Shown here: positions 1-64,000 of the stretch, piece after piece | Layout of the letters: the number at the start of each line of letters is the position of its first letter | How positions within the stretch are numbered: position 1 is the stretch's first letter | NCBI GenBank assembly: GCA_947478175.1 | Contig: CANJUQ010000009.1 | Span: forward strand, 169-64,168 | Origin: Thiotrichales bacterium | Lineage (GTDB): Bacteria > Pseudomonadota > Gammaproteobacteria > Francisellales > CACEW01 | Reading direction: 5' to 3' | DNA: 64,000 bases | Program-made: the position numbers and the translations under genes | Notes under the pieces: model-generated | Database searches by the model: none | What the model saw: the letters and a program-made list of their open reading frames with translations, nothing else | Told to the model about the DNA's origin: nothing

Positions 1-45
1 GTCCACTATAATTGAAGATTGGATACAGTAATAACCGATCTCCTT

Positions 46-297
46 TTATCTTCTCGCCAACGTCGAATGATGCATGACCCAATAAGCTACGCCCACAAAA
101 ACACCGCCAATTAAAGTGGCGAGCACCCAAGCAAAGCCGGGGACAAGTTGGGTGGGAATATTAGATTTATGAAAATGCCCAGCGTCTTTGGCCACGCCGA
201 CGGCGAAGATCAAATGGACCAGGATATTAACAATTAAAATGAGCATCATGATGTGGCTGATTGAGCCAGAAAATTGGCTGAAAAAACTATCGTCCAT
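46..297 (-). CDS. hypothetical small membrane protein
   Basis: 83-aa ORF with two long hydrophobic segments (IMMLILIVNILVHLIFAVGV and FAWVLATLIGGVFVGVAYWV). No family recognised. Confidence 0.45.
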   Translation of the reverse strand: MDDSFFSQFSGSISHIMMLILIVNILVHLIFAVGVAKDAGHFHKSNIPTQLVPGFAWVLATLIGGVFVGVAYWVMHHSTLARR

Positions 298-331
298 GTT
301 AACAATTTACCTTTTTGTTTGTTTTTGATTA

Positions 332-1729
332 TTAAAAACTAGCGAGGCCAGGGGCTCTAGGAAACGGACTGATATCGCGAATATTCGACACGCCGCTTAA
401 ATAACTAACTAGGCGCTCAAATCCCAGGCCAAAGCCTGCATGAGGCACAGAGCCGTAACGACGCAAATCTCGATACCATCCGTAGTCTTCAGGTCTCATG
501 CCTGCTTCGATAATTCTTGAATCTAAAATATCTAAACGATCTTCCCGTTGAGAGCCACCAATGATTTCGCCAACGCCAGGCGCTAAGACATCCATGGCAG
601 CGACGGTTTTATTGTCTGAATTTAAGCGCATATAGAATGCTTTAATTTCTTTGGGATAATTTTTAACAATGACAGGCGATTTTGCATATTCTTCGCAGAG
701 AAATCTTTCATGTTCTGACTGTAAATCTAAGCCCCAGCTGACAGGGTATTCAAAAGTTTTTTTAGATTTTTGAAGAATATTCACAGCCTCGGTGTAATCC
801 ATATGAATAAAATTAGCTTCAGCGACTTGCTCTAAACGGGAGCGGCAAGTTTTATCGATCCATTGAGTGAAAAAATCAATGTCATCTTGGCGTTCGTTTA
901 AAATAGTTTTGATCACAAATTTCAGCATGCCTTCAGCGAGCTTTGCATCTTGTTCTAAATCAGCAAAAGCGATCTCAGGTTCGACCATCCAGAACTCAGC
1001 TAGATGTCTAGAAGTATGAGAATTCTCAGCTCTGAAGGTTGGGCCGAATGTATAGATTCTAGACATGGCTGATGCATAACATTCACCATTGAGCTGGCCA
1101 GAGACGGTTAGATAAGCCTCTTTTCCAAAGAAATCTTTGGAGAAATCAATTTTGCCATTGGGAGTTTTAGGGAGATTTAAAAGATCAAGTGTTGAGACTC
1201 TGAATAATTCTCCAGCGCCTTCGCAATCACTGGTTGTGATAAGGGGTGTGTTCACCCAAATAAAACCGTTTTCATGAAAATATCGGTGAATTGCAAACGC
1301 GGTTGCATCCCGAAGTCGGGCGACGGCGCCCATGACGTTTGTTCGGGGACGGAGGTGGGCATAGTCTCTCAAATGCTCCATGGTGTGGCGTTTTGGGGAA
1401 ATAGGATAAGTTTCTGGATCGTCGATCCAGCCTAAAACTTGAACAGATTCTGCTTGTAATTCGACCGCTTGGCCTTCGCCCTGAGACTGGACTAATTTTC
1501 CTGTGACAGAGACAGAACAGTCTTTGGTTAGTTTTAAAATCTCTGAGTGATAGTTAAATAAATTTTCGGGAATCACGGCTTGAAGTGAATCAAAACAAGA
1601 ACCGTCATTCAGGGCTAAGAAAGAAATCCCCGCTTTAGAATCTCGACGGGAACGAACCCAGCCGTTCGCAGTCACTTGGGTGCCGACAGGGATTTTTCCC
1701 GATAAAAAAGTTTTGATGGAATCATGCAT
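332..1729 (-). CDS. asnS: asparagine--tRNA ligase
   Basis: 465-aa ORF with an N-terminal OB-fold region and a class IIb synthetase core. Motifs [21 protein letters not shown] and GFGLGFERL are typical of AsnRS. Confidence 0.9.
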
Positions 1730-1862
1730 GGAAGGGTTCTCCTGAGATTGATTCTGTAGGGGTAAGATTAAAAATTATTAAAAATAAAGGCGCGCAAAAT
1801 ATCATAATTTTTCTGCAATAATCAGCCCCCTATTAAACCAGTCAACACTGCCGGATAAAAAA

Positions 1863-2306
1863 ATGGAAAAAATAGGAAAAAAGGGCTCTATTTGGAAAAC
1901 ACCGATTAGCTTAGAAATGATTTCTAAACGGGGAGAAAATACGCTTATGACCCATTTGGGCATCGAATTTACGGATATTGGCGAAGATTATTTAATTGCT
2001 CGAATGCCTGTAGACCATAGGACTTGTCAGCCATTGGGGATCATGCATGGTGGGGCGTCTTGTGTATTGGCTGAGACCGTCGGGTCTTTTGCAGGCAATT
2101 TTGCTGTGGATCAAAATACCCATTATTGCGTCGGCCTAGATATTAATACCAACCATATTCGCAGCATCCAAGAGGGCTATGTTTATGGGACGGCTAAGCC
2201 CTATCACTTAGGCCGAAGTACGCAAGTTTGGAGTATCGAAATTAGGGATAAAGAAAACAGATTGATTTCTATTAATAGGCTCACTCTATCGGTGCTTGCC
2301 AGATGA
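1863..2306 (+). CDS. hotdog-fold acyl-CoA thioesterase (PaaI/YbdB-like)
   Basis: 147 aa with the GIMHGGASCVLAETVGS signature and the size typical of PaaI-family thioesterases. Confidence 0.7.
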   Translation: MEKIGKKGSIWKTPISLEMISKRGENTLMTHLGIEFTDIGEDYLIARMPVDHRTCQPLGIMHGGASCVLAETVGSFAGNFAVDQNTHYCVGLDINTNHIRSIQEGYVYGTAKPYHLGRSTQVWSIEIRDKENRLISINRLTLSVLAR

Positions 2307-3127
2307 GCCCAGAAATTAATCTAGAAATTTTGCAGCCCCAAGTGGCCGGGATTTTTTATCCAGCTTCTCGAGAGAATTTATTAGAATTATTAAATAATTT
2401 TTTTGAAAATTGTCAGCTAGATAAAAAAAATTTTAATAAAAACCCAAAGGCCATTATTGCGCCCCATGGAGGATATTTGTTTTCCGGCAGTATCGCTGCT
2501 GAAGCGTTTTCAATACTTAAAGAAAATAAAAAGATCGATCAAGTGATTTTATTAGCGCCCGCTCACCAATTAGCTTTTATGGGCATTGCGACGCACCAAG
2601 CTAATTTTTTTTCAACGCCGTTGGGGGAAATTAAATTAAATAAAAATTTGATTGAGCGGGCGTTTAATATCCCAGAAGTATCTTATTTAGATTTAGCTTT
2701 TTTGAATGAGCACACGGTCGAAGTTATTTTGCCTTTTTTGCAGTTTACTTTAGGGGAAAACTTTACGTTGGCGCCATTTATTATTGGCCAATGTCTAACC
2801 CAGGGTGTTCTAGATTTATTAAATAATTTAATTTTAAACCCAGAAGAATCAGAAAAGACTTTGATCGTCGTTAGCTCTGATTTATCCCACTATCAGCCTT
2901 ATAGTATTGCGAAAGAATTAGACCAGCTGACTCAAGAGCAAATTACGAGACTTCAGTGGGATGGTTTGACCCAAGATGATGCTTGTGGAGATGTTGCGCT
3001 GAAAGCTTTGTTGCAATTAGCCGATCAGGAAAATTGGCGAGGGGAGTGCAAAGTCTTAAAAAACTCGGGAGATACCGTGGGTGAAAAAGACAAAGTAGTG
3101 GGCTACGGGGCGTTTAATTTTTTTTAA
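2303..3127 (+). CDS. MEMO1-like protein (AmmeMemoRadiSam system protein B family)
   Basis: 274 aa. The start overlaps the upstream stop (ATGA). Motifs AIIAPHGGYLFSG, NEHTVEV and SSDLSHY are typical of the Memo/COG1355 family. Confidence 0.7.
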   Translation: MSPEINLEILQPQVAGIFYPASRENLLELLNNFFENCQLDKKNFNKNPKAIIAPHGGYLFSGSIAAEAFSILKENKKIDQVILLAPAHQLAFMGIATHQANFFSTPLGEIKLNKNLIERAFNIPEVSYLDLAFLNEHTVEVILPFLQFTLGENFTLAPFIIGQCLTQGVLDLLNNLILNPEESEKTLIVVSSDLSHYQPYSIAKELDQLTQEQITRLQWDGLTQDDACGDVALKALLQLADQENWRGECKVLKNSGDTVGEKDKVVGYGAFNFF

Positions 3128-3136
3128 ATAAAAAAA

Positions 3137-3184
3137 GCCCCAGTAAATTAAATCCCATAGGAGGTGGGTTTAATGCACTGGGGC
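3137..3184 (-). terminator. long imperfect hairpin followed by a U-run on the minus strand; possibly bidirectional
   Basis: GCCCCAGT...ACTGGGGC arms (3137-3144 / 3177-3184) pair through most of the 48 nt. An A7 run at 3130-3136 gives U7 after the hairpin on the minus strand. It lies directly after the Memo-like gene stop. Confidence 0.4.
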
Positions 3185-3483
3185 CTAAAATTGAAGAAGG
3201 TTTAACGCTAGTTTTCACTAGCCACCCCTTCAAGGAGTGAGTCGAAATCAAATGGCTCATATCCCCAAAATTGATTTCAGGTGTATGGGAACATAGAAAA
3301 ACCCATGAAAAAATTAATGAATTAATAAGGGAATTTAGCCGCAGAAATTTACCTGTGAATTTGACGGGTTTTTTTTGATTAATAAATTTAATTTAGATTA
3401 AATATTTTTTTATTTTTATTGGAAATTTTGTGACGAGCTTGTTTTAATTTCAAAATTTAATAAAGATAATTTTTATTTAATTT

Positions 3484-3951
3484 ATGGTATTTTTCATGAA
3501 AGCAATAAAAGCAAAAAATTATTTTTCAGGGTTTATTTCAGGGTTTAGTTTAATAGAAATCATGGTGGTCATCGCAATCATGGGTGTGATGGCTGCAATT
3601 GCAATGCCTACTTATCAAGATTATGTCGATCGAGCCAAGATCTCTGAAGGATTTAGTTTGGCGGCGCCTGTTCAATTAGCTGTGATGCAATATGCCATCG
3701 AGCATGGAAGTTTATTAGGGGCCGATTCCAATCAAGCTGTAGGAATTTCTGGAGAAATCAAAGGTTCTTACGTTGAGAATATGGCAGTTAGCAATCAGGG
3801 CTTAATCACTATTTTTTATTCACAGCCCAAGGGAACTTTAGAACTCAGTCCTGATTATCAGTCCGGTCAGATTCACTGGAGCTGCCAGGGTGGGTCGTTG
3901 CCCATGGAACTTCGCCCCAGTCGTTGTCGTCAAGTTGGGGGCAATTCATGA
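3484..3951 (+). CDS. type IV pilin (PilA/PilE family)
   Basis: Prepilin cleavage context G|FSLIEIMVVIAIMGVMAAIAMPTYQDY with Glu at +5. A C-terminal Cys pair (WSCQGG...SRC) fits the D-region disulfide. The alternative start is ATG 3496, and the leader is unusually long with either start. Confidence 0.85.
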   Translation: MVFFMKAIKAKNYFSGFISGFSLIEIMVVIAIMGVMAAIAMPTYQDYVDRAKISEGFSLAAPVQLAVMQYAIEHGSLLGADSNQAVGISGEIKGSYVENMAVSNQGLITIFYSQPKGTLELSPDYQSGQIHWSCQGGSLPMELRPSRCRQVGGNS

Positions 3952-5165
3952 GTGGTTATTTAGATCAAGAATCAGGACAAGAAGAATCCTCGGCGATTGA
4001 ATTATTAGAACAAATGATCCAAGAGGCCATGAAAGTCCAAGGGTCTGATATTCACTTAGAGCCATTAGATTCAAACAATACCCGTATCAGAATTCGACGA
4101 GATGGTTTTTTATACACGGCTATGAATTTAGATTTTTTAATCGGTCAGCGAGTAATTTCCCGCCTAAAAGTCTTGTCTGGATTGAACATTGCCGAAAAAA
4201 GATTGCCTCAAGATGGAAGGTTTTCAGTCCAGTTAGAAGGCCAGCCGTCGGTGGATATGCGGGTGAGTACTTGTCCCGTGAGATTGGGTGAAAAAGTAGT
4301 TTTGAGATTACAAAATACACGGGAGACTTGTTTGGAATTATTTGAACTGGGTTTTGAACAAGAAAGTTTAAATTTATTACATTCAGCTTTGTCAAAATCT
4401 CAGGGCATGATTTTAGTCACAGGACCCACGGGCAGTGGCAAGACGTTGACTTTGTATAGCGCCTTACAGCAATTAAATATTATTAGTAAAAATATCTGCA
4501 CGGTTGAAGATCCCATAGAAATGCCCCTCAAGGGGGTGATGCAAGTTCAAATTCAGCCCAAAATTAATTTGAATTTTGCGACGGTTCTAAGTGCTTTTTT
4601 GCGACAAGATCCAGACATTATTATGGTTGGGGAAATTCGAGATATAGAAACAGCAGAGATTGGCATTAAAGCAGCGCAGACGGGGCATTTAGTTTTATCT
4701 ACTTTGCATACCAATAATGCTTTAGAGACTTTGACGAGATTATCCGGCATGGGGATTCCGCGATATGCCATTGCGAGCTCAGTGAGTTTGGTCATTGCGC
4801 AAAGATTAGTCCGGAGGCTCTGTGTAGATTGCAAGCAAATTGAGAGCGATAAATTTATTCATGAATTGGTTTGTGATCGTTTGAAATCTTTAGGGGTTTC
4901 TCCAGAAAAATTATCCCAGGCAAAATTATTTAAATCTAATCCAATGGGCTGCAATCAGTGTCATCAGGGATTTCGAGGTAGAACTGGCTGTTTTGAAGTG
5001 ATTCCCATCACAGAAGATTTAAAAAATTTGATTTTGCAGGGTGCAAATATTTTAGAAATGCAGGCTTACTGTGAAAAACAAAATTATTGGAATCTATGGA
5101 ATGCCGGGGTATCCAAAATATTAAACGGTGAGACGACATTAGAAGAAATAGCTGGGGTAATTTAG
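3948..5165 (+). CDS. pilB: type IV pilus assembly ATPase (GspE/PilB family), short form
   Basis: Walker A GPTGSGKT, Walker B/His box region and tetracysteine CVDC...CNQC are present. ATG 3948 overlaps the pilin stop (ATGA), so it is preferred over the track start 3924. Confidence 0.85.
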   Translation: MSGYLDQESGQEESSAIELLEQMIQEAMKVQGSDIHLEPLDSNNTRIRIRRDGFLYTAMNLDFLIGQRVISRLKVLSGLNIAEKRLPQDGRFSVQLEGQPSVDMRVSTCPVRLGEKVVLRLQNTRETCLELFELGFEQESLNLLHSALSKSQGMILVTGPTGSGKTLTLYSALQQLNIISKNICTVEDPIEMPLKGVMQVQIQPKINLNFATVLSAFLRQDPDIIMVGEIRDIETAEIGIKAAQTGHLVLSTLHTNNALETLTRLSGMGIPRYAIASSVSLVIAQRLVRRLCVDCKQIESDKFIHELVCDRLKSLGVSPEKLSQAKLFKSNPMGCNQCHQGFRGRTGCFEVIPITEDLKNLILQGANILEMQAYCEKQNYWNLWNAGVSKILNGETTLEEIAGVI

Positions 5166-5179
5166 GGGCGATTTAAAAA

Positions 5180-6406
5180 ATGATCTTTGAATACCAGGCC
5201 TGGAATTCTGATGGGGTTTTAATTTCTGGATCCTGTGAGGGGATTAACTTAGAAGAAGCCCGCTGGGGATTAATCAAACAAGAGCTCTGTATTAAATTTA
5301 TTTTCCAAGAAAGTTTTTTTAAAAGTTTTTATAAAAAAATTTTTAAAATCATAAAAAATAATTTTAAGAAAAAATTAAGTTTTAAAGCCATTACAGAATT
5401 TTTAAATAATTTAACTTGGATGCAAAAATCAGGGATTCCCTTGGCGCAGGCGTTGTTTTTAATAGAACAGGCGAGTGATTTAAAAACTTTAAAAATTATT
5501 TTGGGGCAAATTAAAAGCCAGATTGAATCTGGGGAAAATTTAAATTCAGCGCTGAGAAAATTCCCCAAATATTTTGATTTAATTTTGATTGAATGGATCA
5601 CGGTTGGAGAAAATACAGGGAATTTAGAAAGCAGTTTGTCTGAAGTAGTGAATTGGAGAGAGAAAAAATTAGTCATGCAGCAAAAATTACAAAAAGCGCT
5701 GACTTACCCAATGATTGTTTTAATGGTGTCTGGTTTGGTTTTATGGATTTTGATGGTCTGGGCGGTTCCCAGTTTTGAAAAAATGTTTTTGAGTTTTCAT
5801 GCCGTATTACCTGGATTAACCCAAGGAGTGATTGGTTTTTCAAGATTCTTGTGTGAATGGGGTTTTGGAGTTTTCTCGGGATTAGGGAGTATGGGATTAG
5901 GGCTGTTTTTTATTTTTAAGAAATTTTTATTTTTTAAAAAATTAAAAGACCAATGGGTTTTAAAACTGCCGGGGATTAAAAATTTTTCTTATCACGCAGT
6001 CATGTTTAAAGTTTTGGGCGTGTTAGCGATTTCATCAAGAGCGGGCGTGCCGTTATTTGAATCCATGAAATCAGCGATTGCGGTGAGTCAAAATAAAATG
6101 ATTCAAGAAGCCTTAGAACAAGCAAAAATTAAATTATGGGAAGGCTGGTCTTTAAGTCAGGCCTTGGAGCAATCGAATTATTTTTATCCAGACATGATTG
6201 AATTATTACGCCTGAGTGAAGCATCAGGGTGCCAAGAAAAAATGCTTCAAAGATTGGCAGATCTCAGTGAAGCCATTTTATCCAGGCGAATAGACCAATT
6301 ATTAACGCTATTAGAGCCCGCTTTGATGTTAATCATTGGAGGATTAGTTGGCATCGTTGTTTTGGCGATGTACGCGCCAATTTTTCAGATGGGGTCGGTA
6401 ATTTAA
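5180..6406 (+). CDS. pilC: type IV pilus inner-membrane platform protein (GspF/PilC family)
   Basis: 408 aa with two GspF-type repeats and three hydrophobic segments. It lies immediately downstream of pilB. Confidence 0.85.
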   Translation: MIFEYQAWNSDGVLISGSCEGINLEEARWGLIKQELCIKFIFQESFFKSFYKKIFKIIKNNFKKKLSFKAITEFLNNLTWMQKSGIPLAQALFLIEQASDLKTLKIILGQIKSQIESGENLNSALRKFPKYFDLILIEWITVGENTGNLESSLSEVVNWREKKLVMQQKLQKALTYPMIVLMVSGLVLWILMVWAVPSFEKMFLSFHAVLPGLTQGVIGFSRFLCEWGFGVFSGLGSMGLGLFFIFKKFLFFKKLKDQWVLKLPGIKNFSYHAVMFKVLGVLAISSRAGVPLFESMKSAIAVSQNKMIQEALEQAKIKLWEGWSLSQALEQSNYFYPDMIELLRLSEASGCQEKMLQRLADLSEAILSRRIDQLLTLLEPALMLIIGGLVGIVVLAMYAPIFQMGSVI

Positions 6407-6497
6407 ATTCTTTAATATTTAGTTAATGGTTGGAATTTATTATGGCAGGTGATTTTTTATAAAAACAAAACCATAAAGTTAAAAAGGATAATTGATT

Positions 6498-7274
6498 ATG
6501 TCAGGAGGAGGAGTGCCACCCAAGTTAGATTTTACTGCTTCAGCTGTACCAGTTGCGTTAAACGTAGCAACGCGGCCAGGGAGGAGGAGGGTAAGTTTGG
6601 CAGAATCATCAGCTCCTAACTGGGGAGTATTCTCGCTACCACCAAAACCAGCCTCGTCATGTGTACAACCTGCTACTTCGTTAGCGGCGTCAGGAGCACC
6701 ACTGCGACTAACAGAGATACAAGGAGCTGCAGAAGGGAAGGATTTGAGAGCTGAGCTATATGTTCCCCTTTGGGAGTTTATTCATACCAAAAAATTTCCC
6801 GAAGCTTATGTAATAATGCCACCATCAGAAGCAGCAGTAGAAAAGGCACCCGATTGTGAAAAAATGACACGCAATATGGTCAATAGTTATAGAAGGGCAA
6901 AAATCGCTGAGATAAAAGGCGCTGCTCCATCGGTATCCGAGGAATTGCCTGTCACGACTGAGCTAACTCAAGTGAGTACCGGTAAAACTTTAAGTTTTAA
7001 TAATTTTGTCGAAGTGCTGCTGATTTCTTTATGTCCAAAAGCGCAGTTCAAAATCCGCAGTGAAATTTTCTTGAAGCCAGACACTAGCGCTGTTTCTTTA
7101 GAAGAACCTGACATGACGGGCCACGCATATTCGGTTAAAAATTCGTTTGTTATACGCTGCGATTCCGTCCTTTTAGAACAGAAAATAAAAGAACACGTAG
7201 TTTGGAAAACAGGGCTTCTGAGTTCCGAACTTTTTCCAACTTACCTGCCTGATAAATCTCCTTATCGTCACTGA
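6498..7274 (+). CDS. orphan hypothetical protein with Pro/Ser/Ala-rich N-terminus
   Basis: A 258-aa ORF is obtained if ATG 6498 is used (AAGGA lies 9-14 nt upstream; the track start is TTG 6492). No competing ORF occurs on any frame. It is visibly more G+C-rich than the flanking pil genes. No family recognised. Confidence 0.5.
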   Translation: MSGGGVPPKLDFTASAVPVALNVATRPGRRRVSLAESSAPNWGVFSLPPKPASSCVQPATSLAASGAPLRLTEIQGAAEGKDLRAELYVPLWEFIHTKKFPEAYVIMPPSEAAVEKAPDCEKMTRNMVNSYRRAKIAEIKGAAPSVSEELPVTTELTQVSTGKTLSFNNFVEVLLISLCPKAQFKIRSEIFLKPDTSAVSLEEPDMTGHAYSVKNSFVIRCDSVLLEQKIKEHVVWKTGLLSSELFPTYLPDKSPYRH

Positions 7275-7300
7275 AACCCTGGATTCATCCAAAAAATAGG

Positions 7301-7610
7301 ACGGGACGAATACAAGGTTCAATGGCACTACCTTAAGGAATTTCTGACCTTAAAAGGCCTTTCTAATAGGGAAGGTGGAGGGGCGAACTTCATGTTCGTC
7401 CCGTCGCATTTCTTGGGTCAATCCACAGGGAATAAACCGACGAACCCCTTACGAACATTAGTCTGATTACCGCGTTTTTAAGGATTGTTTTACCAAGCAG
7501 CACTCGGGACGAACATGCAGTTCGCCCCTCCACCATCATTCTTGGAAATGGCAATCCAAAGCTCAAATTCCTTAAGGTAGTGCCATTGAACACGAGGTTC
7601 GCCCCTCCAT
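7301..7610. repeat. composite nested palindrome built from four REP-like units
   Basis: A perfect 27-nt inverted repeat lies at 7318-7344 / 7566-7592. A 30-nt inverted repeat with one mismatch lies at 7375-7404 / 7506-7535. A central 5+5 inverted repeat lies at 7413-7425 / 7483-7498. Each arm contains GG(G/A)CGAA(C/T)-N5-GTTC hairpin units. Confidence 0.8.
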
Positions 7611-7663
7611 GCCTTTAAGAGAGGCCTACCAATGAGATTTCCCCCTTAAAGCAGAGCCATCGG

Positions 7664-8965
7664 TTATGGGGTTAATGATGACAAAGACGTTGATGACGCT
7701 GAAAAGAGTGTCGGCGTGTTTGTTGTGGGTGTCCGTGATGGAAGAGTTTTTTGGGCTTGTGCCAAAAATGCTGTGGGTGAAGATTGAGCAGACAGGGACA
7801 ATGAAGCAAAAGGTGTGATTTCAGTGGTCTGATCACAATCAAAATATCCCCAGTTTTCATCTTTTTCCTCATCTGAAGAAGAGTCTGTTTCTTCTTCTGA
7901 TTCCACAGCTTCACCATCATAGATAAGCTCAAGAAGGCGCTGCGTTGTTTTGGAAGTTCGGAGCGGTTCGCTGGTTTGATCCGTCGGTACTGGCCTTGCA
8001 GCCGCAATTTCTTCTGTTTTTATTTCTGGATCGAGGCTCAATGATTTTGTAAATAGTTCAAGAGCAACCTGCATTTGAGTCGGCCGGAAATGAAAATAAT
8101 CCGCTGGGATATTGCGAGAGGGAAAATGCTTGAGATGTACTTTAAATTCAACATCACTTTTAGAGGAAACCAGGCTTGAAATGCAGACAATATGACCCAG
8201 CGCAATATTAAGTTTCATGAGCTGATTTTTTTCTTTCGAGTCTTCGTTTTCATGCACATAGGCTTCTAATAGCTTTGAAGCCAGTTGAGCAGTCTCAATA
8301 GCATAAGAACGAATGTACTCGCCCCAGATAGGCTCTTTGAAAGCCTCGGGTAATAAACTCAGGGAATAAGCGAAGTTAGCGAGAGAAGCCCCTATTTCAA
8401 AGCTGTTGTCGATGGTGAGAAAACCTGGGGCAGAAATTTTTGTTTCGGCCCAAAATAATTCAGCCGCCATACGAAAACAGTACAAGGCTTGGTAGTGATG
8501 AAAAAGTTGAGTCTTAATGTTGTATTGAATAGCGGGCTCAAGAGACGCTAATTTTTTATTGCTTGATTCTTTTTCAAGACAAGCTGTCATCGTACAAAGA
8601 GATTCTTCTATACGACGAACTTCTTTTTGGAGTGGCTGAGTGTTTTTCTCAAACTGTATGAGGATATTCCGATGCCCAACGCCTCTTAAATAATGAAATT
8701 GAGCATTGGTCTTAAACGGTAGCGCAGGTGTCCAATGGCGGGCGAGTTCAGCCATGCATCCGAATAAAGTGGGGGCGCCTAAATCTGAGAGTTTCAAGCT
8801 GATAGAGGCGGCATTCAAATGGGCTATGAAGTCTGGGTGAGAGAGGATCGGCTCTAATGTTTTTGTGCTCTCTAAAGTAGATCCGGATATTTCTTGTAAA
8901 GCAGGGTCTATTTGTTCCCATTTTTTTTCTGCTGTTGCGATAGATCCACTCATGATAAGACTCAC
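7664..8965 (-). CDS. orphan hypothetical protein, effector-like (acidic Ser/Glu block and Ser/Thr/Pro-rich C-terminus)
   Basis: 433-aa ORF with GGGAGTGAG upstream of the ATG. The central region looks helical. An acidic block (EAVESEEETDSSSDEEKDENW) is followed by an S/T/P-rich tail. No family recognised. Confidence 0.6.
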   Translation of the reverse strand: MSLIMSGSIATAEKKWEQIDPALQEISGSTLESTKTLEPILSHPDFIAHLNAASISLKLSDLGAPTLFGCMAELARHWTPALPFKTNAQFHYLRGVGHRNILIQFEKNTQPLQKEVRRIEESLCTMTACLEKESSNKKLASLEPAIQYNIKTQLFHHYQALYCFRMAAELFWAETKISAPGFLTIDNSFEIGASLANFAYSLSLLPEAFKEPIWGEYIRSYAIETAQLASKLLEAYVHENEDSKEKNQLMKLNIALGHIVCISSLVSSKSDVEFKVHLKHFPSRNIPADYFHFRPTQMQVALELFTKSLSLDPEIKTEEIAAARPVPTDQTSEPLRTSKTTQRLLELIYDGEAVESEEETDSSSDEEKDENWGYFDCDQTTEITPFASLSLSAQSSPTAFLAQAQKTLPSRTPTTNTPTLFSASSTSLSSLTP

Positions 8966-9183
8966 TCCCTTTTAATTTAATATTTTTTAACTTTCAAAAT
9001 CTCAAAGTCTTAAAATCGTCAAGATTTTTGAGGTGCGCAGTATCCAGAGATCCTGGGTGTTTTTGAAGGGGGAAATGTGAGTATTTTTTGCGTATTTGAA
9101 AGTTTTTTTTATGTTTTTTGTAGCAGTCAAAGCTAGCACAGCTAATAATGCGGCGTTTTTTTAAATTAAATATGGGTTAATTC

Positions 9184-10080
9184 ATGAATCTAGAAAATCA
9201 GCAAATCATTGATGAATTTCTCGATGTTTTATGGCTTGAGTCAGGCGTATCTAAAAATACACTGGAGTCTTACCGTTTTGATCTTAAAGCCTTGGCCGAT
9301 TTTGCTGAGAAAAAACAAGCTAATTTAATTTCTGTGAATTTAATTTTATTAAAAGATTTTTTGGCTCACCGTTATCACCTAGGGCTCGCGGCGCGATCGA
9401 CTTCCCGAATGCTCGCGTCGATTCGGCGATTTTTTCGATGGTTATTAAATGATCACCGGATTCATAAAGATCCGTCGATTAGTCTTGAGAATCCAAAAGC
9501 TACCAAGCCATTGCCGTCGAGTCTTTCTGAAGAAGATGTGAATAAGCTTTTAGAAGCGCCGGATATTAATACAGAGATAGGTCTGAGAGATCGGGCCATG
9601 TTGGAAGTTTTATATGCAGCAGGGTTAAGGGTTTCAGAATTAATTAATCTAGATATGAACTCTATTAGTCTTTCTCAGGGCGTCGTTCGAGTGATGGGTA
9701 AGGGCAGCAAAGAGCGTTTAGTTCCCTTGGGTGACGAGGCGTTAGATTGGTTGAATAAATATCTGGACAATGCCCGGGCGAGTCTTTCTAGGGGATATCT
9801 TTCTGACACTGTTTTTTTATCCCAGCAGGGGCAGGTCATGACTCGGCAGGCTTTTTGGCATCGAATTAAAAAAATGGCGGAACAAGCCGGCATTCGAGCC
9901 CGAATTTCTCCTCATACTTTAAGACATGCTTTTGCAACGCATTTGTTAAACCATGGGGCAGATCTTCGAGTGGTTCAATTATTGCTGGGCCATAGCGATG
10001 TCGCGACGACGACGATTTATACCCATATTGCCAATGCTAGGTTGGAAGCTTTATATCAAGAGCATCACCCGAGGGCGTGA
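9184..10080 (+). CDS. xerD: site-specific tyrosine recombinase XerD
   Basis: 298 aa with an N-terminal SAM-like domain (LESGVSKNTLESYRFDL). The catalytic region carries R...HTLRHAFATHLL...LLGHSDVATTTIYTH. Confidence 0.9.
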   Translation: MNLENQQIIDEFLDVLWLESGVSKNTLESYRFDLKALADFAEKKQANLISVNLILLKDFLAHRYHLGLAARSTSRMLASIRRFFRWLLNDHRIHKDPSISLENPKATKPLPSSLSEEDVNKLLEAPDINTEIGLRDRAMLEVLYAAGLRVSELINLDMNSISLSQGVVRVMGKGSKERLVPLGDEALDWLNKYLDNARASLSRGYLSDTVFLSQQGQVMTRQAFWHRIKKMAEQAGIRARISPHTLRHAFATHLLNHGADLRVVQLLLGHSDVATTTIYTHIANARLEALYQEHHPRA

Positions 10081-10105
10081 GAGTTTGTATTTTTAGGAGA
10101 TTGAT

Positions 10106-10900
10106 ATGTCTGGATTTGAGGAAGAAAAGCCATCAGAAAAAGAGGATCTGAATTTTTTAGTTCAGGCCTGTAAAAACTATAAAACCTCAGGAGTGAAAGC
10201 TCGAAAAGCATTGGGGTTAAGCAATAAAAGAATAAAAGATTTTTTTTTAGGGCCTGTTGAACGACTTGAAATACTTTTCAGTCGTCATGATAAGAGAGAA
10301 AAACAAGATTGTTTTAAATGGGCCGAGGCTTGTTCTAGCTTATGGACAGAGAGTTTTTGGATAAAAGATAAAATTTTTTGGCGTTATATTTTTGATTATT
10401 TGAGAAGTCGTCCTGATATTTTAAATTTGTGTATAGAAGATCTTCGTTACGCTGTTTCTTATTTAGATCTATTGGCTTTGGCTTCTCCCATGACTAGAAA
10501 TTTGTTAGCTGAATTAAAAAAACATAAGTGGCTTGGATGTACTGAATTTAATGTTTTTACGATAGAGCGCGAAATATTATTGAAATCGCCTTTAAGAACG
10601 ATAGAAGCGTTAGAGGGTCAAATAAGCAGTCTTGTTTTTTTGTTGTCCATTGGAGAGGGCTTAGATAAAAAAACTTTATTTTATCCTTTGATTCAAGCTT
10701 ATTTAGCAACGGATCCGGTTCTATATGAAGCGGTTAAGTTAGCAGTTGAGTTACCAGAAGATTTTGAGAAGTCTCGAAGCCCGGCGAGTCGAATCTCTGT
10801 GCTCTTTAGATCAGTCAGCTTTAGTGATGTCAGTCTTAGTGATGTCTCTAGCGAATCAGCAGAAACTGAAACCAGTTCAGAGCCTGAATATTTCGCATAA
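10106..10900 (+). CDS. orphan hypothetical protein with Ser/Glu-rich C-terminal tail
   Basis: 264-aa ORF. The C-terminus is SVSFSDVSLSDVSSESAETETSSEPEYFA and is encoded partly by a 15-nt tandem duplication. The 3' end overlaps the convergent hemH by 24 nt. No family recognised. Confidence 0.5.
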   Translation: MSGFEEEKPSEKEDLNFLVQACKNYKTSGVKARKALGLSNKRIKDFFLGPVERLEILFSRHDKREKQDCFKWAEACSSLWTESFWIKDKIFWRYIFDYLRSRPDILNLCIEDLRYAVSYLDLLALASPMTRNLLAELKKHKWLGCTEFNVFTIEREILLKSPLRTIEALEGQISSLVFLLSIGEGLDKKTLFYPLIQAYLATDPVLYEAVKLAVELPEDFEKSRSPASRISVLFRSVSFSDVSLSDVSSESAETETSSEPEYFA

Positions 10901-11869
10901 GTCAGAAAGTAATTTCACATGGTTATCTTGGTTATTTAAGCAGGGAATATATCCAAATTTTTCTCCGCCAGAATTTAAGAAAATAGTTTTATTTTGGATG
11001 TTAATTTCTTCAAGAGTTTCCAGGCAATCTATAGAAAATCCAGGGCAAATAATCTGAACGGAGCGGATGCTGGGATTTTCTTGAGGCAAGTTTTGTAAAG
11101 TGAGATTGGTATAGGGTTCTAGCCATTTTTGTTTGCCTAATCTGGATTGGAATGTCATGCGCCATTGAGAATTATTTAAACCTAAAGCATCAGCTAGTTT
11201 TTGAGCGGTTATTTGGCAGTGTTTTAAATAGGGATCACCACGTTTGATATTAATTTCGGGTAGACCATGAAAAGAGAAAATTAATAAATCGGGTTGGCCC
11301 TGTTGAGCTTGATAATCACGAATACTCTGAGAGAGCGCCTGAATATAAAGAGGATGCTCGTAGTAATGGCTAATAAATTTTATCGACGGAAAGTTTTGTT
11401 TTGTTTTTAAAGTTGTTGAGAACGCATCAAAAGTCGAAGCGGTTGTGGTCGCTGAGAACTGGGGATAGAGGGGCAGAATAATGATTTGTTCTAGATCTTC
11501 TGGGTTTAAATCTAGAGTGCCAAAAATAGTTTTGATAGACGGTTCACCATAACGCATGGCTAATTTTATAATAAATTTTTCACCTAAATAATTTTGTAAT
11601 TTTTGAGTGAGAGACTGGCTATAAACTAATAATGGCGAGCCTTCAGGAGTCCAAATAGCTTGATAAGCATGCGTGGTTTTGGGAGATCTAAAAGGAATAA
11701 TCAGGCCATAGACTAATAAGGCCCTGAGAAAATAAGGCAAAGAAATTACGCGACGGTCCATCAGAAATTCTTTGAGAAATTTTTTGACTTCGCGAAGAGA
11801 AGGTTTTTGCGGAGTGCCAAGATTGCAGAGCAGGACAAGCGTTTTTAGTGAAGATTTTTTTTCATTCAT
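10877..11869 (-). CDS. hemH: ferrochelatase
   Basis: 330 aa. LLCNLGTPQKPSLREVKKFLKEFLMDRRVI at the N-terminus and FSFHGLP are typical of HemH. Confidence 0.9.
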   Translation of the reverse strand: MNEKKSSLKTLVLLCNLGTPQKPSLREVKKFLKEFLMDRRVISLPYFLRALLVYGLIIPFRSPKTTHAYQAIWTPEGSPLLVYSQSLTQKLQNYLGEKFIIKLAMRYGEPSIKTIFGTLDLNPEDLEQIIILPLYPQFSATTTASTFDAFSTTLKTKQNFPSIKFISHYYEHPLYIQALSQSIRDYQAQQGQPDLLIFSFHGLPEINIKRGDPYLKHCQITAQKLADALGLNNSQWRMTFQSRLGKQKWLEPYTNLTLQNLPQENPSIRSVQIICPGFSIDCLETLEEINIQNKTIFLNSGGEKFGYIPCLNNQDNHVKLLSDLCEIFRL

Positions 11870-11922
11870 GTTGTCAGAAACTTAATGCATCAGGAGCAAC
11901 ACATATTAAATTATTATTATTT

Positions 11923-12966
11923 TTAATGATCATGATAATGAATGCTCATCGAGTGAACTAAATCGACTAAGAATTTAACTTTCCCTGGGTCAATATCCGG
12001 ATGAATCCCATGGCCGAGATTAAAAATATGGCCTTTATGCGGTCCCATTTGAGAAAGAATTCTAGAAACTTGGGCGTGAATCTCTTCTTCAGTTCCATAG
12101 AGCACACTGGGATCTAAATTGCCTTGGAGAGCCACGCGATCTTGAGTGATCAATCGGGCTTGTTTGATATCAATCGTCCAATCTAATCCAAGACAATTGG
12201 CACCAGATAGCACCATGGGTTCTAACCAGAGGCCGCCGCCTTTGGTAAATAAAGTAATCGGAATAGTGGGATATTTATTTTTTAGATTTTTAATAATCTG
12301 GGTCATGTAGAACAAAGAAAAATGTTCATAGGCGATGGGGGTAAGTAATCCACCCCAAGTATCAAAAATCATCAGGCTATCAACGCCAGCATCTATCTGG
12401 CCAGATAAATAATCTATGACGGCCTGAGCTAAATGTTTTAATAAGCGATGTAATAAATCAGGTTGGCTATAAAGCATTTTTTTAGTTTTCGAGAAAGTCT
12501 TAGAGCCAGAACCTTCGATCATGTAGCAAGCCAAGGTCCAAGGGCTGCCTGAAAAGCCAATCAAGGGAGTATTTTTATTTAAAGCAGACTTGATATGTCT
12601 AACCGCATCCATGACATAACGAAGTTCAGTGTTGGGACAGGGCAGCGGAAGATTATCTATGTCTTGTTTAGATTGAATAGTCTTGGCGAAAACAGGACCT
12701 TCTCCTGTCTCAAAATTTAAGCCTAATCCCATGGCATCTGGGATGGTCAAAATATCTGAAAATAAAATAGCCGCGTCTAAATCAAATCTTTCTAAAGGCT
12801 GTAAAGTCACTTCGCAGGCTAATTCTGGGGTTTTGCAAAGATTTAGAAAACTACCCGCTTTTTCACGGATTTTTCGATATTCAGGAAGATAACGACCCGC
12901 TTGGCGCATGATCCAGATGGGGGTTTTGTCTGTGGGTTCTTGTCTGAGAGCTTGAAGGTAGCGCAT
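11923..12966 (-). CDS. hemE: uroporphyrinogen decarboxylase
   Basis: 347 aa. [16 protein letters not shown] and [14 protein letters not shown] are hallmark HemE motifs. Confidence 0.92.
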
Positions 12967-13103
12967 ATTTTTTTGATTTTTTTAAAGTCTAAAATTTTGA
13001 GGGCGGCATTGTAGCGATATTTTGATTGAGAAAAAGCTGTTTTTTGATCTGGTTTTTTGATCTGGTTTTTGGTTTTTTAGCATGGTACGATCCCAGTCTA
13101 ATC

Positions 13104-13132
13104 AGCACCGAAATGGTGCTTTTTATTTTTTT
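13104..13132 (+). terminator. orphan intrinsic-terminator-like hairpin in the suf leader / divergent intergenic region
   Basis: The AGCACC-GAAAT-GGTGCT stem-loop is followed by TTTTTATTTTTTT. No plus-strand gene lies upstream, because hemE runs the other way. Confidence 0.45.
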
Positions 13133-13178
13133 AAATTTTTAAAATTAAATTAATTCTGTCCAGAGTCTAAAAAAATCC

Positions 13179-13598
13179 ATGCTAAAAATTTCGCGATTGG
13201 CTGATTACAGCTCCAGTGTCATGCGCTATCTCGCTTGTTTTGCAGAGTTCACAGATCAATCTAAAAGTGCTGTTGAAGTCTCTGAGGCGACGCATATTAC
13301 CCTCCCGACGGTTAGGAAAATTTTAAAATTATTACAGACGGCCGGGTTATTAATTTCTGTCAGAGGCAAAGAAGGCGGTTATCGACTCGCTAAACATTCA
13401 AGCCAAATTAATCTGGCCCAGATTGTCGAAGCCATCGAAGGGCCGATTGCTTTAACAGAATGTACGCGAGAGATAGGGAATCAATGTAGCCATACCCAGG
13501 TTTGTACCATGCGAAAAGACTGGCAATTGATTAATAAATTAATAAAAGACGCACTTTCAGCTCAGACCCTTGAGAAGCTTTGCCAAGGAGAGATATAA
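13179..13598 (+). CDS. Rrf2-family transcriptional regulator (SUF regulator / IscR-like)
   Basis: 139 aa with an N-terminal wHTH (ITLPTVRKILKLLQTAGLLISVRGKEGGYRL). A three-Cys cluster (C-x8-C-x5-C) is present. It is the first gene of the suf operon. Confidence 0.8.
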   Translation: MLKISRLADYSSSVMRYLACFAEFTDQSKSAVEVSEATHITLPTVRKILKLLQTAGLLISVRGKEGGYRLAKHSSQINLAQIVEAIEGPIALTECTREIGNQCSHTQVCTMRKDWQLINKLIKDALSAQTLEKLCQGEI

Positions 13599-13601
13599 AA
13601 A

Positions 13602-15062
13602 ATGACCCAAGAAAAATTAGATCAAAAATCAGATCCCATTCAAGCGGCTATTAGTCAGAGCTATAAGCCTGGCTTTAGGACAGATATTGAATCAGAGACT
13701 ATTCCAGCTGGCCTAGATGAATCGGTGATTAGAGTTATTTCTGAAAAGAAAAAAGAGCCTGAATTTATGCTCCAGTGGAGATTGAAAGCTTTTGAGGTTT
13801 GGAAAAAAATGCCTGAGCCAGAATGGGCGAATTTAAAAATAGAAAAAATTGATTATCAGGCGATTAGTTATTATTCCGCGCCGAAATCTAACCCAGTTTT
13901 AAAGAGCCTGGACGAAGTAGATCCTAAGTTATTAGAAACTTATGCCAAATTAGGGATCCCCTTGCATGAACAAAAAATGCTCGCAAACGTGGCCATCGAC
14001 GCGGTCTTTGATTCAGTCTCTGTTGCGACAACGTTCAAAGGAAAGTTATTAGAAGCGGGCGTGATTTTTTGTCCCATCTCAGAAGCCGTTCAGAAATATC
14101 CAGAACTAGTCCAAAAATATTTAGGAAGTGTCGTTCCCCAGGGCGATAATTTTTTTGCGGCTTTGAATAGTGCTGTATTCAGTGATGGTTCTTTTGTCTT
14201 TATTCCCAAGGGCGTTCGTTGTCCCATGGAACTCTCGACTTATTTTAGAATTAACGAGGCTAAAACAGGCCAGTTTGAACGGACGTTGATTATTGCCGAA
14301 GAGGGGAGCTATGTGAGCTATCTCGAAGGCTGTACGGCGCCGATGCGAGATGAGAACCAGCTTCACGCCGCTGTCGTCGAAATCGTGGCCCTGAAAGACG
14401 CCGTCGTGAAATATTCGACGGTTCAAAACTGGTATCCCGGGGATGAAAATGGCAAAGGCGGTATTTATAACTTTGTGACTAAACGGGGTGCTTGTCGCGG
14501 TGAGAATTCGAAGATCTCTTGGACCCAAATAGAAACAGGATCGGCGATTACTTGGAAATACCCGTCAGTGATTTTACAAGGAGATAATTCGGTCGGTGAG
14601 TTTTATTCAGTCGCGCTGACCAGCAAATATCAGCAGGCGGATACAGGAACAAAAATGATCCACCTTGGCCGTAATACCCGTAGCACCATTATTTCTAAGG
14701 GTATCTCCGCTGCTCATGGTCAAAATAGTTATCGGGGTCTCGTACGAATTGCACCGACGGCTGAAAATGCAAGAAATCATACACAGTGTGATTCTTTATT
14801 AATTGGTCCTGACTGCGGTGCTCATACTTTTCCCTATATCGAAGTCAAAAATAAAACAGCTCAAATAGAACATGAAGCAACCACGTCAAAAATCTCTGAA
14901 GACCAATTGTTTTATTGTTTATCCCGAGGCATTGGCGAAGAAGATGCGATTGCGTTGATCGTCAATGGATTTTGTAAACCCGTTTTTGAAGTGCTTCCCA
15001 TGGAGTTTGCCGTGGAGGCTAGAAAACTCATGGAAGTTAGTTTGGAAGGGGCGGTGGGGTGA
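13602..15062 (+). CDS. sufB: Fe-S cluster assembly scaffold SufB
   Basis: 486 aa, highly conserved SufB sequence (for example [40 protein letters not shown]). Confidence 0.95.
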
Positions 15063-15103
15063 AATCAATTTTTAAATTATGTTTAAATTAGGAATCCAAA
15101 ACC

Positions 15104-15844
15104 ATGCTCGAAATTAATAATATCCATGCCAAATCCGGCGATAAAAATATTCTGAAAGGCTTATCTCTCAAAGTTAAACCCGGTGAAATTCACGCCATCA
15201 TGGGTCCTAACGGCTCTGGAAAATCCACGACAGCCAATGTCTTAGTGGGGCGGCCGGGTGTGACAGTGACAGACGGATCGGTCTTATTAAATGGCCAAGA
15301 TTTATTAGCTTTATCTCCTGAAGAACGCGCTTGGGCCGGTTTATTTTTAGCTTATCAATATCCCGTCGAAATCCCTGGAGTTAATAATCTGTATTTTCTT
15401 AAAGCAGCGCTGAATGCCAAACGTAAAGCTCAGGGATTAGACCCGCTAGATGCGATGGATTTTATGGCGTTAGCTAAATCTAAAATGGCTTTGTTATCGA
15501 TGGACAAAAGCTTCTTAGAACGCAGCGTGAATGCAGGATTCTCAGGGGGCGAAAAAAAGCGCAATGAGATTTTCCAAATGCTGGTCTTAGAGCCTAATTG
15601 GATCGTCTTAGATGAGACAGATTCTGGATTAGATATTGACGCGTTACAGATCGTCGCTAAGGGCGTGAATCAACTCAGAAGTTCAGATAGAAGCTTTATT
15701 GTCATTACGCATTACCAAAGATTATTGGATTATATTATTCCCGATTATGTCCATGTTTTGTCTGACGGAAAGATTGTTAAATCAGGGCCCAAAGAGCTCG
15801 CTCTAGAACTCGAAGAAAAAGGCTACGGGTGGCTACGGTCATGA
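15104..15844 (+). CDS. sufC: Fe-S cluster assembly ATPase SufC
   Basis: Walker A GPNGSGKST, ABC signature FSGGEKKR and Walker B ILDETDSGLD. Confidence 0.95.
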   Translation: MLEINNIHAKSGDKNILKGLSLKVKPGEIHAIMGPNGSGKSTTANVLVGRPGVTVTDGSVLLNGQDLLALSPEERAWAGLFLAYQYPVEIPGVNNLYFLKAALNAKRKAQGLDPLDAMDFMALAKSKMALLSMDKSFLERSVNAGFSGGEKKRNEIFQMLVLEPNWIVLDETDSGLDIDALQIVAKGVNQLRSSDRSFIVITHYQRLLDYIIPDYVHVLSDGKIVKSGPKELALELEEKGYGWLRS

Positions 15845-16518
15845 AATTAATTCATCTGGAGTCAAACACTCGGCAAGTTGAGTTAGAGTGCTTGAGCGAG
15901 CCGAAAGATTTGGAGATTAAAATTATCGTAGAAGCCAATGCGATATTTGATTTTTATTTGTTTGCGAATTTAGCGCAGGGCCAATCTTCCGTGAATATAG
16001 ACGTTGAATTAGTCGGACCTGAGGCGGCTTTTAATTTAATCGGCGCTTATGATTTAAGAGAAAAGGCCCAGTCCACTTGGAAAATCAATATTCGACATTT
16101 GGCTTCTCATACCCATTCCAATGTTTTCGCTCGAGGCATTGGTCGGGATAAAGCGATTGGATATTTTAAAGCGTCTGTGAATGCAGCCAAAAATTTACAA
16201 GTTATTAAAGCCCATCAGAAAAATTACAATTTATTACTTTCTTCGCAAGCGAGCTTATTCAGTCAGCCTTTTTTAGAGATTAATACGGATCAAATAGAAT
16301 GTTCTCATGGGGCAACGGTCGGCCAGTTAGACCCGAATGCTTTGTTTTATTTACAAAGTCGTGGCATTAGCTTGTTAGAAGCTAAGCAAATGTTGACAGA
16401 GGGTTTTTTAGAAGACGTGATTTTAAAATTGCCTAACGAAAGTTGGCAGAAATCGGTCAGAGTTTTGATGAAAGGACAAGATCAAGCAGGGGGGCAGTCA
16501 TCATGTATGGTGTCATAG
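15829..16518 (+). CDS. sufD: SufD-like protein, short form
   Basis: 229 aa matching only the conserved C-terminal SufB/SufD domain (ECSHGATVGQLDPNALFYLQSRGI). The start overlaps sufC. Confidence 0.7.
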   Translation: MATVMKLIHLESNTRQVELECLSEPKDLEIKIIVEANAIFDFYLFANLAQGQSSVNIDVELVGPEAAFNLIGAYDLREKAQSTWKINIRHLASHTHSNVFARGIGRDKAIGYFKASVNAAKNLQVIKAHQKNYNLLLSSQASLFSQPFLEINTDQIECSHGATVGQLDPNALFYLQSRGISLLEAKQMLTEGFLEDVILKLPNESWQKSVRVLMKGQDQAGGQSSCMVS

Positions 16519-17726
16519 AAGATATTAGAGATGACTTTCCCGCGTTACATCAGAGGATTTTTGATAAGCCTTTAGTTTATTTGGACACGGCGGCCACGGC
16601 TCAGAAGCCCCGCATGGTCTTAGAAGCCATGACGGATTTCTATATGAATGATTATTCGAATATTCATCGAGGTGTTCATAGTTTATCCATGCGTGCGACG
16701 GCTTTATATGAAGATGTTCGAGTGACAGTCGCGAAGTTTATTCAAGCAGCAGATTCAGACTCGATTATTTTTACGCGGGGGACGACAGAGGGTTTGAATT
16801 TACTAGCCCAAAGTTTTTGTTTAACCCATATGAAACCCGGGGATCGGGTTTTAATTTCCCAGATGGATCACCACGCCAATATTGTTCCCTGGCAAATGAT
16901 GCGTGATCGATATGGGATTATCTTAGATGTCTGCCCTATTTTTCCCTCAGGAGAATTAGATCTTGAGGCTTATGAAAATTTATTAACGGACAGGACTCGC
17001 CTGGTTTCGATTATTCATACGTCCAATGTCTTAGGGACGGTGAATCCGGTTAAAAAATTAGTTGAATTAGCGCATGCGAAAAATATTTTAGTTTGCTTAG
17101 ATTCTGCTCAGGCCATTGCTCATGGGTCGATTGATGTTCAAAGTTTGGATGTCGATTTTTTGGTTTTTTCAGGTCATAAAATTTATGGTCCGACAGGCGT
17201 AGGTGTTTTGTATGGAAAATTAAAACATCTAGAAAAATTAATCCCTGCTTTTGGGGGTGGGAGCATGATTGAATCCGTCAGTTTTGAAAAAACGACGTAT
17301 GCCCGAGCACCCTTAAAATTTGAACCCGGGACACCGCCCATTGCTGAAGTCATTGGATTAGGCGCTGCGATTGAATATGTATCGGCCTTGGGGGTGGATC
17401 AAATTGGTTTATATGAACAAGGTCTGACGGATTATGCCTTAGGGGCGCTGAGAGATATTTCAGGATTAAAAATCTATGGCGAAGCCGTTGAGCGAGCGGG
17501 TGTTATTGCGTTTAATTTGGAGGGCATTCATCCCCATGATGTGGGGACTTTGTTGGACCAAGAAGGCATTGCCATTAGAGCCGGTCATCACTGTGCGATG
17601 CCGTTGATGACTTACTATCAAGTGCCTGCCATGAACCGTATTTCTTTTGGGATTTACAATACCGTGGATGAGATAGATGTTTTAACCCGAGCGATTGTGA
17701 AAGCTAAAAAAATATTTGGGGTGTAA
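16503..17726 (+). CDS. sufS: cysteine desulfurase SufS
   Basis: Class V aminotransferase with the PLP Lys context FSGHKIYGPTGVG and active site RAGHHCAMP. ATG 16503 is preferred over the track start 16443 because it limits overlap with sufD. Confidence 0.9.
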   Translation: MYGVIEDIRDDFPALHQRIFDKPLVYLDTAATAQKPRMVLEAMTDFYMNDYSNIHRGVHSLSMRATALYEDVRVTVAKFIQAADSDSIIFTRGTTEGLNLLAQSFCLTHMKPGDRVLISQMDHHANIVPWQMMRDRYGIILDVCPIFPSGELDLEAYENLLTDRTRLVSIIHTSNVLGTVNPVKKLVELAHAKNILVCLDSAQAIAHGSIDVQSLDVDFLVFSGHKIYGPTGVGVLYGKLKHLEKLIPAFGGGSMIESVSFEKTTYARAPLKFEPGTPPIAEVIGLGAAIEYVSALGVDQIGLYEQGLTDYALGALRDISGLKIYGEAVERAGVIAFNLEGIHPHDVGTLLDQEGIAIRAGHHCAMPLMTYYQVPAMNRISFGIYNTVDEIDVLTRAIVKAKKIFGV

Positions 17727-17748
17727 TAAAAATTATGGGCAAAAAATC

Positions 17749-18234
17749 ATGAGTCATGAGCATAGAGAGCTATATCAGCAAGTTATTATTGATCATGGGA
17801 AACATCCTAAAAATTTTCATGAAATGGCTCAGCCCAGTATTAAACGCGTCGGGCATAACCCATTGTGTGGGGATAAATTAGTTTTATTTATTCAATTAGA
17901 TCCTGAGAAAAATAAGATCTTAGATATTTCTTTTCAGGGTGAAGGCTGTGCGATTTCTATGGCCTCTAGCTCTCTTATGACTGAAGCCGTCAAAGGTCTA
18001 AAAATTGAAGACGCTTTGAAATTATTTACAGGCGTTCATGAGTTAGTGACGGGTGGATCTCAAGGATTATCCGATGAAGGTCTTGAGGAAAAATTAGGAA
18101 AATTGGCTGTTTTGTCAGGGGTGTCGGCTTATCCGGCTCGGGTTAAATGCGCGTCATTAGCTTGGCAAGTTTTAAAAGCAGGGCTTTCAGAAAAAGATAA
18201 AGATCAGATAGATCAAGAGGTACGAACAGAATGA
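17749..18234 (+). CDS. sufU: SUF-system NifU/IscU-like protein (SufU type)
   Basis: Three Cys motifs NPLCGD, GCAIS and KCASLAW. The start is taken at MSHEHRELYQQVI. Confidence 0.8.
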   Translation: MSHEHRELYQQVIIDHGKHPKNFHEMAQPSIKRVGHNPLCGDKLVLFIQLDPEKNKILDISFQGEGCAISMASSSLMTEAVKGLKIEDALKLFTGVHELVTGGSQGLSDEGLEEKLGKLAVLSGVSAYPARVKCASLAWQVLKAGLSEKDKDQIDQEVRTE

Positions 18235-18632
18235 GTGAGATTATTAAATTTAATCCCAATGCACCGGATTTAATTTTGCCAGATTTGATTTTGACAGACA
18301 GTGCGATTAAGCATTTTCAAAAAATGTTAAATCAAACCGCAGGGGCTATTGGCATTCGATTCGATGTGAAGAAAACAGGCTGTTCTGGCTATAGCTATCT
18401 CAGTGAAGTCATGATGGAAAAGCATCCAAGTGATTTACCTATCGAATCAATTAAAAATTTATCGGTCTGGATGACAGAAAAAGCTAGGCCCTTAATTAAT
18501 GGAGTGATGATTGATTATCAAACCCAAGGGTTAGGCCAAAGCAAATTGATTTATACCAACCCGAATGAAACGGCTCGATGTGGCTGTGGCGTGAGTTTCA
18601 GCGTGGATAAAACACCCGGCGAGGCTTTGTAA
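18231..18632 (+). CDS. sufA: A-type Fe-S carrier (HesB/IscA/SufA family)
   Basis: GCSGYSY and the C-terminal CGCGVSF motif. The start overlaps the upstream stop. Confidence 0.8.
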   Translation: MSEIIKFNPNAPDLILPDLILTDSAIKHFQKMLNQTAGAIGIRFDVKKTGCSGYSYLSEVMMEKHPSDLPIESIKNLSVWMTEKARPLINGVMIDYQTQGLGQSKLIYTNPNETARCGCGVSFSVDKTPGEAL

Positions 18633-18634
18633 TT

Positions 18635-19183
18635 ATGAAAATGGGCGATATCACGATTATTAAGCGCGAAGTGACGGGGGTTTTAATTCCCTATGGGTCA
18701 GAAATAGAGCTGATGCCGGGGACAGAAGTTTTAGTTACCCAGGCTTTAGGGGGTAGTTTTACTTTAAACGTCAACGGAAATTTGGTGCGTATTGAAGGCA
18801 AAGATGCAGATGCCATTGGACGTGAGCCAATCAAAAGTCCCGTCGAATTATTTAAGCCGACAGGTGAAGAAGTCAGTGAAGATCTTTTATGGGAACAGCT
18901 GAAAACTTGTTATGACCCAGAAATCCCCGTGAATATTGTGGATCTGGGTTTAATTTATGAATTAGCCAAGACTAAACAATCCGATGGTTCGTATCATATT
19001 GGCATCCAAATGACCCTGACAGCCCCTGGCTGTGGCATGGGCCCAGTGATTGCAGCTGAAGTCGAAAAGAAAATCTTAGAAGTTCCGAATGTCAGTAAAG
19101 TCGATGTGGTTTTAGTGTTTGATCCGGCTTGGAATTCAGAAATGATGACAGATGAAGCAAGGTTAGAATTGGGTTTGTTGTAA
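18635..19183 (+). CDS. sufT: SufT-like Fe-S assembly protein (DUF59 / MIP18 family)
   Basis: 182 aa with the DUF59 core CYDPEIPVNIVDLGLIY and TAPGCGMG. It is the last gene of the suf cluster. Confidence 0.7.
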   Translation: MKMGDITIIKREVTGVLIPYGSEIELMPGTEVLVTQALGGSFTLNVNGNLVRIEGKDADAIGREPIKSPVELFKPTGEEVSEDLLWEQLKTCYDPEIPVNIVDLGLIYELAKTKQSDGSYHIGIQMTLTAPGCGMGPVIAAEVEKKILEVPNVSKVDVVLVFDPAWNSEMMTDEARLELGLL

Positions 19184-19258
19184 CAACTGTAATCTGGTAC
19201 CTTTCGCGCCGTTTTTTTAGCTTTTTTATTTATTATTTTTTTATTTCAGGAGTCACTT

Positions 19259-20326
19259 GTGCCATTTGTAAAAGGGACGGTTCTTGGCGGTTTTTTAGGG
19301 TTTTCTGTCGCAGTGGGTGTGATTGTTTGGGCTTCGGCCATTCATCATTCGCCGGCTCCTATGAGTACAGTGATTGCTCCTGTGAATATCAAAACAGATC
19401 AAGCCACAATGCAGATTATTCCCGATGTTTTAAGCGCTGTGGGTCATATGCGGGCCATGCAATCAGCGAATTTAAACTTTCAAGTTTTGGGTCAAATTAG
19501 CAAAATTTATACTCAAAAAGGCCGGGTCCATCGGGGTGATTTGTTGATGCAACTCGATGATTCAGCGGATCAAGCCCAATTAAGATCTGACCAGGCAACC
19601 CTGCAATTAAATCAGTCGACTTATGATCGATTTTTAAAGCTTTCTCAGATGGGCGATGAGTCCACTCAGATACTCGAAGAGAAAAAAGAAGCGCTTTTAA
19701 CCGCTCAAGCTGTCGTGGATAAAGACACCGCGTTATTAACTCAAAAGCAATTACGAGCGCCATTTGATGGTGTCTTAGGAACGACGGATCTAACGGTCGG
19801 GTCTTACGTCGCGGCAGGAGATCCAGTGATTCAGCTCGTTCAATTAGCGCCCTTAAAAGCCCGATATGCCGTTGCAGCCAGTTTTAAATCTCAAGTTGAA
19901 ATGGGGCAGCCAGTCACTCTGACGACGGAAGATTATCCAAACCAAATATTTAAAGGCATCGTGAGTTATATCGATCCGTCGGTGAATATGCAGTCGGGGA
20001 CTATCTCTATAGATGCAACCATACAGAACCCTGATTTTTTACTGTCTCCCGGGATGTTTGTAGAAGTTGAGCAGGTTTTAAATCCAAACCGTCAGCTTTT
20101 GGTTATTCCAGATATTGCCCTTATGACAGATATTCAAGGGCGGTATGTTTTTATTGTTCAGCCAGATAATCATGTCAAAAAACAATATGTCGATGTCGGG
20201 ATTATTCGTCAGGGATTCGCGTCAATTAATAAAGGGCTGAGTGTTGGAGATGTCGTTGTGACGGCAGGGCAACAGCGGCTTTATGATGGGTATGCTGTGC
20301 ATGTGATTGGGGCGGCAAGTGCATGA
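19259..20326 (+). CDS. RND efflux periplasmic adaptor (membrane fusion protein)
   Basis: 355 aa with a GTG start and an N-terminal anchor helix. It has HlyD/MFP-type coiled-coil, lipoyl and beta-barrel regions (LRAPFDGVLG). Confidence 0.85.
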   Translation: MPFVKGTVLGGFLGFSVAVGVIVWASAIHHSPAPMSTVIAPVNIKTDQATMQIIPDVLSAVGHMRAMQSANLNFQVLGQISKIYTQKGRVHRGDLLMQLDDSADQAQLRSDQATLQLNQSTYDRFLKLSQMGDESTQILEEKKEALLTAQAVVDKDTALLTQKQLRAPFDGVLGTTDLTVGSYVAAGDPVIQLVQLAPLKARYAVAASFKSQVEMGQPVTLTTEDYPNQIFKGIVSYIDPSVNMQSGTISIDATIQNPDFLLSPGMFVEVEQVLNPNRQLLVIPDIALMTDIQGRYVFIVQPDNHVKKQYVDVGIIRQGFASINKGLSVGDVVVTAGQQRLYDGYAVHVIGAASA

Positions 20327-20418
20327 AACTTTAACGAATCAAATTATTGATCATGTCATTAGTGTGATTGATCCGGTGGATTGACACGCCTCCTTGATAT
20401 AGTCACCTGCCACCGATC

Positions 20419-20445
20419 GAGGGCGAATACAAGATTCGCCCCTAC
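20419..20445. repeat. REP singlet (GAGGGCGAAT-ACAAG-ATTCGCCCCTAC)
   Basis: An 8-bp GC-rich stem has the CCCCTAC (GTAGGGG) head. It lies in the 222-bp spacer between the adaptor and pump genes. Confidence 0.65.
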
Positions 20446-20548
20446 ACCCTTATTCTTAGAAGAGCCTGTCACAATCAAATCTTCGGTTGCCTCCCCCCTG
20501 CCTTTTGACTACCTTTAGGCGCTTTTTTTTACCCCGGATTTTTTATTC

Positions 20549-23500
20549 ATGCGTCTTTGCGAAATCTGCATTGAACGGCCTGTCTTTGCGACCGTGCTGT
20601 CATTGGCTTTGTTAATCTTTGGTGTGATTGGTTTAATTAATCTTGAGATTCGTTATTTTCCAAAAGTGGATTATCCCATTGCGTCTGTGTCTGTGAATTA
20701 TTCAGGTGCCAGTCCTAGTTTGATGGAAAACGAAGTGACGGAGCCACTAGAAAATGCATTAATCAATGTTAAAGGCCTGGCTCAAATGAGCTCTCGCAGT
20801 GGTTATAACTCGACCAGTATTAATTTAACTTTTGCTGATGGCACCAACATGATTAAAGCCATGGGCGATGTTCGAGACCAAGTATCTTCCGCTAGAAATT
20901 TACTCCCCAATGATATTGATCCGCCCAATATTTCAGAGGGAGGCGTCGCTTCGCCTGTCTTGAATGTCGGATTTTTAGATCAAGATTTATCGCCTGCGAA
21001 AATTCAGGATTATGTGACCCAAAATATTCAGCCGCTCTTACAAAAATTACCAGGCATGGGGGCAATCTGGCTGTATGGATCTGGGGCTTATGCCATGAGA
21101 ATCTGGCTCAGTCCTGAGAAAATGGCGGCCTTGAATGTGACCGTGACTGATGTCGAGAGCACGCTGGAAAATAATAATATTGATTTCTCTGGGGGTTCTA
21201 TTCAGGGAATGGACAGAAATTATTCTTTCGTGGCGAATACTAAGCTGACAGACGTTGATCAGTTTAAAAATTTAATTATTCGAGATACGGATAATCAAAT
21301 TGTCCGTATGCAAGATGTGGCAAAAATTGAATTGGGATCCAATTCTCTGACGCCTTCTCCCATGAGAACTAATAGCCAGAGTTCTATTGATATGGAAGTT
21401 CGGCCTTTAGACACGGCCAATCCCATCATGGTCGCCAATGAAGCCAAGCTTGTTTTATCTAAATTAAAACTACCTGACGGCATGACCATGAGAATGACTT
21501 ATGACCAGTCGGATTATCTCAAAGCGGCGATCATAGAAGGGGTTAAGACTTTATTGATTGCCATTGGGTTGGTTGTCTTAGTTGTTTTTGTATTTTTGGG
21601 GTCTATCAGAGCGTCGCTTATTCCCGTAGTGACTATTCCTGTTTGTGTGATCTCTGTCTTTGGGGTCATGTTATTAGTGGGTTATTCGATCAATGTCATG
21701 ACTTTATTAGCTGTTATTTTAGCCATTGGCCTGGTGGTCGATGACGCCATCGTCATGCTCGAAAATATTCATAGATATATAGAACAAGGCTTGAGTCCTT
21801 ATGACGCTGCTTTTAAAGGCTCTAAAGAAATTGGATTTTCAATCATTGCGATGACGCTGACCCTTGCGGCTGTTTATGCGCCTGTTGGGTTTATGCAGGG
21901 TTTTAGTGCCAAAGTATTTCAAGAATTTGCGTTTACTCTGGCAGGAGCTGTTTTAATTTCCGGCTTTGTCGCTTTGACGCTCTCTCCAATGATGTGCTCT
22001 CGTGTTTTAAAACCAGCTAAGAAAGCCTCCAAACTAGAACATACGGTGGATCAGTTTTTTGGGAAATTAAATCAAAAATATCGAGAGTCTTTAGGGTTTT
22101 TATTAAACCAGCGTTTTTATGTCATTGGAGTATTAATTTTAATTGGGATCCTGGGGTATTTTATTTATCGCTTAGTCCCCGAAGAATTTATTCCCAAAGA
22201 AGATATTGGGTTTTTCCAAATTAATATTACTTCACCGCCTGGATCAACCATTAGTTACACCGATGGTTTCATGAAAAAATTTGAAAAAATTTATCAGGCC
22301 AATCCCGAGATCGAAAATTATTTGTCTTTTATTAATTCTGGCGATGCCATTAATTTTATTATTACGAAGCCCTGGGAACAACGAAAAGACGAGACGGCTA
22401 AGATTATGGATCAAGTATTAAATCAACTTGATCAGATTCCAGGGGTCTTAGTGAAGGGGCAATTGCCTGACCCTGTTAGCTATGGTGATGGGACGGATGG
22501 GGATGCGATTCAAATTAAAATCATGACACCGAGCCAGAACTATGGAGAGCTCAGTCAGACTGTGGATCAAGTGATTAAGTTACTCAAAAATTACCCCGGT
22601 GTTCGAGGGGTTGATACGGATTTGAAATTTGATAATCAGGTTTACGAAATCGATTTTAAACGCTCAGCGGCGGCGGCTTATGGGGTTTCTTTGCAAGATA
22701 TTGCAGACACCATGAGTATTCTGATGAGCGGAAAACAGATGACTAATATTGAACATAACGGCATGAACTATTACGTCAAAGCCCAGATGCAAATGAGTGA
22801 TCTCAGTACGTTTAGTGCCTTGGGAAGAATTTATGTCCGATCTAGTAATACGGATGCTAATGGCAACCCGGTCATGGTGCCGTTGTCTAATTTGATCAGT
22901 ATCAAGACAGCGGTCAGGCAGAATAATCTTTATCGTTATAACCGCATGGATTCAGCAACTATTACGGCCTCTCAGTCGCCTGGCTATAGCTTGGGAGCCA
23001 TTGTGAGTTATTTAAATAATACCTTGCCGCAAATTATTCCTGCCGATCAGAATTTTACTTATACGGGTTTGATAGATGCTTTTGCGAAATCCAGCGGCGT
23101 GATGACTAATTTATTTTTGCTTTCTATTATTTTTATTTATCTGGTCATGGCCGCACAGTTTGAAAGCTTTGTCGACCCATTCATTATTTTATTGACGGTC
23201 CCGCTGTGTATTGTCGGCGCCATGGGGACGCTTTATCTCATGGGCGGATCTTTGAATCTTTATACCAATATTGGGTTAATTACTTTGGTCGGGTTAATTA
23301 CTAAACATGGGATTTTAATTACTCAGTTTGCGAATCAGAGATTGATTCAAGGCGAAGATTTATTCAGTGCTATTCAGAACGCTGCTGTGATCAGACTTAG
23401 GCCTATCTTAATGACCACATCTGCCATGGTGTTGGGCGCGGTGCCATTAGCCTTGGCGTATGGGCCTGATTCCCATAGTCATTCTCAGATTGGCTGGGTG

Positions 23501-23623
23501 ATTGTGGGTGGAATGTTATTCGGGACATTTTTCTCTTTGGTGGTCGTTCCTGTGGCTTATTTTTATTTAGCGCCGTTGGATCATAAGAAAAAATTATTAT
23601 TACAAAAAAGAAGGGCATCATAG
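20549..23623 (+). CDS. RND efflux transporter permease (AcrB/MexB superfamily)
   Basis: 1024 aa with a 12-TM architecture and two large periplasmic loops. The TM4 motif is AIGLVVDDAIVMLENI. Confidence 0.92.
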   Translation: MRLCEICIERPVFATVLSLALLIFGVIGLINLEIRYFPKVDYPIASVSVNYSGASPSLMENEVTEPLENALINVKGLAQMSSRSGYNSTSINLTFADGTNMIKAMGDVRDQVSSARNLLPNDIDPPNISEGGVASPVLNVGFLDQDLSPAKIQDYVTQNIQPLLQKLPGMGAIWLYGSGAYAMRIWLSPEKMAALNVTVTDVESTLENNNIDFSGGSIQGMDRNYSFVANTKLTDVDQFKNLIIRDTDNQIVRMQDVAKIELGSNSLTPSPMRTNSQSSIDMEVRPLDTANPIMVANEAKLVLSKLKLPDGMTMRMTYDQSDYLKAAIIEGVKTLLIAIGLVVLVVFVFLGSIRASLIPVVTIPVCVISVFGVMLLVGYSINVMTLLAVILAIGLVVDDAIVMLENIHRYIEQGLSPYDAAFKGSKEIGFSIIAMTLTLAAVYAPVGFMQGFSAKVFQEFAFTLAGAVLISGFVALTLSPMMCSRVLKPAKKASKLEHTVDQFFGKLNQKYRESLGFLLNQRFYVIGVLILIGILGYFIYRLVPEEFIPKEDIGFFQINITSPPGSTISYTDGFMKKFEKIYQANPEIENYLSFINSGDAINFIITKPWEQRKDETAKIMDQVLNQLDQIPGVLVKGQLPDPVSYGDGTDGDAIQIKIMTPSQNYGELSQTVDQVIKLLKNYPGVRGVDTDLKFDNQVYEIDFKRSAAAAYGVSLQDIADTMSILMSGKQMTNIEHNGMNYYVKAQMQMSDLSTFSALGRIYVRSSNTDANGNPVMVPLSNLISIKTAVRQNNLYRYNRMDSATITASQSPGYSLGAIVSYLNNTLPQIIPADQNFTYTGLIDAFAKSSGVMTNLFLLSIIFIYLVMAAQFESFVDPFIILLTVPLCIVGAMGTLYLMGGSLNLYTNIGLITLVGLITKHGILITQFANQRLIQGEDLFSAIQNAAVIRLRPILMTTSAMVLGAVPLALAYGPDSHSHSQIGWVIVGGMLFGTFFSLVVVPVAYFYLAPLDHKKKLLLQKRRAS

Positions 23624-23753
23624 GGAGTGGCATGCATGACCCATGCTTGTTTTCCCCCATATTTTTCCATGTTTTTTTTCATGGTAAAACAACCTGACAA
23701 TTGATAGCATCGCGGCCTTTTTAATCTCATAGATTTAGATACAGGGTTTTTTC

Positions 23754-24323
23754 ATGACGACAGCTTCTTCTTTGCCATCTTTTGATTCGGTTCAAATTGC
23801 TTTGAATATGTTCGAATCTCTGGGTGAAGCCGCGCAAACCCATGGTTTGTTATGTGCTTTATTTGCGGGTGGCGTGAAATTACAGAGACAAGCTTGGATG
23901 AACTCTCTCATGACCCAAACGCCTGAAAAATTAGATCCTGAGTTGTCAGAAGCTCAAATGGTCTTAACAGATCTCTTTGTCGTTACCCAAGAAGCTTTTC
24001 AACAAGAAGAGCCTTTTATTGAGCCGCTTTTGCCATTGGATGACATGCCTTTGGTGGTTCGAATTGAAGCGATGGCTGAATTTGCTAAAGGTTTTGTGAT
24101 GGGGTTAAACCTAGTGGGCGTGCCATTAAAAAATAATCCTAGTCCTGTGCTCCAAGAAGCGATCGATGATTTTTTTAATATCTCTTGTTTAGCGCCGCAA
24201 GACGAAGAAGGTGAAGAATCTGAAAAAGCGTTTTTTGAATTAGTAGAATATTTAAAAGTCGCCATGGTGCAGATCCATTGGGAGCTCAAAGAACAGCCTG
24301 GATTAGATACCACTCAGCATTAA
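23754..24323 (+). CDS. ygfB: UPF0149 family protein (YgfB-like)
   Basis: 189 aa. The HGLLCALFAGG motif, acidic C-terminal region and position upstream of ubiH/ubiI match E. coli ygfB. Confidence 0.7.
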   Translation: MTTASSLPSFDSVQIALNMFESLGEAAQTHGLLCALFAGGVKLQRQAWMNSLMTQTPEKLDPELSEAQMVLTDLFVVTQEAFQQEEPFIEPLLPLDDMPLVVRIEAMAEFAKGFVMGLNLVGVPLKNNPSPVLQEAIDDFFNISCLAPQDEEGEESEKAFFELVEYLKVAMVQIHWELKEQPGLDTTQH

Positions 24324-24344
24324 GAAAAAAAGAGAGTTCAGTCG

Positions 24345-25502
24345 ATGACCCTATTACAATCGTTTGATATCACTATTATCGGCGCGGGTTTAGTGGGTCA
24401 AGTGTTGGCGATTGGACTAGATCGACTGGGGTATCAAGTGGCTTTAATCGAATCCAAGAATCTTAAGCCCTTAGAGCCTAATGAAGATCTTCGAGCCATT
24501 GCGCTTTCTTATGGCAGCGTCGAATGCCTGAAATCTTTATCGCTTTGGGCGTGTTTATCTTCTTTTGCGACGCCTATTCACAGGGTCCATGTCAGTGAGC
24601 AGGGCGGGTTTTCTCAATGTCGAATCAAAAAAGAAGATTTAAAATTAAATTATTTAGGTCAGGTTTTAGAGATAACCAATTTACTCAATAATTTTCTTCA
24701 AGAGCTTTTATTGAATACGCGAGTCAAAATTTTTGCGTCTAATAAAACTAAAAATTTTGATTTTGAATCTAAGATTTTTACTTTAGAAAACGGTGAGTTT
24801 TTTAAGACAAGCTGGGTGATTTCAGCCGAAGGAGCGCTCTCAGAGACGGCTCAAAGACTAGAGATTAAAACGCAGCAGAAATTTTTTAATCAGGTGGCAA
24901 TCGTCGGGAATATTTTACTGAGAGAGTCCCACGAGAATTTAGCCTATGAAAGATTTACTCCGGCCGGGCCTTTGGCTTTACTCCCAGTTTCACAAAACAA
25001 AGCGACTTTTATCTGGGCTGTAACACCTGAACAAGCCCAAGAATTGTTAGCCCAAAGTGATTCTGAGTTTTTAAAAAACTTACAAAAAGCCTTTGGGTAT
25101 CGCGCTGGAAAATTCGAGAAATTATTTAAACGCCAGTCGCATGTGTTAACTCAAAGCCAGGCCTCTGAGAATTTTAAAAATGGAATTTTACTAATGGGCA
25201 ATGCAGCCCATTCTTTACATCCCATTGCAGGTCAGGGCTTTAATTTAAGTTTGCGAGATATTCAGGAGTTTTTAAAACAAGTTAAAAATGTTGGATTAAA
25301 AGGGCCAATGGCTTTTGATCAGTATTTAAAAAACAGGGCTCAAGATCAGAAAGAAATCGCTAAATTTTCAGAAAGTTTGGTTCATTTATTTACTCGACCA
25401 GGGTGCTTCCCTAAATTATTTCGGGGGCTGGGCCTACATGTCTTAGAGCGTCAGGCAGGACTTAAAAAATATTTGGCTGAACGTTTGGCGGGCATCCTGT
25501 GA
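24345..25502 (+). CDS. ubiH: FAD-dependent ubiquinone biosynthesis hydroxylase (UbiH-like)
   Basis: GxGxxG N-terminus (ITIIGAGLVG) and the GNAAHSLHPIAGQGFNL motif of the UbiH/UbiF/VisC/COQ6 family. Confidence 0.8.
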   Translation: MTLLQSFDITIIGAGLVGQVLAIGLDRLGYQVALIESKNLKPLEPNEDLRAIALSYGSVECLKSLSLWACLSSFATPIHRVHVSEQGGFSQCRIKKEDLKLNYLGQVLEITNLLNNFLQELLLNTRVKIFASNKTKNFDFESKIFTLENGEFFKTSWVISAEGALSETAQRLEIKTQQKFFNQVAIVGNILLRESHENLAYERFTPAGPLALLPVSQNKATFIWAVTPEQAQELLAQSDSEFLKNLQKAFGYRAGKFEKLFKRQSHVLTQSQASENFKNGILLMGNAAHSLHPIAGQGFNLSLRDIQEFLKQVKNVGLKGPMAFDQYLKNRAQDQKEIAKFSESLVHLFTRPGCFPKLFRGLGLHVLERQAGLKKYLAERLAGIL

Positions 25503-26659
25503 TAAGTAGTTTTATCTCGGATGTTCTCATTGTTGGGGCGGGCCAAAATGGCCTAGCGCTGGCTTGTGGGTTAGCTCAAGAGGGCTTTTCTGTTCAAGTG
25601 ATTGATCGCTATTTAATCAAATTGGTTAGCGCTGAGAATTCTTTGCGGGTCAGTGCATTAACGCCTGGGTCTTTAAAATGGTTAGAAAAACTGGGTATTA
25701 ATTTTAATGATTTTTCTTTTTTTAAATCGATGGAGATTTGGGAGTCTGAGAAAAATTTATCTGACCGGCTGCATTTAGAGGCGAAATCCTCAGAAATTTA
25801 TTTAGGTGCCATTAGTCATAATGATTTATTACAAAGAGCGTTGTATCAGAAAGCCTGTGAGCTAGGTGTGAGTTTTAAAATTGCGAACCCCCTAGAAATA
25901 GAACGGAATTCTTCAAGCATTAAATTAATAACGGATCAGGGTGTTTTTGAATCTGAATTATTAATTGGCGCTGATGGTGCGCAATCTTTTGTGAGAGAGC
26001 TTTCAGGGATTAAAACAGTTTTTAAAAATTATAAACAAAAAGCCATTGTCGCTGTGATTCAAACAGAAAAACCCCATAGCCAGACGGCCTATCAACGATT
26101 TTTACCTGAAGGTCCCTTGGCTTTTTTGCCATTAAAAAATTCTCATCAAAGTTCGATTGTCTGGTCTTGCTCGCATAAAACAGCGGAAAAATTAATGGAA
26201 GAAGATTTGGAAATGTTTGAGAAAAAATTGGCGAGCTCTTTTGACTTGAGATTAGGCCGAGTGAGCTGTCTTTCAGAACGCCAGAGTTTTGATTTGAAAC
26301 ATCATCATGCAGAAAGATATATCAGTGAAAAAATAGTATTAATTGGCGATGCGGCCCATGTGATTCACCCGTTGGCTGGACTGGGTTTGAATCTGGGATT
26401 TAAAGATGGAATGGTTTTAATTAATTATTTAGTCAAAGCCAGAAATCAAAAGAGAGCTTTGGGTTCTTGGCAAATGCTTTCCCACTATGAGCGTGAAAGA
26501 AAACCCCATAATTTAAAAATCAGTTTGGCCATGACGGGGCTTAATGATTTATTTAAAAATGCTTGGCCCGAAGTTTCTTGGGCGAGACAGCAAGGCCTGC
26601 AATGGGTGGAAAAATCAGCCTGGTGGAAGCGGTTTTTTCTGAATGAGATTGAAAGCTAG
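25499..26659 (+). CDS. FAD-dependent ubiquinone biosynthesis hydroxylase (UbiI/VisC or UbiF-like)
   Basis: VLIVGAGQNG and GDAAHVIHPLAGLGLNLG motifs. The GTG start overlaps the ubiH stop. Confidence 0.8.
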   Translation: MISSFISDVLIVGAGQNGLALACGLAQEGFSVQVIDRYLIKLVSAENSLRVSALTPGSLKWLEKLGINFNDFSFFKSMEIWESEKNLSDRLHLEAKSSEIYLGAISHNDLLQRALYQKACELGVSFKIANPLEIERNSSSIKLITDQGVFESELLIGADGAQSFVRELSGIKTVFKNYKQKAIVAVIQTEKPHSQTAYQRFLPEGPLAFLPLKNSHQSSIVWSCSHKTAEKLMEEDLEMFEKKLASSFDLRLGRVSCLSERQSFDLKHHHAERYISEKIVLIGDAAHVIHPLAGLGLNLGFKDGMVLINYLVKARNQKRALGSWQMLSHYERERKPHNLKISLAMTGLNDLFKNAWPEVSWARQQGLQWVEKSAWWKRFFLNEIES

Positions 26660-26900
26660 GTTTATATTTAGAATTAAATTACTGCTTATTTTTCTAATTT
26701 TGACATGATTTCACATAGTTTTTTTCTAAGTTTTTGCAAGCAAACACACTGGTTTTATTGAAAAAAATCTTTCTAAATTCTGTTGTTTTTACCCATTGAT
26801 CTGAATTGAAATTTAGATATGATGGTCCGCGCCAAAGTTGTCGTTAATGTTGAAATACAGCTGGTTAACTGACTCGACACAGTCGGTTAATTCGGTCTAA

Positions 26901-26942
26901 CAAGAAGCTTAGGTTTAAAAATCTTAAGTCTTGTTTTTTTTT
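26901..26942 (+). terminator. terminator-like hairpin with a T9 run in the leader of the small HTH gene
   Basis: CAAGA..CTTA / TAAG.TCTTG stem (26901-26933) followed by T9 (26934-26942), 41 nt before ATG 26984. An additional 10-bp hairpin lies at 26865-26890. Confidence 0.4.
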
Positions 26943-26983
26943 CGACGCCTTGGTTGTCTTTGTAGTCAATAAGGAGGGAACAT

Positions 26984-27298
26984 ATGACTGCTATGACCGT
27001 AGAACAACGGATTGTCAGTAAGTACGATCGTTCAGTTTCGGAGCTACTTCAGCACTATGCCAATGAAGGTAAAACTTCTAAGCAAGTCGCCGATATTTTA
27101 GAATGTGGTGTGAGTAACGTTCGTCGAATTGCTCGCAAATATCACATTCGATTCAATCAACCCATGCAACAGTCTCAGCTACTGCAAAATCAGCAGTTTC
27201 TTGAAGCTAAAATTAATAAAATTAATGTCCTTTCTCGCCCTTGGGGGGTTCGGACAGGTATGCGTGTGAGAGCACTAGAGTATGACTTCGTGGAATGA
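26984..27298 (+). CDS. small helix-turn-helix protein, function unknown
   Basis: 104 aa with a strong RBS (AAGGAGGG) and an HTH-like segment TSKQVADILECGVSNVRRIARKY. It is bracketed by hairpin/terminator structures and is more G+C-rich than its neighbours. Confidence 0.55.
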   Translation: MTAMTVEQRIVSKYDRSVSELLQHYANEGKTSKQVADILECGVSNVRRIARKYHIRFNQPMQQSQLLQNQQFLEAKINKINVLSRPWGVRTGMRVRALEYDFVE

Positions 27299-27324
27299 TT
27301 GATCCCACAAAGTTCTTTTGTTAG

Positions 27325-27353
27325 CCTTGCCGCTCTTCACGGCAGGGCTTTTT
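27325..27353 (+). terminator. intrinsic terminator after the small HTH gene
   Basis: An 8-bp stem CCTTGCCG / CGGCAGGG (one G-U pair) has a 7-nt loop and is followed by CTTTTT. Confidence 0.65.
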
Positions 27354-27359
27354 CATTTC

Positions 27360-28090
<731 letters not shown>

Positions 28091-28091
28091 C

Positions 28092-29264
28092 ATGGGAATT
28101 TTTAAAAAAATTCATGCTGATATTGTCATTATCGGCGCAGGTATTGCAGGGTTATGGCTTTTGAACCGTCTGGTTTCATTAGGCTATCAGGCCATTCTGA
28201 TTGATAACCAGGGTATTGGAGGATTTCAGACCTTGCATTCCCAGGGGATTATTCATGGGGGAGCGAAATATGCGCTAACAGGCTCTGTGACCAAGGCCGC
28301 CATGAATATTTCTCACATGACTAAACTTTGGTCAGATTGTGTTTCTGGAAAGGGTGAAATTGATTTGAGCACCGTCAAAATTTTATCTCATCATCATCTT
28401 TTATGGACCCGTGGGAGATTTACGGCGGGGTTGAAAAGCTTTATTTCTTCGAAAATTTTAGTCAGTGATTCAGCGGTTTTAAATCCCAAAAATTACCCTG
28501 AAGTTTTTAAAAACGCTGAATTTTTTGGCAGTGTTTGCCAGTGCGAAGAGACGGTTTTTGATGTGGGGTCTTTAATAGAAATTTTGGCAAAACCCCATCG
28601 AGAAAGAATTTTGTTATCCAGCCCTGAAACCCAGTTTATTTGGGGTTCTAAAGGGCTGGATTTAATAAAATGGGAAGATGTTGAATTGACGGCGGATCAG
28701 TTTGTTTTTACAGCAGGTGAAGGCGTCGAAAAATTATTAGAACCCCTTGAGAATTCTCCCAAGATGCAGCGCCGGCCTTTACATATGGTGTATTTGAAAG
28801 CACCAAAATTACCCAAAATATATGCGCACTGTATTGAGTCTGGTACAAAACCGCGTGTGACCATTACTACGCATACAGCTGAGGATGGCCGTGAGGTTTG
28901 GTATTTAGGAGGAGAGATTGCAGAGCAGGGGGTCAAGAGAAATTCAGAAGAGCAAATCAAATTTGCTCAATCTGAGCTTCAAGAATTACTGCCTTGGGTA
29001 AATTTATCTCAAGCAAAATGGCATAGTTTTTTAATTAATCGTGCAGAAGGTGAAATGCCGAACCATACCAGACCTGATGTGCCAATTATTAAAAAAATAC
29101 AGAATATTCAAGTGGTTTGGCCAACAAAATTGACTTTTGCACCTTTAGCCGCTGCTGAAGTTTTAAAGAATTTACAGCCGGTTTCTCAAAAAACAGATCA
29201 GGCTATTTTAGATTTATTAGGCATAAAAAAAGCGCCACTTTTGGCGGCGCTTTGGAATCAATAA
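28092..29264 (+). CDS. FAD-dependent oxidoreductase (DAO/GlpD-like fold)
   Basis: The start is taken at MGIFKKIHADIVIIGAGIAGLWL (Rossmann GxGxxG). The track start 27954 would overlap the ferredoxin gene. Confidence 0.7.
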   Translation: MGIFKKIHADIVIIGAGIAGLWLLNRLVSLGYQAILIDNQGIGGFQTLHSQGIIHGGAKYALTGSVTKAAMNISHMTKLWSDCVSGKGEIDLSTVKILSHHHLLWTRGRFTAGLKSFISSKILVSDSAVLNPKNYPEVFKNAEFFGSVCQCEETVFDVGSLIEILAKPHRERILLSSPETQFIWGSKGLDLIKWEDVELTADQFVFTAGEGVEKLLEPLENSPKMQRRPLHMVYLKAPKLPKIYAHCIESGTKPRVTITTHTAEDGREVWYLGGEIAEQGVKRNSEEQIKFAQSELQELLPWVNLSQAKWHSFLINRAEGEMPNHTRPDVPIIKKIQNIQVVWPTKLTFAPLAAAEVLKNLQPVSQKTDQAILDLLGIKKAPLLAALWNQ

Positions 29265-29272
29265 ATGTCTGC

Positions 29273-29587
29273 TTATTTTTTAGCAATGATTGCTTTTTTA
29301 GCAACAGCTGGTTTAGCAGCAGCTGGTTTTTTAGCAACGACTGCTTTCTTCACAGCTGGTTTTTTAGCAACGACTGCTTTTTTCACAGCAGGTTTTTTAG
29401 CAACGACTGCTTTTTTCACAGCTGGTTTTTTAGCAGCGACTGCTTTTTTCACAGCTGGTTTTTTAGCAACGACGGCTTTTTTCACAGCTGATTTTTTAGC
29501 AACGACTGCTTTTTTAGCAGTGGTAGCTTTTTTCACGGTCGCTTTCTTCGCGGCAGGCTTAGCTGCCTTCTTCACAGTTGCGTTCAT
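29273..29587 (-). CDS. histone H1-like Lys/Ala-rich DNA-binding protein
   Basis: 104 aa, almost entirely A/K/V/P repeats (AKKPAVKKAVV). An AGGAGA RBS lies 8 nt upstream. A minus-strand hairpin plus U7 terminator lies at 29225-29255. Confidence 0.8.
   Translation of the reverse strand: MNATVKKAAKPAAKKATVKKATTAKKAVVAKKSAVKKAVVAKKPAVKKAVAAKKPAVKKAVVAKKPAVKKAVVAKKPAVKKAVVAKKPAAAKPAVAKKAIIAKK
29321..29518. repeat. six tandem copies of a 33-bp unit inside the histone-like gene
   Basis: The unit AGCTGGTTTTTTAGCAACGACTGCTTTTTTCAC is repeated head-to-tail six times with 0-3 substitutions per unit. Confidence 0.9.
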
Positions 29588-29648
29588 TATTTTATCTCCT
29601 ACAGGTTATGAACATAACGCGCGGAGAGTTTAGCAGAGAAATTTTATC

Positions 29649-30491
29649 ATGCTTTTTTTAGTAAACGTGAAATTCATGGGAGGAAGAAGTTTGTTTTATC
29701 GTCATCTTGGGAAGACTGATTTAAATGTTTCTGTATTGGGATTAGGTCTGGTCAAAATAGGTCGCAAGACCCAAGTGAAATATCCGGTGCTTTTTGAGCT
29801 GCCATCAGATCAAGAGGTTCAAATTCTTTTAGACGAAGCAAGAGATGTGGGTATTAATTTATTAGATACGGCTCCTGCTTATGGTTTGAGTGAAGAACGA
29901 TTGGGGAATTTTTTATTTAAAAATAAAAATCGGAATGATTGGATTATTTGTTCAAAAGCAGGGGAAGAATTTGATCCAGAGACAAATCAATCGTCTTATT
30001 GTTTTACTCGAGATCATATAAACAAGAGTGTCGAAAGATCTTTAAAAAAACTTAGAACAGATTATTTAGATATTTTATTAATTCATTCGAATGGCGACGA
30101 CGTTCGAATTATTGAAGAAGATAATATTTTTGAGACGCTTAATATTTTAAAATCTCAAGGGAAAATTAAATATTTTGGCATGTCGACTAAAACTATAGAG
30201 GGTGCGCGCTTGGCCATTGATCAAAGTGATGTCGTCATGCTGACTTATAATCTTCAGGAAAAATCAGAAGCTTGCATGATTGAATATGCATACCAGCAGG
30301 GTAAAGGGGTGTTGATTAAAAAAGGTTTGCAAAGTGGGCATGCAAATTCTCCTGAAGAAGCGATTCAATTTATTTTTAATCAGCCAGGTGTGACTAGTTT
30401 GATTGCGGGAACTTTGAGCCCAAAACATCTGAGAGAAAATGCTCAAGCAGTCTGTCAGGCGATTTCTAATTTTAATACTCAGGATTTTTAA
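29649..30491 (+). CDS. aldo/keto reductase
   Basis: YRHLGKTDLNVSVLGLG N-terminus and the DTAPAYG motif. The true start may be 29676 or 29691. Confidence 0.8.
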   Translation: MLFLVNVKFMGGRSLFYRHLGKTDLNVSVLGLGLVKIGRKTQVKYPVLFELPSDQEVQILLDEARDVGINLLDTAPAYGLSEERLGNFLFKNKNRNDWIICSKAGEEFDPETNQSSYCFTRDHINKSVERSLKKLRTDYLDILLIHSNGDDVRIIEEDNIFETLNILKSQGKIKYFGMSTKTIEGARLAIDQSDVVMLTYNLQEKSEACMIEYAYQQGKGVLIKKGLQSGHANSPEEAIQFIFNQPGVTSLIAGTLSPKHLRENAQAVCQAISNFNTQDF

Positions 30492-30494
30492 ATT

Positions 30495-31145
30495 ATGACT
30501 TTTTTGCCTCGAATTAAGATCTGCGGCATTACTTCTATTCAAGATGCTAATTTAGCAATTCAAAATGGTGCCGACGCGATTGGTTTTATATTTGTTCCCA
30601 ATACGCCGAGATATTTAAGTATTAATAGAGCCCAAGAAATTATTAAAAATTGTCCGCCGTTTATTACTAAAGTGGGTTTGTTTTTAGATCCGTCAGAACA
30701 AACTGTTTGGGATTGTTTAGATGTTTTATTTTTAGATGTCTTACAGTTTCATGGCAATGAATCGCAAGAGTTTTGTCAAAAATTTAAAAAGCCTTTTGTT
30801 AAAACTATAAAAATCTCAAAAGAATCTTCTGTACTTTCTATTCAAGAAGCCTGTGAAAATTATTCAGAAGCTTCAGCGATTTTATTAGATACCTATCATG
30901 AAAAATTAGCAGGTGGGACAGGAGAGAAATTTAATTGGTCTTTGTTTCCCAAAGATAAAAATTATAAAAATAATAAACATTTTATTCTGGCGGGAGGGCT
31001 CAATCCAGAAAATATTGCCCACGCTATTTTGGAGACTCAGCCTTATGCCGTAGATGTCAGTTCAGGGGTTGAAAACTCACCAGGGATTAAATCAGCTGAA
31101 AAAATTCAAAAATTCTGTGATCAAGTTCGGTCTATATATAAATAG
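30495..31145 (+). CDS. trpF: phosphoribosylanthranilate isomerase
   Basis: RIKICGITSIQDANLAIQNGADAIGFIF and the C-terminal DVSSGVE motif. Confidence 0.85.
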   Translation: MTFLPRIKICGITSIQDANLAIQNGADAIGFIFVPNTPRYLSINRAQEIIKNCPPFITKVGLFLDPSEQTVWDCLDVLFLDVLQFHGNESQEFCQKFKKPFVKTIKISKESSVLSIQEACENYSEASAILLDTYHEKLAGGTGEKFNWSLFPKDKNYKNNKHFILAGGLNPENIAHAILETQPYAVDVSSGVENSPGIKSAEKIQKFCDQVRSIYK

Positions 31146-31157
31146 AGAGTAAAGCAT

Positions 31158-32288
31158 ATGGATATCCAATTAAATTCTTCTAAAGAACGTTATCAACGAG
31201 GCCGTCAGGTCGCTTGGGTAGGGGCGGTTGTTAATTTTGGATTGGCTGTTTTTAAATTATTAATTGGCTATTTCGGTCGATCGCAAGCGCTGATGGCTGA
31301 TGGGGTTCATTCGTTTGCAGATTTGATTTGTGATTTTCTAGTCTTGATGGCTGCAAAATATGGCAATGCTGATGCAGATGAGGATCATCCTTATGGTCAT
31401 TATCGAATTGAGACTTTAATTACTTTGGCACTGGGTAGTATTTTAATTTTCATTGGGATTGGTATTGGAATAGACGCCGCGTTTGATATTGCCCATGGGA
31501 ATTTTGCCAAGCCGTCTATCTGGACTGTGTTGGTCGCCATGGTTTCTATTGTTTCAAATGAAGGCTTGTTTTTTTATACCCAAAAAGTCGCAAATCAATT
31601 GGATTCAAATGCCCTAAGAGCCAACGCATCTCATGCTCGCAGTGATTCTTTGGCTTCTGTCGTTGTCTTAATTGGCTTAATTGGCGCGTTGAAGGGTTGG
31701 TTATTTTTAGATGCTGTTGCTGCCATCGTGGTGTCTTTTATTATTATCAAAATGGGATTGCATTGGGCCTGGCATGCCCTGTCTGAATTAACAGATAAAG
31801 GCTTAGATGAACAAGATTTAACGCCGATGCGAGAAATTATTTTAAAAACAGAAGGGGTCTTGGCAATGCACCAGTTAAGAACCCGAAAAATGGCCTCGAG
31901 GACTTATTTAGATGTCCATATTTTGATTGATCCGTATAACAGTGCTTCTGAAGGTCATCAGGTTGCAGAACGGGTCCATGTGAAATTAACTCAGAAATTC
32001 CCTGATTTGTTTGATATGACGATTCATGTGGATGTAGAAAATCATCCTGAAATTTTGCCAGATCATTTGTTATTAACGCGATCTGAGTTAACTCAAGAAT
32101 TATTAAAATATTTTGATTTTAAAATTAAAAATATGGATTTGTACTATTTGCAAAATCAAATCGAAGTGCGTCTTTTTTTATCATTAGAGGTTTTATCCAA
32201 GATTTCTCAGCCTGAATTAGAAAAAATTTGTTCAGAGTGTGTAAGAAAAATACCAATTTTGAAATCAATTCAATTAGGTTTTTTATAA
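31158..32288 (+). CDS. cation diffusion facilitator family transporter
   Basis: Six TM segments with HSFADLICD and DEDHPYGHYRIE motifs, followed by a C-terminal cytoplasmic domain and an extra tail. Confidence 0.85.
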   Translation: MDIQLNSSKERYQRGRQVAWVGAVVNFGLAVFKLLIGYFGRSQALMADGVHSFADLICDFLVLMAAKYGNADADEDHPYGHYRIETLITLALGSILIFIGIGIGIDAAFDIAHGNFAKPSIWTVLVAMVSIVSNEGLFFYTQKVANQLDSNALRANASHARSDSLASVVVLIGLIGALKGWLFLDAVAAIVVSFIIIKMGLHWAWHALSELTDKGLDEQDLTPMREIILKTEGVLAMHQLRTRKMASRTYLDVHILIDPYNSASEGHQVAERVHVKLTQKFPDLFDMTIHVDVENHPEILPDHLLLTRSELTQELLKYFDFKIKNMDLYYLQNQIEVRLFLSLEVLSKISQPELEKICSECVRKIPILKSIQLGFL

Positions 32289-33263
32289 ATGAAAAACATA
32301 GTTATCAGTGTTGGAGAACCGGCAGGGATTGGGCCCGATATTGTTTTAATGAGTATGATTAATTTAATTAAGTCTGATTTTTTAAAAAATAGAATAAAAA
32401 TTATAGCTAGCCAAAAGATGCTGCAAGAAAGGGCAAAGTTATTAGGCCTAGATTTTGAAAAATTAAACAATCAAGAAAATATAGAATTTTTAGATATTCC
32501 AACGAAGGTTCCAGTTATTCCAGGGAAATTAGATCAAGCAAATAGCCCCTATGTTTTAACTTGTTTAAAAAAAGCAGCTGAATTATGTGAGTTTGGCGGC
32601 GCAGATGTTTTAGTCACAGGGCCAATTCATAAGGGAATTATTAATGATTCAGGCGTGAAATTTTCAGGCCATACAGAATTTTTGAGAGATTTAGCGGGCT
32701 TAGATTCAGTCGTCATGATGCTGGTTTCGCCCAAGCAAAATTTAAAAGTGGCCTTGGCTACCACACATATACCCTTGTCAGCAGTCCCGAATGAAATAAC
32801 GCCTGAATTATTAATCAAGACTTGCCAGATTATTTCTAAAAGTTTTATTAATTTTAAACATTGTTTCCCTTTGACTAAGCCCTTAAGAATAGGGGTCTGC
32901 GGCTTAAATCCCCATGCCGGAGAAAATGGTCATATAGGTCGAGAAGAAATAGAAAAAATTATTCCAGCGATTCAAGCCATCAAGAATTTAAATTTAGGTT
33001 TGGAGATCGAAGGGCCTTTGCCAGCAGATACTATTTTTGCGTCAAAGATTCGTTCGAAATTTGATTTAATCTTGGCTCTTTATCATGACCAGGGGTTAGC
33101 ACCTTTTAAAGCTTTGAGTTTTGGTGAAGGTTTAAATATTACTTTGGGATTGCCTTATTTGCGTGTGAGTGTCGATCATGGGACAGCGTTAGATTTAGCG
33201 GGGTCTGGCAGGGCAGATCCCGGGCCGTTTTTAGAGGTTTTAAATTTTGTCTTGGGTTCGTAA
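32289..33263 (+). CDS. pdxA: 4-hydroxythreonine-4-phosphate dehydrogenase
   Basis: GEPAGIGPDI N-terminus, GLNPHAGENG and ALYHDQGL motifs. Confidence 0.9.
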   Translation: MKNIVISVGEPAGIGPDIVLMSMINLIKSDFLKNRIKIIASQKMLQERAKLLGLDFEKLNNQENIEFLDIPTKVPVIPGKLDQANSPYVLTCLKKAAELCEFGGADVLVTGPIHKGIINDSGVKFSGHTEFLRDLAGLDSVVMMLVSPKQNLKVALATTHIPLSAVPNEITPELLIKTCQIISKSFINFKHCFPLTKPLRIGVCGLNPHAGENGHIGREEIEKIIPAIQAIKNLNLGLEIEGPLPADTIFASKIRSKFDLILALYHDQGLAPFKALSFGEGLNITLGLPYLRVSVDHGTALDLAGSGRADPGPFLEVLNFVLGS

Positions 33264-33899
33264 AGTTTCTAATAATTTGAAACACAAGAACGAACAAGTG
33301 ATGCCCAAGCAAGCCCCAGCAATAACATCGCTGACAAAGTGATAATCAAATAAAACCATGCTGAGCGCTTCTAAACTCGCCAGTAATAAGCTGACAATAA
33401 AAAATTTCCGGTAATAAAACCCGATGGCGCTAAACATCGCAAAAGCGATGCTGCTATGACCTGATGGAAAAGAGCCTGTGATATCTGAGCCTTGAAAGGG
33501 TCTGCCTTGGAACCATTGGAATCCATAAGCCTGGTTATTAATCCAAGAAAGATTGTTATGAGTAAACGTCTCTGGCCAATAACGACTGAAAATCCATTTG
33601 AGATCGTTTTTTAATAAATAAGTCAGCATGACACTGAGAGTTAGCAGGATCAGCATATTTTGAAAGCGAGAAGGATGGGGTTTGTGATAATTAAAGACTA
33701 ATAAAATAAAAAAAATAATGGGAGATAGGGCCTCGATGATGGGTGGCCATTCAATGATTTGTTTAATTAAAACAAGATGCTCTCGAAAGTGATGAAGATA
33801 AATAAAAGTAGAAATAGGTCGGTCGAGCCAAGCATAAAAAATAAAAATTAGGATTAAGCCAATGGACCAGAGTTTTAAAAGGGGTTTTGAGAGGGGCAT
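33240..33899 (-). CDS. PAP2-family membrane phosphatase
   Basis: A polytopic membrane protein with the PSGHS and HFVSD motifs of the acid phosphatase/PAP2 signature. Confidence 0.7.
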   Translation of the reverse strand: MPLSKPLLKLWSIGLILIFIFYAWLDRPISTFIYLHHFREHLVLIKQIIEWPPIIEALSPIIFFILLVFNYHKPHPSRFQNMLILLTLSVMLTYLLKNDLKWIFSRYWPETFTHNNLSWINNQAYGFQWFQGRPFQGSDITGSFPSGHSSIAFAMFSAIGFYYRKFFIVSLLLASLEALSMVLFDYHFVSDVIAGACLGITCSFLCFKLLETLRTQDKI

Positions 33900-33979
33900 T
33901 TTTTGTTTTCCTGTTTTTATTTTTTTTAATTTTTAAGAAAAAACCCTGTTTTTTTATATAAAAATAAAGTTTATTTTTC

Positions 33980-34864
33980 TTAAATTAAATTAATTCCCAT
34001 CAAAAGACATAAGAGAGTGATATCCAAAATAGAAAACAAAAAAACTTTCTTAGCCCATTTTTTGTTTTGTTGGATTAACTCTAAATTTTGAGAGGGTTCA
34101 GAAGAAATTTTAAAACCCTGCAGGGCAAAAAAGATCCAAATTAAACCCAAAACCAGAGCGCCTGAAAAATAGAGATAACCGGCATAGCCCAGATAAACAG
34201 GCAATAGGGTGGCCAGGGTATAAAGAATGATATAAACCAGCATGGATATTTTGGTATATCGCAGGCTTTTGATTGCTGGCAAAACAGGGATATTAGCGGC
34301 TTTGAAATCTTTTAGACGGTTTATTGCAATCGCATAAAAATGGGGCATTTGCCATAAAAATAAAATTAAAAATAAGACTGCTGCGCCAAGATCCAATTGA
34401 TTAGAGGCAGCACAGTAGCCAACTACAGGAGGTACTGCGCCAGAAATGCTGCCTAGGATTGTCCCCCAACTAGATTTTCTTTTTAAAAATAAGCTGTAAA
34501 CAATCACATAAAAAATCCAGCCAACAGCAGCAGTTCCAACAGCCCAAAGATTGGTAGTGAAATATAAAAGCCAGAATCCTAAGAGTCCTACGCCCGTGCC
34601 GTAGAGCAAGGCTATTGAAGGATGAATCAAGCCTTTAACTAAGACTCGATTGCAAGTGCGTTCCATCAAAGCGTCAATATCTCGATCAATGACATTATTA
34701 AATACACACCCAGAACCGACGATCAAAGCCATGCTAACCAGGGTAAATAACAAAAGTAAGGGCGAAAAATGCGAACGGTGTACGGAGCCTAAGAAGAAGC
34801 CACCGCACACCGTTACAATGTTTCCGAAGATAATGCCTGGTTTAAGAATGGAGAAAAAGCGCAC
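33980..34864 (-). CDS. cyoE: protoheme IX farnesyltransferase (heme O synthase)
   Basis: UbiA-family prenyltransferase (NNVIDRDID motif) located downstream of cyoABCD. Confidence 0.9.
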   Translation of the reverse strand: MRFFSILKPGIIFGNIVTVCGGFFLGSVHRSHFSPLLLLFTLVSMALIVGSGCVFNNVIDRDIDALMERTCNRVLVKGLIHPSIALLYGTGVGLLGFWLLYFTTNLWAVGTAAVGWIFYVIVYSLFLKRKSSWGTILGSISGAVPPVVGYCAASNQLDLGAAVLFLILFLWQMPHFYAIAINRLKDFKAANIPVLPAIKSLRYTKISMLVYIILYTLATLLPVYLGYAGYLYFSGALVLGLIWIFFALQGFKISSEPSQNLELIQQNKKWAKKVFLFSILDITLLCLLMGINLI

Positions 34865-34921
34865 TTTGTTTTTAATTCTTTTTTGATTTTTATTTTTGAT
34901 TTTAATTTTTGATTTTAATTT

Positions 34922-35266
34922 TTAAAGCATCATGTAGCTGTTGAGCTGGAACATGATCCAAAGCGATCCAGAGATAACAATCAGCATAATTAATAAAGAA
35001 AATAGAAAGATGGTTAGGTTCCAACGATCATGATCGGTATTTAAATTTAAACGAAAGAAGAAAATCGCTTGAGCAATAAGGGTCAAAATAGCGACAACGC
35101 CTAAGAAAGCATAAAGATGATTGTTACCAAAGACATGTCTCGTCGTCGCCATATAAGCAATTAAAACTAAAACAATGCTGGCCACGAGGCCAACAAAGTA
35201 AGAAATAATTAAGCTTTTAGATTTTTCAGGACGGGGGGTGAAAATTGCATGTTCATGATTCGACAT
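34922..35266 (-). CDS. cyoD: cytochrome bo3 ubiquinol oxidase subunit IV
   Basis: 114 aa, three TM segments, positioned after cyoC. Confidence 0.8.
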   Translation of the reverse strand: MSNHEHAIFTPRPEKSKSLIISYFVGLVASIVLVLIAYMATTRHVFGNNHLYAFLGVVAILTLIAQAIFFFRLNLNTDHDRWNLTIFLFSLLIMLIVISGSLWIMFQLNSYMML

Positions 35267-35269
35267 TTT

Positions 35270-35899
35270 TTAAAGAGCTCCCATTAGAAAAACAATCACA
35301 AAGGTCAGGATCCAGATTAAATTTAAAAAATTCCAGAAAAGACCTAGGCAGGTAAAACGAGTTTGCATCATTTGAGTCAGGCCTTTGCCAGTGACTTGTA
35401 AGAACAGAACGACCATCCATAACAATGCAAAAATAATATGAACAGCATGAATGCCAATCAGCGCAAAATAAGAAGATAAGAAAGCACTTTGGGTCCAGTT
35501 ATAACCATGCGCGACTAGGTTAGATAAATCATGAAACTCGATATTTAAGAACGCTAAGCCTAGTAAAAAACTTACCAGTAACCAGACTAATACTTGGGTT
35601 CGATGACCCCGATAAAAAGCCGCCGTACTGAGGCCCAGTGTAAAAGCAGAGATAATTATAATAAGTGTCTGAATCAACATGTGATGCAAAGTTGCGACTT
35701 GCTGAATACCAGGGCCTCCATACGTATTGTGATGAAGGACGGCGTAGACAGCGAACAAAGTTGCAAACATGATCGCGTCGGTCATGACGTAGATCCAAAA
35801 TCCAAAAATAATTTTGGAATCTGTCCGCGTTACTTCTTCGGGAGTCTCAGGCAAAGTGCAAGAGGATGTTTGGCAATAATTAACAGAAGAACTAGTCAT
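35270..35899 (-). CDS. cyoC: cytochrome bo3 ubiquinol oxidase subunit III
   Basis: 209 aa, five TM segments, heme-copper oxidase subunit III-like sequence. Confidence 0.9.
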   Translation of the reverse strand: MTSSSVNYCQTSSCTLPETPEEVTRTDSKIIFGFWIYVMTDAIMFATLFAVYAVLHHNTYGGPGIQQVATLHHMLIQTLIIIISAFTLGLSTAAFYRGHRTQVLVWLLVSFLLGLAFLNIEFHDLSNLVAHGYNWTQSAFLSSYFALIGIHAVHIIFALLWMVVLFLQVTGKGLTQMMQTRFTCLGLFWNFLNLIWILTFVIVFLMGAL

Positions 35900-35903
35900 G
35901 AGA

Positions 35904-37946
35904 TTACGCAGCTCCGTTATTTAAATTTAATTTATTTTGATTGTTTTTTTTAGCTATTTTGGCTTCCGTCTCAGCGACTTCTTTCGCGGTGACATAATAA
36001 TCTGTATGGAAATCAAAAGTTCTAATCAAGATACAGGCTAAAACTAGAAAGGCAGTCACAATAGCTGGAAGTACCATGTCCCAAGCCATCGCAAACCCAA
36101 AGCCTGCCGCGAAGATGCCAATCAAAAAACCAATAGAAGTATTCTTGGGCATGTGAATATCTTCATAGACAGGTTTTTTTGAGAGTGCTGCTGCACGAGC
36201 CGGGTTATTTTTCTGATCCCAGAAATCATCGCGAGTTTCTACAGAAGGCTCAATCGCAAAATTATAAAAAGGAGGAGGAGAAGGAATGGACCATTCGAGG
36301 GTTCTGGCATCCCATGGGTCATTGCCAACTTTATATTTTTCCCGGTTTTTAATACTGACCAATAATTGGGCAATCTGAAAGAGAACACCTGCAAAGATAA
36401 TAAACGCACCAATACAAGCTAGGACTAAGTAAGGGTGATACCCCGAGGCAACTGAATAATGGTTTATACGACGTGGCATACCCATGAAACCTAACCAGTA
36501 CAGAGGTGCAAAGGCGACCCAGAAGCCAATAAACCAGCACCAGAAAGCCCATTTGCCTAAGTGCTCATTGAGCTTGAATCCAAATATTTTGGGGAACCAG
36601 TAGGAGTATCCCGCAAAGAGTCCGAAGACCACGCCGCCAATAATCGTGTTATGGAAATGTGCAATCACAAAGACACTGTTGTGAACCATAAAATCAACCC
36701 CGGGGACTGACATTAAGACACCGGTCATGCCACCAATGGTGAAAGTAATTAAGAAGGCAATCGTCCATAACATAGGCGTTGCAAGCGTAATTTTTCCGCG
36801 ATACATGGTGGCCAACCAGTTGAAAATTTTGACGCCGGTTGGAATCGAAATAATCATCGTCGCGATCCCAAAGACGGCGTTGACATTGGCGCCAGCACCC
36901 ATCGTAAAAAAGTGATGTAGCCAAACAGTGAACGCTAAGACAGTAATGGCAATCGTTGCCCAGACCATGGCGGCATAACCAAAAATAGTTTTCTTAGAGA
37001 AAGCAGAAACAACTTCTGAATAAATACCGAAAGCGGGTAGGACCAAAATATAAACTTCAGGATGTCCCCAGGTCCAAAATAGATTGATATACATCATGGG
37101 GTTCCCGCCCATCGTGGCGGTGAAAAAATGGGTCCCGAAAAAGCGATCAAAGAATAATAAAAAGAAAGTCATGTTTAGAACAGGGAAGGAAACAATGATT
37201 AACGCCATGCTACAAAGAACCGACCAGGTGAAGAGGGGCAATTTCATCATGGTCATACCAGGGCAGCGCATTTTGATAATGGTGACAAAAATATTAATAC
37301 CGCCAATCAAAGTCCCAAAACCAGAGAGCGTTAAGCTCCATAAGTAATAATCCATTCCAACCGTAGGGCTATAGTTTAATTCTGAGAGTGGGGTGTAAGC
37401 CGTCCAGCCTGCCGCTGCGAAATCACCAACGACGAGAGAAAGTAAAACAATCCCAGCGCCGCCTGCGGTTAGCCAAAAACTTAAAGAATTTAAGTAAGGA
37501 TAAGCAACATCACGAGCGCCAATTTGTTGGGGGACAATAATATTCACCAAACCAAAAATGAGAGACGTGGCCATGAAGAAAATCATGATGACGCCATGTG
37601 CAGTAAAGACTTGGTCATAATGTTCAGGAGGTAAATAACCCATGTGAGGCCCAACGGCGATGGCTTGTTGAGTTCTCATCATGATGGCATCTGAAAATCC
37701 TCGTAAGAGCATGATAAAAGCGAGGACTAAATACATGATTCCGATTTTTTTGTGGTCGACGGAAAATAACCATTCTTTAAAAAACCAAACCCAACGACGG
37801 GTAATGGTCAATGTGGCTAAAACAATCAATGTAACAAGCCCCATAAAAATGCTGGCACCCATGACGATTGGGTTGTGAATGGGAACGGCATCAGGAGTTA
37901 AATTTCCGAATAGTAAATGCTGAAGATGTTGAATATTTTCAATCAT
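35904..37946 (-). CDS. cyoB: cytochrome bo3 ubiquinol oxidase subunit I
   Basis: 680 aa. Heme-copper oxidase subunit I motifs WFFGHPEVYIL-like (WTWGHPEVYILVLP) and HHFFTMG. Confidence 0.95.
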   Translation of the reverse strand: MIENIQHLQHLLFGNLTPDAVPIHNPIVMGASIFMGLVTLIVLATLTITRRWVWFFKEWLFSVDHKKIGIMYLVLAFIMLLRGFSDAIMMRTQQAIAVGPHMGYLPPEHYDQVFTAHGVIMIFFMATSLIFGLVNIIVPQQIGARDVAYPYLNSLSFWLTAGGAGIVLLSLVVGDFAAAGWTAYTPLSELNYSPTVGMDYYLWSLTLSGFGTLIGGINIFVTIIKMRCPGMTMMKLPLFTWSVLCSMALIIVSFPVLNMTFFLLFFDRFFGTHFFTATMGGNPMMYINLFWTWGHPEVYILVLPAFGIYSEVVSAFSKKTIFGYAAMVWATIAITVLAFTVWLHHFFTMGAGANVNAVFGIATMIISIPTGVKIFNWLATMYRGKITLATPMLWTIAFLITFTIGGMTGVLMSVPGVDFMVHNSVFVIAHFHNTIIGGVVFGLFAGYSYWFPKIFGFKLNEHLGKWAFWCWFIGFWVAFAPLYWLGFMGMPRRINHYSVASGYHPYLVLACIGAFIIFAGVLFQIAQLLVSIKNREKYKVGNDPWDARTLEWSIPSPPPFYNFAIEPSVETRDDFWDQKNNPARAAALSKKPVYEDIHMPKNTSIGFLIGIFAAGFGFAMAWDMVLPAIVTAFLVLACILIRTFDFHTDYYVTAKEVAETEAKIAKKNNQNKLNLNNGAA

Positions 37947-37948
37947 GT

Positions 37949-38908
37949 TTATTTTCCGCTGCTGAGAGTTTTAGGAGGGCAGGAGGCTGGCATAGAAGCA
38001 ATCTCCGCCATCTTGGTTTTTTGAATTTGAGTCATGGTCGCAGGCATTTTCATGTCGGGCCCAGTGTATTTTTCGATGATTTCATCAAAGAGGTTTTGGT
38101 CACTCAATTTGAAATAGTAAACATCTGTATCTGACGAATCAGGGACGAGGGCTTGATAGCTATTCCAAGTCAGAAGGTTTTTAGATTTCTGAGAAGTGGC
38201 AATCCAGTGAGCAAAATCAACGTTGTTAACGACGCGAGCGATAAAACTCATGTTTGAGAATCCATCTCCACTGAAGCTGATAGACCGACCGGTGTAGTCA
38301 CCCGTTTGACTAGCCAGAAGATGCAGCTGAGTTCTCATGCCAGACATCGCATAAATTTGACCTGCGAGTTGTTGTATAACAAACGAGTTCATGGGGGCAT
38401 CAGAAGAGACATAGAACTGAATAGGGGTGTTCACTGGAAATTCAACAAAATTGATAGTGGCAATGTGCTGTTCTGGGTAAATAAATAACCATCTCCAGTT
38501 TAAAGATACCGCTTCAATAGTGATGGGTTGATCTGTCGCAATAATGGGTTTGATAGGTTTGTAGGGGTCTAGATCGTGCGTGGTTTTCCAAGTGATGGTC
38601 GCCAAAATCGCAATGATAATAATGGGAAGCCCCCACCATAGGAGCTCTAGTTTTGTACTGTGAGTAAAGTTTGGATCGTACTTGGCTTTTTTATTTGAAG
38701 CACGATAGCGATAAGTAATTAAAAGCGTACAAATCAGTACGGGCACAACAATGATGAGCATTAGTATGAGCGTAATGATTAGCAAATCTTTTTCGTCTCT
38801 TGCGACAAACCCTTTGGGATTTAACAAAACAAGTTGCTTGCAACCAGAAAGCAAAGAAGCAGCCCCGAAGGCTAATAAAGCTAAAATACGATTCCGAAGT
38901 TTTCCCAC
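37949..38908 (-). CDS. cyoA: cytochrome bo3 ubiquinol oxidase subunit II (lipoprotein)
   Basis: Lipobox LLSGC, two TM helices and a cupredoxin-like periplasmic domain. Confidence 0.9.
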   Translation of the reverse strand: MGKLRNRILALLAFGAASLLSGCKQLVLLNPKGFVARDEKDLLIITLILMLIIVVPVLICTLLITYRYRASNKKAKYDPNFTHSTKLELLWWGLPIIIIAILATITWKTTHDLDPYKPIKPIIATDQPITIEAVSLNWRWLFIYPEQHIATINFVEFPVNTPIQFYVSSDAPMNSFVIQQLAGQIYAMSGMRTQLHLLASQTGDYTGRSISFSGDGFSNMSFIARVVNNVDFAHWIATSQKSKNLLTWNSYQALVPDSSDTDVYYFKLSDQNLFDEIIEKYTGPDMKMPATMTQIQKTKMAEIASMPASCPPKTLSSGK

Positions 38909-39039
38909 GTTTCAAACTTCCCTATGTTAATTAAATATTGAATTAGGCAAGACTCGCCCAAAAAGGCGACGTAGGAAAACTCAAAAGCGTTATAAAATCA
39001 AGGGCGGTAAGTAAATTTTTAATACTGACCTATCTGTTT

Positions 39040-40533
39040 TCATGGATGCGGTGGAAAAAAATACGATTTCGGCGGCGGACTGACAGGACCTAAAACATAT
39101 CCATTTCTGGGAATGCCTCTTGGGGGTGCACCAAAACAAAGCGCCGGTTTTGATGAAGCAAACGCATGGGGCATGGCACTAGCGGTTGCTACTTGAGATA
39201 TCTCAGAAGTGAGGTATCGCTGATAACGTTTTAGGCAGGCGTTGGCACAATTCATGTCCTGCTGGTTGAAATAGATGATGTCGTCTTGCAGGGAGCGACC
39301 GAGATGGGGTGTGGTTAGTAATTTTGAAAGTTCATCTCTTTTAAGAATCTCATTCATTAATAAAAAATCTACTAGGAAAAAATATTGATTAAAGGTGGCG
39401 GTATTTTTTAACCAACAAGCGATTTGTCGGGGTGCCATTCCCAATCCGCAGTCAGAGAGTAAGCTTTCTTTGAGATGTTCAGGGGTTATCAATTTGAAAT
39501 CAAAACAAAAGGTAAGCAAATCCAAGAAATCATTGAAGCTTTGTATGCCTGCCCGAATAGAAGCACTGATTGGATTGATGGGTTGATCACCAGTTGCTAT
39601 TTGATTGAACCATAAAAAAAAGTTGTCTTGATGACCTTGATAAAACGGAAGGTTACGTGTGACGCATCTCTTAAAAAAATTCAGGTAAAGCGTTCTGCTT
39701 TCTTGAGAACATTTATCTGAAAAGGCTTTATGTAAGGAGGAAGACTTATGTGAATCAAGACAAGTCAAAGCTTTTAAAATATCAAAAGATTCCAGTCCAA
39801 AGTGTCTCTCAATAAAACTAAAATAGTTAGCTAGAGCGATCGGGAGAAGTGTTTGTAACGCTCTATCTATAAAGATGTGGCCATCATGTTTGAGTAAATC
39901 GCCTATTTCTGGTGTGGAAAAAGAGAAACCACGCACCATGGCCTGCTCAAAGAAGTGAATAAAAGAAAGGACGTCACCACTGCGCTCATAAAGTATTGCG
40001 TATGAAAAAACAGTATATCCAAGAGTATTTTTCGAAAATAAGAAATGTTTGATGGCTTCTGGACTTGCTATTAGAGCTTTTTCAAAGGCGCAATCAATAA
40101 GACTAGAGTAACCAGAGATGTCCAAAGAGCCCTCAATGACACGTAAAAAATGTTTTTCCATGAGAATAATTAAGGGCTCTATTGTTGCTGGTTTTGGGTA
40201 CCAAGAAGGCGCATTTGCTGTCATGGTCGCTATTTCGGGAGAAGGGGGTTTTCTTCTTTGCGTAGTTAAATCTATTGGGGGAGCTTCTTCTTCTTCAAAT
40301 AAGCCTCTTAAGGTATCAAAAGGCTCGCTGGCGTAATCGCTCGCTATTGAAGAAGGGGTGCCTGAAGAAGAAATAGCTGAATAAGAGGGGGTGTATGTTG
40401 TTGGGAGCCCTGCCAAAAAATTTAAAAAATCCACAGGCTCTGATGGGAGCGGAGAGGCTATAGGTGGTGATGTTATTCTGCTTCCGATAGGGCTTACAGT
40501 TGGTTTTTTTAAATCAGTAGGACTTCCAGACAT
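39040..40533 (-). CDS. orphan hypothetical protein, effector-like (Pro/Ser-rich termini, helical core)
   Basis: 497-aa ORF. The N-terminal ~100 aa are S/T/P-rich with an EEEE block. The C-terminus is Pro-rich (GPVSPPPKSYFFPPHP). No family recognised. Confidence 0.6.
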   Translation of the reverse strand: MSGSPTDLKKPTVSPIGSRITSPPIASPLPSEPVDFLNFLAGLPTTYTPSYSAISSSGTPSSIASDYASEPFDTLRGLFEEEEAPPIDLTTQRRKPPSPEIATMTANAPSWYPKPATIEPLIILMEKHFLRVIEGSLDISGYSSLIDCAFEKALIASPEAIKHFLFSKNTLGYTVFSYAILYERSGDVLSFIHFFEQAMVRGFSFSTPEIGDLLKHDGHIFIDRALQTLLPIALANYFSFIERHFGLESFDILKALTCLDSHKSSSLHKAFSDKCSQESRTLYLNFFKRCVTRNLPFYQGHQDNFFLWFNQIATGDQPINPISASIRAGIQSFNDFLDLLTFCFDFKLITPEHLKESLLSDCGLGMAPRQIACWLKNTATFNQYFFLVDFLLMNEILKRDELSKLLTTPHLGRSLQDDIIYFNQQDMNCANACLKRYQRYLTSEISQVATASAMPHAFASSKPALCFGAPPRGIPRNGYVLGPVSPPPKSYFFPPHP

Positions 40534-40800
40534 GACAATTGATCCCTTTTTTTATTTTATTAAATTTTTATAGATGGCTTAAGCCAGTGGTTGGGTGCTG
40601 AAAAGTAAACGCGAAATACTAGGAGTTTATTAACCTTCGGCAGAAATTTGAAATAATTTAGGGTGTTAAATTTAAATGGGTAAGTTTTTTTAGATCTTTT
40701 TTTAAATCAAAACATTCGCTGAAAAATGCATTGTATTTAACGGGCGGCTGTCATAAGATGCGCGCCGTTTTTAGGGGTAGTCCTAAAGGCTTCTTCCCAA

Positions 40801-40890
40801 GGAGAGATGTCCGAGCGGTTTAAGGAGCACGCCTGGAAAGCGTGTATACGGTCAAACGTATCGAGGGTTCGAATCCCTCTCTCTCCGCCA
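40801..40890 (+). tRNA. tRNA-Ser (anticodon GGA)
   Basis: Acceptor stem GGAGAGA/TCTCTCC, anticodon stem-loop CACGC-CTGGAAA-GCGTG, long variable arm, T arm GAGGG-TTCGAAT-CCCTC and an encoded CCA. Confidence 0.92.
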
Positions 40891-40909
40891 GATTTTGGCA
40901 ATTTTATTT

Positions 40910-41398
40910 TCATTTTATTTTTTTGATCAGTCTTGGGTCTATCTGGAGATTTTCTGGGGTGCTTATTTTGATTTTAGAAAAATCAGGATGGGCTGGGTTC
41001 AACAAGAAATTACTTTCAGCGGGCACAACAACGCTAGGTATTTCCAAAACACACGTTTTCCCTTCTTTAATCCAATAGCTCCCTATCTTTTGTAAAGTTT
41101 CCCGAGCGTTCATGTCACGCCATGTGCTAGGTAATTCCTTGATGGGGAGAGTGAGTATTGAAAAACTTTCGGGTAGTTTCGCAGAAATTAAAACGTAATC
41201 GGCATGGAGTGGTTGGTCTTGAACCAGCATTTCAAGTAAGGCGAGAGAACGATTTTCAGAAGTGTAGACAACCGATTCACCTTTTTGATTCCAACGCCCG
41301 CCAAATAAACGAGCCCCTTCTCCCGAAAAAGCAGTTTCTGAGAAACATCGTTTGATAATTCGCCAAATAGTTTTTGAAGTCTTTATATGAGTTTGCAT
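40910..41398 (-). CDS. RES-domain toxin (NAD+-targeting toxin family)
   Basis: 162 aa with GGRWN (Arg), LALLE (Glu) and [15 protein letters not shown] (Ser) motifs. It lies downstream of an Xre-type antitoxin gene. Confidence 0.85.
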
Positions 41399-41429
41399 TG
41401 TTTGGTTTAAGTCCTGACAAAATATTTAG

Positions 41430-41909
41430 CTAACTAAATACGCCGTGTTCAATACGGCCGAGGATGTCCATGACAGACTGAGAGCCTAGGTCGGTATCTA
41501 GTAACGATAATGGGGTGGCGCCTTCAAGGCTGCCATTAGGAATTTTAAGCCAGTCTAAAGCCAGATCAATACTTTCAAAAACTTCAACAGAACGTTCAGT
41601 CACGCGGGCTAGGCGATGCAATTTTTCAGATTCTTCAGGGGTGAGCAGACCTTCTTTTTTGCGTCGAACGAGCGTTCTTATAGGGATGTTGAGTGTTTTA
41701 CAAAGTTCTAGCTGTGATATTTCTAAAACATTCATGACGGCATCAATGGCTGAAGCGGGTATGCCTTGTCGGACTAGGGTAATCCATTCTGAAGAGGAGC
41801 TGGGGTTTGAGTTTAGTATTTGTTTTCCACCCAAGATTCCTGACGCTGAAAGGCCTCTTTTTGTTTTAGATTTTGATTTTCTAGAAGAATGGGTTGGGAA
41901 TGCGGACAT
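41430..41909 (-). CDS. Xre-like antitoxin with DUF2384-type toxin-binding domain
   Basis: 159 aa with an HTH region (ISQLELCKTLNIPIRTLVRRKKEG). The C-terminal segment ALDWLKIPNGSLEGATPLSLL is typical of the MbcA/ParS family. Confidence 0.8.
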   Translation of the reverse strand: MSAFPTHSSRKSKSKTKRGLSASGILGGKQILNSNPSSSSEWITLVRQGIPASAIDAVMNVLEISQLELCKTLNIPIRTLVRRKKEGLLTPEESEKLHRLARVTERSVEVFESIDLALDWLKIPNGSLEGATPLSLLDTDLGSQSVMDILGRIEHGVFS

Positions 41910-42044
41910 TGATTGGAGCCTCCAAGAGTTTGGATTTGAATTTTATTTTAAGAGCCATTTGGCGATTATAATATGCAAATTTGGCGTTAATTGAAATCTT
42001 TTTTTAGATCTGACAAAAAATTATGCGCTGGCCGTAAATTCACA

Positions 42045-42072
42045 TTGTGTTCACAAATCAAATCCATATAAT
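42045..42072 (+). promoter_or_regulatory. putative sigma70 promoter of ffs
   Basis: TTGTGT (42045-42050), a 16-nt spacer, then TATAAT (42067-42072). The predicted start at about 42079-42081 coincides with the 5' end of the SRP RNA helix. Confidence 0.4.
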
Positions 42073-42079
42073 CCCTGCC

Positions 42080-42188
42080 CGCGATTGTCGGGTCCCCTCG
42101 CAATTGAGCGTTACAAACCCCGCCAGGTCCGGAAGGAAGCAACGGTAGTAATAGCTCGTGTGCCGAGGTGAGGCTCGATGGTCGCATT
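42080..42188 (+). ncRNA. ffs: signal recognition particle RNA (4.5S RNA)
   Basis: The conserved domain IV core CCAGGUCCGGAAGGAAGCA...GUGUGCCG closely matches E. coli 4.5S RNA. The 5' GCGAUUGUCGGGUCCCCUCG pairs with the 3' CGAGGUGAGGCUCGAUGGUCGC. It lies upstream of dnaX. The ends are approximate. Confidence 0.8.
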
Positions 42189-42214
42189 CTGATGGATGAG
42201 GTCTTAATAGTTTC

Positions 42215-43873
42215 ATGGCTTATCAAGTATTAGCTCGCCAATGGCGGCCACGTTTATTTGAACAGATGGTTGGCCAAGAGGCGGTCCTCAAAAGTCTTAT
42301 CCATTCTTTAGATCAAAACCGTTTACATCATGCGTATTTATTTACCGGGACTCGAGGGGTCGGAAAAACTTCTTTGGCCAGAATTATGGCCAAATGTCTT
42401 AACTGTGAGAAAGGCGTTTCGTCCAAACCCTGTGGGATTTGTTCGACTTGTTTAGAAATTGATCAGGGTCGATCCATAGATCTCATTGAAATTGACGCGG
42501 CGTCTAAAACTAAAGTCGAAGATACGCGAGAATTATTAGACAACGTTCAATATGCGCCGACGCAATCCAGATTTAAGATTTATCTCATAGACGAAGTCCA
42601 TATGCTGTCTTTACATAGTTTTAATGCCTTGCTTAAAACGCTTGAAGAACCGCCTTCTCACGTCAAATTTTTATTAGCAACGACGGATCCTAAAAAATTA
42701 CCCATTACTGTCCTCTCTCGCTGTCTCCAATTTTGTTTAAAAAATATTGACCCAGCGGTTATTACTTTGCATTTAGAAAAAATTCTTCAGCATGAAAAAA
42801 TTAGTTACCAGCTTGAGGCATTGAAATTAATTGCCCGTGCAGCGACGGGATCGATGCGAGATGCATTAAGTCTATTAGATCAAGCGATTTCTTATGGAGA
42901 AGGATCTGTCCAATTAGTGTTAACTCAGGCCATGTTAGGCATGGTCGATAGCCGGCTGATTATTAATTTGCTTCAGGCCATTGCGAGTCAAAATTCTGAA
43001 AAAACCCAAAACACGCTTTCTGAGATAACAGAGCTTTCGACAGATTTTTTAATGACGGCACATAGGCTGGCTGAATTATTATTTGAAATTTCACAGTCCC
43101 AGATTTTTCCTGGCGCTCCTGAGGGGCAGTTTTTAGCTCAATCTGTTCATGAATTAGCAAAGTTAATTCCGGCTGAATGGGTTCAGCTTTATTATCAAAT
43201 GGTTATTAAGGCCCAGGAAGATATCCCTTTGGCGCCGACGTTAAAATTAGGTTTTGAAATGCTGGTCTTGCGGCTATATGCCTTTGCACCAGGATCGTCT
43301 ATTGGTGGGTCTACTGGGTCTATCAGAAAAATGCAGGGTCCTGTTCAATTGATACAGCCCCTGTTAGAACCCATAAGACAAATAGTTCAAATAGAAAAAT
43401 CGCCAGAAAAAATATCGGAAAAAATTCCAGAACAAGCATTGGAACCCATTGCAGAACAAAATGGAATTTTAAATTGGCCCCAATTTGTTTCGAGATTAAA
43501 CATTCAGGGTATGTTGAAACAATTGGCTTCTCACTGCGCTTTGATTGAATTTTCTGGGAATCGTTTGGTGTTATCTGTCGTTAAGCAACATGCGAGTTTT
43601 GTGTCAGAAGCTTTGATTGAAAAATTAGAAAAAGCCGTGTCTGTCCCATTAGGTCGTCCTGTTTCTTTGGAGATTCGCAAAGGTGAATTAGCTTCAGAGG
43701 GTTTGATTACGCCTGCTCAAGTTCAGGTAGAGCAAAAAGAAATTCAGCAAAAATCAGCTGAGGATTCTTTAGAAGAAGACGCTGTGGCTCAGTACATTCA
43801 ATCAGAATTATTGGCCAAACTGACGGGTCATTCTATTGAGCCTATGGACTCTGAGCAGGATGAATTTAAGTAA
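42215..43873 (+). CDS. dnaX: DNA polymerase III subunit tau/gamma
   Basis: YQVLARQWRP, Walker A GTRGVGKTS, a Zn module CxxC..CxxC and the KIYLIDEVHML motif. Confidence 0.92.
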   Translation: MAYQVLARQWRPRLFEQMVGQEAVLKSLIHSLDQNRLHHAYLFTGTRGVGKTSLARIMAKCLNCEKGVSSKPCGICSTCLEIDQGRSIDLIEIDAASKTKVEDTRELLDNVQYAPTQSRFKIYLIDEVHMLSLHSFNALLKTLEEPPSHVKFLLATTDPKKLPITVLSRCLQFCLKNIDPAVITLHLEKILQHEKISYQLEALKLIARAATGSMRDALSLLDQAISYGEGSVQLVLTQAMLGMVDSRLIINLLQAIASQNSEKTQNTLSEITELSTDFLMTAHRLAELLFEISQSQIFPGAPEGQFLAQSVHELAKLIPAEWVQLYYQMVIKAQEDIPLAPTLKLGFEMLVLRLYAFAPGSSIGGSTGSIRKMQGPVQLIQPLLEPIRQIVQIEKSPEKISEKIPEQALEPIAEQNGILNWPQFVSRLNIQGMLKQLASHCALIEFSGNRLVLSVVKQHASFVSEALIEKLEKAVSVPLGRPVSLEIRKGELASEGLITPAQVQVEQKEIQQKSAEDSLEEDAVAQYIQSELLAKLTGHSIEPMDSEQDEFK

Positions 43874-43924
43874 TTAATTAACTCTAAAAATTTAAAAATT
43901 TAAAAACAGAAGGGAATAGTTCTC

Positions 43925-44230
43925 ATGAATTTTAATGATATCGCTCAGAAAGCTCAGCAAATGCAGGCGGATATGCAAAATATCGAAATAGAAGGGGAAT
44001 CAGGGGCGGGTTTGGTCAAAATTAAACTCAATGGCCGTTATGAATGTAACGGGGTTTCTATAGATCCATCGCTTTTGGTTAATACGTTAGAAGGGCAGGA
44101 GATTCTCGAAGATCTAGTCACTGCAGCGATTAACAATGCGACGAGTAAAATCGGTGAAGGCTTGAAAGAAAAAATGCAGGCGCTGACAGGCGGATTAAAA
44201 CTTCCCCCTGGTTTTAAAATGCCGTTTTAG
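43925..44230 (+). CDS. ybaB: nucleoid-associated protein YbaB/EbfC
   Basis: 101 aa with a YbaB-family sequence, positioned between dnaX and recR. Confidence 0.85.
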   Translation: MNFNDIAQKAQQMQADMQNIEIEGESGAGLVKIKLNGRYECNGVSIDPSLLVNTLEGQEILEDLVTAAINNATSKIGEGLKEKMQALTGGLKLPPGFKMPF

Positions 44231-44283
44231 ATTTAAAAAATAGAGATAAATAAAAAGATATTAAAGATATAAAGAGTGTCTTA

Positions 44284-44880
44284 ATGAGCAGTAGTCCGTT
44301 ATTAAATCAATTAATAGATTCTCTCCAGTGCATGCCTGGCATTGGCCCTAAATCAGCTCAGCGCATTGCGGTGACGTTGTTAGAAAAGCGCAGAGATCGG
44401 GCTGTGAATATGGCCAATCTTTTGGTCCAAGCGATGGAACAGATTAAACATTGTGATTTATGTCGAACTTTCACAGAACAATTTTTATGTCATATCTGTC
44501 AAAACACTCATCGGGATCCCAGTGTGTTATGTATCGTCGAAGCACCTATGGATGTTTTAGCAATAGAGTCTACTGGGGCTTATCAGGGTTTATATTTTGT
44601 TTTGCTGGGAAAAATATCGCCTTTAGATGGCGTAGGGCCTCAAGAATTAAAGCTCAGTGATTTAGATAGAAGATTAAAATCAGGCCAAGTGTCTGAAGTT
44701 ATCTTGGCACTGAACCCAACGGTTGAGGGCGAGGCAACATCGCATTATTTAACCCAAATGATTAAAGCAGCCGGTAAGCAAGTTACGCGAATTGCTTATG
44801 GAGTACCGTTTGGGGGTGAGCTGGAATTTGTGGATAGCCATACGCTTCAGCATGCGTTTGGGATGAGGCAGCGGGTTTAA
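44284..44880 (+). CDS. recR: recombination protein RecR
   Basis: HhH motif LPGIGPKSAQRIA, a C4 zinc finger (CDLC...CHIC) and a Toprim domain. Confidence 0.92.
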   Translation: MSSSPLLNQLIDSLQCMPGIGPKSAQRIAVTLLEKRRDRAVNMANLLVQAMEQIKHCDLCRTFTEQFLCHICQNTHRDPSVLCIVEAPMDVLAIESTGAYQGLYFVLLGKISPLDGVGPQELKLSDLDRRLKSGQVSEVILALNPTVEGEATSHYLTQMIKAAGKQVTRIAYGVPFGGELEFVDSHTLQHAFGMRQRV

Positions 44881-44964
44881 TTTGTAACAGATAGATATTG
44901 TTTTTTGACTCGTGTATTTTTCAAATAAATCATATTTATTTTTTGAATTTCGATGATTGAACTT

Positions 44965-45119
44965 GTAGGGGCGCAATTCATTGCGCCCTCTGATCTGATG
45001 AACACGCTTTCTGATCTGACAAACGCGCCCTCTGATCTAATAAATGCATCTCAAGATATGGGGATAAATAAGAGTGCAATAGATAATAAAGATGAGGGCG
45101 CAATGAATTACGCCCCTAC
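44965..45119. repeat. REP inverted doublet (REPIN-like) abutting the RAYT start
   Basis: GTAGGGGCGCAATTCATTGCGCCCTC (44965-44990) and GAGGGCGCAATGAATTACGCCCCTAC (45094-45119) lie in inverted orientation. The doublet ends 11 nt before ATG 45131. Confidence 0.8.
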
Positions 45120-45130
45120 GGTATAACATC

Positions 45131-45751
45131 ATGAGCGACCGTATGTTTTACCATCGTCGTTCAATTCGACTGAAAGGCTATGATTATTCTCAGGCTGGTT
45201 CTTATTTTATTACGATATGTACTTATTACCGGGAATGTTTATTTGGAACTATTTCGAACAATGAAATGCAGTTAAATAATTGTGGAAAAATTGTGGAAAC
45301 TAGTTGGTTAAATATTCCCAATTATTTTTCAAATGTTGTTTTAGATAAATTTATTGTCATGCCCAATCATCTTCATGGGATTCTTTCAATAAAACCCACT
45401 GTAGGGGCGCAATTCATTGCGCCCTCTGATCTGATAAACGCATCCCCGGATATGGGGATAAATAAGAGTGCAATAGATAATAAACACGAGGGCGCAATAG
45501 ATAATAAAGACGAGGGCGCAATGAATTGCGCCCCTACGGTAGGTCATATAATCCGTGCCTTTAAAGCACGTACAACGAGCACTGTGAATCGTCAAAAAGG
45601 GAGCTATGGAATGCCGATTTGGCAACGTAATTACTATGAGAATATTGTTCGAGATGAAGCTGCTCTGGATAAAATTCGACAATATATTGAGTGTAACCCA
45701 GGAAAATGGGCCTTTGATAAAGATAATCCCAATAGTTCTATCTATTCATGA
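45131..45751 (+). CDS. REP-associated tyrosine transposase (RAYT, IS200/IS605 Y1 family) with in-frame REP-doublet insert
   Basis: The N-terminus RRSIRLKGYDYSQAGSYFITICT, HUH motif MPNHLHGIL and Tyr motif WQRNYYENIVRDE...YIECNP are typical of RAYT/COG1943. Residues 91-136 are encoded by a REP doublet. Confidence 0.85.
   Translation: MSDRMFYHRRSIRLKGYDYSQAGSYFITICTYYRECLFGTISNNEMQLNNCGKIVETSWLNIPNYFSNVVLDKFIVMPNHLHGILSIKPTVGAQFIAPSDLINASPDMGINKSAIDNKHEGAIDNKDEGAMNCAPTVGHIIRAFKARTTSTVNRQKGSYGMPIWQRNYYENIVRDEAALDKIRQYIECNPGKWAFDKDNPNSSIYS
45401..45537. repeat. REP inverted doublet inside the RAYT coding sequence
   Basis: The 5' REP is identical to 44965-44990. The perfect inverse GAGGGCGCAATGAATTGCGCCCCTAC lies at 45512-45537. 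The spacer core GATATGGGGATAAATAAGAGTGCAATAGATAATAAA is shared with the upstream doublet. Confidence 0.85.
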
Positions 45752-45801
45752 CACCCTAAGTTGGCTGGTTTAAATTTTTTAAAACCGCTACACATTCATG
45801 A

Positions 45802-47526
<1,725 letters not shown>

Positions 47527-47563
47527 TCACTTCGTGTGAAAAAATCTAAAAAGGAATTGTTTG

Positions 47564-49816
47564 ATGTCCGATGAAATTACTCCCTCTGAGTCTTATGCTC
47601 TGGCGATAGAAGGCGCTGAGCAGCAGCCCATGGCTGAATTTACGCGTAAAGCGTATTTAGATTATTCCATGTATGTGATTCTAGACCGGGCGTTGCCGCA
47701 TATTGCCGATGGTTTAAAGCCTGTCCAAAGACGGATTATTTATGCCATGAGTGAGCTAGGTCTTTCAGCTATTTCTAAACATAAAAAATCGGCTCGAACG
47801 GTTGGGGATGTTTTAGGTAAATACCATCCGCATGGAGACAGCGCTTGTTATGAAGCTATGGTTTTGATGGCTCAGCCGTTTTCCTATCGATATCCCGTGA
47901 TCGATGGCCAAGGTAACTGGGGATCCATGGATGACCCGAAATCTTTTGCCGCCATGCGATATACAGAAGCTAGGTTGTCTGCCTATGCCAAATTATTACT
48001 AGAAGAATTAGGCCAGGGGACGGTGGATTGGTCTCCTAATTTTGATGGGACTCTCGAAGAACCCGTTATGTTGCCGGCTCAGGTGCCTAATATTTTATTA
48101 AATGGTGGAACAGGGATTGCGGTAGGGATGGCGACGGATATTCCGCCACATCATATGGGCGAAGTCTTAGATGCCTGTATTTATTTATTGAAGCATCCCA
48201 ATGCCTCGTTAGAAAAAATCATGCAGATGATTCCGGGCCCTGATTTTCCTACCAAAGCTGAAATTATTTCTTCCCCTGAAGAGATTAAATCTATTTATGA
48301 GACGGGCTTGGGGTCTTTACGCCAGCGGGCAAAATATAGAATTGAAGATGGCGAGATTTATATCGAAGCGTTGCCGCATCAAGTTTCTGGGGCAAAAATT
48401 TTAGAACAGATTGCCACCCAGATGAACGCTAAAAAACTTCCGATGGTGGCTGATTTAAGAGACGAGTCTGATCATGAAAACCCGTTATCTCTGGTCATTG
48501 TTCCCCGATCTAACCGAGTAGATTGTGACCAGCTGATGCAGCATTTATTCGCAACGACGGATCTTGAGAGAACCTATCGTGTTAATTTAAATATGATCGG
48601 ATTATCCGGGCGACCTGAAGTTAAAAATTTAAAAGAAATTCTGACTGAATGGCTAAGTTACAGAATAATAACGGTTCAAAAGAGGCTCAATTATCGATTA
48701 GATAAAGTCGAAGCTCGGCTGCATATTTTGCAGGGTTTATTAATTGCTTTTTTAAATTTGGACGAAATTATTCGAATAGTCCGTGAAGCTGAAGATCCTA
48801 AAGCCCAGCTAATGAAAAAATTCAAACTGTCTGAACTCCAGGCGGATGCGATTTTAGATACCAAGCTAAGACACTTGGCCAGACTCGAAGAAGTTAAAAT
48901 TCGAGGCGAAGAAGCTGAGTTAGCCAAAGAAAGAAAATATTTAAAAAATTTATTAAAAAACGAAGATGAACTGAAAGATTTTGTCATTGAAGAAATGAAA
49001 AAAATTCGCAAAGAGCATTCAGGCGTGCGTCAAAGTCCGATTGTTCAGCGTGAGCAAGCCAAAGCTTTAAGTGAAGAAGAAGTATTGCCAACAGAATCTG
49101 TCACGATTGTTTTATCTAATTTGGGTTGGGTTCGTTGCGCGAAGGGTTTAAATATTGATGGGATGTCTCTGAGTTATAAAACAGGGGATAGTTATCTCTG
49201 TGCTGTTTCAGGAAAATCTAATCAACAGGCTGTTTTTATTGATAACACAGGCAGAAGTTATTCGACGCTGGTTCATAAGTTGCCCTCTGCCAGAGGCCAG
49301 GGAGAGCCGTTAACTAGTCGCTTTTCTCCTGAATTAAACACACGATTTACTCAAATGATGATTGGCGAAGACGCTCAGAAATTTATTGTTGGGACAGATC
49401 ATGGTTATGGCTTTGTGACTTCTTTAAGTGAAGCCTTAAGTAAAAACAAAGCCGGCAAAGGTTTTATCTCTGTGCCGGATTCTAAAGCTGCAATTTTGCC
49501 GCCACTCAAAACAGATTATTTGGCTTCTGAGTGGATCGTCATGGCGACGGAAGAGGGAAGGTTATTGTGTTACCCCGTGACGCAAATAGCTGAGTTATCT
49601 AAAGGCAAAGGAAATAAATTAATTGGAGATAAAATAACGGCCTGGGCTGTTATGACAGAAGGCAAAAATGAAGAGCTTTATATTCACTCAGGGAAGCAAT
49701 ATCTCAGATTAAAATTTGCAGAATTAATTGACTATAAAGGCGAACGAGCTCGAAAAGGGGCTTTGTTACCTAAGGGTTATCGGCAGGTTTCTGGGATGGA
49801 AGTGAAGGCGGTTTGA
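47564..49816 (+). CDS. parC: DNA topoisomerase IV subunit A
   Basis: Near-collinear similarity to E. coli ParC ([42 protein letters not shown] catalytic Tyr). The ~750 aa size and lack of a GyrA box fit ParC. Confidence 0.9.
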
Positions 49817-49825
49817 ATAATATAA

Positions 49826-50926
49826 ATGGCTTTAAATCCCCCCCCTGAATTCTACATGCATCGCGCTTTAGAACTTGCATTGCAAGGACAATATACGGCT
49901 AGGCCTAACCCAATGGTCGGCGCTGTGTTAGTAAATAAAGACGGAGAAATAATTGGAGAGGGTGCCCATCTGAGAACAGGTGAGCCTCATGCTGAGATTC
50001 ATGCTTTAAAACAAGCGGGAGAGAAAGCTCGAGGGTCAACTTGCTATGTGACGTTAGAGCCTTGTTGTCATTGGGGTCGAACGGGGCCTTGTGTCGATGC
50101 TTTAATTCAAGCGGGCGTGTCTCAAGTTGTTTTTGCGATGCAAGATCCTAATCCCCAAGTCAATGGCCAGAGTATTTCAAAACTTAAAGACGCTGGGATT
50201 CAAGTGTCTTATGGATTGTTAGAACAAGAGGCTAGAAATTTAAATCCTGGTTTTATTAGCCGAATGATCAGAAAGCGGCCTTATGTCAGAGCTAAGATTG
50301 CGGCCAGTCTAGATGGCAGGACTGCTCTATCTAATGGCAAAAGCCAATGGATTACGGGGAAAGAAGCCCGGCAAGACGTCCAATATTTAAGAGCGAGATC
50401 TTCAGGAATTATTTCGGGTTCGGGGACTGTGAAAGTAGATAATCCTAGTTTGACTGTCAGACAAAATGATTGGCCTGAAAAATATTTACTAGACATAAAA
50501 CAGCCCGTCAGAATTATTTGTGATTCTGAATTTAAAATTAATAAAAATTTTAATTTAAATTTAAAACTATATGAAACCAAAAGCCCTGTTTGGATTGCTC
50601 ATGCAAATCCAAATAAAAAAGCTGAACCTGAAGGGATCTATTTGCCTAATAAAAATAACCAAGTGGATCTAGAGGGTTTAATTAACTGGTGTTATGAGCA
50701 AGAGCTTCCAGAGATTTTAATTGAAGCGGGAAATATTCTGACGGGGGCTTTTTTAGAGAAAAATTTAATAGATGAAATCTGGATTTATCTAGCACCCTGT
50801 TTTTTTGGCCAAGACGCCAGAGCTATGGTTAATTTGTCTTTATTAAATTCGTTGGAAAATATCAAAAGATGGCAAATCCAATCTGTTAAAATGATCGGCC
50901 AGGATATAAGAATTATTTTAATTTAG
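49826..50926 (+). CDS. ribD: bifunctional riboflavin biosynthesis deaminase/reductase
   Basis: Deaminase Zn motifs HAEIHAL and PCCHWGRTGPC, plus a C-terminal reductase domain. Confidence 0.9.
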   Translation: MALNPPPEFYMHRALELALQGQYTARPNPMVGAVLVNKDGEIIGEGAHLRTGEPHAEIHALKQAGEKARGSTCYVTLEPCCHWGRTGPCVDALIQAGVSQVVFAMQDPNPQVNGQSISKLKDAGIQVSYGLLEQEARNLNPGFISRMIRKRPYVRAKIAASLDGRTALSNGKSQWITGKEARQDVQYLRARSSGIISGSGTVKVDNPSLTVRQNDWPEKYLLDIKQPVRIICDSEFKINKNFNLNLKLYETKSPVWIAHANPNKKAEPEGIYLPNKNNQVDLEGLINWCYEQELPEILIEAGNILTGAFLEKNLIDEIWIYLAPCFFGQDARAMVNLSLLNSLENIKRWQIQSVKMIGQDIRIILI

Positions 50927-50929
50927 TGT

Positions 50930-51373
50930 CTATTCAGAGAGTTCTTCATAGTAAGTTGGCGGAAGAGATGGCCCGGACATCTGAATGGACATGCTATTTG
51001 GGTCTCTATTTTTTTGGGTTGCTTTTTCTTGTTCTGAAAATCTGTAAAACAGCACGGTAGATCCAAGCAAAGAGCCGACAATTAAAGAAGTTCCTGCAAT
51101 TAATAAATGATTACAATAAGCGTAGGGTGTCAGTAAATCTTTATGAAGGTTGCAAAAAAAAGCACAGGCTGCATTTTTTAGTTCTGGGAGGCAACGTTCT
51201 GTGTCATCTGAAGTAAAACAGAGGGGCTCAGTATTTTTTAGGGTGTCGATGGCAGACATGCTCGTAATGTCAATACCATAGCGATAGGCGATAAGCCCGA
51301 TTCCCATGGACAGTACAATGCTGGCCACACAGAAAGTAATATTTTTTTTATGATGAACTTCCCAGTCAGCCAT
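50930..51373 (-). CDS. hypothetical two-helix membrane protein with a 4-Cys loop and PPTYYEEL tail (paralog 2)
   Basis: 147 aa. The start overlaps the upstream paralog stop by 8 nt (ATGGCTGA). It has two hydrophobic helices flanking CF-x6-CLP-x7-C-x3-C-x-LH. Confidence 0.55.
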   Translation of the reverse strand: MADWEVHHKKNITFCVASIVLSMGIGLIAYRYGIDITSMSAIDTLKNTEPLCFTSDDTERCLPELKNAACAFFCNLHKDLLTPYAYCNHLLIAGTSLIVGSLLGSTVLFYRFSEQEKATQKNRDPNSMSIQMSGPSLPPTYYEELSE

Positions 51374-51728
51374 GAGTGATCTCCAAGGAATTAACGTTTG
51401 AACACAAAGCAGATCGATAGCCTAGCCATAGGGAAATAAAAGTACTGAACGCAAAGCCAATTCCAGTAAAATTTTGAAGCAAGGAATTTGTTTGTTGGCT
51501 TTGTGAATAGCTATGGTGCAGTAAACAAGTAGTGTTACAGGTTAAGTTGCTATCTAACCATCGGCTAGGCAAGCAAGTTTGATTTGCAAAACAGTGAGGC
51601 TGTTGTTCTGTAATGATTCGCAGAGAAGCGCTATGTCGGTCGCTGGCGCCTAGTGCATAAGCGCTTAATAAAAAAGTGACAGCGGCGGTAATAGCGCAAA
51701 AAGAAAAGAGAAAATTTATTTTGATCAT
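51366..51728 (-). CDS. hypothetical two-helix membrane protein with a 4-Cys loop (paralog 1)
   Basis: 120 aa with an N-terminal signal/anchor helix. The loop is CF-x4-CLP-x9-C-x3-C-x-LH, followed by a C-terminal helix. Confidence 0.55.
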   Translation of the reverse strand: MIKINFLFSFCAITAAVTFLLSAYALGASDRHSASLRIITEQQPHCFANQTCLPSRWLDSNLTCNTTCLLHHSYSQSQQTNSLLQNFTGIGFAFSTFISLWLGYRSALCSNVNSLEITHG

Positions 51729-51909
51729 GCTGTTTAGAAGCCAGTGATTTTATTTTTTTATTATGGGCCGACATTAGTACTAAATATTTTCGGTAGAAGA
51801 AAGTATAAAAAAATAAAAAGGCCTGTAAAAACCTTAAAACTTGAGGTTGGCTTTTTGAAAACAGGGGTTCATAATCCGCGCCCTTATTATTTTTCCTGGA
51901 GAAAATCAC

Positions 51910-52749
51910 TTGAAATTATGCGGCTTTGAAGCGGGATTGGACCAGCCTTTTTTTCTGATTGCGGGCCCTTGTGTGATTGAATCTGAGTCGTTGGCTTTAT
52001 CGACTGCTGAAACACTCAAAACGCTGACAGATAAGTTAAAAATTAATTTTATTTATAAGTCTTCTTTTGATAAGGCCAATAGATCTTCTGGGGATAGCTA
52101 TCGGGGATTAGGTTTATCTAAGGGTTTAGAGATTTTATCTAAAGTCAAAAAAGAAATCGGCGTGCCCATTCTGACAGACGTCCATGAAGATACGCCCTTA
52201 GACGAAGTGGCTTCTGTAGTCGATGTGTTACAAACACCTGCTTTTTTATGTCGCCAGACGAATTTTATTCAAAATGTCGCTAAGCAGGGCTTACCTGTGA
52301 ATATTAAAAAAGGCCAATTTCTAGCACCTTGGGATATGGTCCATGTAGCAAAAAAAGCCCAGTCGGTTGGCAATAATCAGATTATGGTCTGCGAGCGTGG
52401 AGCCAGTTTTGGTTATAACAATTTGGTTTCTGATATGAGATCTTTACAAGTCATGAGAGAAACAGGTTGTCCTGTCGTTTATGACGCAACGCATTCAGTT
52501 CAGCTACCGGGCGGTCAAGGTAAAGTGTCGGGTGGACAGAGAGAATTTGTGCCTACTTTAGCTCGTGCAGCGATGGCGGCTGGGATTTCAGGAATGTTTA
52601 TGGAAACCCACCCTAATCCCAAAGAAGCTTTGAGTGATGGTCCGAATGCATGGCCGTTAGGTCTTATGGAAGAATTATTAAAAGTTTTAAAATCTATTGA
52701 TCAAGCTGTTAAATCGAGCGGTTGGATCGAAAATAAAGTGAAAGAATAA
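51910..52749 (+). CDS. kdsA: 3-deoxy-8-phosphooctulonate synthase
   Basis: TTG start. [24 protein letters not shown] and [11 protein letters not shown] motifs. Confidence 0.9.
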
Positions 52750-52773
52750 AAAATAGAATCCATAAAAATTTAA

Positions 52774-54093
<1,320 letters not shown>

Positions 54094-54140
54094 AGCAATC
54101 TGTGAAGTAATAACAAGAGATTATTCTGGGGGGCTCCTAA

Positions 54141-54428
54141 ATGTTGATTATCAGATCCTGGATGCTATTGAGCACCGTCTTACTGGCATTCATTTTGGTT
54201 TTACAACTGACCCTCTGGGTCGGGCCTTTAAGTATTCCTGCAGCTTATCAACAGGCGCAGAAAGTGGAGCAACTTAAAGAAGAAAACCAACAACTACAGA
54301 ATCGTAATCAGCAGCTATATAACCAAATTCAAGCCCTGCGAAATAATGCTCAGGCGACTGAAGCGGCCGCACGTGAAGAATTAGGATTGGTAAAACCGGG
54401 TGAAATTTTTTATCGATATGCCCAGTAG
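54141..54428 (+). CDS. ftsB: cell division protein FtsB
   Basis: 95 aa with an N-terminal TM helix, then a Leu/Gln-rich coiled coil and AREELGLVKPGEIFY. It lies downstream of eno. Confidence 0.8.
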   Translation: MLIIRSWMLLSTVLLAFILVLQLTLWVGPLSIPAAYQQAQKVEQLKEENQQLQNRNQQLYNQIQALRNNAQATEAAAREELGLVKPGEIFYRYAQ

Positions 54429-54449
54429 GGGCAGCCGGCGGGCTGCGCT
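54425..54449. repeat. REP-like GC-rich hairpin with GTAGGGGC head overlapping the ftsB stop
   Basis: GTAGGGGCAGCC-GGCG-GGCTGCGC with a 6-bp stem GCAGCC/GGCTGC. It stands out in AT-rich surroundings. Confidence 0.4.
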
Positions 54450-54481
54450 TAAGAATTTTAGATAACAAGGAAATAAAAATC

Positions 54482-55231
54482 ATGCGTATTTTAGTGACCA
54501 ATGATGATGGAATCTTGGCCCCAGGGATTGTGGCATTGGCCAATGCCGTCTCTGAATTTGGTGAAGTTATTGTGATTGCGCCGGATAGAAATAACTCAGG
54601 AGTATCCAGTGCAATTTCTCTCGAGACGCCTTTAAGAGTGACAGAAATCCGACCCAATTGGTTTCAGTTAAATGGCACGCCGGCCGACTGCGCCAAGTTG
54701 GCATTAAGTGGCTTTTTAAAACAAGAGCCTGACATGGTGGTTTCTGGGATCAATGCGGGTCAAAACTTAGGTGATGATGTGATTTATTCTGGGACAGTCG
54801 GCGCAGCTATCGAAGGGAGATTCTTGGGCTTGCCAGGTTTGGCTTTTTCTCTCGCGGGTCATGATGGCGTTATGTACTATGACACAGCAGCTAAAGTCGC
54901 TAATTTGATTATGAAACGTCTGATGAAACATCCGTTAGAAGCGGGTATGGTTTTGAATATTAATATTCCTAATATTCCGTTTGATCAGATTGCTGGATTC
55001 CAAGCAGTACGTCAGGGGGATCGCCATTTTTCAGAGCCCCTTAAACCAACGTTAGATGGTCGCAACAAAGAAATTTATTGGTTAGGTGAAGCAGGTAAAA
55101 TTCGAGATGGCAGTTTAGGTACAGACTTTCATGCCATTAGTACTAACCATGTTTCTATTATGCCTATTCAAGTGGATCTGACGGATCACAATCGTCTGAA
55201 CATGATCAATCATTGGTTAAAAAGGGAGTAG
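54482..55231 (+). CDS. surE: 5'/3'-nucleotidase SurE
   Basis: The MRILVTNDDGILAPGI N-terminus is diagnostic of SurE. Confidence 0.92.
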   Translation: MRILVTNDDGILAPGIVALANAVSEFGEVIVIAPDRNNSGVSSAISLETPLRVTEIRPNWFQLNGTPADCAKLALSGFLKQEPDMVVSGINAGQNLGDDVIYSGTVGAAIEGRFLGLPGLAFSLAGHDGVMYYDTAAKVANLIMKRLMKHPLEAGMVLNINIPNIPFDQIAGFQAVRQGDRHFSEPLKPTLDGRNKEIYWLGEAGKIRDGSLGTDFHAISTNHVSIMPIQVDLTDHNRLNMINHWLKRE

Positions 55232-55238
55232 GTCATTT

Positions 55239-56063
55239 ATGCGTTCCCTCATGCGACCCTTTTTTATTTCGACGGCTTTAATATTCTCAGGAATACTAGC
55301 GGGCTGTAGCTATCTTTCTGATGGAGATCAGGCGCCTGTTTCAAGCATTCAAGCCCTAGGGTCTTCGGCCTATACGGTTAATCAGGGCGATACCATTGAA
55401 GGGGTGGCTGATGGATTTGGTGTGACAGTGGGGCAATTGGCGCTCTGGAACCATCTCAATCCGCCTTATAACTTAACGATTGGGCAAAAATTATGGGTGA
55501 AAAAACCGTCGTCAAACAATTCAGAAAATTATTTTTCCCAAAGTCCAGTTCGCTCTGAGCATGAAAAACAGGGGCCTTTATTACAAACCATGGAACCTGG
55601 AATTGTTTTGCCTTCGTCTTATCAGGGGCAACCAAAAATTCAGCCAAAAACTCAGCCTATCACTCAGGCCAGCCCAGCTAATCCAATCACCAGCCAATCT
55701 CCTGACATTAATTTGCCACAAATCAGCCCCTCTGGCTGGATCTGGCCAATGCAAGGCCATGTCAGCTCAGATCCTGATGGGGGCATTGATATCGAAACTC
55801 ATGAACATCCGAATGTCGTTGCTGCTAAAGCCGGTAAAGTGATTTACGTCGGTCCTGATGCCAATGGCGATGGCAAGATGATTATTATCGATCATGGCCA
55901 AGATTGGCTCAGTGCTTATGGCAATCTGGAGAGTATCCGCGTGAAAGAAGGAGCAGTCTTAGCGCGTGCTGATTCGGTGGGTCGAGTCAAAGATGTTTTG
56001 CATTTTGAGATTCGACAATCAGGAGATTCAGTCGATGTGTCGAAGTATTTGCCCAGTGCTTAA
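55239..56063 (+). CDS. nlpD: NlpD-like lipoprotein (LysM plus degenerate LytM/M23 domain)
   Basis: Lipobox LAGC, a LysM segment (YTVNQGDTIEGVADGFGVTVGQLALWN) and a Pro/Gln-rich linker. The C-terminal M23-like domain lacks the HxxxD and first HxH histidines (GGIDI, VLHFE). Confidence 0.85.
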   Translation: MRSLMRPFFISTALIFSGILAGCSYLSDGDQAPVSSIQALGSSAYTVNQGDTIEGVADGFGVTVGQLALWNHLNPPYNLTIGQKLWVKKPSSNNSENYFSQSPVRSEHEKQGPLLQTMEPGIVLPSSYQGQPKIQPKTQPITQASPANPITSQSPDINLPQISPSGWIWPMQGHVSSDPDGGIDIETHEHPNVVAAKAGKVIYVGPDANGDGKMIIIDHGQDWLSAYGNLESIRVKEGAVLARADSVGRVKDVLHFEIRQSGDSVDVSKYLPSA

Positions 56064-56096
56064 CTCAAGATTATTTAAAGCAAGATTATTTAAAAT

Positions 56097-56570
56097 ATGA
56101 TTTTTAAAATAACCTTGGCGAGTGTTTCTGTTGGCATGACATCTGCTGTCATGCTGCCGGAATTACCTGTTTTGAGTCCTGAAGAAAAAGAAAAATTATT
56201 AATAGATTTAAATCAGTTTTGTGAGCCGTATGGGATTGTTTTTTTTCGTTCTTGTTTTGATTTTGTAGGGGCGGACCTGCGTGTCCGCCCGATTCAGCAG
56301 GGCGGACACACAGGTCCGCCCCTACGAGTGAGTTGTACAAATTTTAGGAAAGCCTGCGGTAGACCCTTAGGCAGTTTTTTACCGACTGGTTCTGATGGCG
56401 TGAAATTAAATGCCTGGATGACTGAGATCCAAATGTTCCTGCACCAGCATTCTATTAATCAAATTCGACGAGAACGGGGTGATCAGACCCTTGATATTTT
56501 ATGGTTCGAGAAAGTTTCTTTTTTTAAGAATTTATTGATCTGGACAAAGAAATTATGCAACCCCAAATAA
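56097..56570 (+). pseudogene. doubtful ORF or gene remnant interrupted by a REP doublet
   Basis: A 157-aa ORF whose residues ~56-76 (VGADLRVRPIQQGGHTGPPLR) are encoded by the REP doublet. Its 3' end overlaps recJ. The C-terminal part (LNAWMTEIQMFLHQHSINQIRRERGDQTLDILWF) resembles, from memory, an internal segment of a much longer conserved protein family. Confidence 0.3.
56265..56325. repeat. REP inverted doublet (REPIN-like), GGAC-stem variant
   Basis: GTAGGGGCGGACCTGCGTGTCCGCCC (56265-56290) and GGGCGGACACACAGGTCCGCCCCTAC (56300-56325) are mutual reverse complements with one mismatch. Confidence 0.8.
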
Positions 56571-58318
56571 TCCAAAGAGAGATTGATTTTGATTATCAAA
56601 AATTACTAGAACAATCGGGTATTTCATCTCGCATTGCGAAAATCATCGCGGCTAGACCTAAACATGCTCATGCCATCCCTCAGGCTAGTTTTAGTCCCAA
56701 GCTCCAGTATTTAACTTCGCCTTTGGGTCTCAAAGATATTCAAAAAGCAGTCGATAGATTAATTCAAGCGATAGACAACCAAGAAATCATTGGTATTGAG
56801 ACAGACCATGATTGCGATGGTCAGACAGCTCATGCTGTTATTTTTTCAGCCCTAAAAGATATTTTTGGCGTGCCTGAAAAAAATATCCGGTCTTATATTG
56901 GCCATCGAATGAAAGAAGGGTATGGCTTATCAGACGCTGTGTGTGATCGAATTTTACAAGATCAGCCCAGGCCCAGTGTTTTAATTACTGCAGATAATGG
57001 TAGTGCAGATGAACTCAGAATAGCTCGGCTAAAAGCTGAAAATATGGATGTCATCGTGACAGATCATCATGAAGTTCCCTTAGCTGGGGCGCCTCAAAGT
57101 GCTTATGCCTGTTTGAATCCCACGCGTGAAGATTGCGATTTTGAAGATCCCTATATCGCTGGTTGTATGGTCGCTTGGTTATTCATGGCTGCAGTAAATC
57201 AAAAATTAAAATTAGAAAAAAAAATAAAACCCAATGTTCCTAGTTTGGGCAGTTTGTTAGATTTCGTTGCGGTTGGAACCATTGCTGATTGTGTGAGTTT
57301 AAGCCGCAGTATTAATAATCGAGCCGTAGTTCAGGCGGGGTTAGAAAAAATTAATCAGCTTTCCAGACCTTGTTGGCAAGCGATCAAGCCTTTAATTAAA
57401 AATCCAAAAATCACCAGCAGTGACTGTGGTTTTTTAATTGGGCCCCTGCTGAACAGTGATGGACGATTGTCAGATGCTTTCGGTTCTGTAAGTTTTTTAT
57501 TGTCTAACTCTTTAGAAGAGGCAGCACCGTGGGCAAAAGTTTTACATTCTCAAAATGAAACCCGTAAAAAAATTCAGAAAAAAATGACAGAAGATGCCAT
57601 GCAATTGGCTAAACAGCAGGTGGATTCTGGAAAAGTCTCAATTGTTTTATTTTTACCAGAAGGCCATGCGGGCATTCATGGGATCAGCGCCAGTCGAATC
57701 AAAGATTTGTTTGGCCGGCCTGTGATTATCTTTTCGCCTAAAGAAGGTGAGTTGGAGATTATTACTGGATCGGCCAGAAGCATCGATGAAATCCATCTCA
57801 AAGAAATCCTGGATCAAGTCGCCCAAAAGATTCCAGAGATTGTCTTAAAACATGGCGGTCATAAAGGCGCAGCTGGGGTGGGAATTAAAAAATCAGGATT
57901 AGAAATCTTTGCGAATTATTTTGAATCTGAAGTTTTGAAAAAAATTAATATTAAAAATATCGGACCCAAAATTTGGGTTGATGGCTGTTTAGAGCCCGAA
58001 GAAATTAATTTAAATCTTTTGGATCAGCTTCAAGAACTAGAACCTTTTGGACGCGAATTCGAAGCGCCGTTGTTTCAGATTCAGGCCAAGGTTAATAGCC
58101 CTAGAGCCGTAGGTGATGGCTCGCATCTCCAATGTGAAATGGTTTTAGAGAATGGCGATGTTCATAAATCTATTTTCTTTGGTGGTGCGGTGAATCAAGA
58201 TTTATCTAGGCTGGCGGGTCAGCCTGTTCAGGCCATTATTGAGCTGACAGAAAATTATTTTCGAGGCCGAAATTTAAATTTATTAATCAGACACTGGGAA
58301 TTATTGGGAGAAAAATAA
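56555..58318 (+). CDS. recJ: single-stranded-DNA-specific exonuclease RecJ
   Basis: DHH-family motifs (ETDHDCDGQTA, ITADNGS, IVTDHHE) and the DHHA1 motif GGHKGAAG. Confidence 0.92.
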   Translation: MQPQIIQREIDFDYQKLLEQSGISSRIAKIIAARPKHAHAIPQASFSPKLQYLTSPLGLKDIQKAVDRLIQAIDNQEIIGIETDHDCDGQTAHAVIFSALKDIFGVPEKNIRSYIGHRMKEGYGLSDAVCDRILQDQPRPSVLITADNGSADELRIARLKAENMDVIVTDHHEVPLAGAPQSAYACLNPTREDCDFEDPYIAGCMVAWLFMAAVNQKLKLEKKIKPNVPSLGSLLDFVAVGTIADCVSLSRSINNRAVVQAGLEKINQLSRPCWQAIKPLIKNPKITSSDCGFLIGPLLNSDGRLSDAFGSVSFLLSNSLEEAAPWAKVLHSQNETRKKIQKKMTEDAMQLAKQQVDSGKVSIVLFLPEGHAGIHGISASRIKDLFGRPVIIFSPKEGELEIITGSARSIDEIHLKEILDQVAQKIPEIVLKHGGHKGAAGVGIKKSGLEIFANYFESEVLKKINIKNIGPKIWVDGCLEPEEINLNLLDQLQELEPFGREFEAPLFQIQAKVNSPRAVGDGSHLQCEMVLENGDVHKSIFFGGAVNQDLSRLAGQPVQAIIELTENYFRGRNLNLLIRHWELLGEK

Positions 58319-59022
58319 TGAATTATTTCTCAGAGATGCATCCAAATAAATCAAAAGCTCTGATGTTGGCAAAGCGTCAATTATCAGAACTTGTTTTTGA
58401 TGCCGTGAATCTAGAAGGCATTAATTTTACTTTGCCAGAAGTTCAAACTTTGTTAGATGGCATTACGATTGGTGGGAGAAAGCTCACAGATCAGCAAATT
58501 GCCATTAATCAGGCCAATGCTTGGAAATTTATTTTTAACTCAGTGAATCAAAATAGTTTTAATCTTTCTGCTGAATTTTCATGTGAAGTCCATAAAATTT
58601 CCGGGTTTCAAGAAGCCTTGGAATGGGGAAAATTTAGATCAGGTTCGGTGACCATTGCAGGGACAGATTATCAGCCGCCTAAAGCACAAGATTTAAAAAA
58701 TAACTGGGACGAAATGATTTCAGTATTATTTTCAACAGAGTCTAAAGAACCAGATTTAATTTATGACCAGGCGATTGGATTATTTTTGCAGATGGCCAGG
58801 AATCAATTTTTCTATGATGTAAATAAGCGCATGGGAAGATTTTTCATGAATGGATTTTTATTATCTAAGGGCTATCCCGTGATTAATTTACCCGCTAAAA
58901 AACAGCTGGAATTTAATAATCTGATGCTGGATTTTTATGGGTCAAACCAAATGGGTCCCATGATTAGTTTTATGAAAAATTGTTTAGATCCCAGAGTGAT
59001 TGAGATCATGAGTGAAACTTAG
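58318..59022 (+). CDS. Fic-fold (Fido) protein with degenerate active-site motif
   Basis: 234 aa. The ATG overlaps the recJ stop (TAATG). The layout is Fic-like (NLEGINFTLPEV, GKFRSGSVTIAG..YQPP). However, the HPFxDGNGRxxR position reads QFFYDVNKRMGR (58804-58839), so the catalytic His and both Gly are lost. Confidence 0.6.
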   Translation: MNYFSEMHPNKSKALMLAKRQLSELVFDAVNLEGINFTLPEVQTLLDGITIGGRKLTDQQIAINQANAWKFIFNSVNQNSFNLSAEFSCEVHKISGFQEALEWGKFRSGSVTIAGTDYQPPKAQDLKNNWDEMISVLFSTESKEPDLIYDQAIGLFLQMARNQFFYDVNKRMGRFFMNGFLLSKGYPVINLPAKKQLEFNNLMLDFYGSNQMGPMISFMKNCLDPRVIEIMSET

Positions 59023-59050
59023 ATTTTCGCCGAGAATGGTGTTGAGGAGG

Positions 59051-60226
59051 TCAATAAATAACGCCTAGTTGATAACTGGTACTCCGGCCTTTACCTAAAT
59101 TTTGAATTAAGATTTTTAATTCTAATAATTCACGAATATCTCGAGCGGCTGTGTCTTGGGAGCACTTAGCTAATTTGGCGTATTTGCTAGAATTTAAATA
59201 GCCCTCAAAGTCCCCCAAAAGTTTATTCAAGATCAAAACCTGACGTGGGTTTAGCATTAAACCAGCCTGTTGAGTTTCTTGGTGGACCTGTTCCCAAAAT
59301 TTGGCTTTGTATAAAACTTTGGAAAGCAAAATATCAGCATTGGTAATACTTCTGTCGAGACAATCTAAGAACCATTCTAACCAAGGCGTGATGTCTAAAC
59401 GGCCTTTTTGTTGGCTTTCGAGCTGCTGGTAATAGTTTTTTCTTTCACTCTCAATTTGAGACGACAGGCTATAAAATCGTTTGTTGGTTTGATCGGCTTG
59501 TGACAGCGCCATATCAGAAATAGCTCGAGCGATACGGCCATTACCATCTTCAAAAGGATGAAGGGTGATAAACCATAAATGAGCAATACCTGCTTTTAAA
59601 ACAGGGTCAATAGAGTCCATGGATTCAGAATCTGAAAGCTGAGAAGAAGTCTCGTTATTAAACCAGGCTAAAAACTGATCCATCTCAGACTCTAATCTTT
59701 CTGCACTAGGGGTTTCAAAATGGATTTTTTCTTTGCCAATGGGGCCTGAGATAACTTGCATGGGGCCTGATTCTTTTGATCGCCAAGCGCCTGTTTTAAT
59801 TTTATACAGACCGCTTTGGCCCGTTGGGAATAGGGCCGCTTGCCAACGAAATAAGCGTTCAGAAGTCAGCGGTTCATCATAGTGGATCGTTGCATCCAGG
59901 ATCATATCAACGATAGCGTCAATATTGCGGCTTGATGGTATGAGACCCGCCATTTCTAAACCCATACGTCGTGCAATCGAAGAGCGGACTTCTTCAGGAT
60001 TTAAAAATTCCCCTTCGATGGCAGAAGATTTGACGATGTCTTGGGTGAGGTTAATTAAGCTGGATTCTTCTTGAAGCGAAAAACCAAGGCTGGCCATGCG
60101 GCCTAAAAGCAGGCCTTGTTGGTTTCTAACAGCGGCAAGTTTTGTCGTGAGTGTTTTGCTGTTCCAAGAAAATACAGGCCAATGAGGCTGCTCATGAATA
60201 TAAGTCACTAGATATAATCTCCGCAT
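59051..60226 (-). CDS. Fic family protein (AMPylase-type) with N-terminal extension and C-terminal wHTH
   Basis: Canonical HPFEDGNGRIAR motif, an N-terminal inhibitory-helix-type motif SSAIEG, and a C-terminal winged-helix-like region (SKYAKLAKCSQDTAARDIRELLELKIL). Confidence 0.85.
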   Translation of the reverse strand: MRRLYLVTYIHEQPHWPVFSWNSKTLTTKLAAVRNQQGLLLGRMASLGFSLQEESSLINLTQDIVKSSAIEGEFLNPEEVRSSIARRMGLEMAGLIPSSRNIDAIVDMILDATIHYDEPLTSERLFRWQAALFPTGQSGLYKIKTGAWRSKESGPMQVISGPIGKEKIHFETPSAERLESEMDQFLAWFNNETSSQLSDSESMDSIDPVLKAGIAHLWFITLHPFEDGNGRIARAISDMALSQADQTNKRFYSLSSQIESERKNYYQQLESQQKGRLDITPWLEWFLDCLDRSITNADILLSKVLYKAKFWEQVHQETQQAGLMLNPRQVLILNKLLGDFEGYLNSSKYAKLAKCSQDTAARDIRELLELKILIQNLGKGRSTSYQLGVIY

Positions 60227-60311
60227 ATTTTGCGGATATTATAGGATTTATTCTCCTTAAAAGACATAATCTCCGCATATTTTGCGGAGATTAATGGCTT
60301 TATTCTCCGCA
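60214..60311 (-). promoter_or_regulatory. duplicated palindromic operator-like sites and -10 hexamer at the fic start
   Basis: A 23-nt direct repeat ATAATCTCCGCATATTTTGCGGA lies at 60214-60236 and 60266-60288. The second copy forms the perfect palindrome AATCTCCGCA-TATTT-TGCGGAGATT. A third half-site TCTCCGCA lies at 60304-60311. A minus-strand TATAAT (60243-60238) lies 11 nt upstream of the ATG (60226). Confidence 0.5.
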
Positions 60312-60325
60312 TTTTTAATTTTTAG

Positions 60326-60613
60326 TTATTTAGGGGTAAATCCCGATGGTTTTTCAGAACCCGTTCCAAATAAAAACTTTTCTCGTTCTGTGGCTAAAAA
60401 GCTTCTGGCTTTAGGATCTACCAGGCTTAAACGATATTCGTTAATCAGCATAGTTTGGTGTCCCAGCCATTCTTCCCAAGCTTTTTTACAAATATTTTGA
60501 AATATTTTTTCGCCTGTTAGGCCGGGTAAAGGCTGGGATTCTAGGCCTTCTGCTTCGCAGTGATGCTTTTGGCAGTAGACCATTTTGGAGAGTTCAGAAG
60601 AAGATTCAGACAT
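60326..60613 (-). CDS. yggX: Fe(2+)-trafficking protein YggX
   Basis: The conserved core EAEGLESQPLPG...KAWEEWLGHQTMLINEYRL matches E. coli YggX. The true start may be the internal Met at 60583. Confidence 0.85.
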   Translation of the reverse strand: MSESSSELSKMVYCQKHHCEAEGLESQPLPGLTGEKIFQNICKKAWEEWLGHQTMLINEYRLSLVDPKARSFLATEREKFLFGTGSEKPSGFTPK

Positions 60614-60780
60614 GAATTAATAAGCCTTTTGAAATTTAAAAAGGACGGGAAGATAACATGAAAAATCTTGTTGATTAACCCATTCAAACCAAAAACTATC
60701 TATTCAGAATGGATACTTTCCCCCCAAACTATCTATCCATAATAGATAGATTTGAATTTTGATTTTTCTGCTTCCTATAG

Positions 60781-60818
60781 ACGGGCCTCTATTGATATAT
60801 TGCCCCGTTTATTTTTTT
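60781..60818 (+). terminator. orphan terminator-like hairpin in the gltX leader
   Basis: ACGGG(C)C...G(C)CCCGT stem (60781-60808) followed by TTATTTTTTT, 25 nt upstream of the gltX ATG. The upstream gene is divergent. Confidence 0.35.
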
Positions 60819-60842
60819 AGCTTTTTAGGAATTTTTTTAACC

Positions 60843-62291
60843 ATGTCTGATGCTGTTAATTCTCAAACTCAAATTCAAACTGTCCGTACTCGCTTTGCAC
60901 CCAGTCCAACGGGGGATTTGCATATTGGAAGTGCCAGAACGGCTTTGTTTTCTTATCTAGCAGCCAGACATAGTAACGGTGTTTTTATTCTCAGAATTGA
61001 AGACACGGATTTAGAAAGGTCGAACGAATCTAGTGTCAAAGCCATTTTTGATGGCATGGCTTGGTTAAATTTAAATTATGATGAAGGTCCTTTTTTTCAG
61101 ACCAAAAGATTTGAAAGATATAAAGAAGTCGCTGAAGAATTGGTTAAAAAAAATCAGGCATATCGCTGTAATTGTTCGAAAGAAAGATTGGAAAAACTAC
61201 GGGAAGATCAGATGTCCAAAGGCGAGAAGCCTCGATATGATCATCATTGCCGCGAGTTAAATCTTGAAAAAGATCAGACTCAAAACAGCGCTCAAGTGAT
61301 TAGATTTAAAAATCCATTAGAAGGCCATGTGAGCTGGGATGATTTAGTCAGGGGCCCCATTAGTTTTTCAAATCATGAGTTAGACGACATGATTATCTGG
61401 CGTAGTGATCACTCACCGACTTATAACTTCAGCGTGGTTGTCGATGATTTCGATATGAAAATTACCCATGTGGTTAGGGGCGATGATCATGTGAATAACA
61501 CGCCCCGGCAAATTAATATTTTTAAAGCTTTGAATTTTCCCTGTCCGAATTTTGCGCATGTCAGCATGATCCTGGGCGAAGATGGTAAAAAATTATCTAA
61601 ACGCCATGGAGCGACCAGTGTGGTCGACTATAGAGAGCAAGGTTACTTCCCAGAAGCGTTATTAAATTATTTAGTGAGATTAGGTTGGTCTCATGGGGAT
61701 CAAGAAATATTTAGCCCTGAAGAAATGATTAAATATTTTAATCTAACAGGCGTGAATGCAGCGCCAGCAGCCATGAATGTCAGTAAATTAAATTGGGTCA
61801 ATCAGCAATATTTAAAAAACTCCCCGATCGAAAAAATCATGCCAGAGATTCAATACCATTTTGATAAAGCAGGACTGGATTTATCTTTATCCAATGGCCC
61901 TGAGATTAAAAACTTGATTCCTCTATTAGCAGATCGAGTTCATACCTTGGTCGAATTAGTAGGCTCAGCTCGGTATTTTTATCAAGAATTCGAAGCCATT
62001 GATCCAGCAGCTGCAGCTAAGTTTTTAAAACCAGAATCTAAAGGGCCTTTAGAATTGGTTTTGAATAAATTAAAAAATCTAGATTCAGATTCTTGGAATT
62101 CAGAATTAATTCATAAAGCAATTCATGACGTCGCTGAAGAATTAGCGATTGGCATGGGAAAAATTGGCATGCCCTTAAGAGTCGCCGTGACGGGGACGAG
62201 CCAATCTCCAGCGATTGAAGAGACCGTAAAATTAATTGGCAAAGAGAGAGTTTTAAAGAGAATCGAAAGGGCAATTAAATTATTAGGATAA
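60843..62291 (+). CDS. gltX: glutamate--tRNA ligase
   Basis: RTRFAPSPTGDLHIGSARTALF (HIGH) and KLSKRHG (KMSKS). The start is taken at MSDAVNSQ because the track extension from 60759 runs through the leader hairpin. Confidence 0.92.
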   Translation: MSDAVNSQTQIQTVRTRFAPSPTGDLHIGSARTALFSYLAARHSNGVFILRIEDTDLERSNESSVKAIFDGMAWLNLNYDEGPFFQTKRFERYKEVAEELVKKNQAYRCNCSKERLEKLREDQMSKGEKPRYDHHCRELNLEKDQTQNSAQVIRFKNPLEGHVSWDDLVRGPISFSNHELDDMIIWRSDHSPTYNFSVVVDDFDMKITHVVRGDDHVNNTPRQINIFKALNFPCPNFAHVSMILGEDGKKLSKRHGATSVVDYREQGYFPEALLNYLVRLGWSHGDQEIFSPEEMIKYFNLTGVNAAPAAMNVSKLNWVNQQYLKNSPIEKIMPEIQYHFDKAGLDLSLSNGPEIKNLIPLLADRVHTLVELVGSARYFYQEFEAIDPAAAAKFLKPESKGPLELVLNKLKNLDSDSWNSELIHKAIHDVAEELAIGMGKIGMPLRVAVTGTSQSPAIEETVKLIGKERVLKRIERAIKLLG

Positions 62292-62311
62292 TTTTGATTT
62301 TTAAAAATCCC

Positions 62312-63934
62312 CTAATGCAGCTCTGTCAGATGCAATGCTTTAACTTGCTTGAAAACTTCAGCGTCTGGCACGCGTAAATAAGTTGCTAGTAAGAAAATCA
62401 ACCCAGAAAATACAAGCTGTCCTAGCATCTCTGCTGTAGTGGATAGGTAACTTAATCCACCGAAATTACCGAGATAAGAAAAAATAGCCAGGCCTAAGAG
62501 ATAAAGCCAGAGCCATATAGCGCCTCTGATGTGAAGTGAATTGACAGTGTCATGATGATGCGGGTGAGAACATGATTTTTTATGTTTTCTATGTCTTTGG
62601 TATTTTTTAGAATGCGAATAAATTCCAAAAATAATGAACCCAGCCGCTAGAGCAATGATCATTTTCCAGAGGATTTCCCAGCCGGACCAGTAAACTAATA
62701 AAGTACAAATATAAAAGCTGATAAAGGCCCAGAATTTCCCTACAGGTAATTTTAAAGGGCGGTGTTGATTGGGTAATTGATGACGCAGTGCGGCAAGAGA
62801 CAAAGGCCCAATCGTATAAGTGACGGCTAAAAGAGAACTCATGAAAGCGACCATGTTATTCCAACCGGGTAAGGGGAAGAACAAGAACAATCCCAGAATA
62901 AAATTAACAATCACAGCTGACATCGGGTGATGTTGAGGGCTTAATTTGGTTAGAAAAGCAGGGGCGTGGCCATTTTTAGCCATGCCATATAAAGACCGCG
63001 AAGCGGCTGAACAATACATGAGTCCTGCGGCCAAGGGCGCAACGATGGCACCTAGGTAGAGCAATGGCATAAAGACAGATTGCCCATTTTGAGAAAGGAC
63101 AGAGGCTAAAGGACTTTGAGGAATAGACAGGCTTAGATTTTGAAAACCATGGAGTAAATTAGAGGCCCCTAAAGAGTTTAAAAAGCCGACTTGAAGCAAT
63201 AAAAATAAACCCATGGCAATTAAAACAGAACCCAAAATAGCCAAAGGGACAGAACGTTTTGGATTTTTAGCTTCGCCAGCTAACTCAGCTGCTTGTTTAA
63301 AGCCATTAAACGCAAACAAGATTCCGCCACTGACTAAAGCCCCGAAGACGCCATGGATTCCCATGGGTAAAAATTCGCTGTGGCCTGGGTGAAATGGGGA
63401 AAAGAGATAACGTGAGCTGAATAAAATCACGAGGCCAATGAGCACTAAGATAATCACTTTCATCGTCGTCAAAAAAGAATTGGCACGAATCAATAAGCGA
63501 ACTGAGTAAGTATTTAAAAAGCTAATTAAGAACATGAGAAAAGCAGCGGCAATCAGGCCTCGATGAGTGAGCCCACCCTGAGGAAAAGTCAGAGAAGGAA
63601 AATAATAAGACGCATACTGCAAAACAGATTGAACTTCGATCGCCATAAAAGACACATAAGAAAGCCAAACGGTCCAAGCAAAAGCAAAGCTGACTAAAGG
63701 TCCATGAGTGAGCTGGGGAATACGAGTGCTTGCACCAGAGATGGGGAGCATGCTGGAAACTTCAGCAAAGACAAAAGCAATAATAAGAATAAAGAACCCA
63801 CCAATGACCCACGCTAAAAGAGATCCTGGTCCAGCGAGTGTCGACGTGTAGTAAGCGGAAAAAAGCCAGCCTGAGCCAATGATGGCGGAGAGTGATGTGA
63901 GTAAGAGTCCAAAAGTGGAGATTGTTCTTTTCAT
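62312..63934 (-). CDS. APC-superfamily amino acid permease with C-terminal extension
   Basis: 540 aa. The polytopic core is typical of amino acid/polyamine permeases. A His/Lys-rich loop (KKYQRHRKHKKSCSHPHHHD) is followed by two further hydrophobic segments. Confidence 0.8.
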   Translation of the reverse strand: MKRTISTFGLLLTSLSAIIGSGWLFSAYYTSTLAGPGSLLAWVIGGFFILIIAFVFAEVSSMLPISGASTRIPQLTHGPLVSFAFAWTVWLSYVSFMAIEVQSVLQYASYYFPSLTFPQGGLTHRGLIAAAFLMFLISFLNTYSVRLLIRANSFLTTMKVIILVLIGLVILFSSRYLFSPFHPGHSEFLPMGIHGVFGALVSGGILFAFNGFKQAAELAGEAKNPKRSVPLAILGSVLIAMGLFLLLQVGFLNSLGASNLLHGFQNLSLSIPQSPLASVLSQNGQSVFMPLLYLGAIVAPLAAGLMYCSAASRSLYGMAKNGHAPAFLTKLSPQHHPMSAVIVNFILGLFLFFPLPGWNNMVAFMSSLLAVTYTIGPLSLAALRHQLPNQHRPLKLPVGKFWAFISFYICTLLVYWSGWEILWKMIIALAAGFIIFGIYSHSKKYQRHRKHKKSCSHPHHHDTVNSLHIRGAIWLWLYLLGLAIFSYLGNFGGLSYLSTTAEMLGQLVFSGLIFLLATYLRVPDAEVFKQVKALHLTELH

Positions 63935-64000
63935 ACTTTGAAACAGTCCTTTAGAAAATCAGGGGATAACAGGATTTTTTTTAAGTTAATTTTTAGAGCC

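Follow-up and report, generated by a model that had tools for sequence, protein, structure and literature searches.

Two convergent genes in the 64,000-nucleotide stretch of DNA analyzed here (hereafter, the window) are separated by a nested palindrome of approximately 310 bp, which raises the question of how such a structure originated and whether it serves any purpose at this position. The host, as assigned by NCBIfam equivalogs, is an uncultured gammaproteobacterium of approximately 40% GC that carries REPs and a RAYT-like gene; a Legionellales-like or Francisellales/Piscirickettsia-like affiliation would be a guess. The upstream gene (6498–7274, plus strand) encodes a 258-residue protein and stops 25 nt before a split REP, and the downstream gene (7664–8953, minus strand) encodes 429 residues; neither product was assigned to a Pfam family. 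The 429-residue protein found no homologue except itself among 5.8 billion proteins searched, and is a true orphan. The two stops are 389 nt apart, and the palindrome at 7299–7609 occupies this gap, in accordance with an earlier note on this DNA. Its arms contain a perfect 27-nt inverted repeat (7317–7343 and 7565–7591), which was matched in none of 100 shuffles of the sequence, and a 30-nt inverted repeat with one mismatch (7374–7403 and 7505–7534). Both repeats had been recognized in the earlier note, with coordinates one base too high. The central 5 + 5 pair also described there (CTTGG/CCAAG and AATCC/GGATT) does exist, but it is short, was not returned by the repeat search, and is indistinguishable from chance. 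Taken together, the arms at 7317–7403 and 7505–7591 are each 87 nt long, 80% complementary, and 101 nt apart, and the spacers that separate the repeats on the arms show a much lower mutual similarity than the repeats themselves. The folds predicted for the region greatly exceeded those of shuffled sequences in stability, with z-scores of −10.9 (plus strand) and −11.5 (minus strand) for RNA and −11.4 for DNA. Both strands were predicted to form one long hairpin, in which an outermost stem (7299–7310 with 7598–7609) was also present. The three layers can hence fold, according to these predictions, into either a long hairpin or a cruciform.

The comparisons described below indicate that the palindrome is probably a 269-bp IS4-type MITE that entered a REP hairpin at its apex. 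Four hairpin units had been counted at this locus previously; only two complete units of the form GGGGCGAAC-N5-GTTCGTCCC were found (7377–7403 and 7505–7531), and the outer "units" at 7299–7319 and 7589–7609 turned out to be the two halves of a single hairpin, which are held 269 bp apart. The left half-stem GGACGGGACG (7299–7308), which was read from the sequence and lies outside the duplication, is followed by the left copy of an 11-bp target-site duplication at the REP apex, AATACAAGGTT (7309–7319). On the opposite side, the right duplication copy AACACGAGGTT (7589–7599) is followed by the right half-stem CGCCCCTCCA (7600–7609). The search for target-site duplications, which had been suggested as a check in the earlier note, gave 11-bp flanks that match at 9 of 11 positions, with both differences being transitions. 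When the MITE and one duplication are deleted, the remaining GGACGGGACG-AAYACRAGGTT-CGCCCCTCCA is predicted to fold as a single REP-type hairpin, such that the reconstructed empty site consists of one REP hairpin, GGGACGAA-YACRAGG-TTCGCCCC.

The inserted segment (7320–7588) is 269 bp long and possesses both IS4-type terminal repeats and no transposase. Its left terminal inverted repeat CAATGGCACTACCTTAAGGAATTT (7320–7343, plus strand) shares its first 18 nt with the ends of IS4-family elements of approximately 1.54 kb, and the right one is AAATTCCTTAAGGTAGTGCCATTG (7565–7588, minus strand). These repeats are 24 nt long and perfect; the 27-nt repeat is composed of this transposon end and 3 nt of the quasi-palindromic duplication. 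Next to them are two 33-nt arm spacers that are loosely complementary to each other (7344–7376 on the left and 7532–7564 on the right), of which the right one starts with CACCATCATTCTTGGAA, resembling both an arm of the MITE in the related locus L125 and the extension of a REP at 20421. The internal REP unit U2 (7377–7403, plus strand) reads GGAG-GGGCGAAC-TTCAT-GTTCGTCC-CG, and U3 (7505–7531, minus strand) is its inverted copy with one mismatch in the loop. The 101-nt core between them (7404–7504) has no significant similarity to the core of the L125 MITE. The inverted repeats are concentric because each layer is itself an inverted pair, formed by the halves of the split REP, by the two ends of the transposon, and by the REPs inside it, respectively, and the arms are nearly perfect because the outer one is a transposase-binding end and the inner one a repeated REP unit. 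No credible gene was found inside the MITE; a 67-residue ORF that overlaps the core (7390–7593, minus strand) matched no Pfam family. An IS4 transposase query detected no transposase in the 64-kb window by tblastn (E ≤ 10), and the same window contained no other copy of the arms (up to 3 mismatches, blastn-short) and neither a second intact MITE nor a full-length element. The window accordingly holds one intact MITE copy and a possible decayed half at 20421–20495. The segment combines IS-type terminal repeats and a target duplication of the parental length with a small size and no transposase, which are features of a MITE. MITEs are also expected in several copies per genome, and related copies were here seen only in other contigs (L125, L132, L143, and L144). 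Of the origins considered in the earlier note, its second option, a MITE-like non-autonomous element, is the one best supported by the evidence.

An insertion sequence of the IS4 family has the terminal inverted repeat CAATGGCACTACCTTAAG, and this repeat was recognized in the outer arm. The search for further arm copies, which gave none in the window, succeeded outside it: exact copies of the 20-mer CTTAAGGTAGTGCCATTGAA, which forms the core of both outer arms, were present in 40 stretches of metagenome sequence and in a single GTDB contig (L011), and these cover only a subset of insertions since the 20-mer contains two bases (AA) of the duplication. The same REPs adjoin CTTAAGGTAGTGCCATTGAA in the GTDB contig. 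Viral contigs gave zero matches to the 20-mer, and a search of plasmid DNA gave nothing for the MITE. In nearly all matches, the conservation stops abruptly at ...CCATTG(AA), and the sequence beyond this point is different in every match, which is the signature of a mobile-element end. Paired inverted repeats separated by 1531–1577 bp were located in 12 loci (11 distinct, as L127 and L145 represent one locus). A tblastn match to the transposase of L149 was obtained for 11 of these 12 loci and for L147, with identities of 40–81% apart from L149 itself. The transposase ORF between the repeats encodes 466 (L149) or 467 residues (L161 and L142), and the L149-type protein matched NF033592 "IS4 family transposase" with 186.9 bits (cut-off 115) and PF01609 with 62 bits (E = 8e-17). 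Its Y-2-R-3-E-6-K motif is legible in IYERRWDVEINLKSIK. Among annotated sequences, it is most closely related to genes labeled "IS4 family transposase" from Piscirickettsia plasmids (52% identity). Members of the IS4 subgroup are 1400–1650 bp long, have ends of the form -AATR--------WTW, and create direct repeats of 10–13 bp (De Palmenaer et al. 2008, PMC2266710). The autonomous relatives agree with this subgroup in all respects examined, that is, in the YREK motif of the DDE transposase, the length of 1531–1577 bp, the ends CAATG...TTA (CAATGGCACTACCTTAAG, with A2 A3 T4 G5 and T14 T15 A16), and the 11-bp duplication. The MITE of the window differs from the subgroup in that it has the ends alone.

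Furthermore, short derivatives in which the repeats are just 82–240 bp apart were found in at least four other loci (L125, L129, L133, and L156), and these are MITEs as well; three further short pairs (109–259 bp) have mismatched left repeats. The 11-bp duplication is identical at all positions in five elements (L125, L142, L149, L151, and L160), at 10 of 11 in L133 and L156, and at 9 of 11 in three elements including that of the window. The full-length elements place the true ends at CAATGG...CCATTG with a duplication of 11 bp. A different partition, in which the whole 27-nt repeat is the transposon end and the duplication is 5 bp (ACAAG/ACGAG) or 7 bp (TACAAGG/CACGAGG), was rejected, as the full-length elements also duplicate the bases that adjoin the 7-mer. 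One observation counts against the insertion model: the duplication copies of the window match at only 9 of 11 positions despite perfect 24-nt repeats, which is not predicted by uniform neutral decay. This pattern could be accounted for if a copy had recombined with one located at another REP, if repair had taken place inside the hairpin, or if mutations had been confined to the loop.

The hairpin unit of this locus, GGGGCGAAy-N5-rTTCGyCC, occurs in the window at 7377–7403, 7505–7531, and 20421–20445, and in the split form at 7299–7319/7589–7609. The copy at 20421–20445, GTAGGGGCGAATCTTGTATTCGCCC, is tagged with GTAG (20442–20445); it was missed by the initial REP pattern GGAGGGGCGAAC, which was too strict, and recovered by a looser search. 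The three units at 7299–7609 carry GGAG, which is absent from the variant list in PMC3733652, and GTAG is present in most REP copies of the related loci. Among the related loci, L011, L125, L143, and L144 contain 2–5 copies of the unit each, and L132 has only a REP half beside the terminal repeat. As imperfect palindromes of 20–40 bp that are repeated and mostly intergenic, the hairpins qualify as REPs. The term "REP-like" used for them previously was upheld by the GTAG-tagged copy at 20421–20445 and by the repeated copies in related contigs; a RAYT-like gene is also present in the window (45131–45751). In GTDB genomes, hairpins of the form GGAGGGGCGAAC-N4-6-RTTCGYCC were detected in more than 118 stretches from many phyla, frequently more than once in the same genome and in many cases with CTAC or GTAC after them; among the matches listed, one was a related contig (L011). 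These properties correspond to those given for GTAG-tagged REPs, whose location is mainly between genes that are convergent or co-directional (PMC3733652). A literature search with the hairpin sequence yielded primers and unrelated text only.

Two further classes of GTAG-tagged hairpins exist in the window, which comprise four copies at 44965–45537 and a head-to-head pair at 56265–56325. The RAYT-like ORF at 45131–45751 matched PF01797 (IS200-like Y1 transposase domain) with 27.8 bits (cut-off 23), and its best NCBIfam match was NF047646 "REP-associated tyrosine transposase" with 55.7 bits, below the cut-off of 80. REPs of a different class (GGGGCGCAAT..ATTGCGCCC) lie on either side of this ORF and also interrupt it; the ORF carries an in-frame REP doublet and a 46-residue insert. 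It is located 38 kb from the MITE. U2 and U3 are an inverted doublet with a separation of 101 nt, and the other doublets of this class likewise were seen inside MITEs (L125, L143, and L144); no free doublet outside a MITE was found in the window or the related loci. The 26 nt that continue the REP at 20421 show 98% identity with the right arm of the MITE in L125; the solo REPs of L011 have no such extension. The segment 20421–20495 may be a decayed half-copy of the MITE.

Related contigs enabled us to compare the position of the terminal repeat relative to the REP. In L125 (JGI Ga0214919), a 240-bp element with the layout repeat-REP-core-REP-repeat lies downstream of a 464-residue ORF, and its perfect duplication AATCTTGTATT is located at the apex of GTAGGGGCGAA|TCTTGTA|TTCGCCC. 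L132, L143 (the L011 locus), and L144 have one recognizable terminal repeat each, which adjoins a REP half at the identical position. The terminal repeat thus abuts a REP apex in all four loci examined of this related organism of approximately 40% GC, with a perfect duplication in one of them. In L143 and L144, the REP has opposite orientations with respect to one particular MITE end, which indicates independent insertions rather than copies of one fixed composite. Outside the repeats, these contigs share little DNA with the window except for one conserved gene with 68% nucleotide identity, and, as judged from their sequences, they belong to a related but different organism. The MITEs of the window and L125 have their ends, REP units, and short arm motifs in common. 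Since the two cores are not significantly similar, the relatedness of the family rests on these three elements. From the five loci, we infer that the REP apex (GAA-N7-TTC) is the preferred target in this lineage. Full-length relatives in other lineages occupy non-REP sites, and the preference may for this reason reflect either the local structure or a lineage-specific transposase.

The following history is consistent with these observations. The original 3′ intergenic region would have been approximately 109 nt long and would have contained the single REP hairpin reconstructed above. An intergenic region of this length with one REP is the usual setting of REPs. The hairpin apex would then have received a 269-bp non-autonomous element derived from an insertion sequence of the IS4 subgroup (IS4 family), an event that is inferred from the duplication, and this insertion would have duplicated 11 bp (AAYACRAGGTT) and left half a REP on either side. 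In IS4-family elements such as Tn5 and Tn10, the transposase recognizes the terminal repeats, and transposition follows a cut-and-paste mechanism. By analogy with these systems, an IS4-type transposase made elsewhere would have acted in trans by binding the repeats, excising the element, and reinserting it with a staggered cut, from which the 11-bp duplication would result.

A quite different reading regards the locus as a pure REP cluster (REPIN or BIME) that was built and spread by a RAYT tyrosine transposase, where the 27-nt arm would belong to an extended REP-associated repeat without participation of any IS4 element. The hairpins are genuine GTAG-type REPs, U2 and U3 form a REPIN-like inverted doublet, a RAYT-like gene is present at 45131–45751, and REPs typically lie between convergent genes (PMC3733652), all of which would suit this reading. 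We consider it highly improbable, however, as the arm is the terminal repeat of elements with an IS4 DDE transposase and 11-bp duplications, which exist in lineages where no REP adjoins it; solo REPs of the same family are moreover present without the arm, and the REPs on both sides of the RAYT-like gene are of another class (GGGGCGCAAT..ATTGCGCCC). The REP halves and MITE might alternatively be mobile as one unit, which a RAYT would copy whole in the folded-back form, where the two half-stems meet, as if it were a REP with a giant loop. Such a unit is favored by the stem 7299–7310/7598–7609 of the predicted folds and by the fact that all terminal repeats seen in this lineage adjoin a REP half. 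The REP halves beside the repeat nevertheless vary in sequence between loci, their orientation to the same MITE end differs between L143 and L144, and the duplication in L125 is clean and 11 bp long, which conforms to a DDE insertion, so that only a very small chance is left for this idea.

The earlier note gave priority to a REP composite that acts as a terminator or mRNA stabilizer. This part of its interpretation was not sustained, because the 27-nt arm is an IS4-family terminal repeat and not a REP feature, no stem with a T-run lies between the two stops, and no Rfam match was obtained. Specifically, no intrinsic terminator (a G+C-rich stem-loop followed by a T-run) was detected on either strand of 7275–7663, and the only two matches to the terminator pattern lie inside the downstream ORF (7694–7717). 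Rfam 15 gave no match in the region at the gathering score or at E ≤ 1, and none in 20 related loci; ARAGORN found no tRNA or tmRNA in the region. It may still be argued that the structure is maintained as a bidirectional terminator, 3′ end stabilizer, or structured RNA and that its transposon origin is incidental, since the predicted hairpins are very stable on both strands, the G-T pairs of the REP stems fit RNA pairing, and REPs have been reported to affect mRNA 3′ ends (PMC3733652). In addition to the negative searches, the core is not conserved between MITE copies and the same type of element occurs at unrelated loci, which makes such a role highly improbable. An assembly artifact, such as a collapsed or chimeric inverted duplication produced by the metagenome assembler, has scarcely any likelihood. 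The Logan contigs of three runs do end inside the MITE, at 7408 and 7547, and the bases 7409–7546 were read only in the 64.7-kb ENA metagenome contig (ERZ27277814). On the other hand, the arms are imperfect, being just 80% complementary, and surround a unique 101-nt center; both junctions with the flanking genes are reproduced with 100% identity in the independent runs (left to 7408 and right from 7547), and the same layout was found in L125, which comes from a different project. A reasonable guess is that the Logan contigs end at 7408 and 7547 through branching of the assembly graph by other copies of the REP/MITE module. A XerC/D-like recombinase gene at 9184–10080 led us to consider an invertible switch, which was rejected since the Logan ends at 7408 and 7547 do not fall on the repeat boundaries expected of an inversion.

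The IS4-type MITE in a REP apex, which remains our preferred reading, may be compared with known systems. IS1397 and ISKpn1 (IS3 family) and IS621 and ISPpu9 (IS110 family) insert at a fixed position within REP palindromes. They differ from the present case in transposase family and chemistry and create a short duplication or none, whereas the 11-bp duplication found here spans the whole apex. The closer parallel is ISRm22 of Sinorhizobium meliloti, an IS4-family element of which 10 of 10 copies are inside REPs (Tobes & Pareja 2006, PMC1525189). It can be likened to the element of the window by family and by REP siting, as all terminal repeats seen in the REP-bearing lineage are located at a REP apex. 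Unlike the autonomous ISRm22, the MITE of the window is a 269-bp derivative without transposase, and its full-length relatives in other lineages lie outside REPs. With bacterial MITEs such as Correia elements, RPEs, and Nezha, it shares the small size, terminal repeats in common with an IS, target duplication, noncoding nature, intergenic location, and long hairpin; it differs from them in general by its cargo, an inverted REP pair, and by its target, a same-family REP that was entered at the apex, and these two features together give the three-layer palindrome. Its hairpins resemble GTAG REPs and REPINs (Di Nocera 2013, PMC3733652; Bertels & Rainey 2011, PMC3116915) in that they are imperfect palindromes of approximately 22–27 bp with G-T stem pairs, carry GTAG in the 20421–20445 copy and in related contigs, form inverted doublets, lie between convergent genes, and are accompanied by a RAYT-like gene in the window. 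They depart from these systems in the GGAG of this locus, in the enclosure of the doublet by IS4-type terminal repeats, and in the position of the RAYT-like gene beside another REP class. MITEs are already well described, and the same is true of insertion sequences that target REPs, one of which is an IS4-family element; a MITE that carries a REP doublet as cargo and sits inside a REP of the same family, with a three-layer palindrome as the result, is somewhat unusual.

A bolder extension would regard this element as a chimera of two transposition systems, that is, an IS4-type MITE with a REP-doublet cargo that lands preferentially in same-family REPs, at their apex (GAA-N7-TTC), such that a DDE transposase and an HUH RAYT exploit one hairpin family. 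We regard this extension as speculative and rather doubtful. If it were true, two new hairpins would become available as targets with each insertion, and nested palindromes would build up in the manner of Russian dolls. With regard to the convergent genes, the long predicted hairpin could possibly affect the 3′ ends of both transcripts as a by-product, and any effects of the locus, such as slowing of 3′ exonucleases or pausing of polymerases, would be by-products of the predicted structure. No support was found for a dedicated function, and the palindrome represents selfish DNA of an ordinary kind, not a novel regulatory device. For practical purposes, CAATGGCACTACCTTAAG and the REP unit can be used as annotation markers in related metagenome-assembled genomes, where they can flag likely contig break points. 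The striking 310-bp palindrome is sufficiently explained by known mechanisms as three nested inverted pairs, which consist of the halves of one REP, the ends of a transposon, and the REPs inside it, and this is a caution against reading such structures as regulatory devices or assembly errors. The locus provides a clean case in which an IS4-family MITE has targeted a REP hairpin at its apex and is flanked by an 11-bp duplication, and it extends this setting to an uncultured gammaproteobacterium of approximately 40% GC and to a MITE with REP cargo.

The MITE at 7320-7588 is bordered by two convergent genes, 6498-7274 (+) and 7664-8953 (-), whose products of 258 and 429 aa both begin with MSG. 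The 258-aa protein matched no Pfam family, and a search of 5.8 billion proteins returned no homologue of the 429-aa protein except itself. Directly upstream of this gene pair lie three genes with matches to the Pfam families Pilin, T2SSE, and T2SSF. Several Logan contigs ended within the MITE: those of ERR3761214 and ERR3761218 stopped at window position 7408, and that of SRR6787039 stopped at 7547. Our guess is that these ends were generated by repeat-induced branching of the assembly graph.

Other REP copies were located elsewhere in the window. At 20421-20495 lies a GTAG-tagged REP that belongs to the hairpin class of the MITE, together with an extension; the 26 nt after the REP show 98% identity to the right arm of the 240-bp MITE on the JGI contig Ga0214919 (L125), an element that shares the layout of the MITE at 7320-7588. 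Beyond these 26 nt, a faint likeness to the terminal repeat was observed. The segment 20421-20495 could thus represent the decayed half of a MITE. Another GTAG-tagged REP class, the third in the window (GTAGGGGCGGACCTGCGTGTCCGCCC), occurs as a head-to-head doublet at 56265-56325, in the interval between 55239-56063 and recJ; a putative ORF of 157 aa (56097-56570) overlaps this interval.

The region 44965-45751 contains a RAYT-like gene of 206 aa (45131-45751). In profile searches, its product scored above the cut-off for PF01797; REP-associated tyrosine transposase was its best NCBIfam match, but below the cut-off. A REP doublet of approximately 137 nt (45401-45537) is located in frame inside this gene, separating the HUH motif of the protein from its tyrosine region. 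Without the 46 inserted residues, the protein matched the family models better and in a single contiguous stretch. Another doublet of this REP class (GTAGGGGCGCAATTCATTGCGCCC) directly precedes the gene, at 44965-45119. In the GTDB MAG contig CAMCUU010000049.1 (L011), a putative 322-aa ORF includes a REP copy (3036-3060) that is read through in frame. This contig, titled "Francisella tularensis subsp. holarctica", has 40% GC and carries ORFs that were judged ankyrin-repeat-like by reading their translations. It spans the same locus as the JGI metagenome contig Ga0214919_10000464 (L143), so that its organism label looks doubtful.

GTDB genomes were further scanned with the pattern GGAGGGGCGAAC-N4-6-RTTCGYCC (stretches L006-L123). 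Among the matches listed, more than 118 stretches contained this hairpin. They came from many phyla, and the groups represented include Nostocales, Leptolyngbyaceae, Chloroflexales, Armatimonadota, Acidobacteriota, and Tepidisphaeraceae; several MAGs carried multiple copies. Its recurrent loops were GGCC or CTTGTG, and in cyanobacteria it constitutes the core of longer repeated units.

Follow-up and report, generated by a model that had tools for sequence, protein, structure and literature searches.

The two short, overlapping open reading frames (ORFs) examined here, A and B, raise the question of whether they are genuine genes and, if so, what kind of protein pair they encode. The initial annotation described a translationally coupled pair of paralogous two-helix membrane proteins with a shared four-cysteine loop. 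We analysed this pair within the whole stretch of DNA in which it lies, 64 kb in length (the window).

Two minus-strand ORFs of 120 and 147 aa with an 8-nt overlap were confirmed in the sequence; their coordinates are given in the table together with those of the other features discussed. The Shine-Dalgarno sequence of B lies inside A, and an overlapping pair in the same order was also present on a single freshwater contig, L058. There the overlap is 14 nt long with the same frame relation as in A/B (the cATG reads as a His codon in A), and AGGAG is located 9 nt ahead of the ATG of the B-type gene. These observations are in agreement with the translational coupling proposed initially. One sigma-70-like site was identified upstream of A, although the number of such sites around A was no higher than expected from shuffled sequence. 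At 40.6% GC the pair matches the window (40.2%).

Table. Features of the A/B locus, with positions in the window
Feature	Position	Strand	Basis and remarks
Gene A	51366..51728	minus	ORF, 120 aa; A-type paralogue with helix 1, Cys loop, marginally hydrophobic helix 2 and 16-aa tail
Gene B	50930..51373	minus	ORF, 147 aa; B-type paralogue with helix 1, Cys loop, helix 2 and disordered 37-aa tail, predicted cytoplasmic
A/B start/stop overlap, 8 nt, ATGGCTGA	51366..51373	minus	sequence; read as translational coupling
Shine-Dalgarno GGAG of B	51381..51384	minus	sequence; 7 nt ahead of the B ATG, within the 3' end of A
Intergenic block conserved with L058	51748..51798	minus	alignment; upstream of A; candidate promoter or operator of the pair
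Sigma-70-like site TTTACA-16-TATACT	51802..51829	minus	upstream of A; no L058 counterpart
A transmembrane helix 1, about residues 4-25	51654..51719	minus	Kyte-Doolittle 19-mer mean 1.96; Hessa sum -0.13
A Cys motif, residues 46-71, CFANQTCLPSRWLDSNLTCNTTCLLH	51516..51593	minus	sequence
A helix 2, about residues 88-104, ending in invariant YR	51417..51467	minus	marginally hydrophobic, Hessa sum +4.5
B transmembrane helix 1, residues 12-30, with GIGLIAY	51284..51340	minus	Hessa sum -0.09; GIGLIAY identical in P0003
B Cys motif, residues 52-77, CFTSDDTERCLPELKNAACAFFCNLH	51143..51220	minus	sequence
B transmembrane helix 2, residues 90-110, LLIAGTSLIVGSLLGSTVLFY	51044..51106	minus	about 15/22 residues identical in P0003
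PPTY (residues 138-141) and YEEL (residues 142-145) in the B tail	50939..50962	minus	chance-level, not conserved

Among 1.84 billion representative proteins, searching with a profile identified one further pair as the sole relatives: P0003, the orthologue of B (47% identity), and P0004, the orthologue of A (41% identity). Both are encoded on L058 in the same kdsA/ribD slot as A/B, where the gene order is kdsA, A, B, ribD, parC, pyrG, with A and B on one strand and the other four genes on the opposite strand. Flanking genes of the window and L058 share 79-89% identity, in contrast to 41-47% for the pair, and dN is 0.07-0.12 for the flanking genes and 0.55-0.62 for the pair; dS of the pair was saturated, and hence no value was computed. 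Identity to L058 at the first, second and third codon positions was 0.49/0.60/0.38 for A and 0.50/0.65/0.41 for B, an order of conservation of 2>1>3 which, like all conservation statistics for this family, is thin because it is drawn from two genomes. Since the four Cys and the Cx3CxLH motif are kept while identity falls so far below that of the flanks, and since codon positions are conserved in this order, A and B are real coding genes under weak constraint. The contrary view, that these are chance open frames with a chance similarity in Cys, could appeal to the shortness of the proteins, their lack of a family and the lack of a clear Shine-Dalgarno sequence ahead of A. However, it is effectively refuted by the persistence of the ORFs, their order, their overlap, the B Shine-Dalgarno sequence and 14 invariant residues despite saturated synonymous sites, as well as by the codon-position pattern.

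The paralogy of A and B was also borne out. BLASTP aligned the two proteins with E=2e-4, and Smith-Waterman z scores were 7.2-8.8 (0/1000 shuffles) in each of the four A-type by B-type comparisons, which shows A and B to be genuine paralogues. Because A-A' (41%) and B-B' (47%) identities exceed A-B identity (~24-28%), the duplication is older than the split of the two organisms.

Beyond these four proteins the family was not detected. When 5.8 G proteins were searched by word index, the single sequences and the four-sequence profile alike returned only self, P0003 and P0004. No close relative emerged from GTDB species genomes when RibD was used as the anchor (best RibD identity 48%, in assorted Gammaproteobacteria), and no further relative was found in JGI metagenomes scanned with the family motif and with the RibD alignment, or among phage, plasmid and IMG/VR sequences. 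Within the window and 1.2 Mb of fetched loci, HMM and regex scanning showed no additional copy. Searches of all four proteins against Pfam, NCBIfam, PHROGs and PADLOC gave nothing meaningful and no match above a family threshold, the best curated-family match being NCBIfam WD_0736_fam, which scores 17 bits where the cutoff is 80 and covers helix 1 only. A sequence-profile search of the PDB had no match, and Foldseek comparison of both AF2 models with PDB and BFVD retrieved only generic helical hairpins (best E=0.19, none with E<0.1). EsxA was among these non-significant Foldseek matches. Profile and structure searches thus left the pair outside any known family, in keeping with the initial annotation, which recognised none. 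A and B represent a real orphan family that is fast-evolving and lineage-restricted, known from two uncultured freshwater genomes.

We examined the predicted topology of the pair using the biological hydrophobicity scale of Hessa, with values summed over 19-mers. The proposed layout of helix, ~60-aa loop and helix held for B, which has two clear hydrophobic 19-mers (Hessa sum +0.77 for residues 90-108 of helix 2). In A helix 1 is strong, but helix 2 is only marginal, as it is in P0004 (+3.5). The polar loop between the hydrophobic segments is 59 aa long in B, ~63 aa in A and ~60-70 aa in the orthologues. In B, K9 and K10 on the one hand and R111, K117, K121 and R123 on the other flank the cytoplasmic sides, and the loop is net acidic. 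Because of this positive-inside charge distribution, the Cys loop at the hairpin tip is predicted to lie in the bacterial periplasm, a location that would favour disulfides. AF2 modelled both proteins as long helical hairpins with helices extending beyond the hydrophobic segments and the Cys cluster at the tip, albeit at moderate confidence and from a four-sequence alignment: mean pLDDT was 75 for A (helices 2-42 and 62-118) and 65 for B (helices 2-48, 68-81 and 83-121; residues 122-147 with pLDDT <50). The hairpin fold and topology of A and B are accordingly given here as predictions.

The weak hydrophobicity of the A-type helix 2, together with the sequences AYA (A) and SAA (P0004) after the first hydrophobic helix, would also fit a cleaved Sec signal peptide in A, leaving a mature periplasmic Cys-rich protein with an amphipathic C-terminal helix docked on membrane-embedded B. 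However, the hydrophobic region, at 19-22 residues, exceeds that of typical signal peptides, the Leu and Tyr that end helix 1 are invariant in both A and B types, which suggests that mature A retains helix 1, and AF2 gives one continuous helix from residue 2 to 42 of A. We regard such cleavage as quite improbable.

Two transmembrane helices with both termini inside and a charged C-terminal tail are likewise features of holins, and one member had a weak Pfam match to Phage_holin_3_3 (E=0.041). A holin-like or small-toxin permeabilising pair, such as holin/antiholin or the remnant of a lysis cassette, is nevertheless extremely unlikely. Neither phage genes nor an endolysin lie close by, and both divergent genomes carry the pair at a syntenic position among housekeeping genes. 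Its GC content is native, and it has no PHROG, phage, plasmid or IMG/VR relatives. Class II holins are recognised by a short loop and a lysis cassette; the pair has a long, Cys-rich periplasmic loop, atypical for this class, and ribD and kdsA as neighbours.

The shared four-Cys loop proved to be the conserved signature of the family. The Cys strings given initially for A and B are exact, their alignment is above chance, and the motif recurs beyond this genome, since CF...C...Cx3CxLH is present in both homologues found, P0003 and P0004. The four Cys, Cx3CxLH and helix-boundary residues are kept in 4/4 proteins. The full set of invariant residues (B numbering) is L27, Y30, C52, F53, L62, P63, N67, C70, C74, L76, H77, L90, Y110 and R111. 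We also considered the N-x-T sequons close to Cys3 and Cys4 as glycosylation sites. These were rejected: because B reads NAAC and AF2 begins helix 2 at this Asn, a role as a helix N-cap is preferred. Neither c-type heme attachment (CxxCH) nor a CuA site (Cx3Cx3H) matches the Cx3CxxH of the pair.

Taken together, we favour the reading that A and B are ancient paralogous small inner-membrane proteins, co-expressed hairpins that pair as a heterodimer with a disulfide-stapled tip and serve as an accessory or scaffold, and we put its probability at about 0.5. Each protein would form a helical hairpin with a cytoplasmic N-terminus. Helix 1 would pass through the membrane and continue ~15-20 residues further into the periplasm, to a short turn or beta-bridge bearing Cys1 (of the CF motif) and Cys2. 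Helix 2 would begin at the invariant Asn cap, display Cys3-x3-Cys4-x-L-His along one face of its first turns, return across the membrane and end, on the cytoplasmic side, in the invariant Tyr-Arg. Two nested disulfides, C1-C4 and C2-C3, are the most likely state of the four Cys in the oxidising periplasm and would staple the hairpin tip; no Dsb genes were seen in the 64 kb of genome covered. The conserved start/stop overlap and internal Shine-Dalgarno sequence would deliver both chains together, and A and B would most likely pack as a heterodimeric four-helix stalk, in which the weakly hydrophobic helix 2 of A is stabilised by its partner and B contributes a disordered, variable cytoplasmic tail. 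The A-B heterodimer is suggested by coupling and paralogy. From these features we infer for the pair a role as a fast-evolving, lineage-restricted envelope accessory or scaffold rather than an enzyme. The earlier description of a small disulfide- or metal-binding membrane heterodimer remains the best reading, and the initial interpretation as a whole is partly supported.

The metal-binding half of that description needs separate consideration. The periplasmic tip could be a Cu or Zn site, formed by Cys3, Cys4 and the invariant His on one face together with a loop Cys, and the pair a membrane-tethered metal chaperone or sensor. C-x3-C-x2-H is invariant in 4/4 proteins, AF2 puts these positions (i, i+4, i+7) on one face of the first turns of helix 2, and a disulfide staple has no obvious need of the His, which would suit a metal site no less well than a staple. 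Cx3C with a His is the Cu ligand set of Sco proteins. Against this, the first two Cys would not form a knuckle-type ligand pair because their spacings vary (Cys1-Cys2, 5, 8, 11 or 18 residues in the four proteins; Cys2-Cys3, 6 to 11), and Cys pairs in the periplasm are normally oxidised. The pair resembles no metal-binding family in sequence or fold. No metal-homeostasis gene adjoins it; a CDF transporter and the cyo operon lie at a distance of 13-20 kb. We therefore consider a metal site in place of the staple unlikely.

The initial annotation had further drawn attention to the tail of B, in which it saw a PPxY overlapping a YxxL within 45 hydrophilic residues. PPTY and YEEL are indeed present, but they are adjacent rather than overlapping, and the hydrophilic tail beyond helix 2 is ~37 aa long. 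PPxY has a probability of 0.008 per 147 aa, with ~1.1 expected in the 18.5k ORF residues of the window (one other is present, in CyoB), and 1.4 YxxPhi motifs are expected per 147 aa. Neither PPxY nor YxxPhi was found in the tail of the orthologue P0003. The idea built on these motifs is that A and B are translocated effectors, forming hairpins in the vacuole membrane of a protist while the B tail recruits WW-domain or AP-complex proteins. An orphan, fast-evolving family with a disordered acidic C-terminal tail is compatible with such a role, as are the five family-less ORFs and two Fic-domain proteins in the window, and the best PDB match of SurE is 3TY2, a Coxiella structure. However, in addition to the motifs being at chance frequency and missing from P0003, the loop is too long for an inclusion-membrane (Inc) protein, four conserved Cys on the side away from the tail suit an oxidising bacterial periplasm, and the transmembrane helices, not the tail, are best conserved.

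Nor do the surroundings of the pair point to an intracellular lifestyle. The gene content and order of the window are gammaproteobacterial, and the pair lies, with the same GC content, in a housekeeping cluster where it is flanked by ribD and the divergently transcribed LPS gene kdsA. Biosynthetic genes for heme, riboflavin, Trp, PLP and Suf are present along with the cyo oxidase, whereas no secretion-system gene, type III (T3SS) included, and no eukaryote-like domain was found in the 64 kb. The nearest match of the enolase is of the E. coli type rather than from Legionella or Coxiella, and the source samples are freshwater reservoir plankton metagenomes. The contig of the window is present in ERZ27277814, SRR6787039 and ERR3761214-19, and its relative in SRR14234030. 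Host mimicry by the pair is thus unsupported, and we judge translocated effectors very unlikely. Lone PPxY or YxxL motifs in bacterial tails do not warrant a call of host mimicry unless their conservation or enrichment has been checked.

A more speculative extension of the stapled hairpin, which we hold to be distinctly unlikely, is that the pair is a new kind of envelope device, in which a heterodimeric four-helix stalk anchored in the membrane bears a periplasmic Cys4-His redox or metal centre, senses or shuttles metal or oxidant and signals via the disordered tail of B, or, less likely still, that the two proteins are hairpin effectors for the membrane of a protist host. If the favoured model is right, a duplicated helical hairpin would have become a compact, self-contained periplasmic stalk capped by disulfides or metal. 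With two uncultured freshwater genomes and no functional handle, the immediate impact is small. The pair does illustrate how fast small envelope proteins diverge relative to their neighbours, and it is because of this rapid divergence that such proteins stay hidden from family databases.

Several known systems resemble the pair in part. Chlamydial Incs are likewise small membrane hairpins that evolve fast, conserve little of their sequence and have both termini on one side. Their defining feature is a bilobed hydrophobic domain, in which a small loop joins two transmembrane segments of 20-30 aa, or else >=40 aa of continuous hydrophobic sequence (PMC3290821). The pair instead has 59-70 polar residues with four Cys between its hydrophobic segments, outside this definition. 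Incs depend on type III secretion in the obligate intracellular Chlamydiae; the pair stands in a gammaproteobacterial housekeeping context, with no T3SS gene in the 64 kb. With Coxiella CvpA-type vacuolar effectors, which use endocytic sorting motifs, and with PPxY ligands of WW domains, the B tail shares one YxxL and one PPxY, but these are single motifs, and there is no sign of Dot/Icm or translocation.

LapA/YciS, encoded upstream of and overlapping lapB, is likewise a small hairpin inner-membrane protein translationally coupled to a partner, and like LapA-type accessory proteins the pair adjoins an LPS gene, although divergent adjacency is its sole link to kdsA. LapA itself lacks a Cys motif and its loop is short, and the pair has no match to LapA/DUF1049 or to any other Pfam or NCBIfam family. 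WXG100 proteins (EsxA/EsxB) are soluble and without Cys staples, and the pair has no WxG in its loop, no Pfam match and housekeeping neighbours in place of a type VII secretion context; both, however, are adjacent co-expressed paralogues of ~100 aa with a helix-turn-helix layout and an expected heterodimeric four-helix bundle.

The small Tims and CHCH proteins of the mitochondrial intermembrane space, with their twin CX3C or CX9C motifs, form an antiparallel hairpin held by two nested disulfides in an oxidising compartment, and paralogous partners hetero-oligomerise. The pair differs in having a single CX3C, with Cys1 and Cys2 5-18 residues apart in a variable loop, in being anchored in the membrane by both helices, and in showing no sequence or Foldseek relationship to these proteins. 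AF2 predicts a hairpin with the Cys at its tip, where they would probably be joined in two nested disulfides as in these proteins, and the partners are likewise paralogous. If the proposed arrangement is correct, A and B would represent a membrane-anchored bacterial counterpart of these stapled hairpins.

Minus-strand genes A and B had been described in the initial annotation as overlapping paralogues of no recognised family that encode membrane proteins with a shared four-cysteine loop, and these points were borne out. The ORFs overlap by 8 nt (ATGGCTGA), the cysteine strings quoted were exact, and A matched B in BLASTP (E=2e-4); in all four Smith-Waterman comparisons of A-type with B-type proteins the score exceeded those of 1000 shuffles (z 7.2 to 8.8). 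Pfam, NCBIfam, PHROG and PADLOC held no family for the pair, the one NCBIfam match (WD_0736_fam, 17 bits vs a cutoff of 80) covering helix 1 alone. No relatives were found among PDB sequences, phages, plasmids or IMG/VR, and Foldseek against PDB and BFVD gave a best E=0.19, the listed matches being generic helical hairpins (UvsY, FliJ, FadA, EsxA and designed transmembrane hairpins).

A word-index search of 5.8 billion clusters returned no relatives beyond A and B themselves, and a HMMER profile run exhaustively against 1.84 billion representatives detected only two further members, P0003 (B-type, 162 aa, E=8e-19) and P0004 (A-type, 155 aa, E=2e-10). These are encoded together on L058, an 8.1-kb freshwater contig (run SRR14234030), in the same layout as in the window: kdsA leftward, the A-type and B-type genes rightward, then ribD, parC and pyrG leftward. 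Since the same pair is present on L058, and A and B are 41% and 47% identical to their respective orthologues vs about 24-28% to each other, the duplication is older than the split of the two organisms. Between window and L058 the flanking proteins are 79-89% identical (dN 0.07-0.12, dS 1.0-1.8); for the pair, dN is 0.55-0.62 and dS is saturated. Identity at codon positions 1/2/3 (A 0.49/0.60/0.38, B 0.50/0.65/0.41) keeps the coding pattern 2>1>3. These comparisons mark A and B as genuine genes on which purifying selection is weak. Two uncultured freshwater genomes are the only known carriers of the family, which is a true orphan. DNA 100% identical to the window's contig is present in metagenomes from the Římov reservoir and other fresh waters; the organism was not found among GTDB species representatives or JGI metagenomes, and its placement reached no further than gammaproteobacterium.

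The pair is flanked by ribD and kdsA, with parC and pyrG upstream and eno, ftsB and surE downstream, and it has the same GC content as the window (40.6% and 40.2%). Many Gammaproteobacteria have an uninterrupted pyrG-kdsA-eno-ftsB run; here parC, ribD and the orphan pair separate pyrG from kdsA (45865-52749), in what looks like an insertion or rearrangement common to both known carriers. Genes ribD and B converge with 3 nt between their stop codons (50926-50932), a terminator-like site was looked for between them and not found, and in L058 the 3' ends overlap by 24 nt (2459-2482), so each transcript must read antisense into the opposite gene.

The C-termini of A (..LEITHG, 51366-51390) and its orthologue (..ESLSHAPA, L058 1975-2007) are dictated by the Shine-Dalgarno sequence and start codon of the B-type gene. 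GGAG, within the 3' end of A and 7 nt before the ATG of B, is translated as Glu in the A frame, and cATG as His; L058 has the same frame relation, a 14-nt overlap and AGGAG 9 nt before the B-type ATG. The likeness of these C-termini is a by-product of translational coupling, and their conservation is only apparent. Two blocks of the divergent kdsA/A intergenic region are conserved with L058, one matching a promoter-like TTGGCT-17-CATAAT for kdsA (+ strand) and the other, nearer gene A, being AT-rich (TACCGAaAATAT..AGTACTAAT..CATAAAAAAA) with a partly palindromic core.

Coordinates of features in the window
Feature	Position	Strand	Length
SufD-like ORF	15829-16518		229 aa
ORFs without Pfam family	6492-7274; 10106-10900; 56097-56570		157-497 aa (all five)
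ORFs without Pfam family	7664-8965; 39040-40533	-	
tRNA gene	40801-40887		
RES-domain toxin/Xre-type antitoxin pair	40910-41398 and 41430-41909	both -	
SRP RNA	42087-42182		
Transposase-like ORF	45131-45751		206 aa
ribD	49826..50926	+	
ORF B	50930..51373	-	147 aa
ORF A	51366..51728	-	120 aa
kdsA/A intergenic region	51729-51909		
Conserved intergenic blocks	51748-51798; 51847-51890		
kdsA	51910..52749	+	
Fic-domain ORF	58318-59022	+	
DUF4172+Fic ORF	59051-60226	-	

The helix-loop-helix layout proposed earlier is clear in B, with hydrophobic 19-mers at residues 12-30 and 90-108 (summed on the Hessa biological hydrophobicity scale, -0.09 and +0.77) around 59 polar residues. In A, helix 1 is strong (-0.13) and helix 2 marginal (+4.5). 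AlphaFold2 models built on the four-sequence alignment gave A two helices (2-42, 62-118) and, between them, a small beta-hairpin (46-51) (pLDDT 75), and B helices 2-48, 68-81 and 83-121 with 122-147 disordered (pLDDT 65). Both proteins are thus modelled as helical hairpins whose two helices run well past the hydrophobic segments, with the cysteine cluster at the tip; N67, just before helix 2, is a likely N-cap. Positively charged flanks are cytoplasmic under the positive-inside rule, and the charges of B (K9 and K10 on the N-terminal side; R111, K117, K121 and R123 in the tail; a net acidic loop) therefore predict cytoplasmic termini and a periplasmic loop. The best-conserved parts are the transmembrane helices, above all those of B (GIGLIAY; LLI[AS]G.SLI..SL..ST.LFYRF), and their richness in small residues suggests specific helix packing.

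The four proteins agree at fourteen alignment columns, numbered here as in B: L27 and Y30, where helix 1 ends, C52-F53, L62-P63, N67, C70, C74, L76-H77, L90, and Y110-R111, where helix 2 ends. All four loop cysteines recur in both orthologues, Cys2 of P0004 being shifted six residues (CLPS to ALPSHQC); other cysteines are not conserved, and neither the rest of the window nor 1.2 Mb of fetched loci contains a further copy of the motif. With their i, i+4, i+7 spacing, C70, C74 and H77 share a helical face. The invariant His would suit a metal site in the same membrane pair, but the loop is predicted to be periplasmic, and the spacings Cys1-Cys2 and Cys2-Cys3 vary (5-18 and 6-11 residues); both points favour two disulfides and leave a metal site improbable. 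The best-supported model, with a probability of about one half, is the one first put forward, a membrane heterodimer with a Cys-stabilised loop, in which the weakly hydrophobic A-type helix 2 would need a partner helix. That this helix is marginal in both genomes, and that AYA or SAA follows helix 1, could instead indicate a cleaved signal peptide in A; we rated this topology lower, since both paralogue types conserve the end of helix 1.

Elsewhere the window encodes aminoacyl-tRNA synthetases, type IV pilus pilA/B/C, a XerC/D-type recombinase, hemH, hemE, the Suf system, RND efflux, trpF, pdxA, cyo oxidase, dnaX, recR, recJ and an M23/LysM peptidase. The RES-Xre toxin-antitoxin pair is flanked by the tRNA gene and SRP RNA, and two convergent Fic-domain ORFs come directly after recJ. 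The five ORFs with no Pfam family at E<=0.01 may be further lineage-specific proteins. Just upstream of pyrG, an ORF with a partial IS200-like Y1 transposase match alone (profile positions 64-119) may be a REP-associated or degenerate transposase. The SufD-like ORF, which matches no more of the SUFBD core than its C-terminal part and overlaps the end of sufC and the next ORF, may be a short SufD or may reflect a problem with the start codon or a frameshift. Neither a secretion system nor a eukaryote-like domain was found within the 64 kb.

The initial annotation had also read host-type motifs into a 45-aa tail of B and, should the bacterium be intracellular, likened the pair to inclusion-membrane proteins. 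The tail is about 37 aa; PPTY (138-141) and YEEL (142-145) are both present, adjacent rather than overlapping. At the composition of the window's large ORFs (P=0.046, Y=0.028 over 18.5k residues) PPxY is expected 1.1 times, and it occurs once besides B, in cytochrome oxidase subunit I; its chance of 0.8% per 147-aa protein amounts to dozens per genome, and a stretch of 147 aa should contain 1.4 YxxPhi by chance. Both motifs are missing from the orthologue P0003, whose tail aligns loosely and ends ...SLPLLSLEQDSAFQNNP. Inc proteins have two transmembrane segments joined by a small loop, or else at least 40 aa of hydrophobic sequence in one block (PMC3290821); the loop in this family, in contrast, spans 59-70 polar residues. 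Given motifs at chance level and missing from P0003, this long loop and the ordinary genes of the window, the pair itself gives no indication of host targeting, and the inclusion-membrane reading is unsupported and very unlikely; the organism may or may not be intracellular. Functionally the family shows no sign of an unprecedented mechanism and is a variant of familiar themes, namely heterodimers of tandem paralogous hairpins, and hairpins stapled by Cys in an oxidising compartment.
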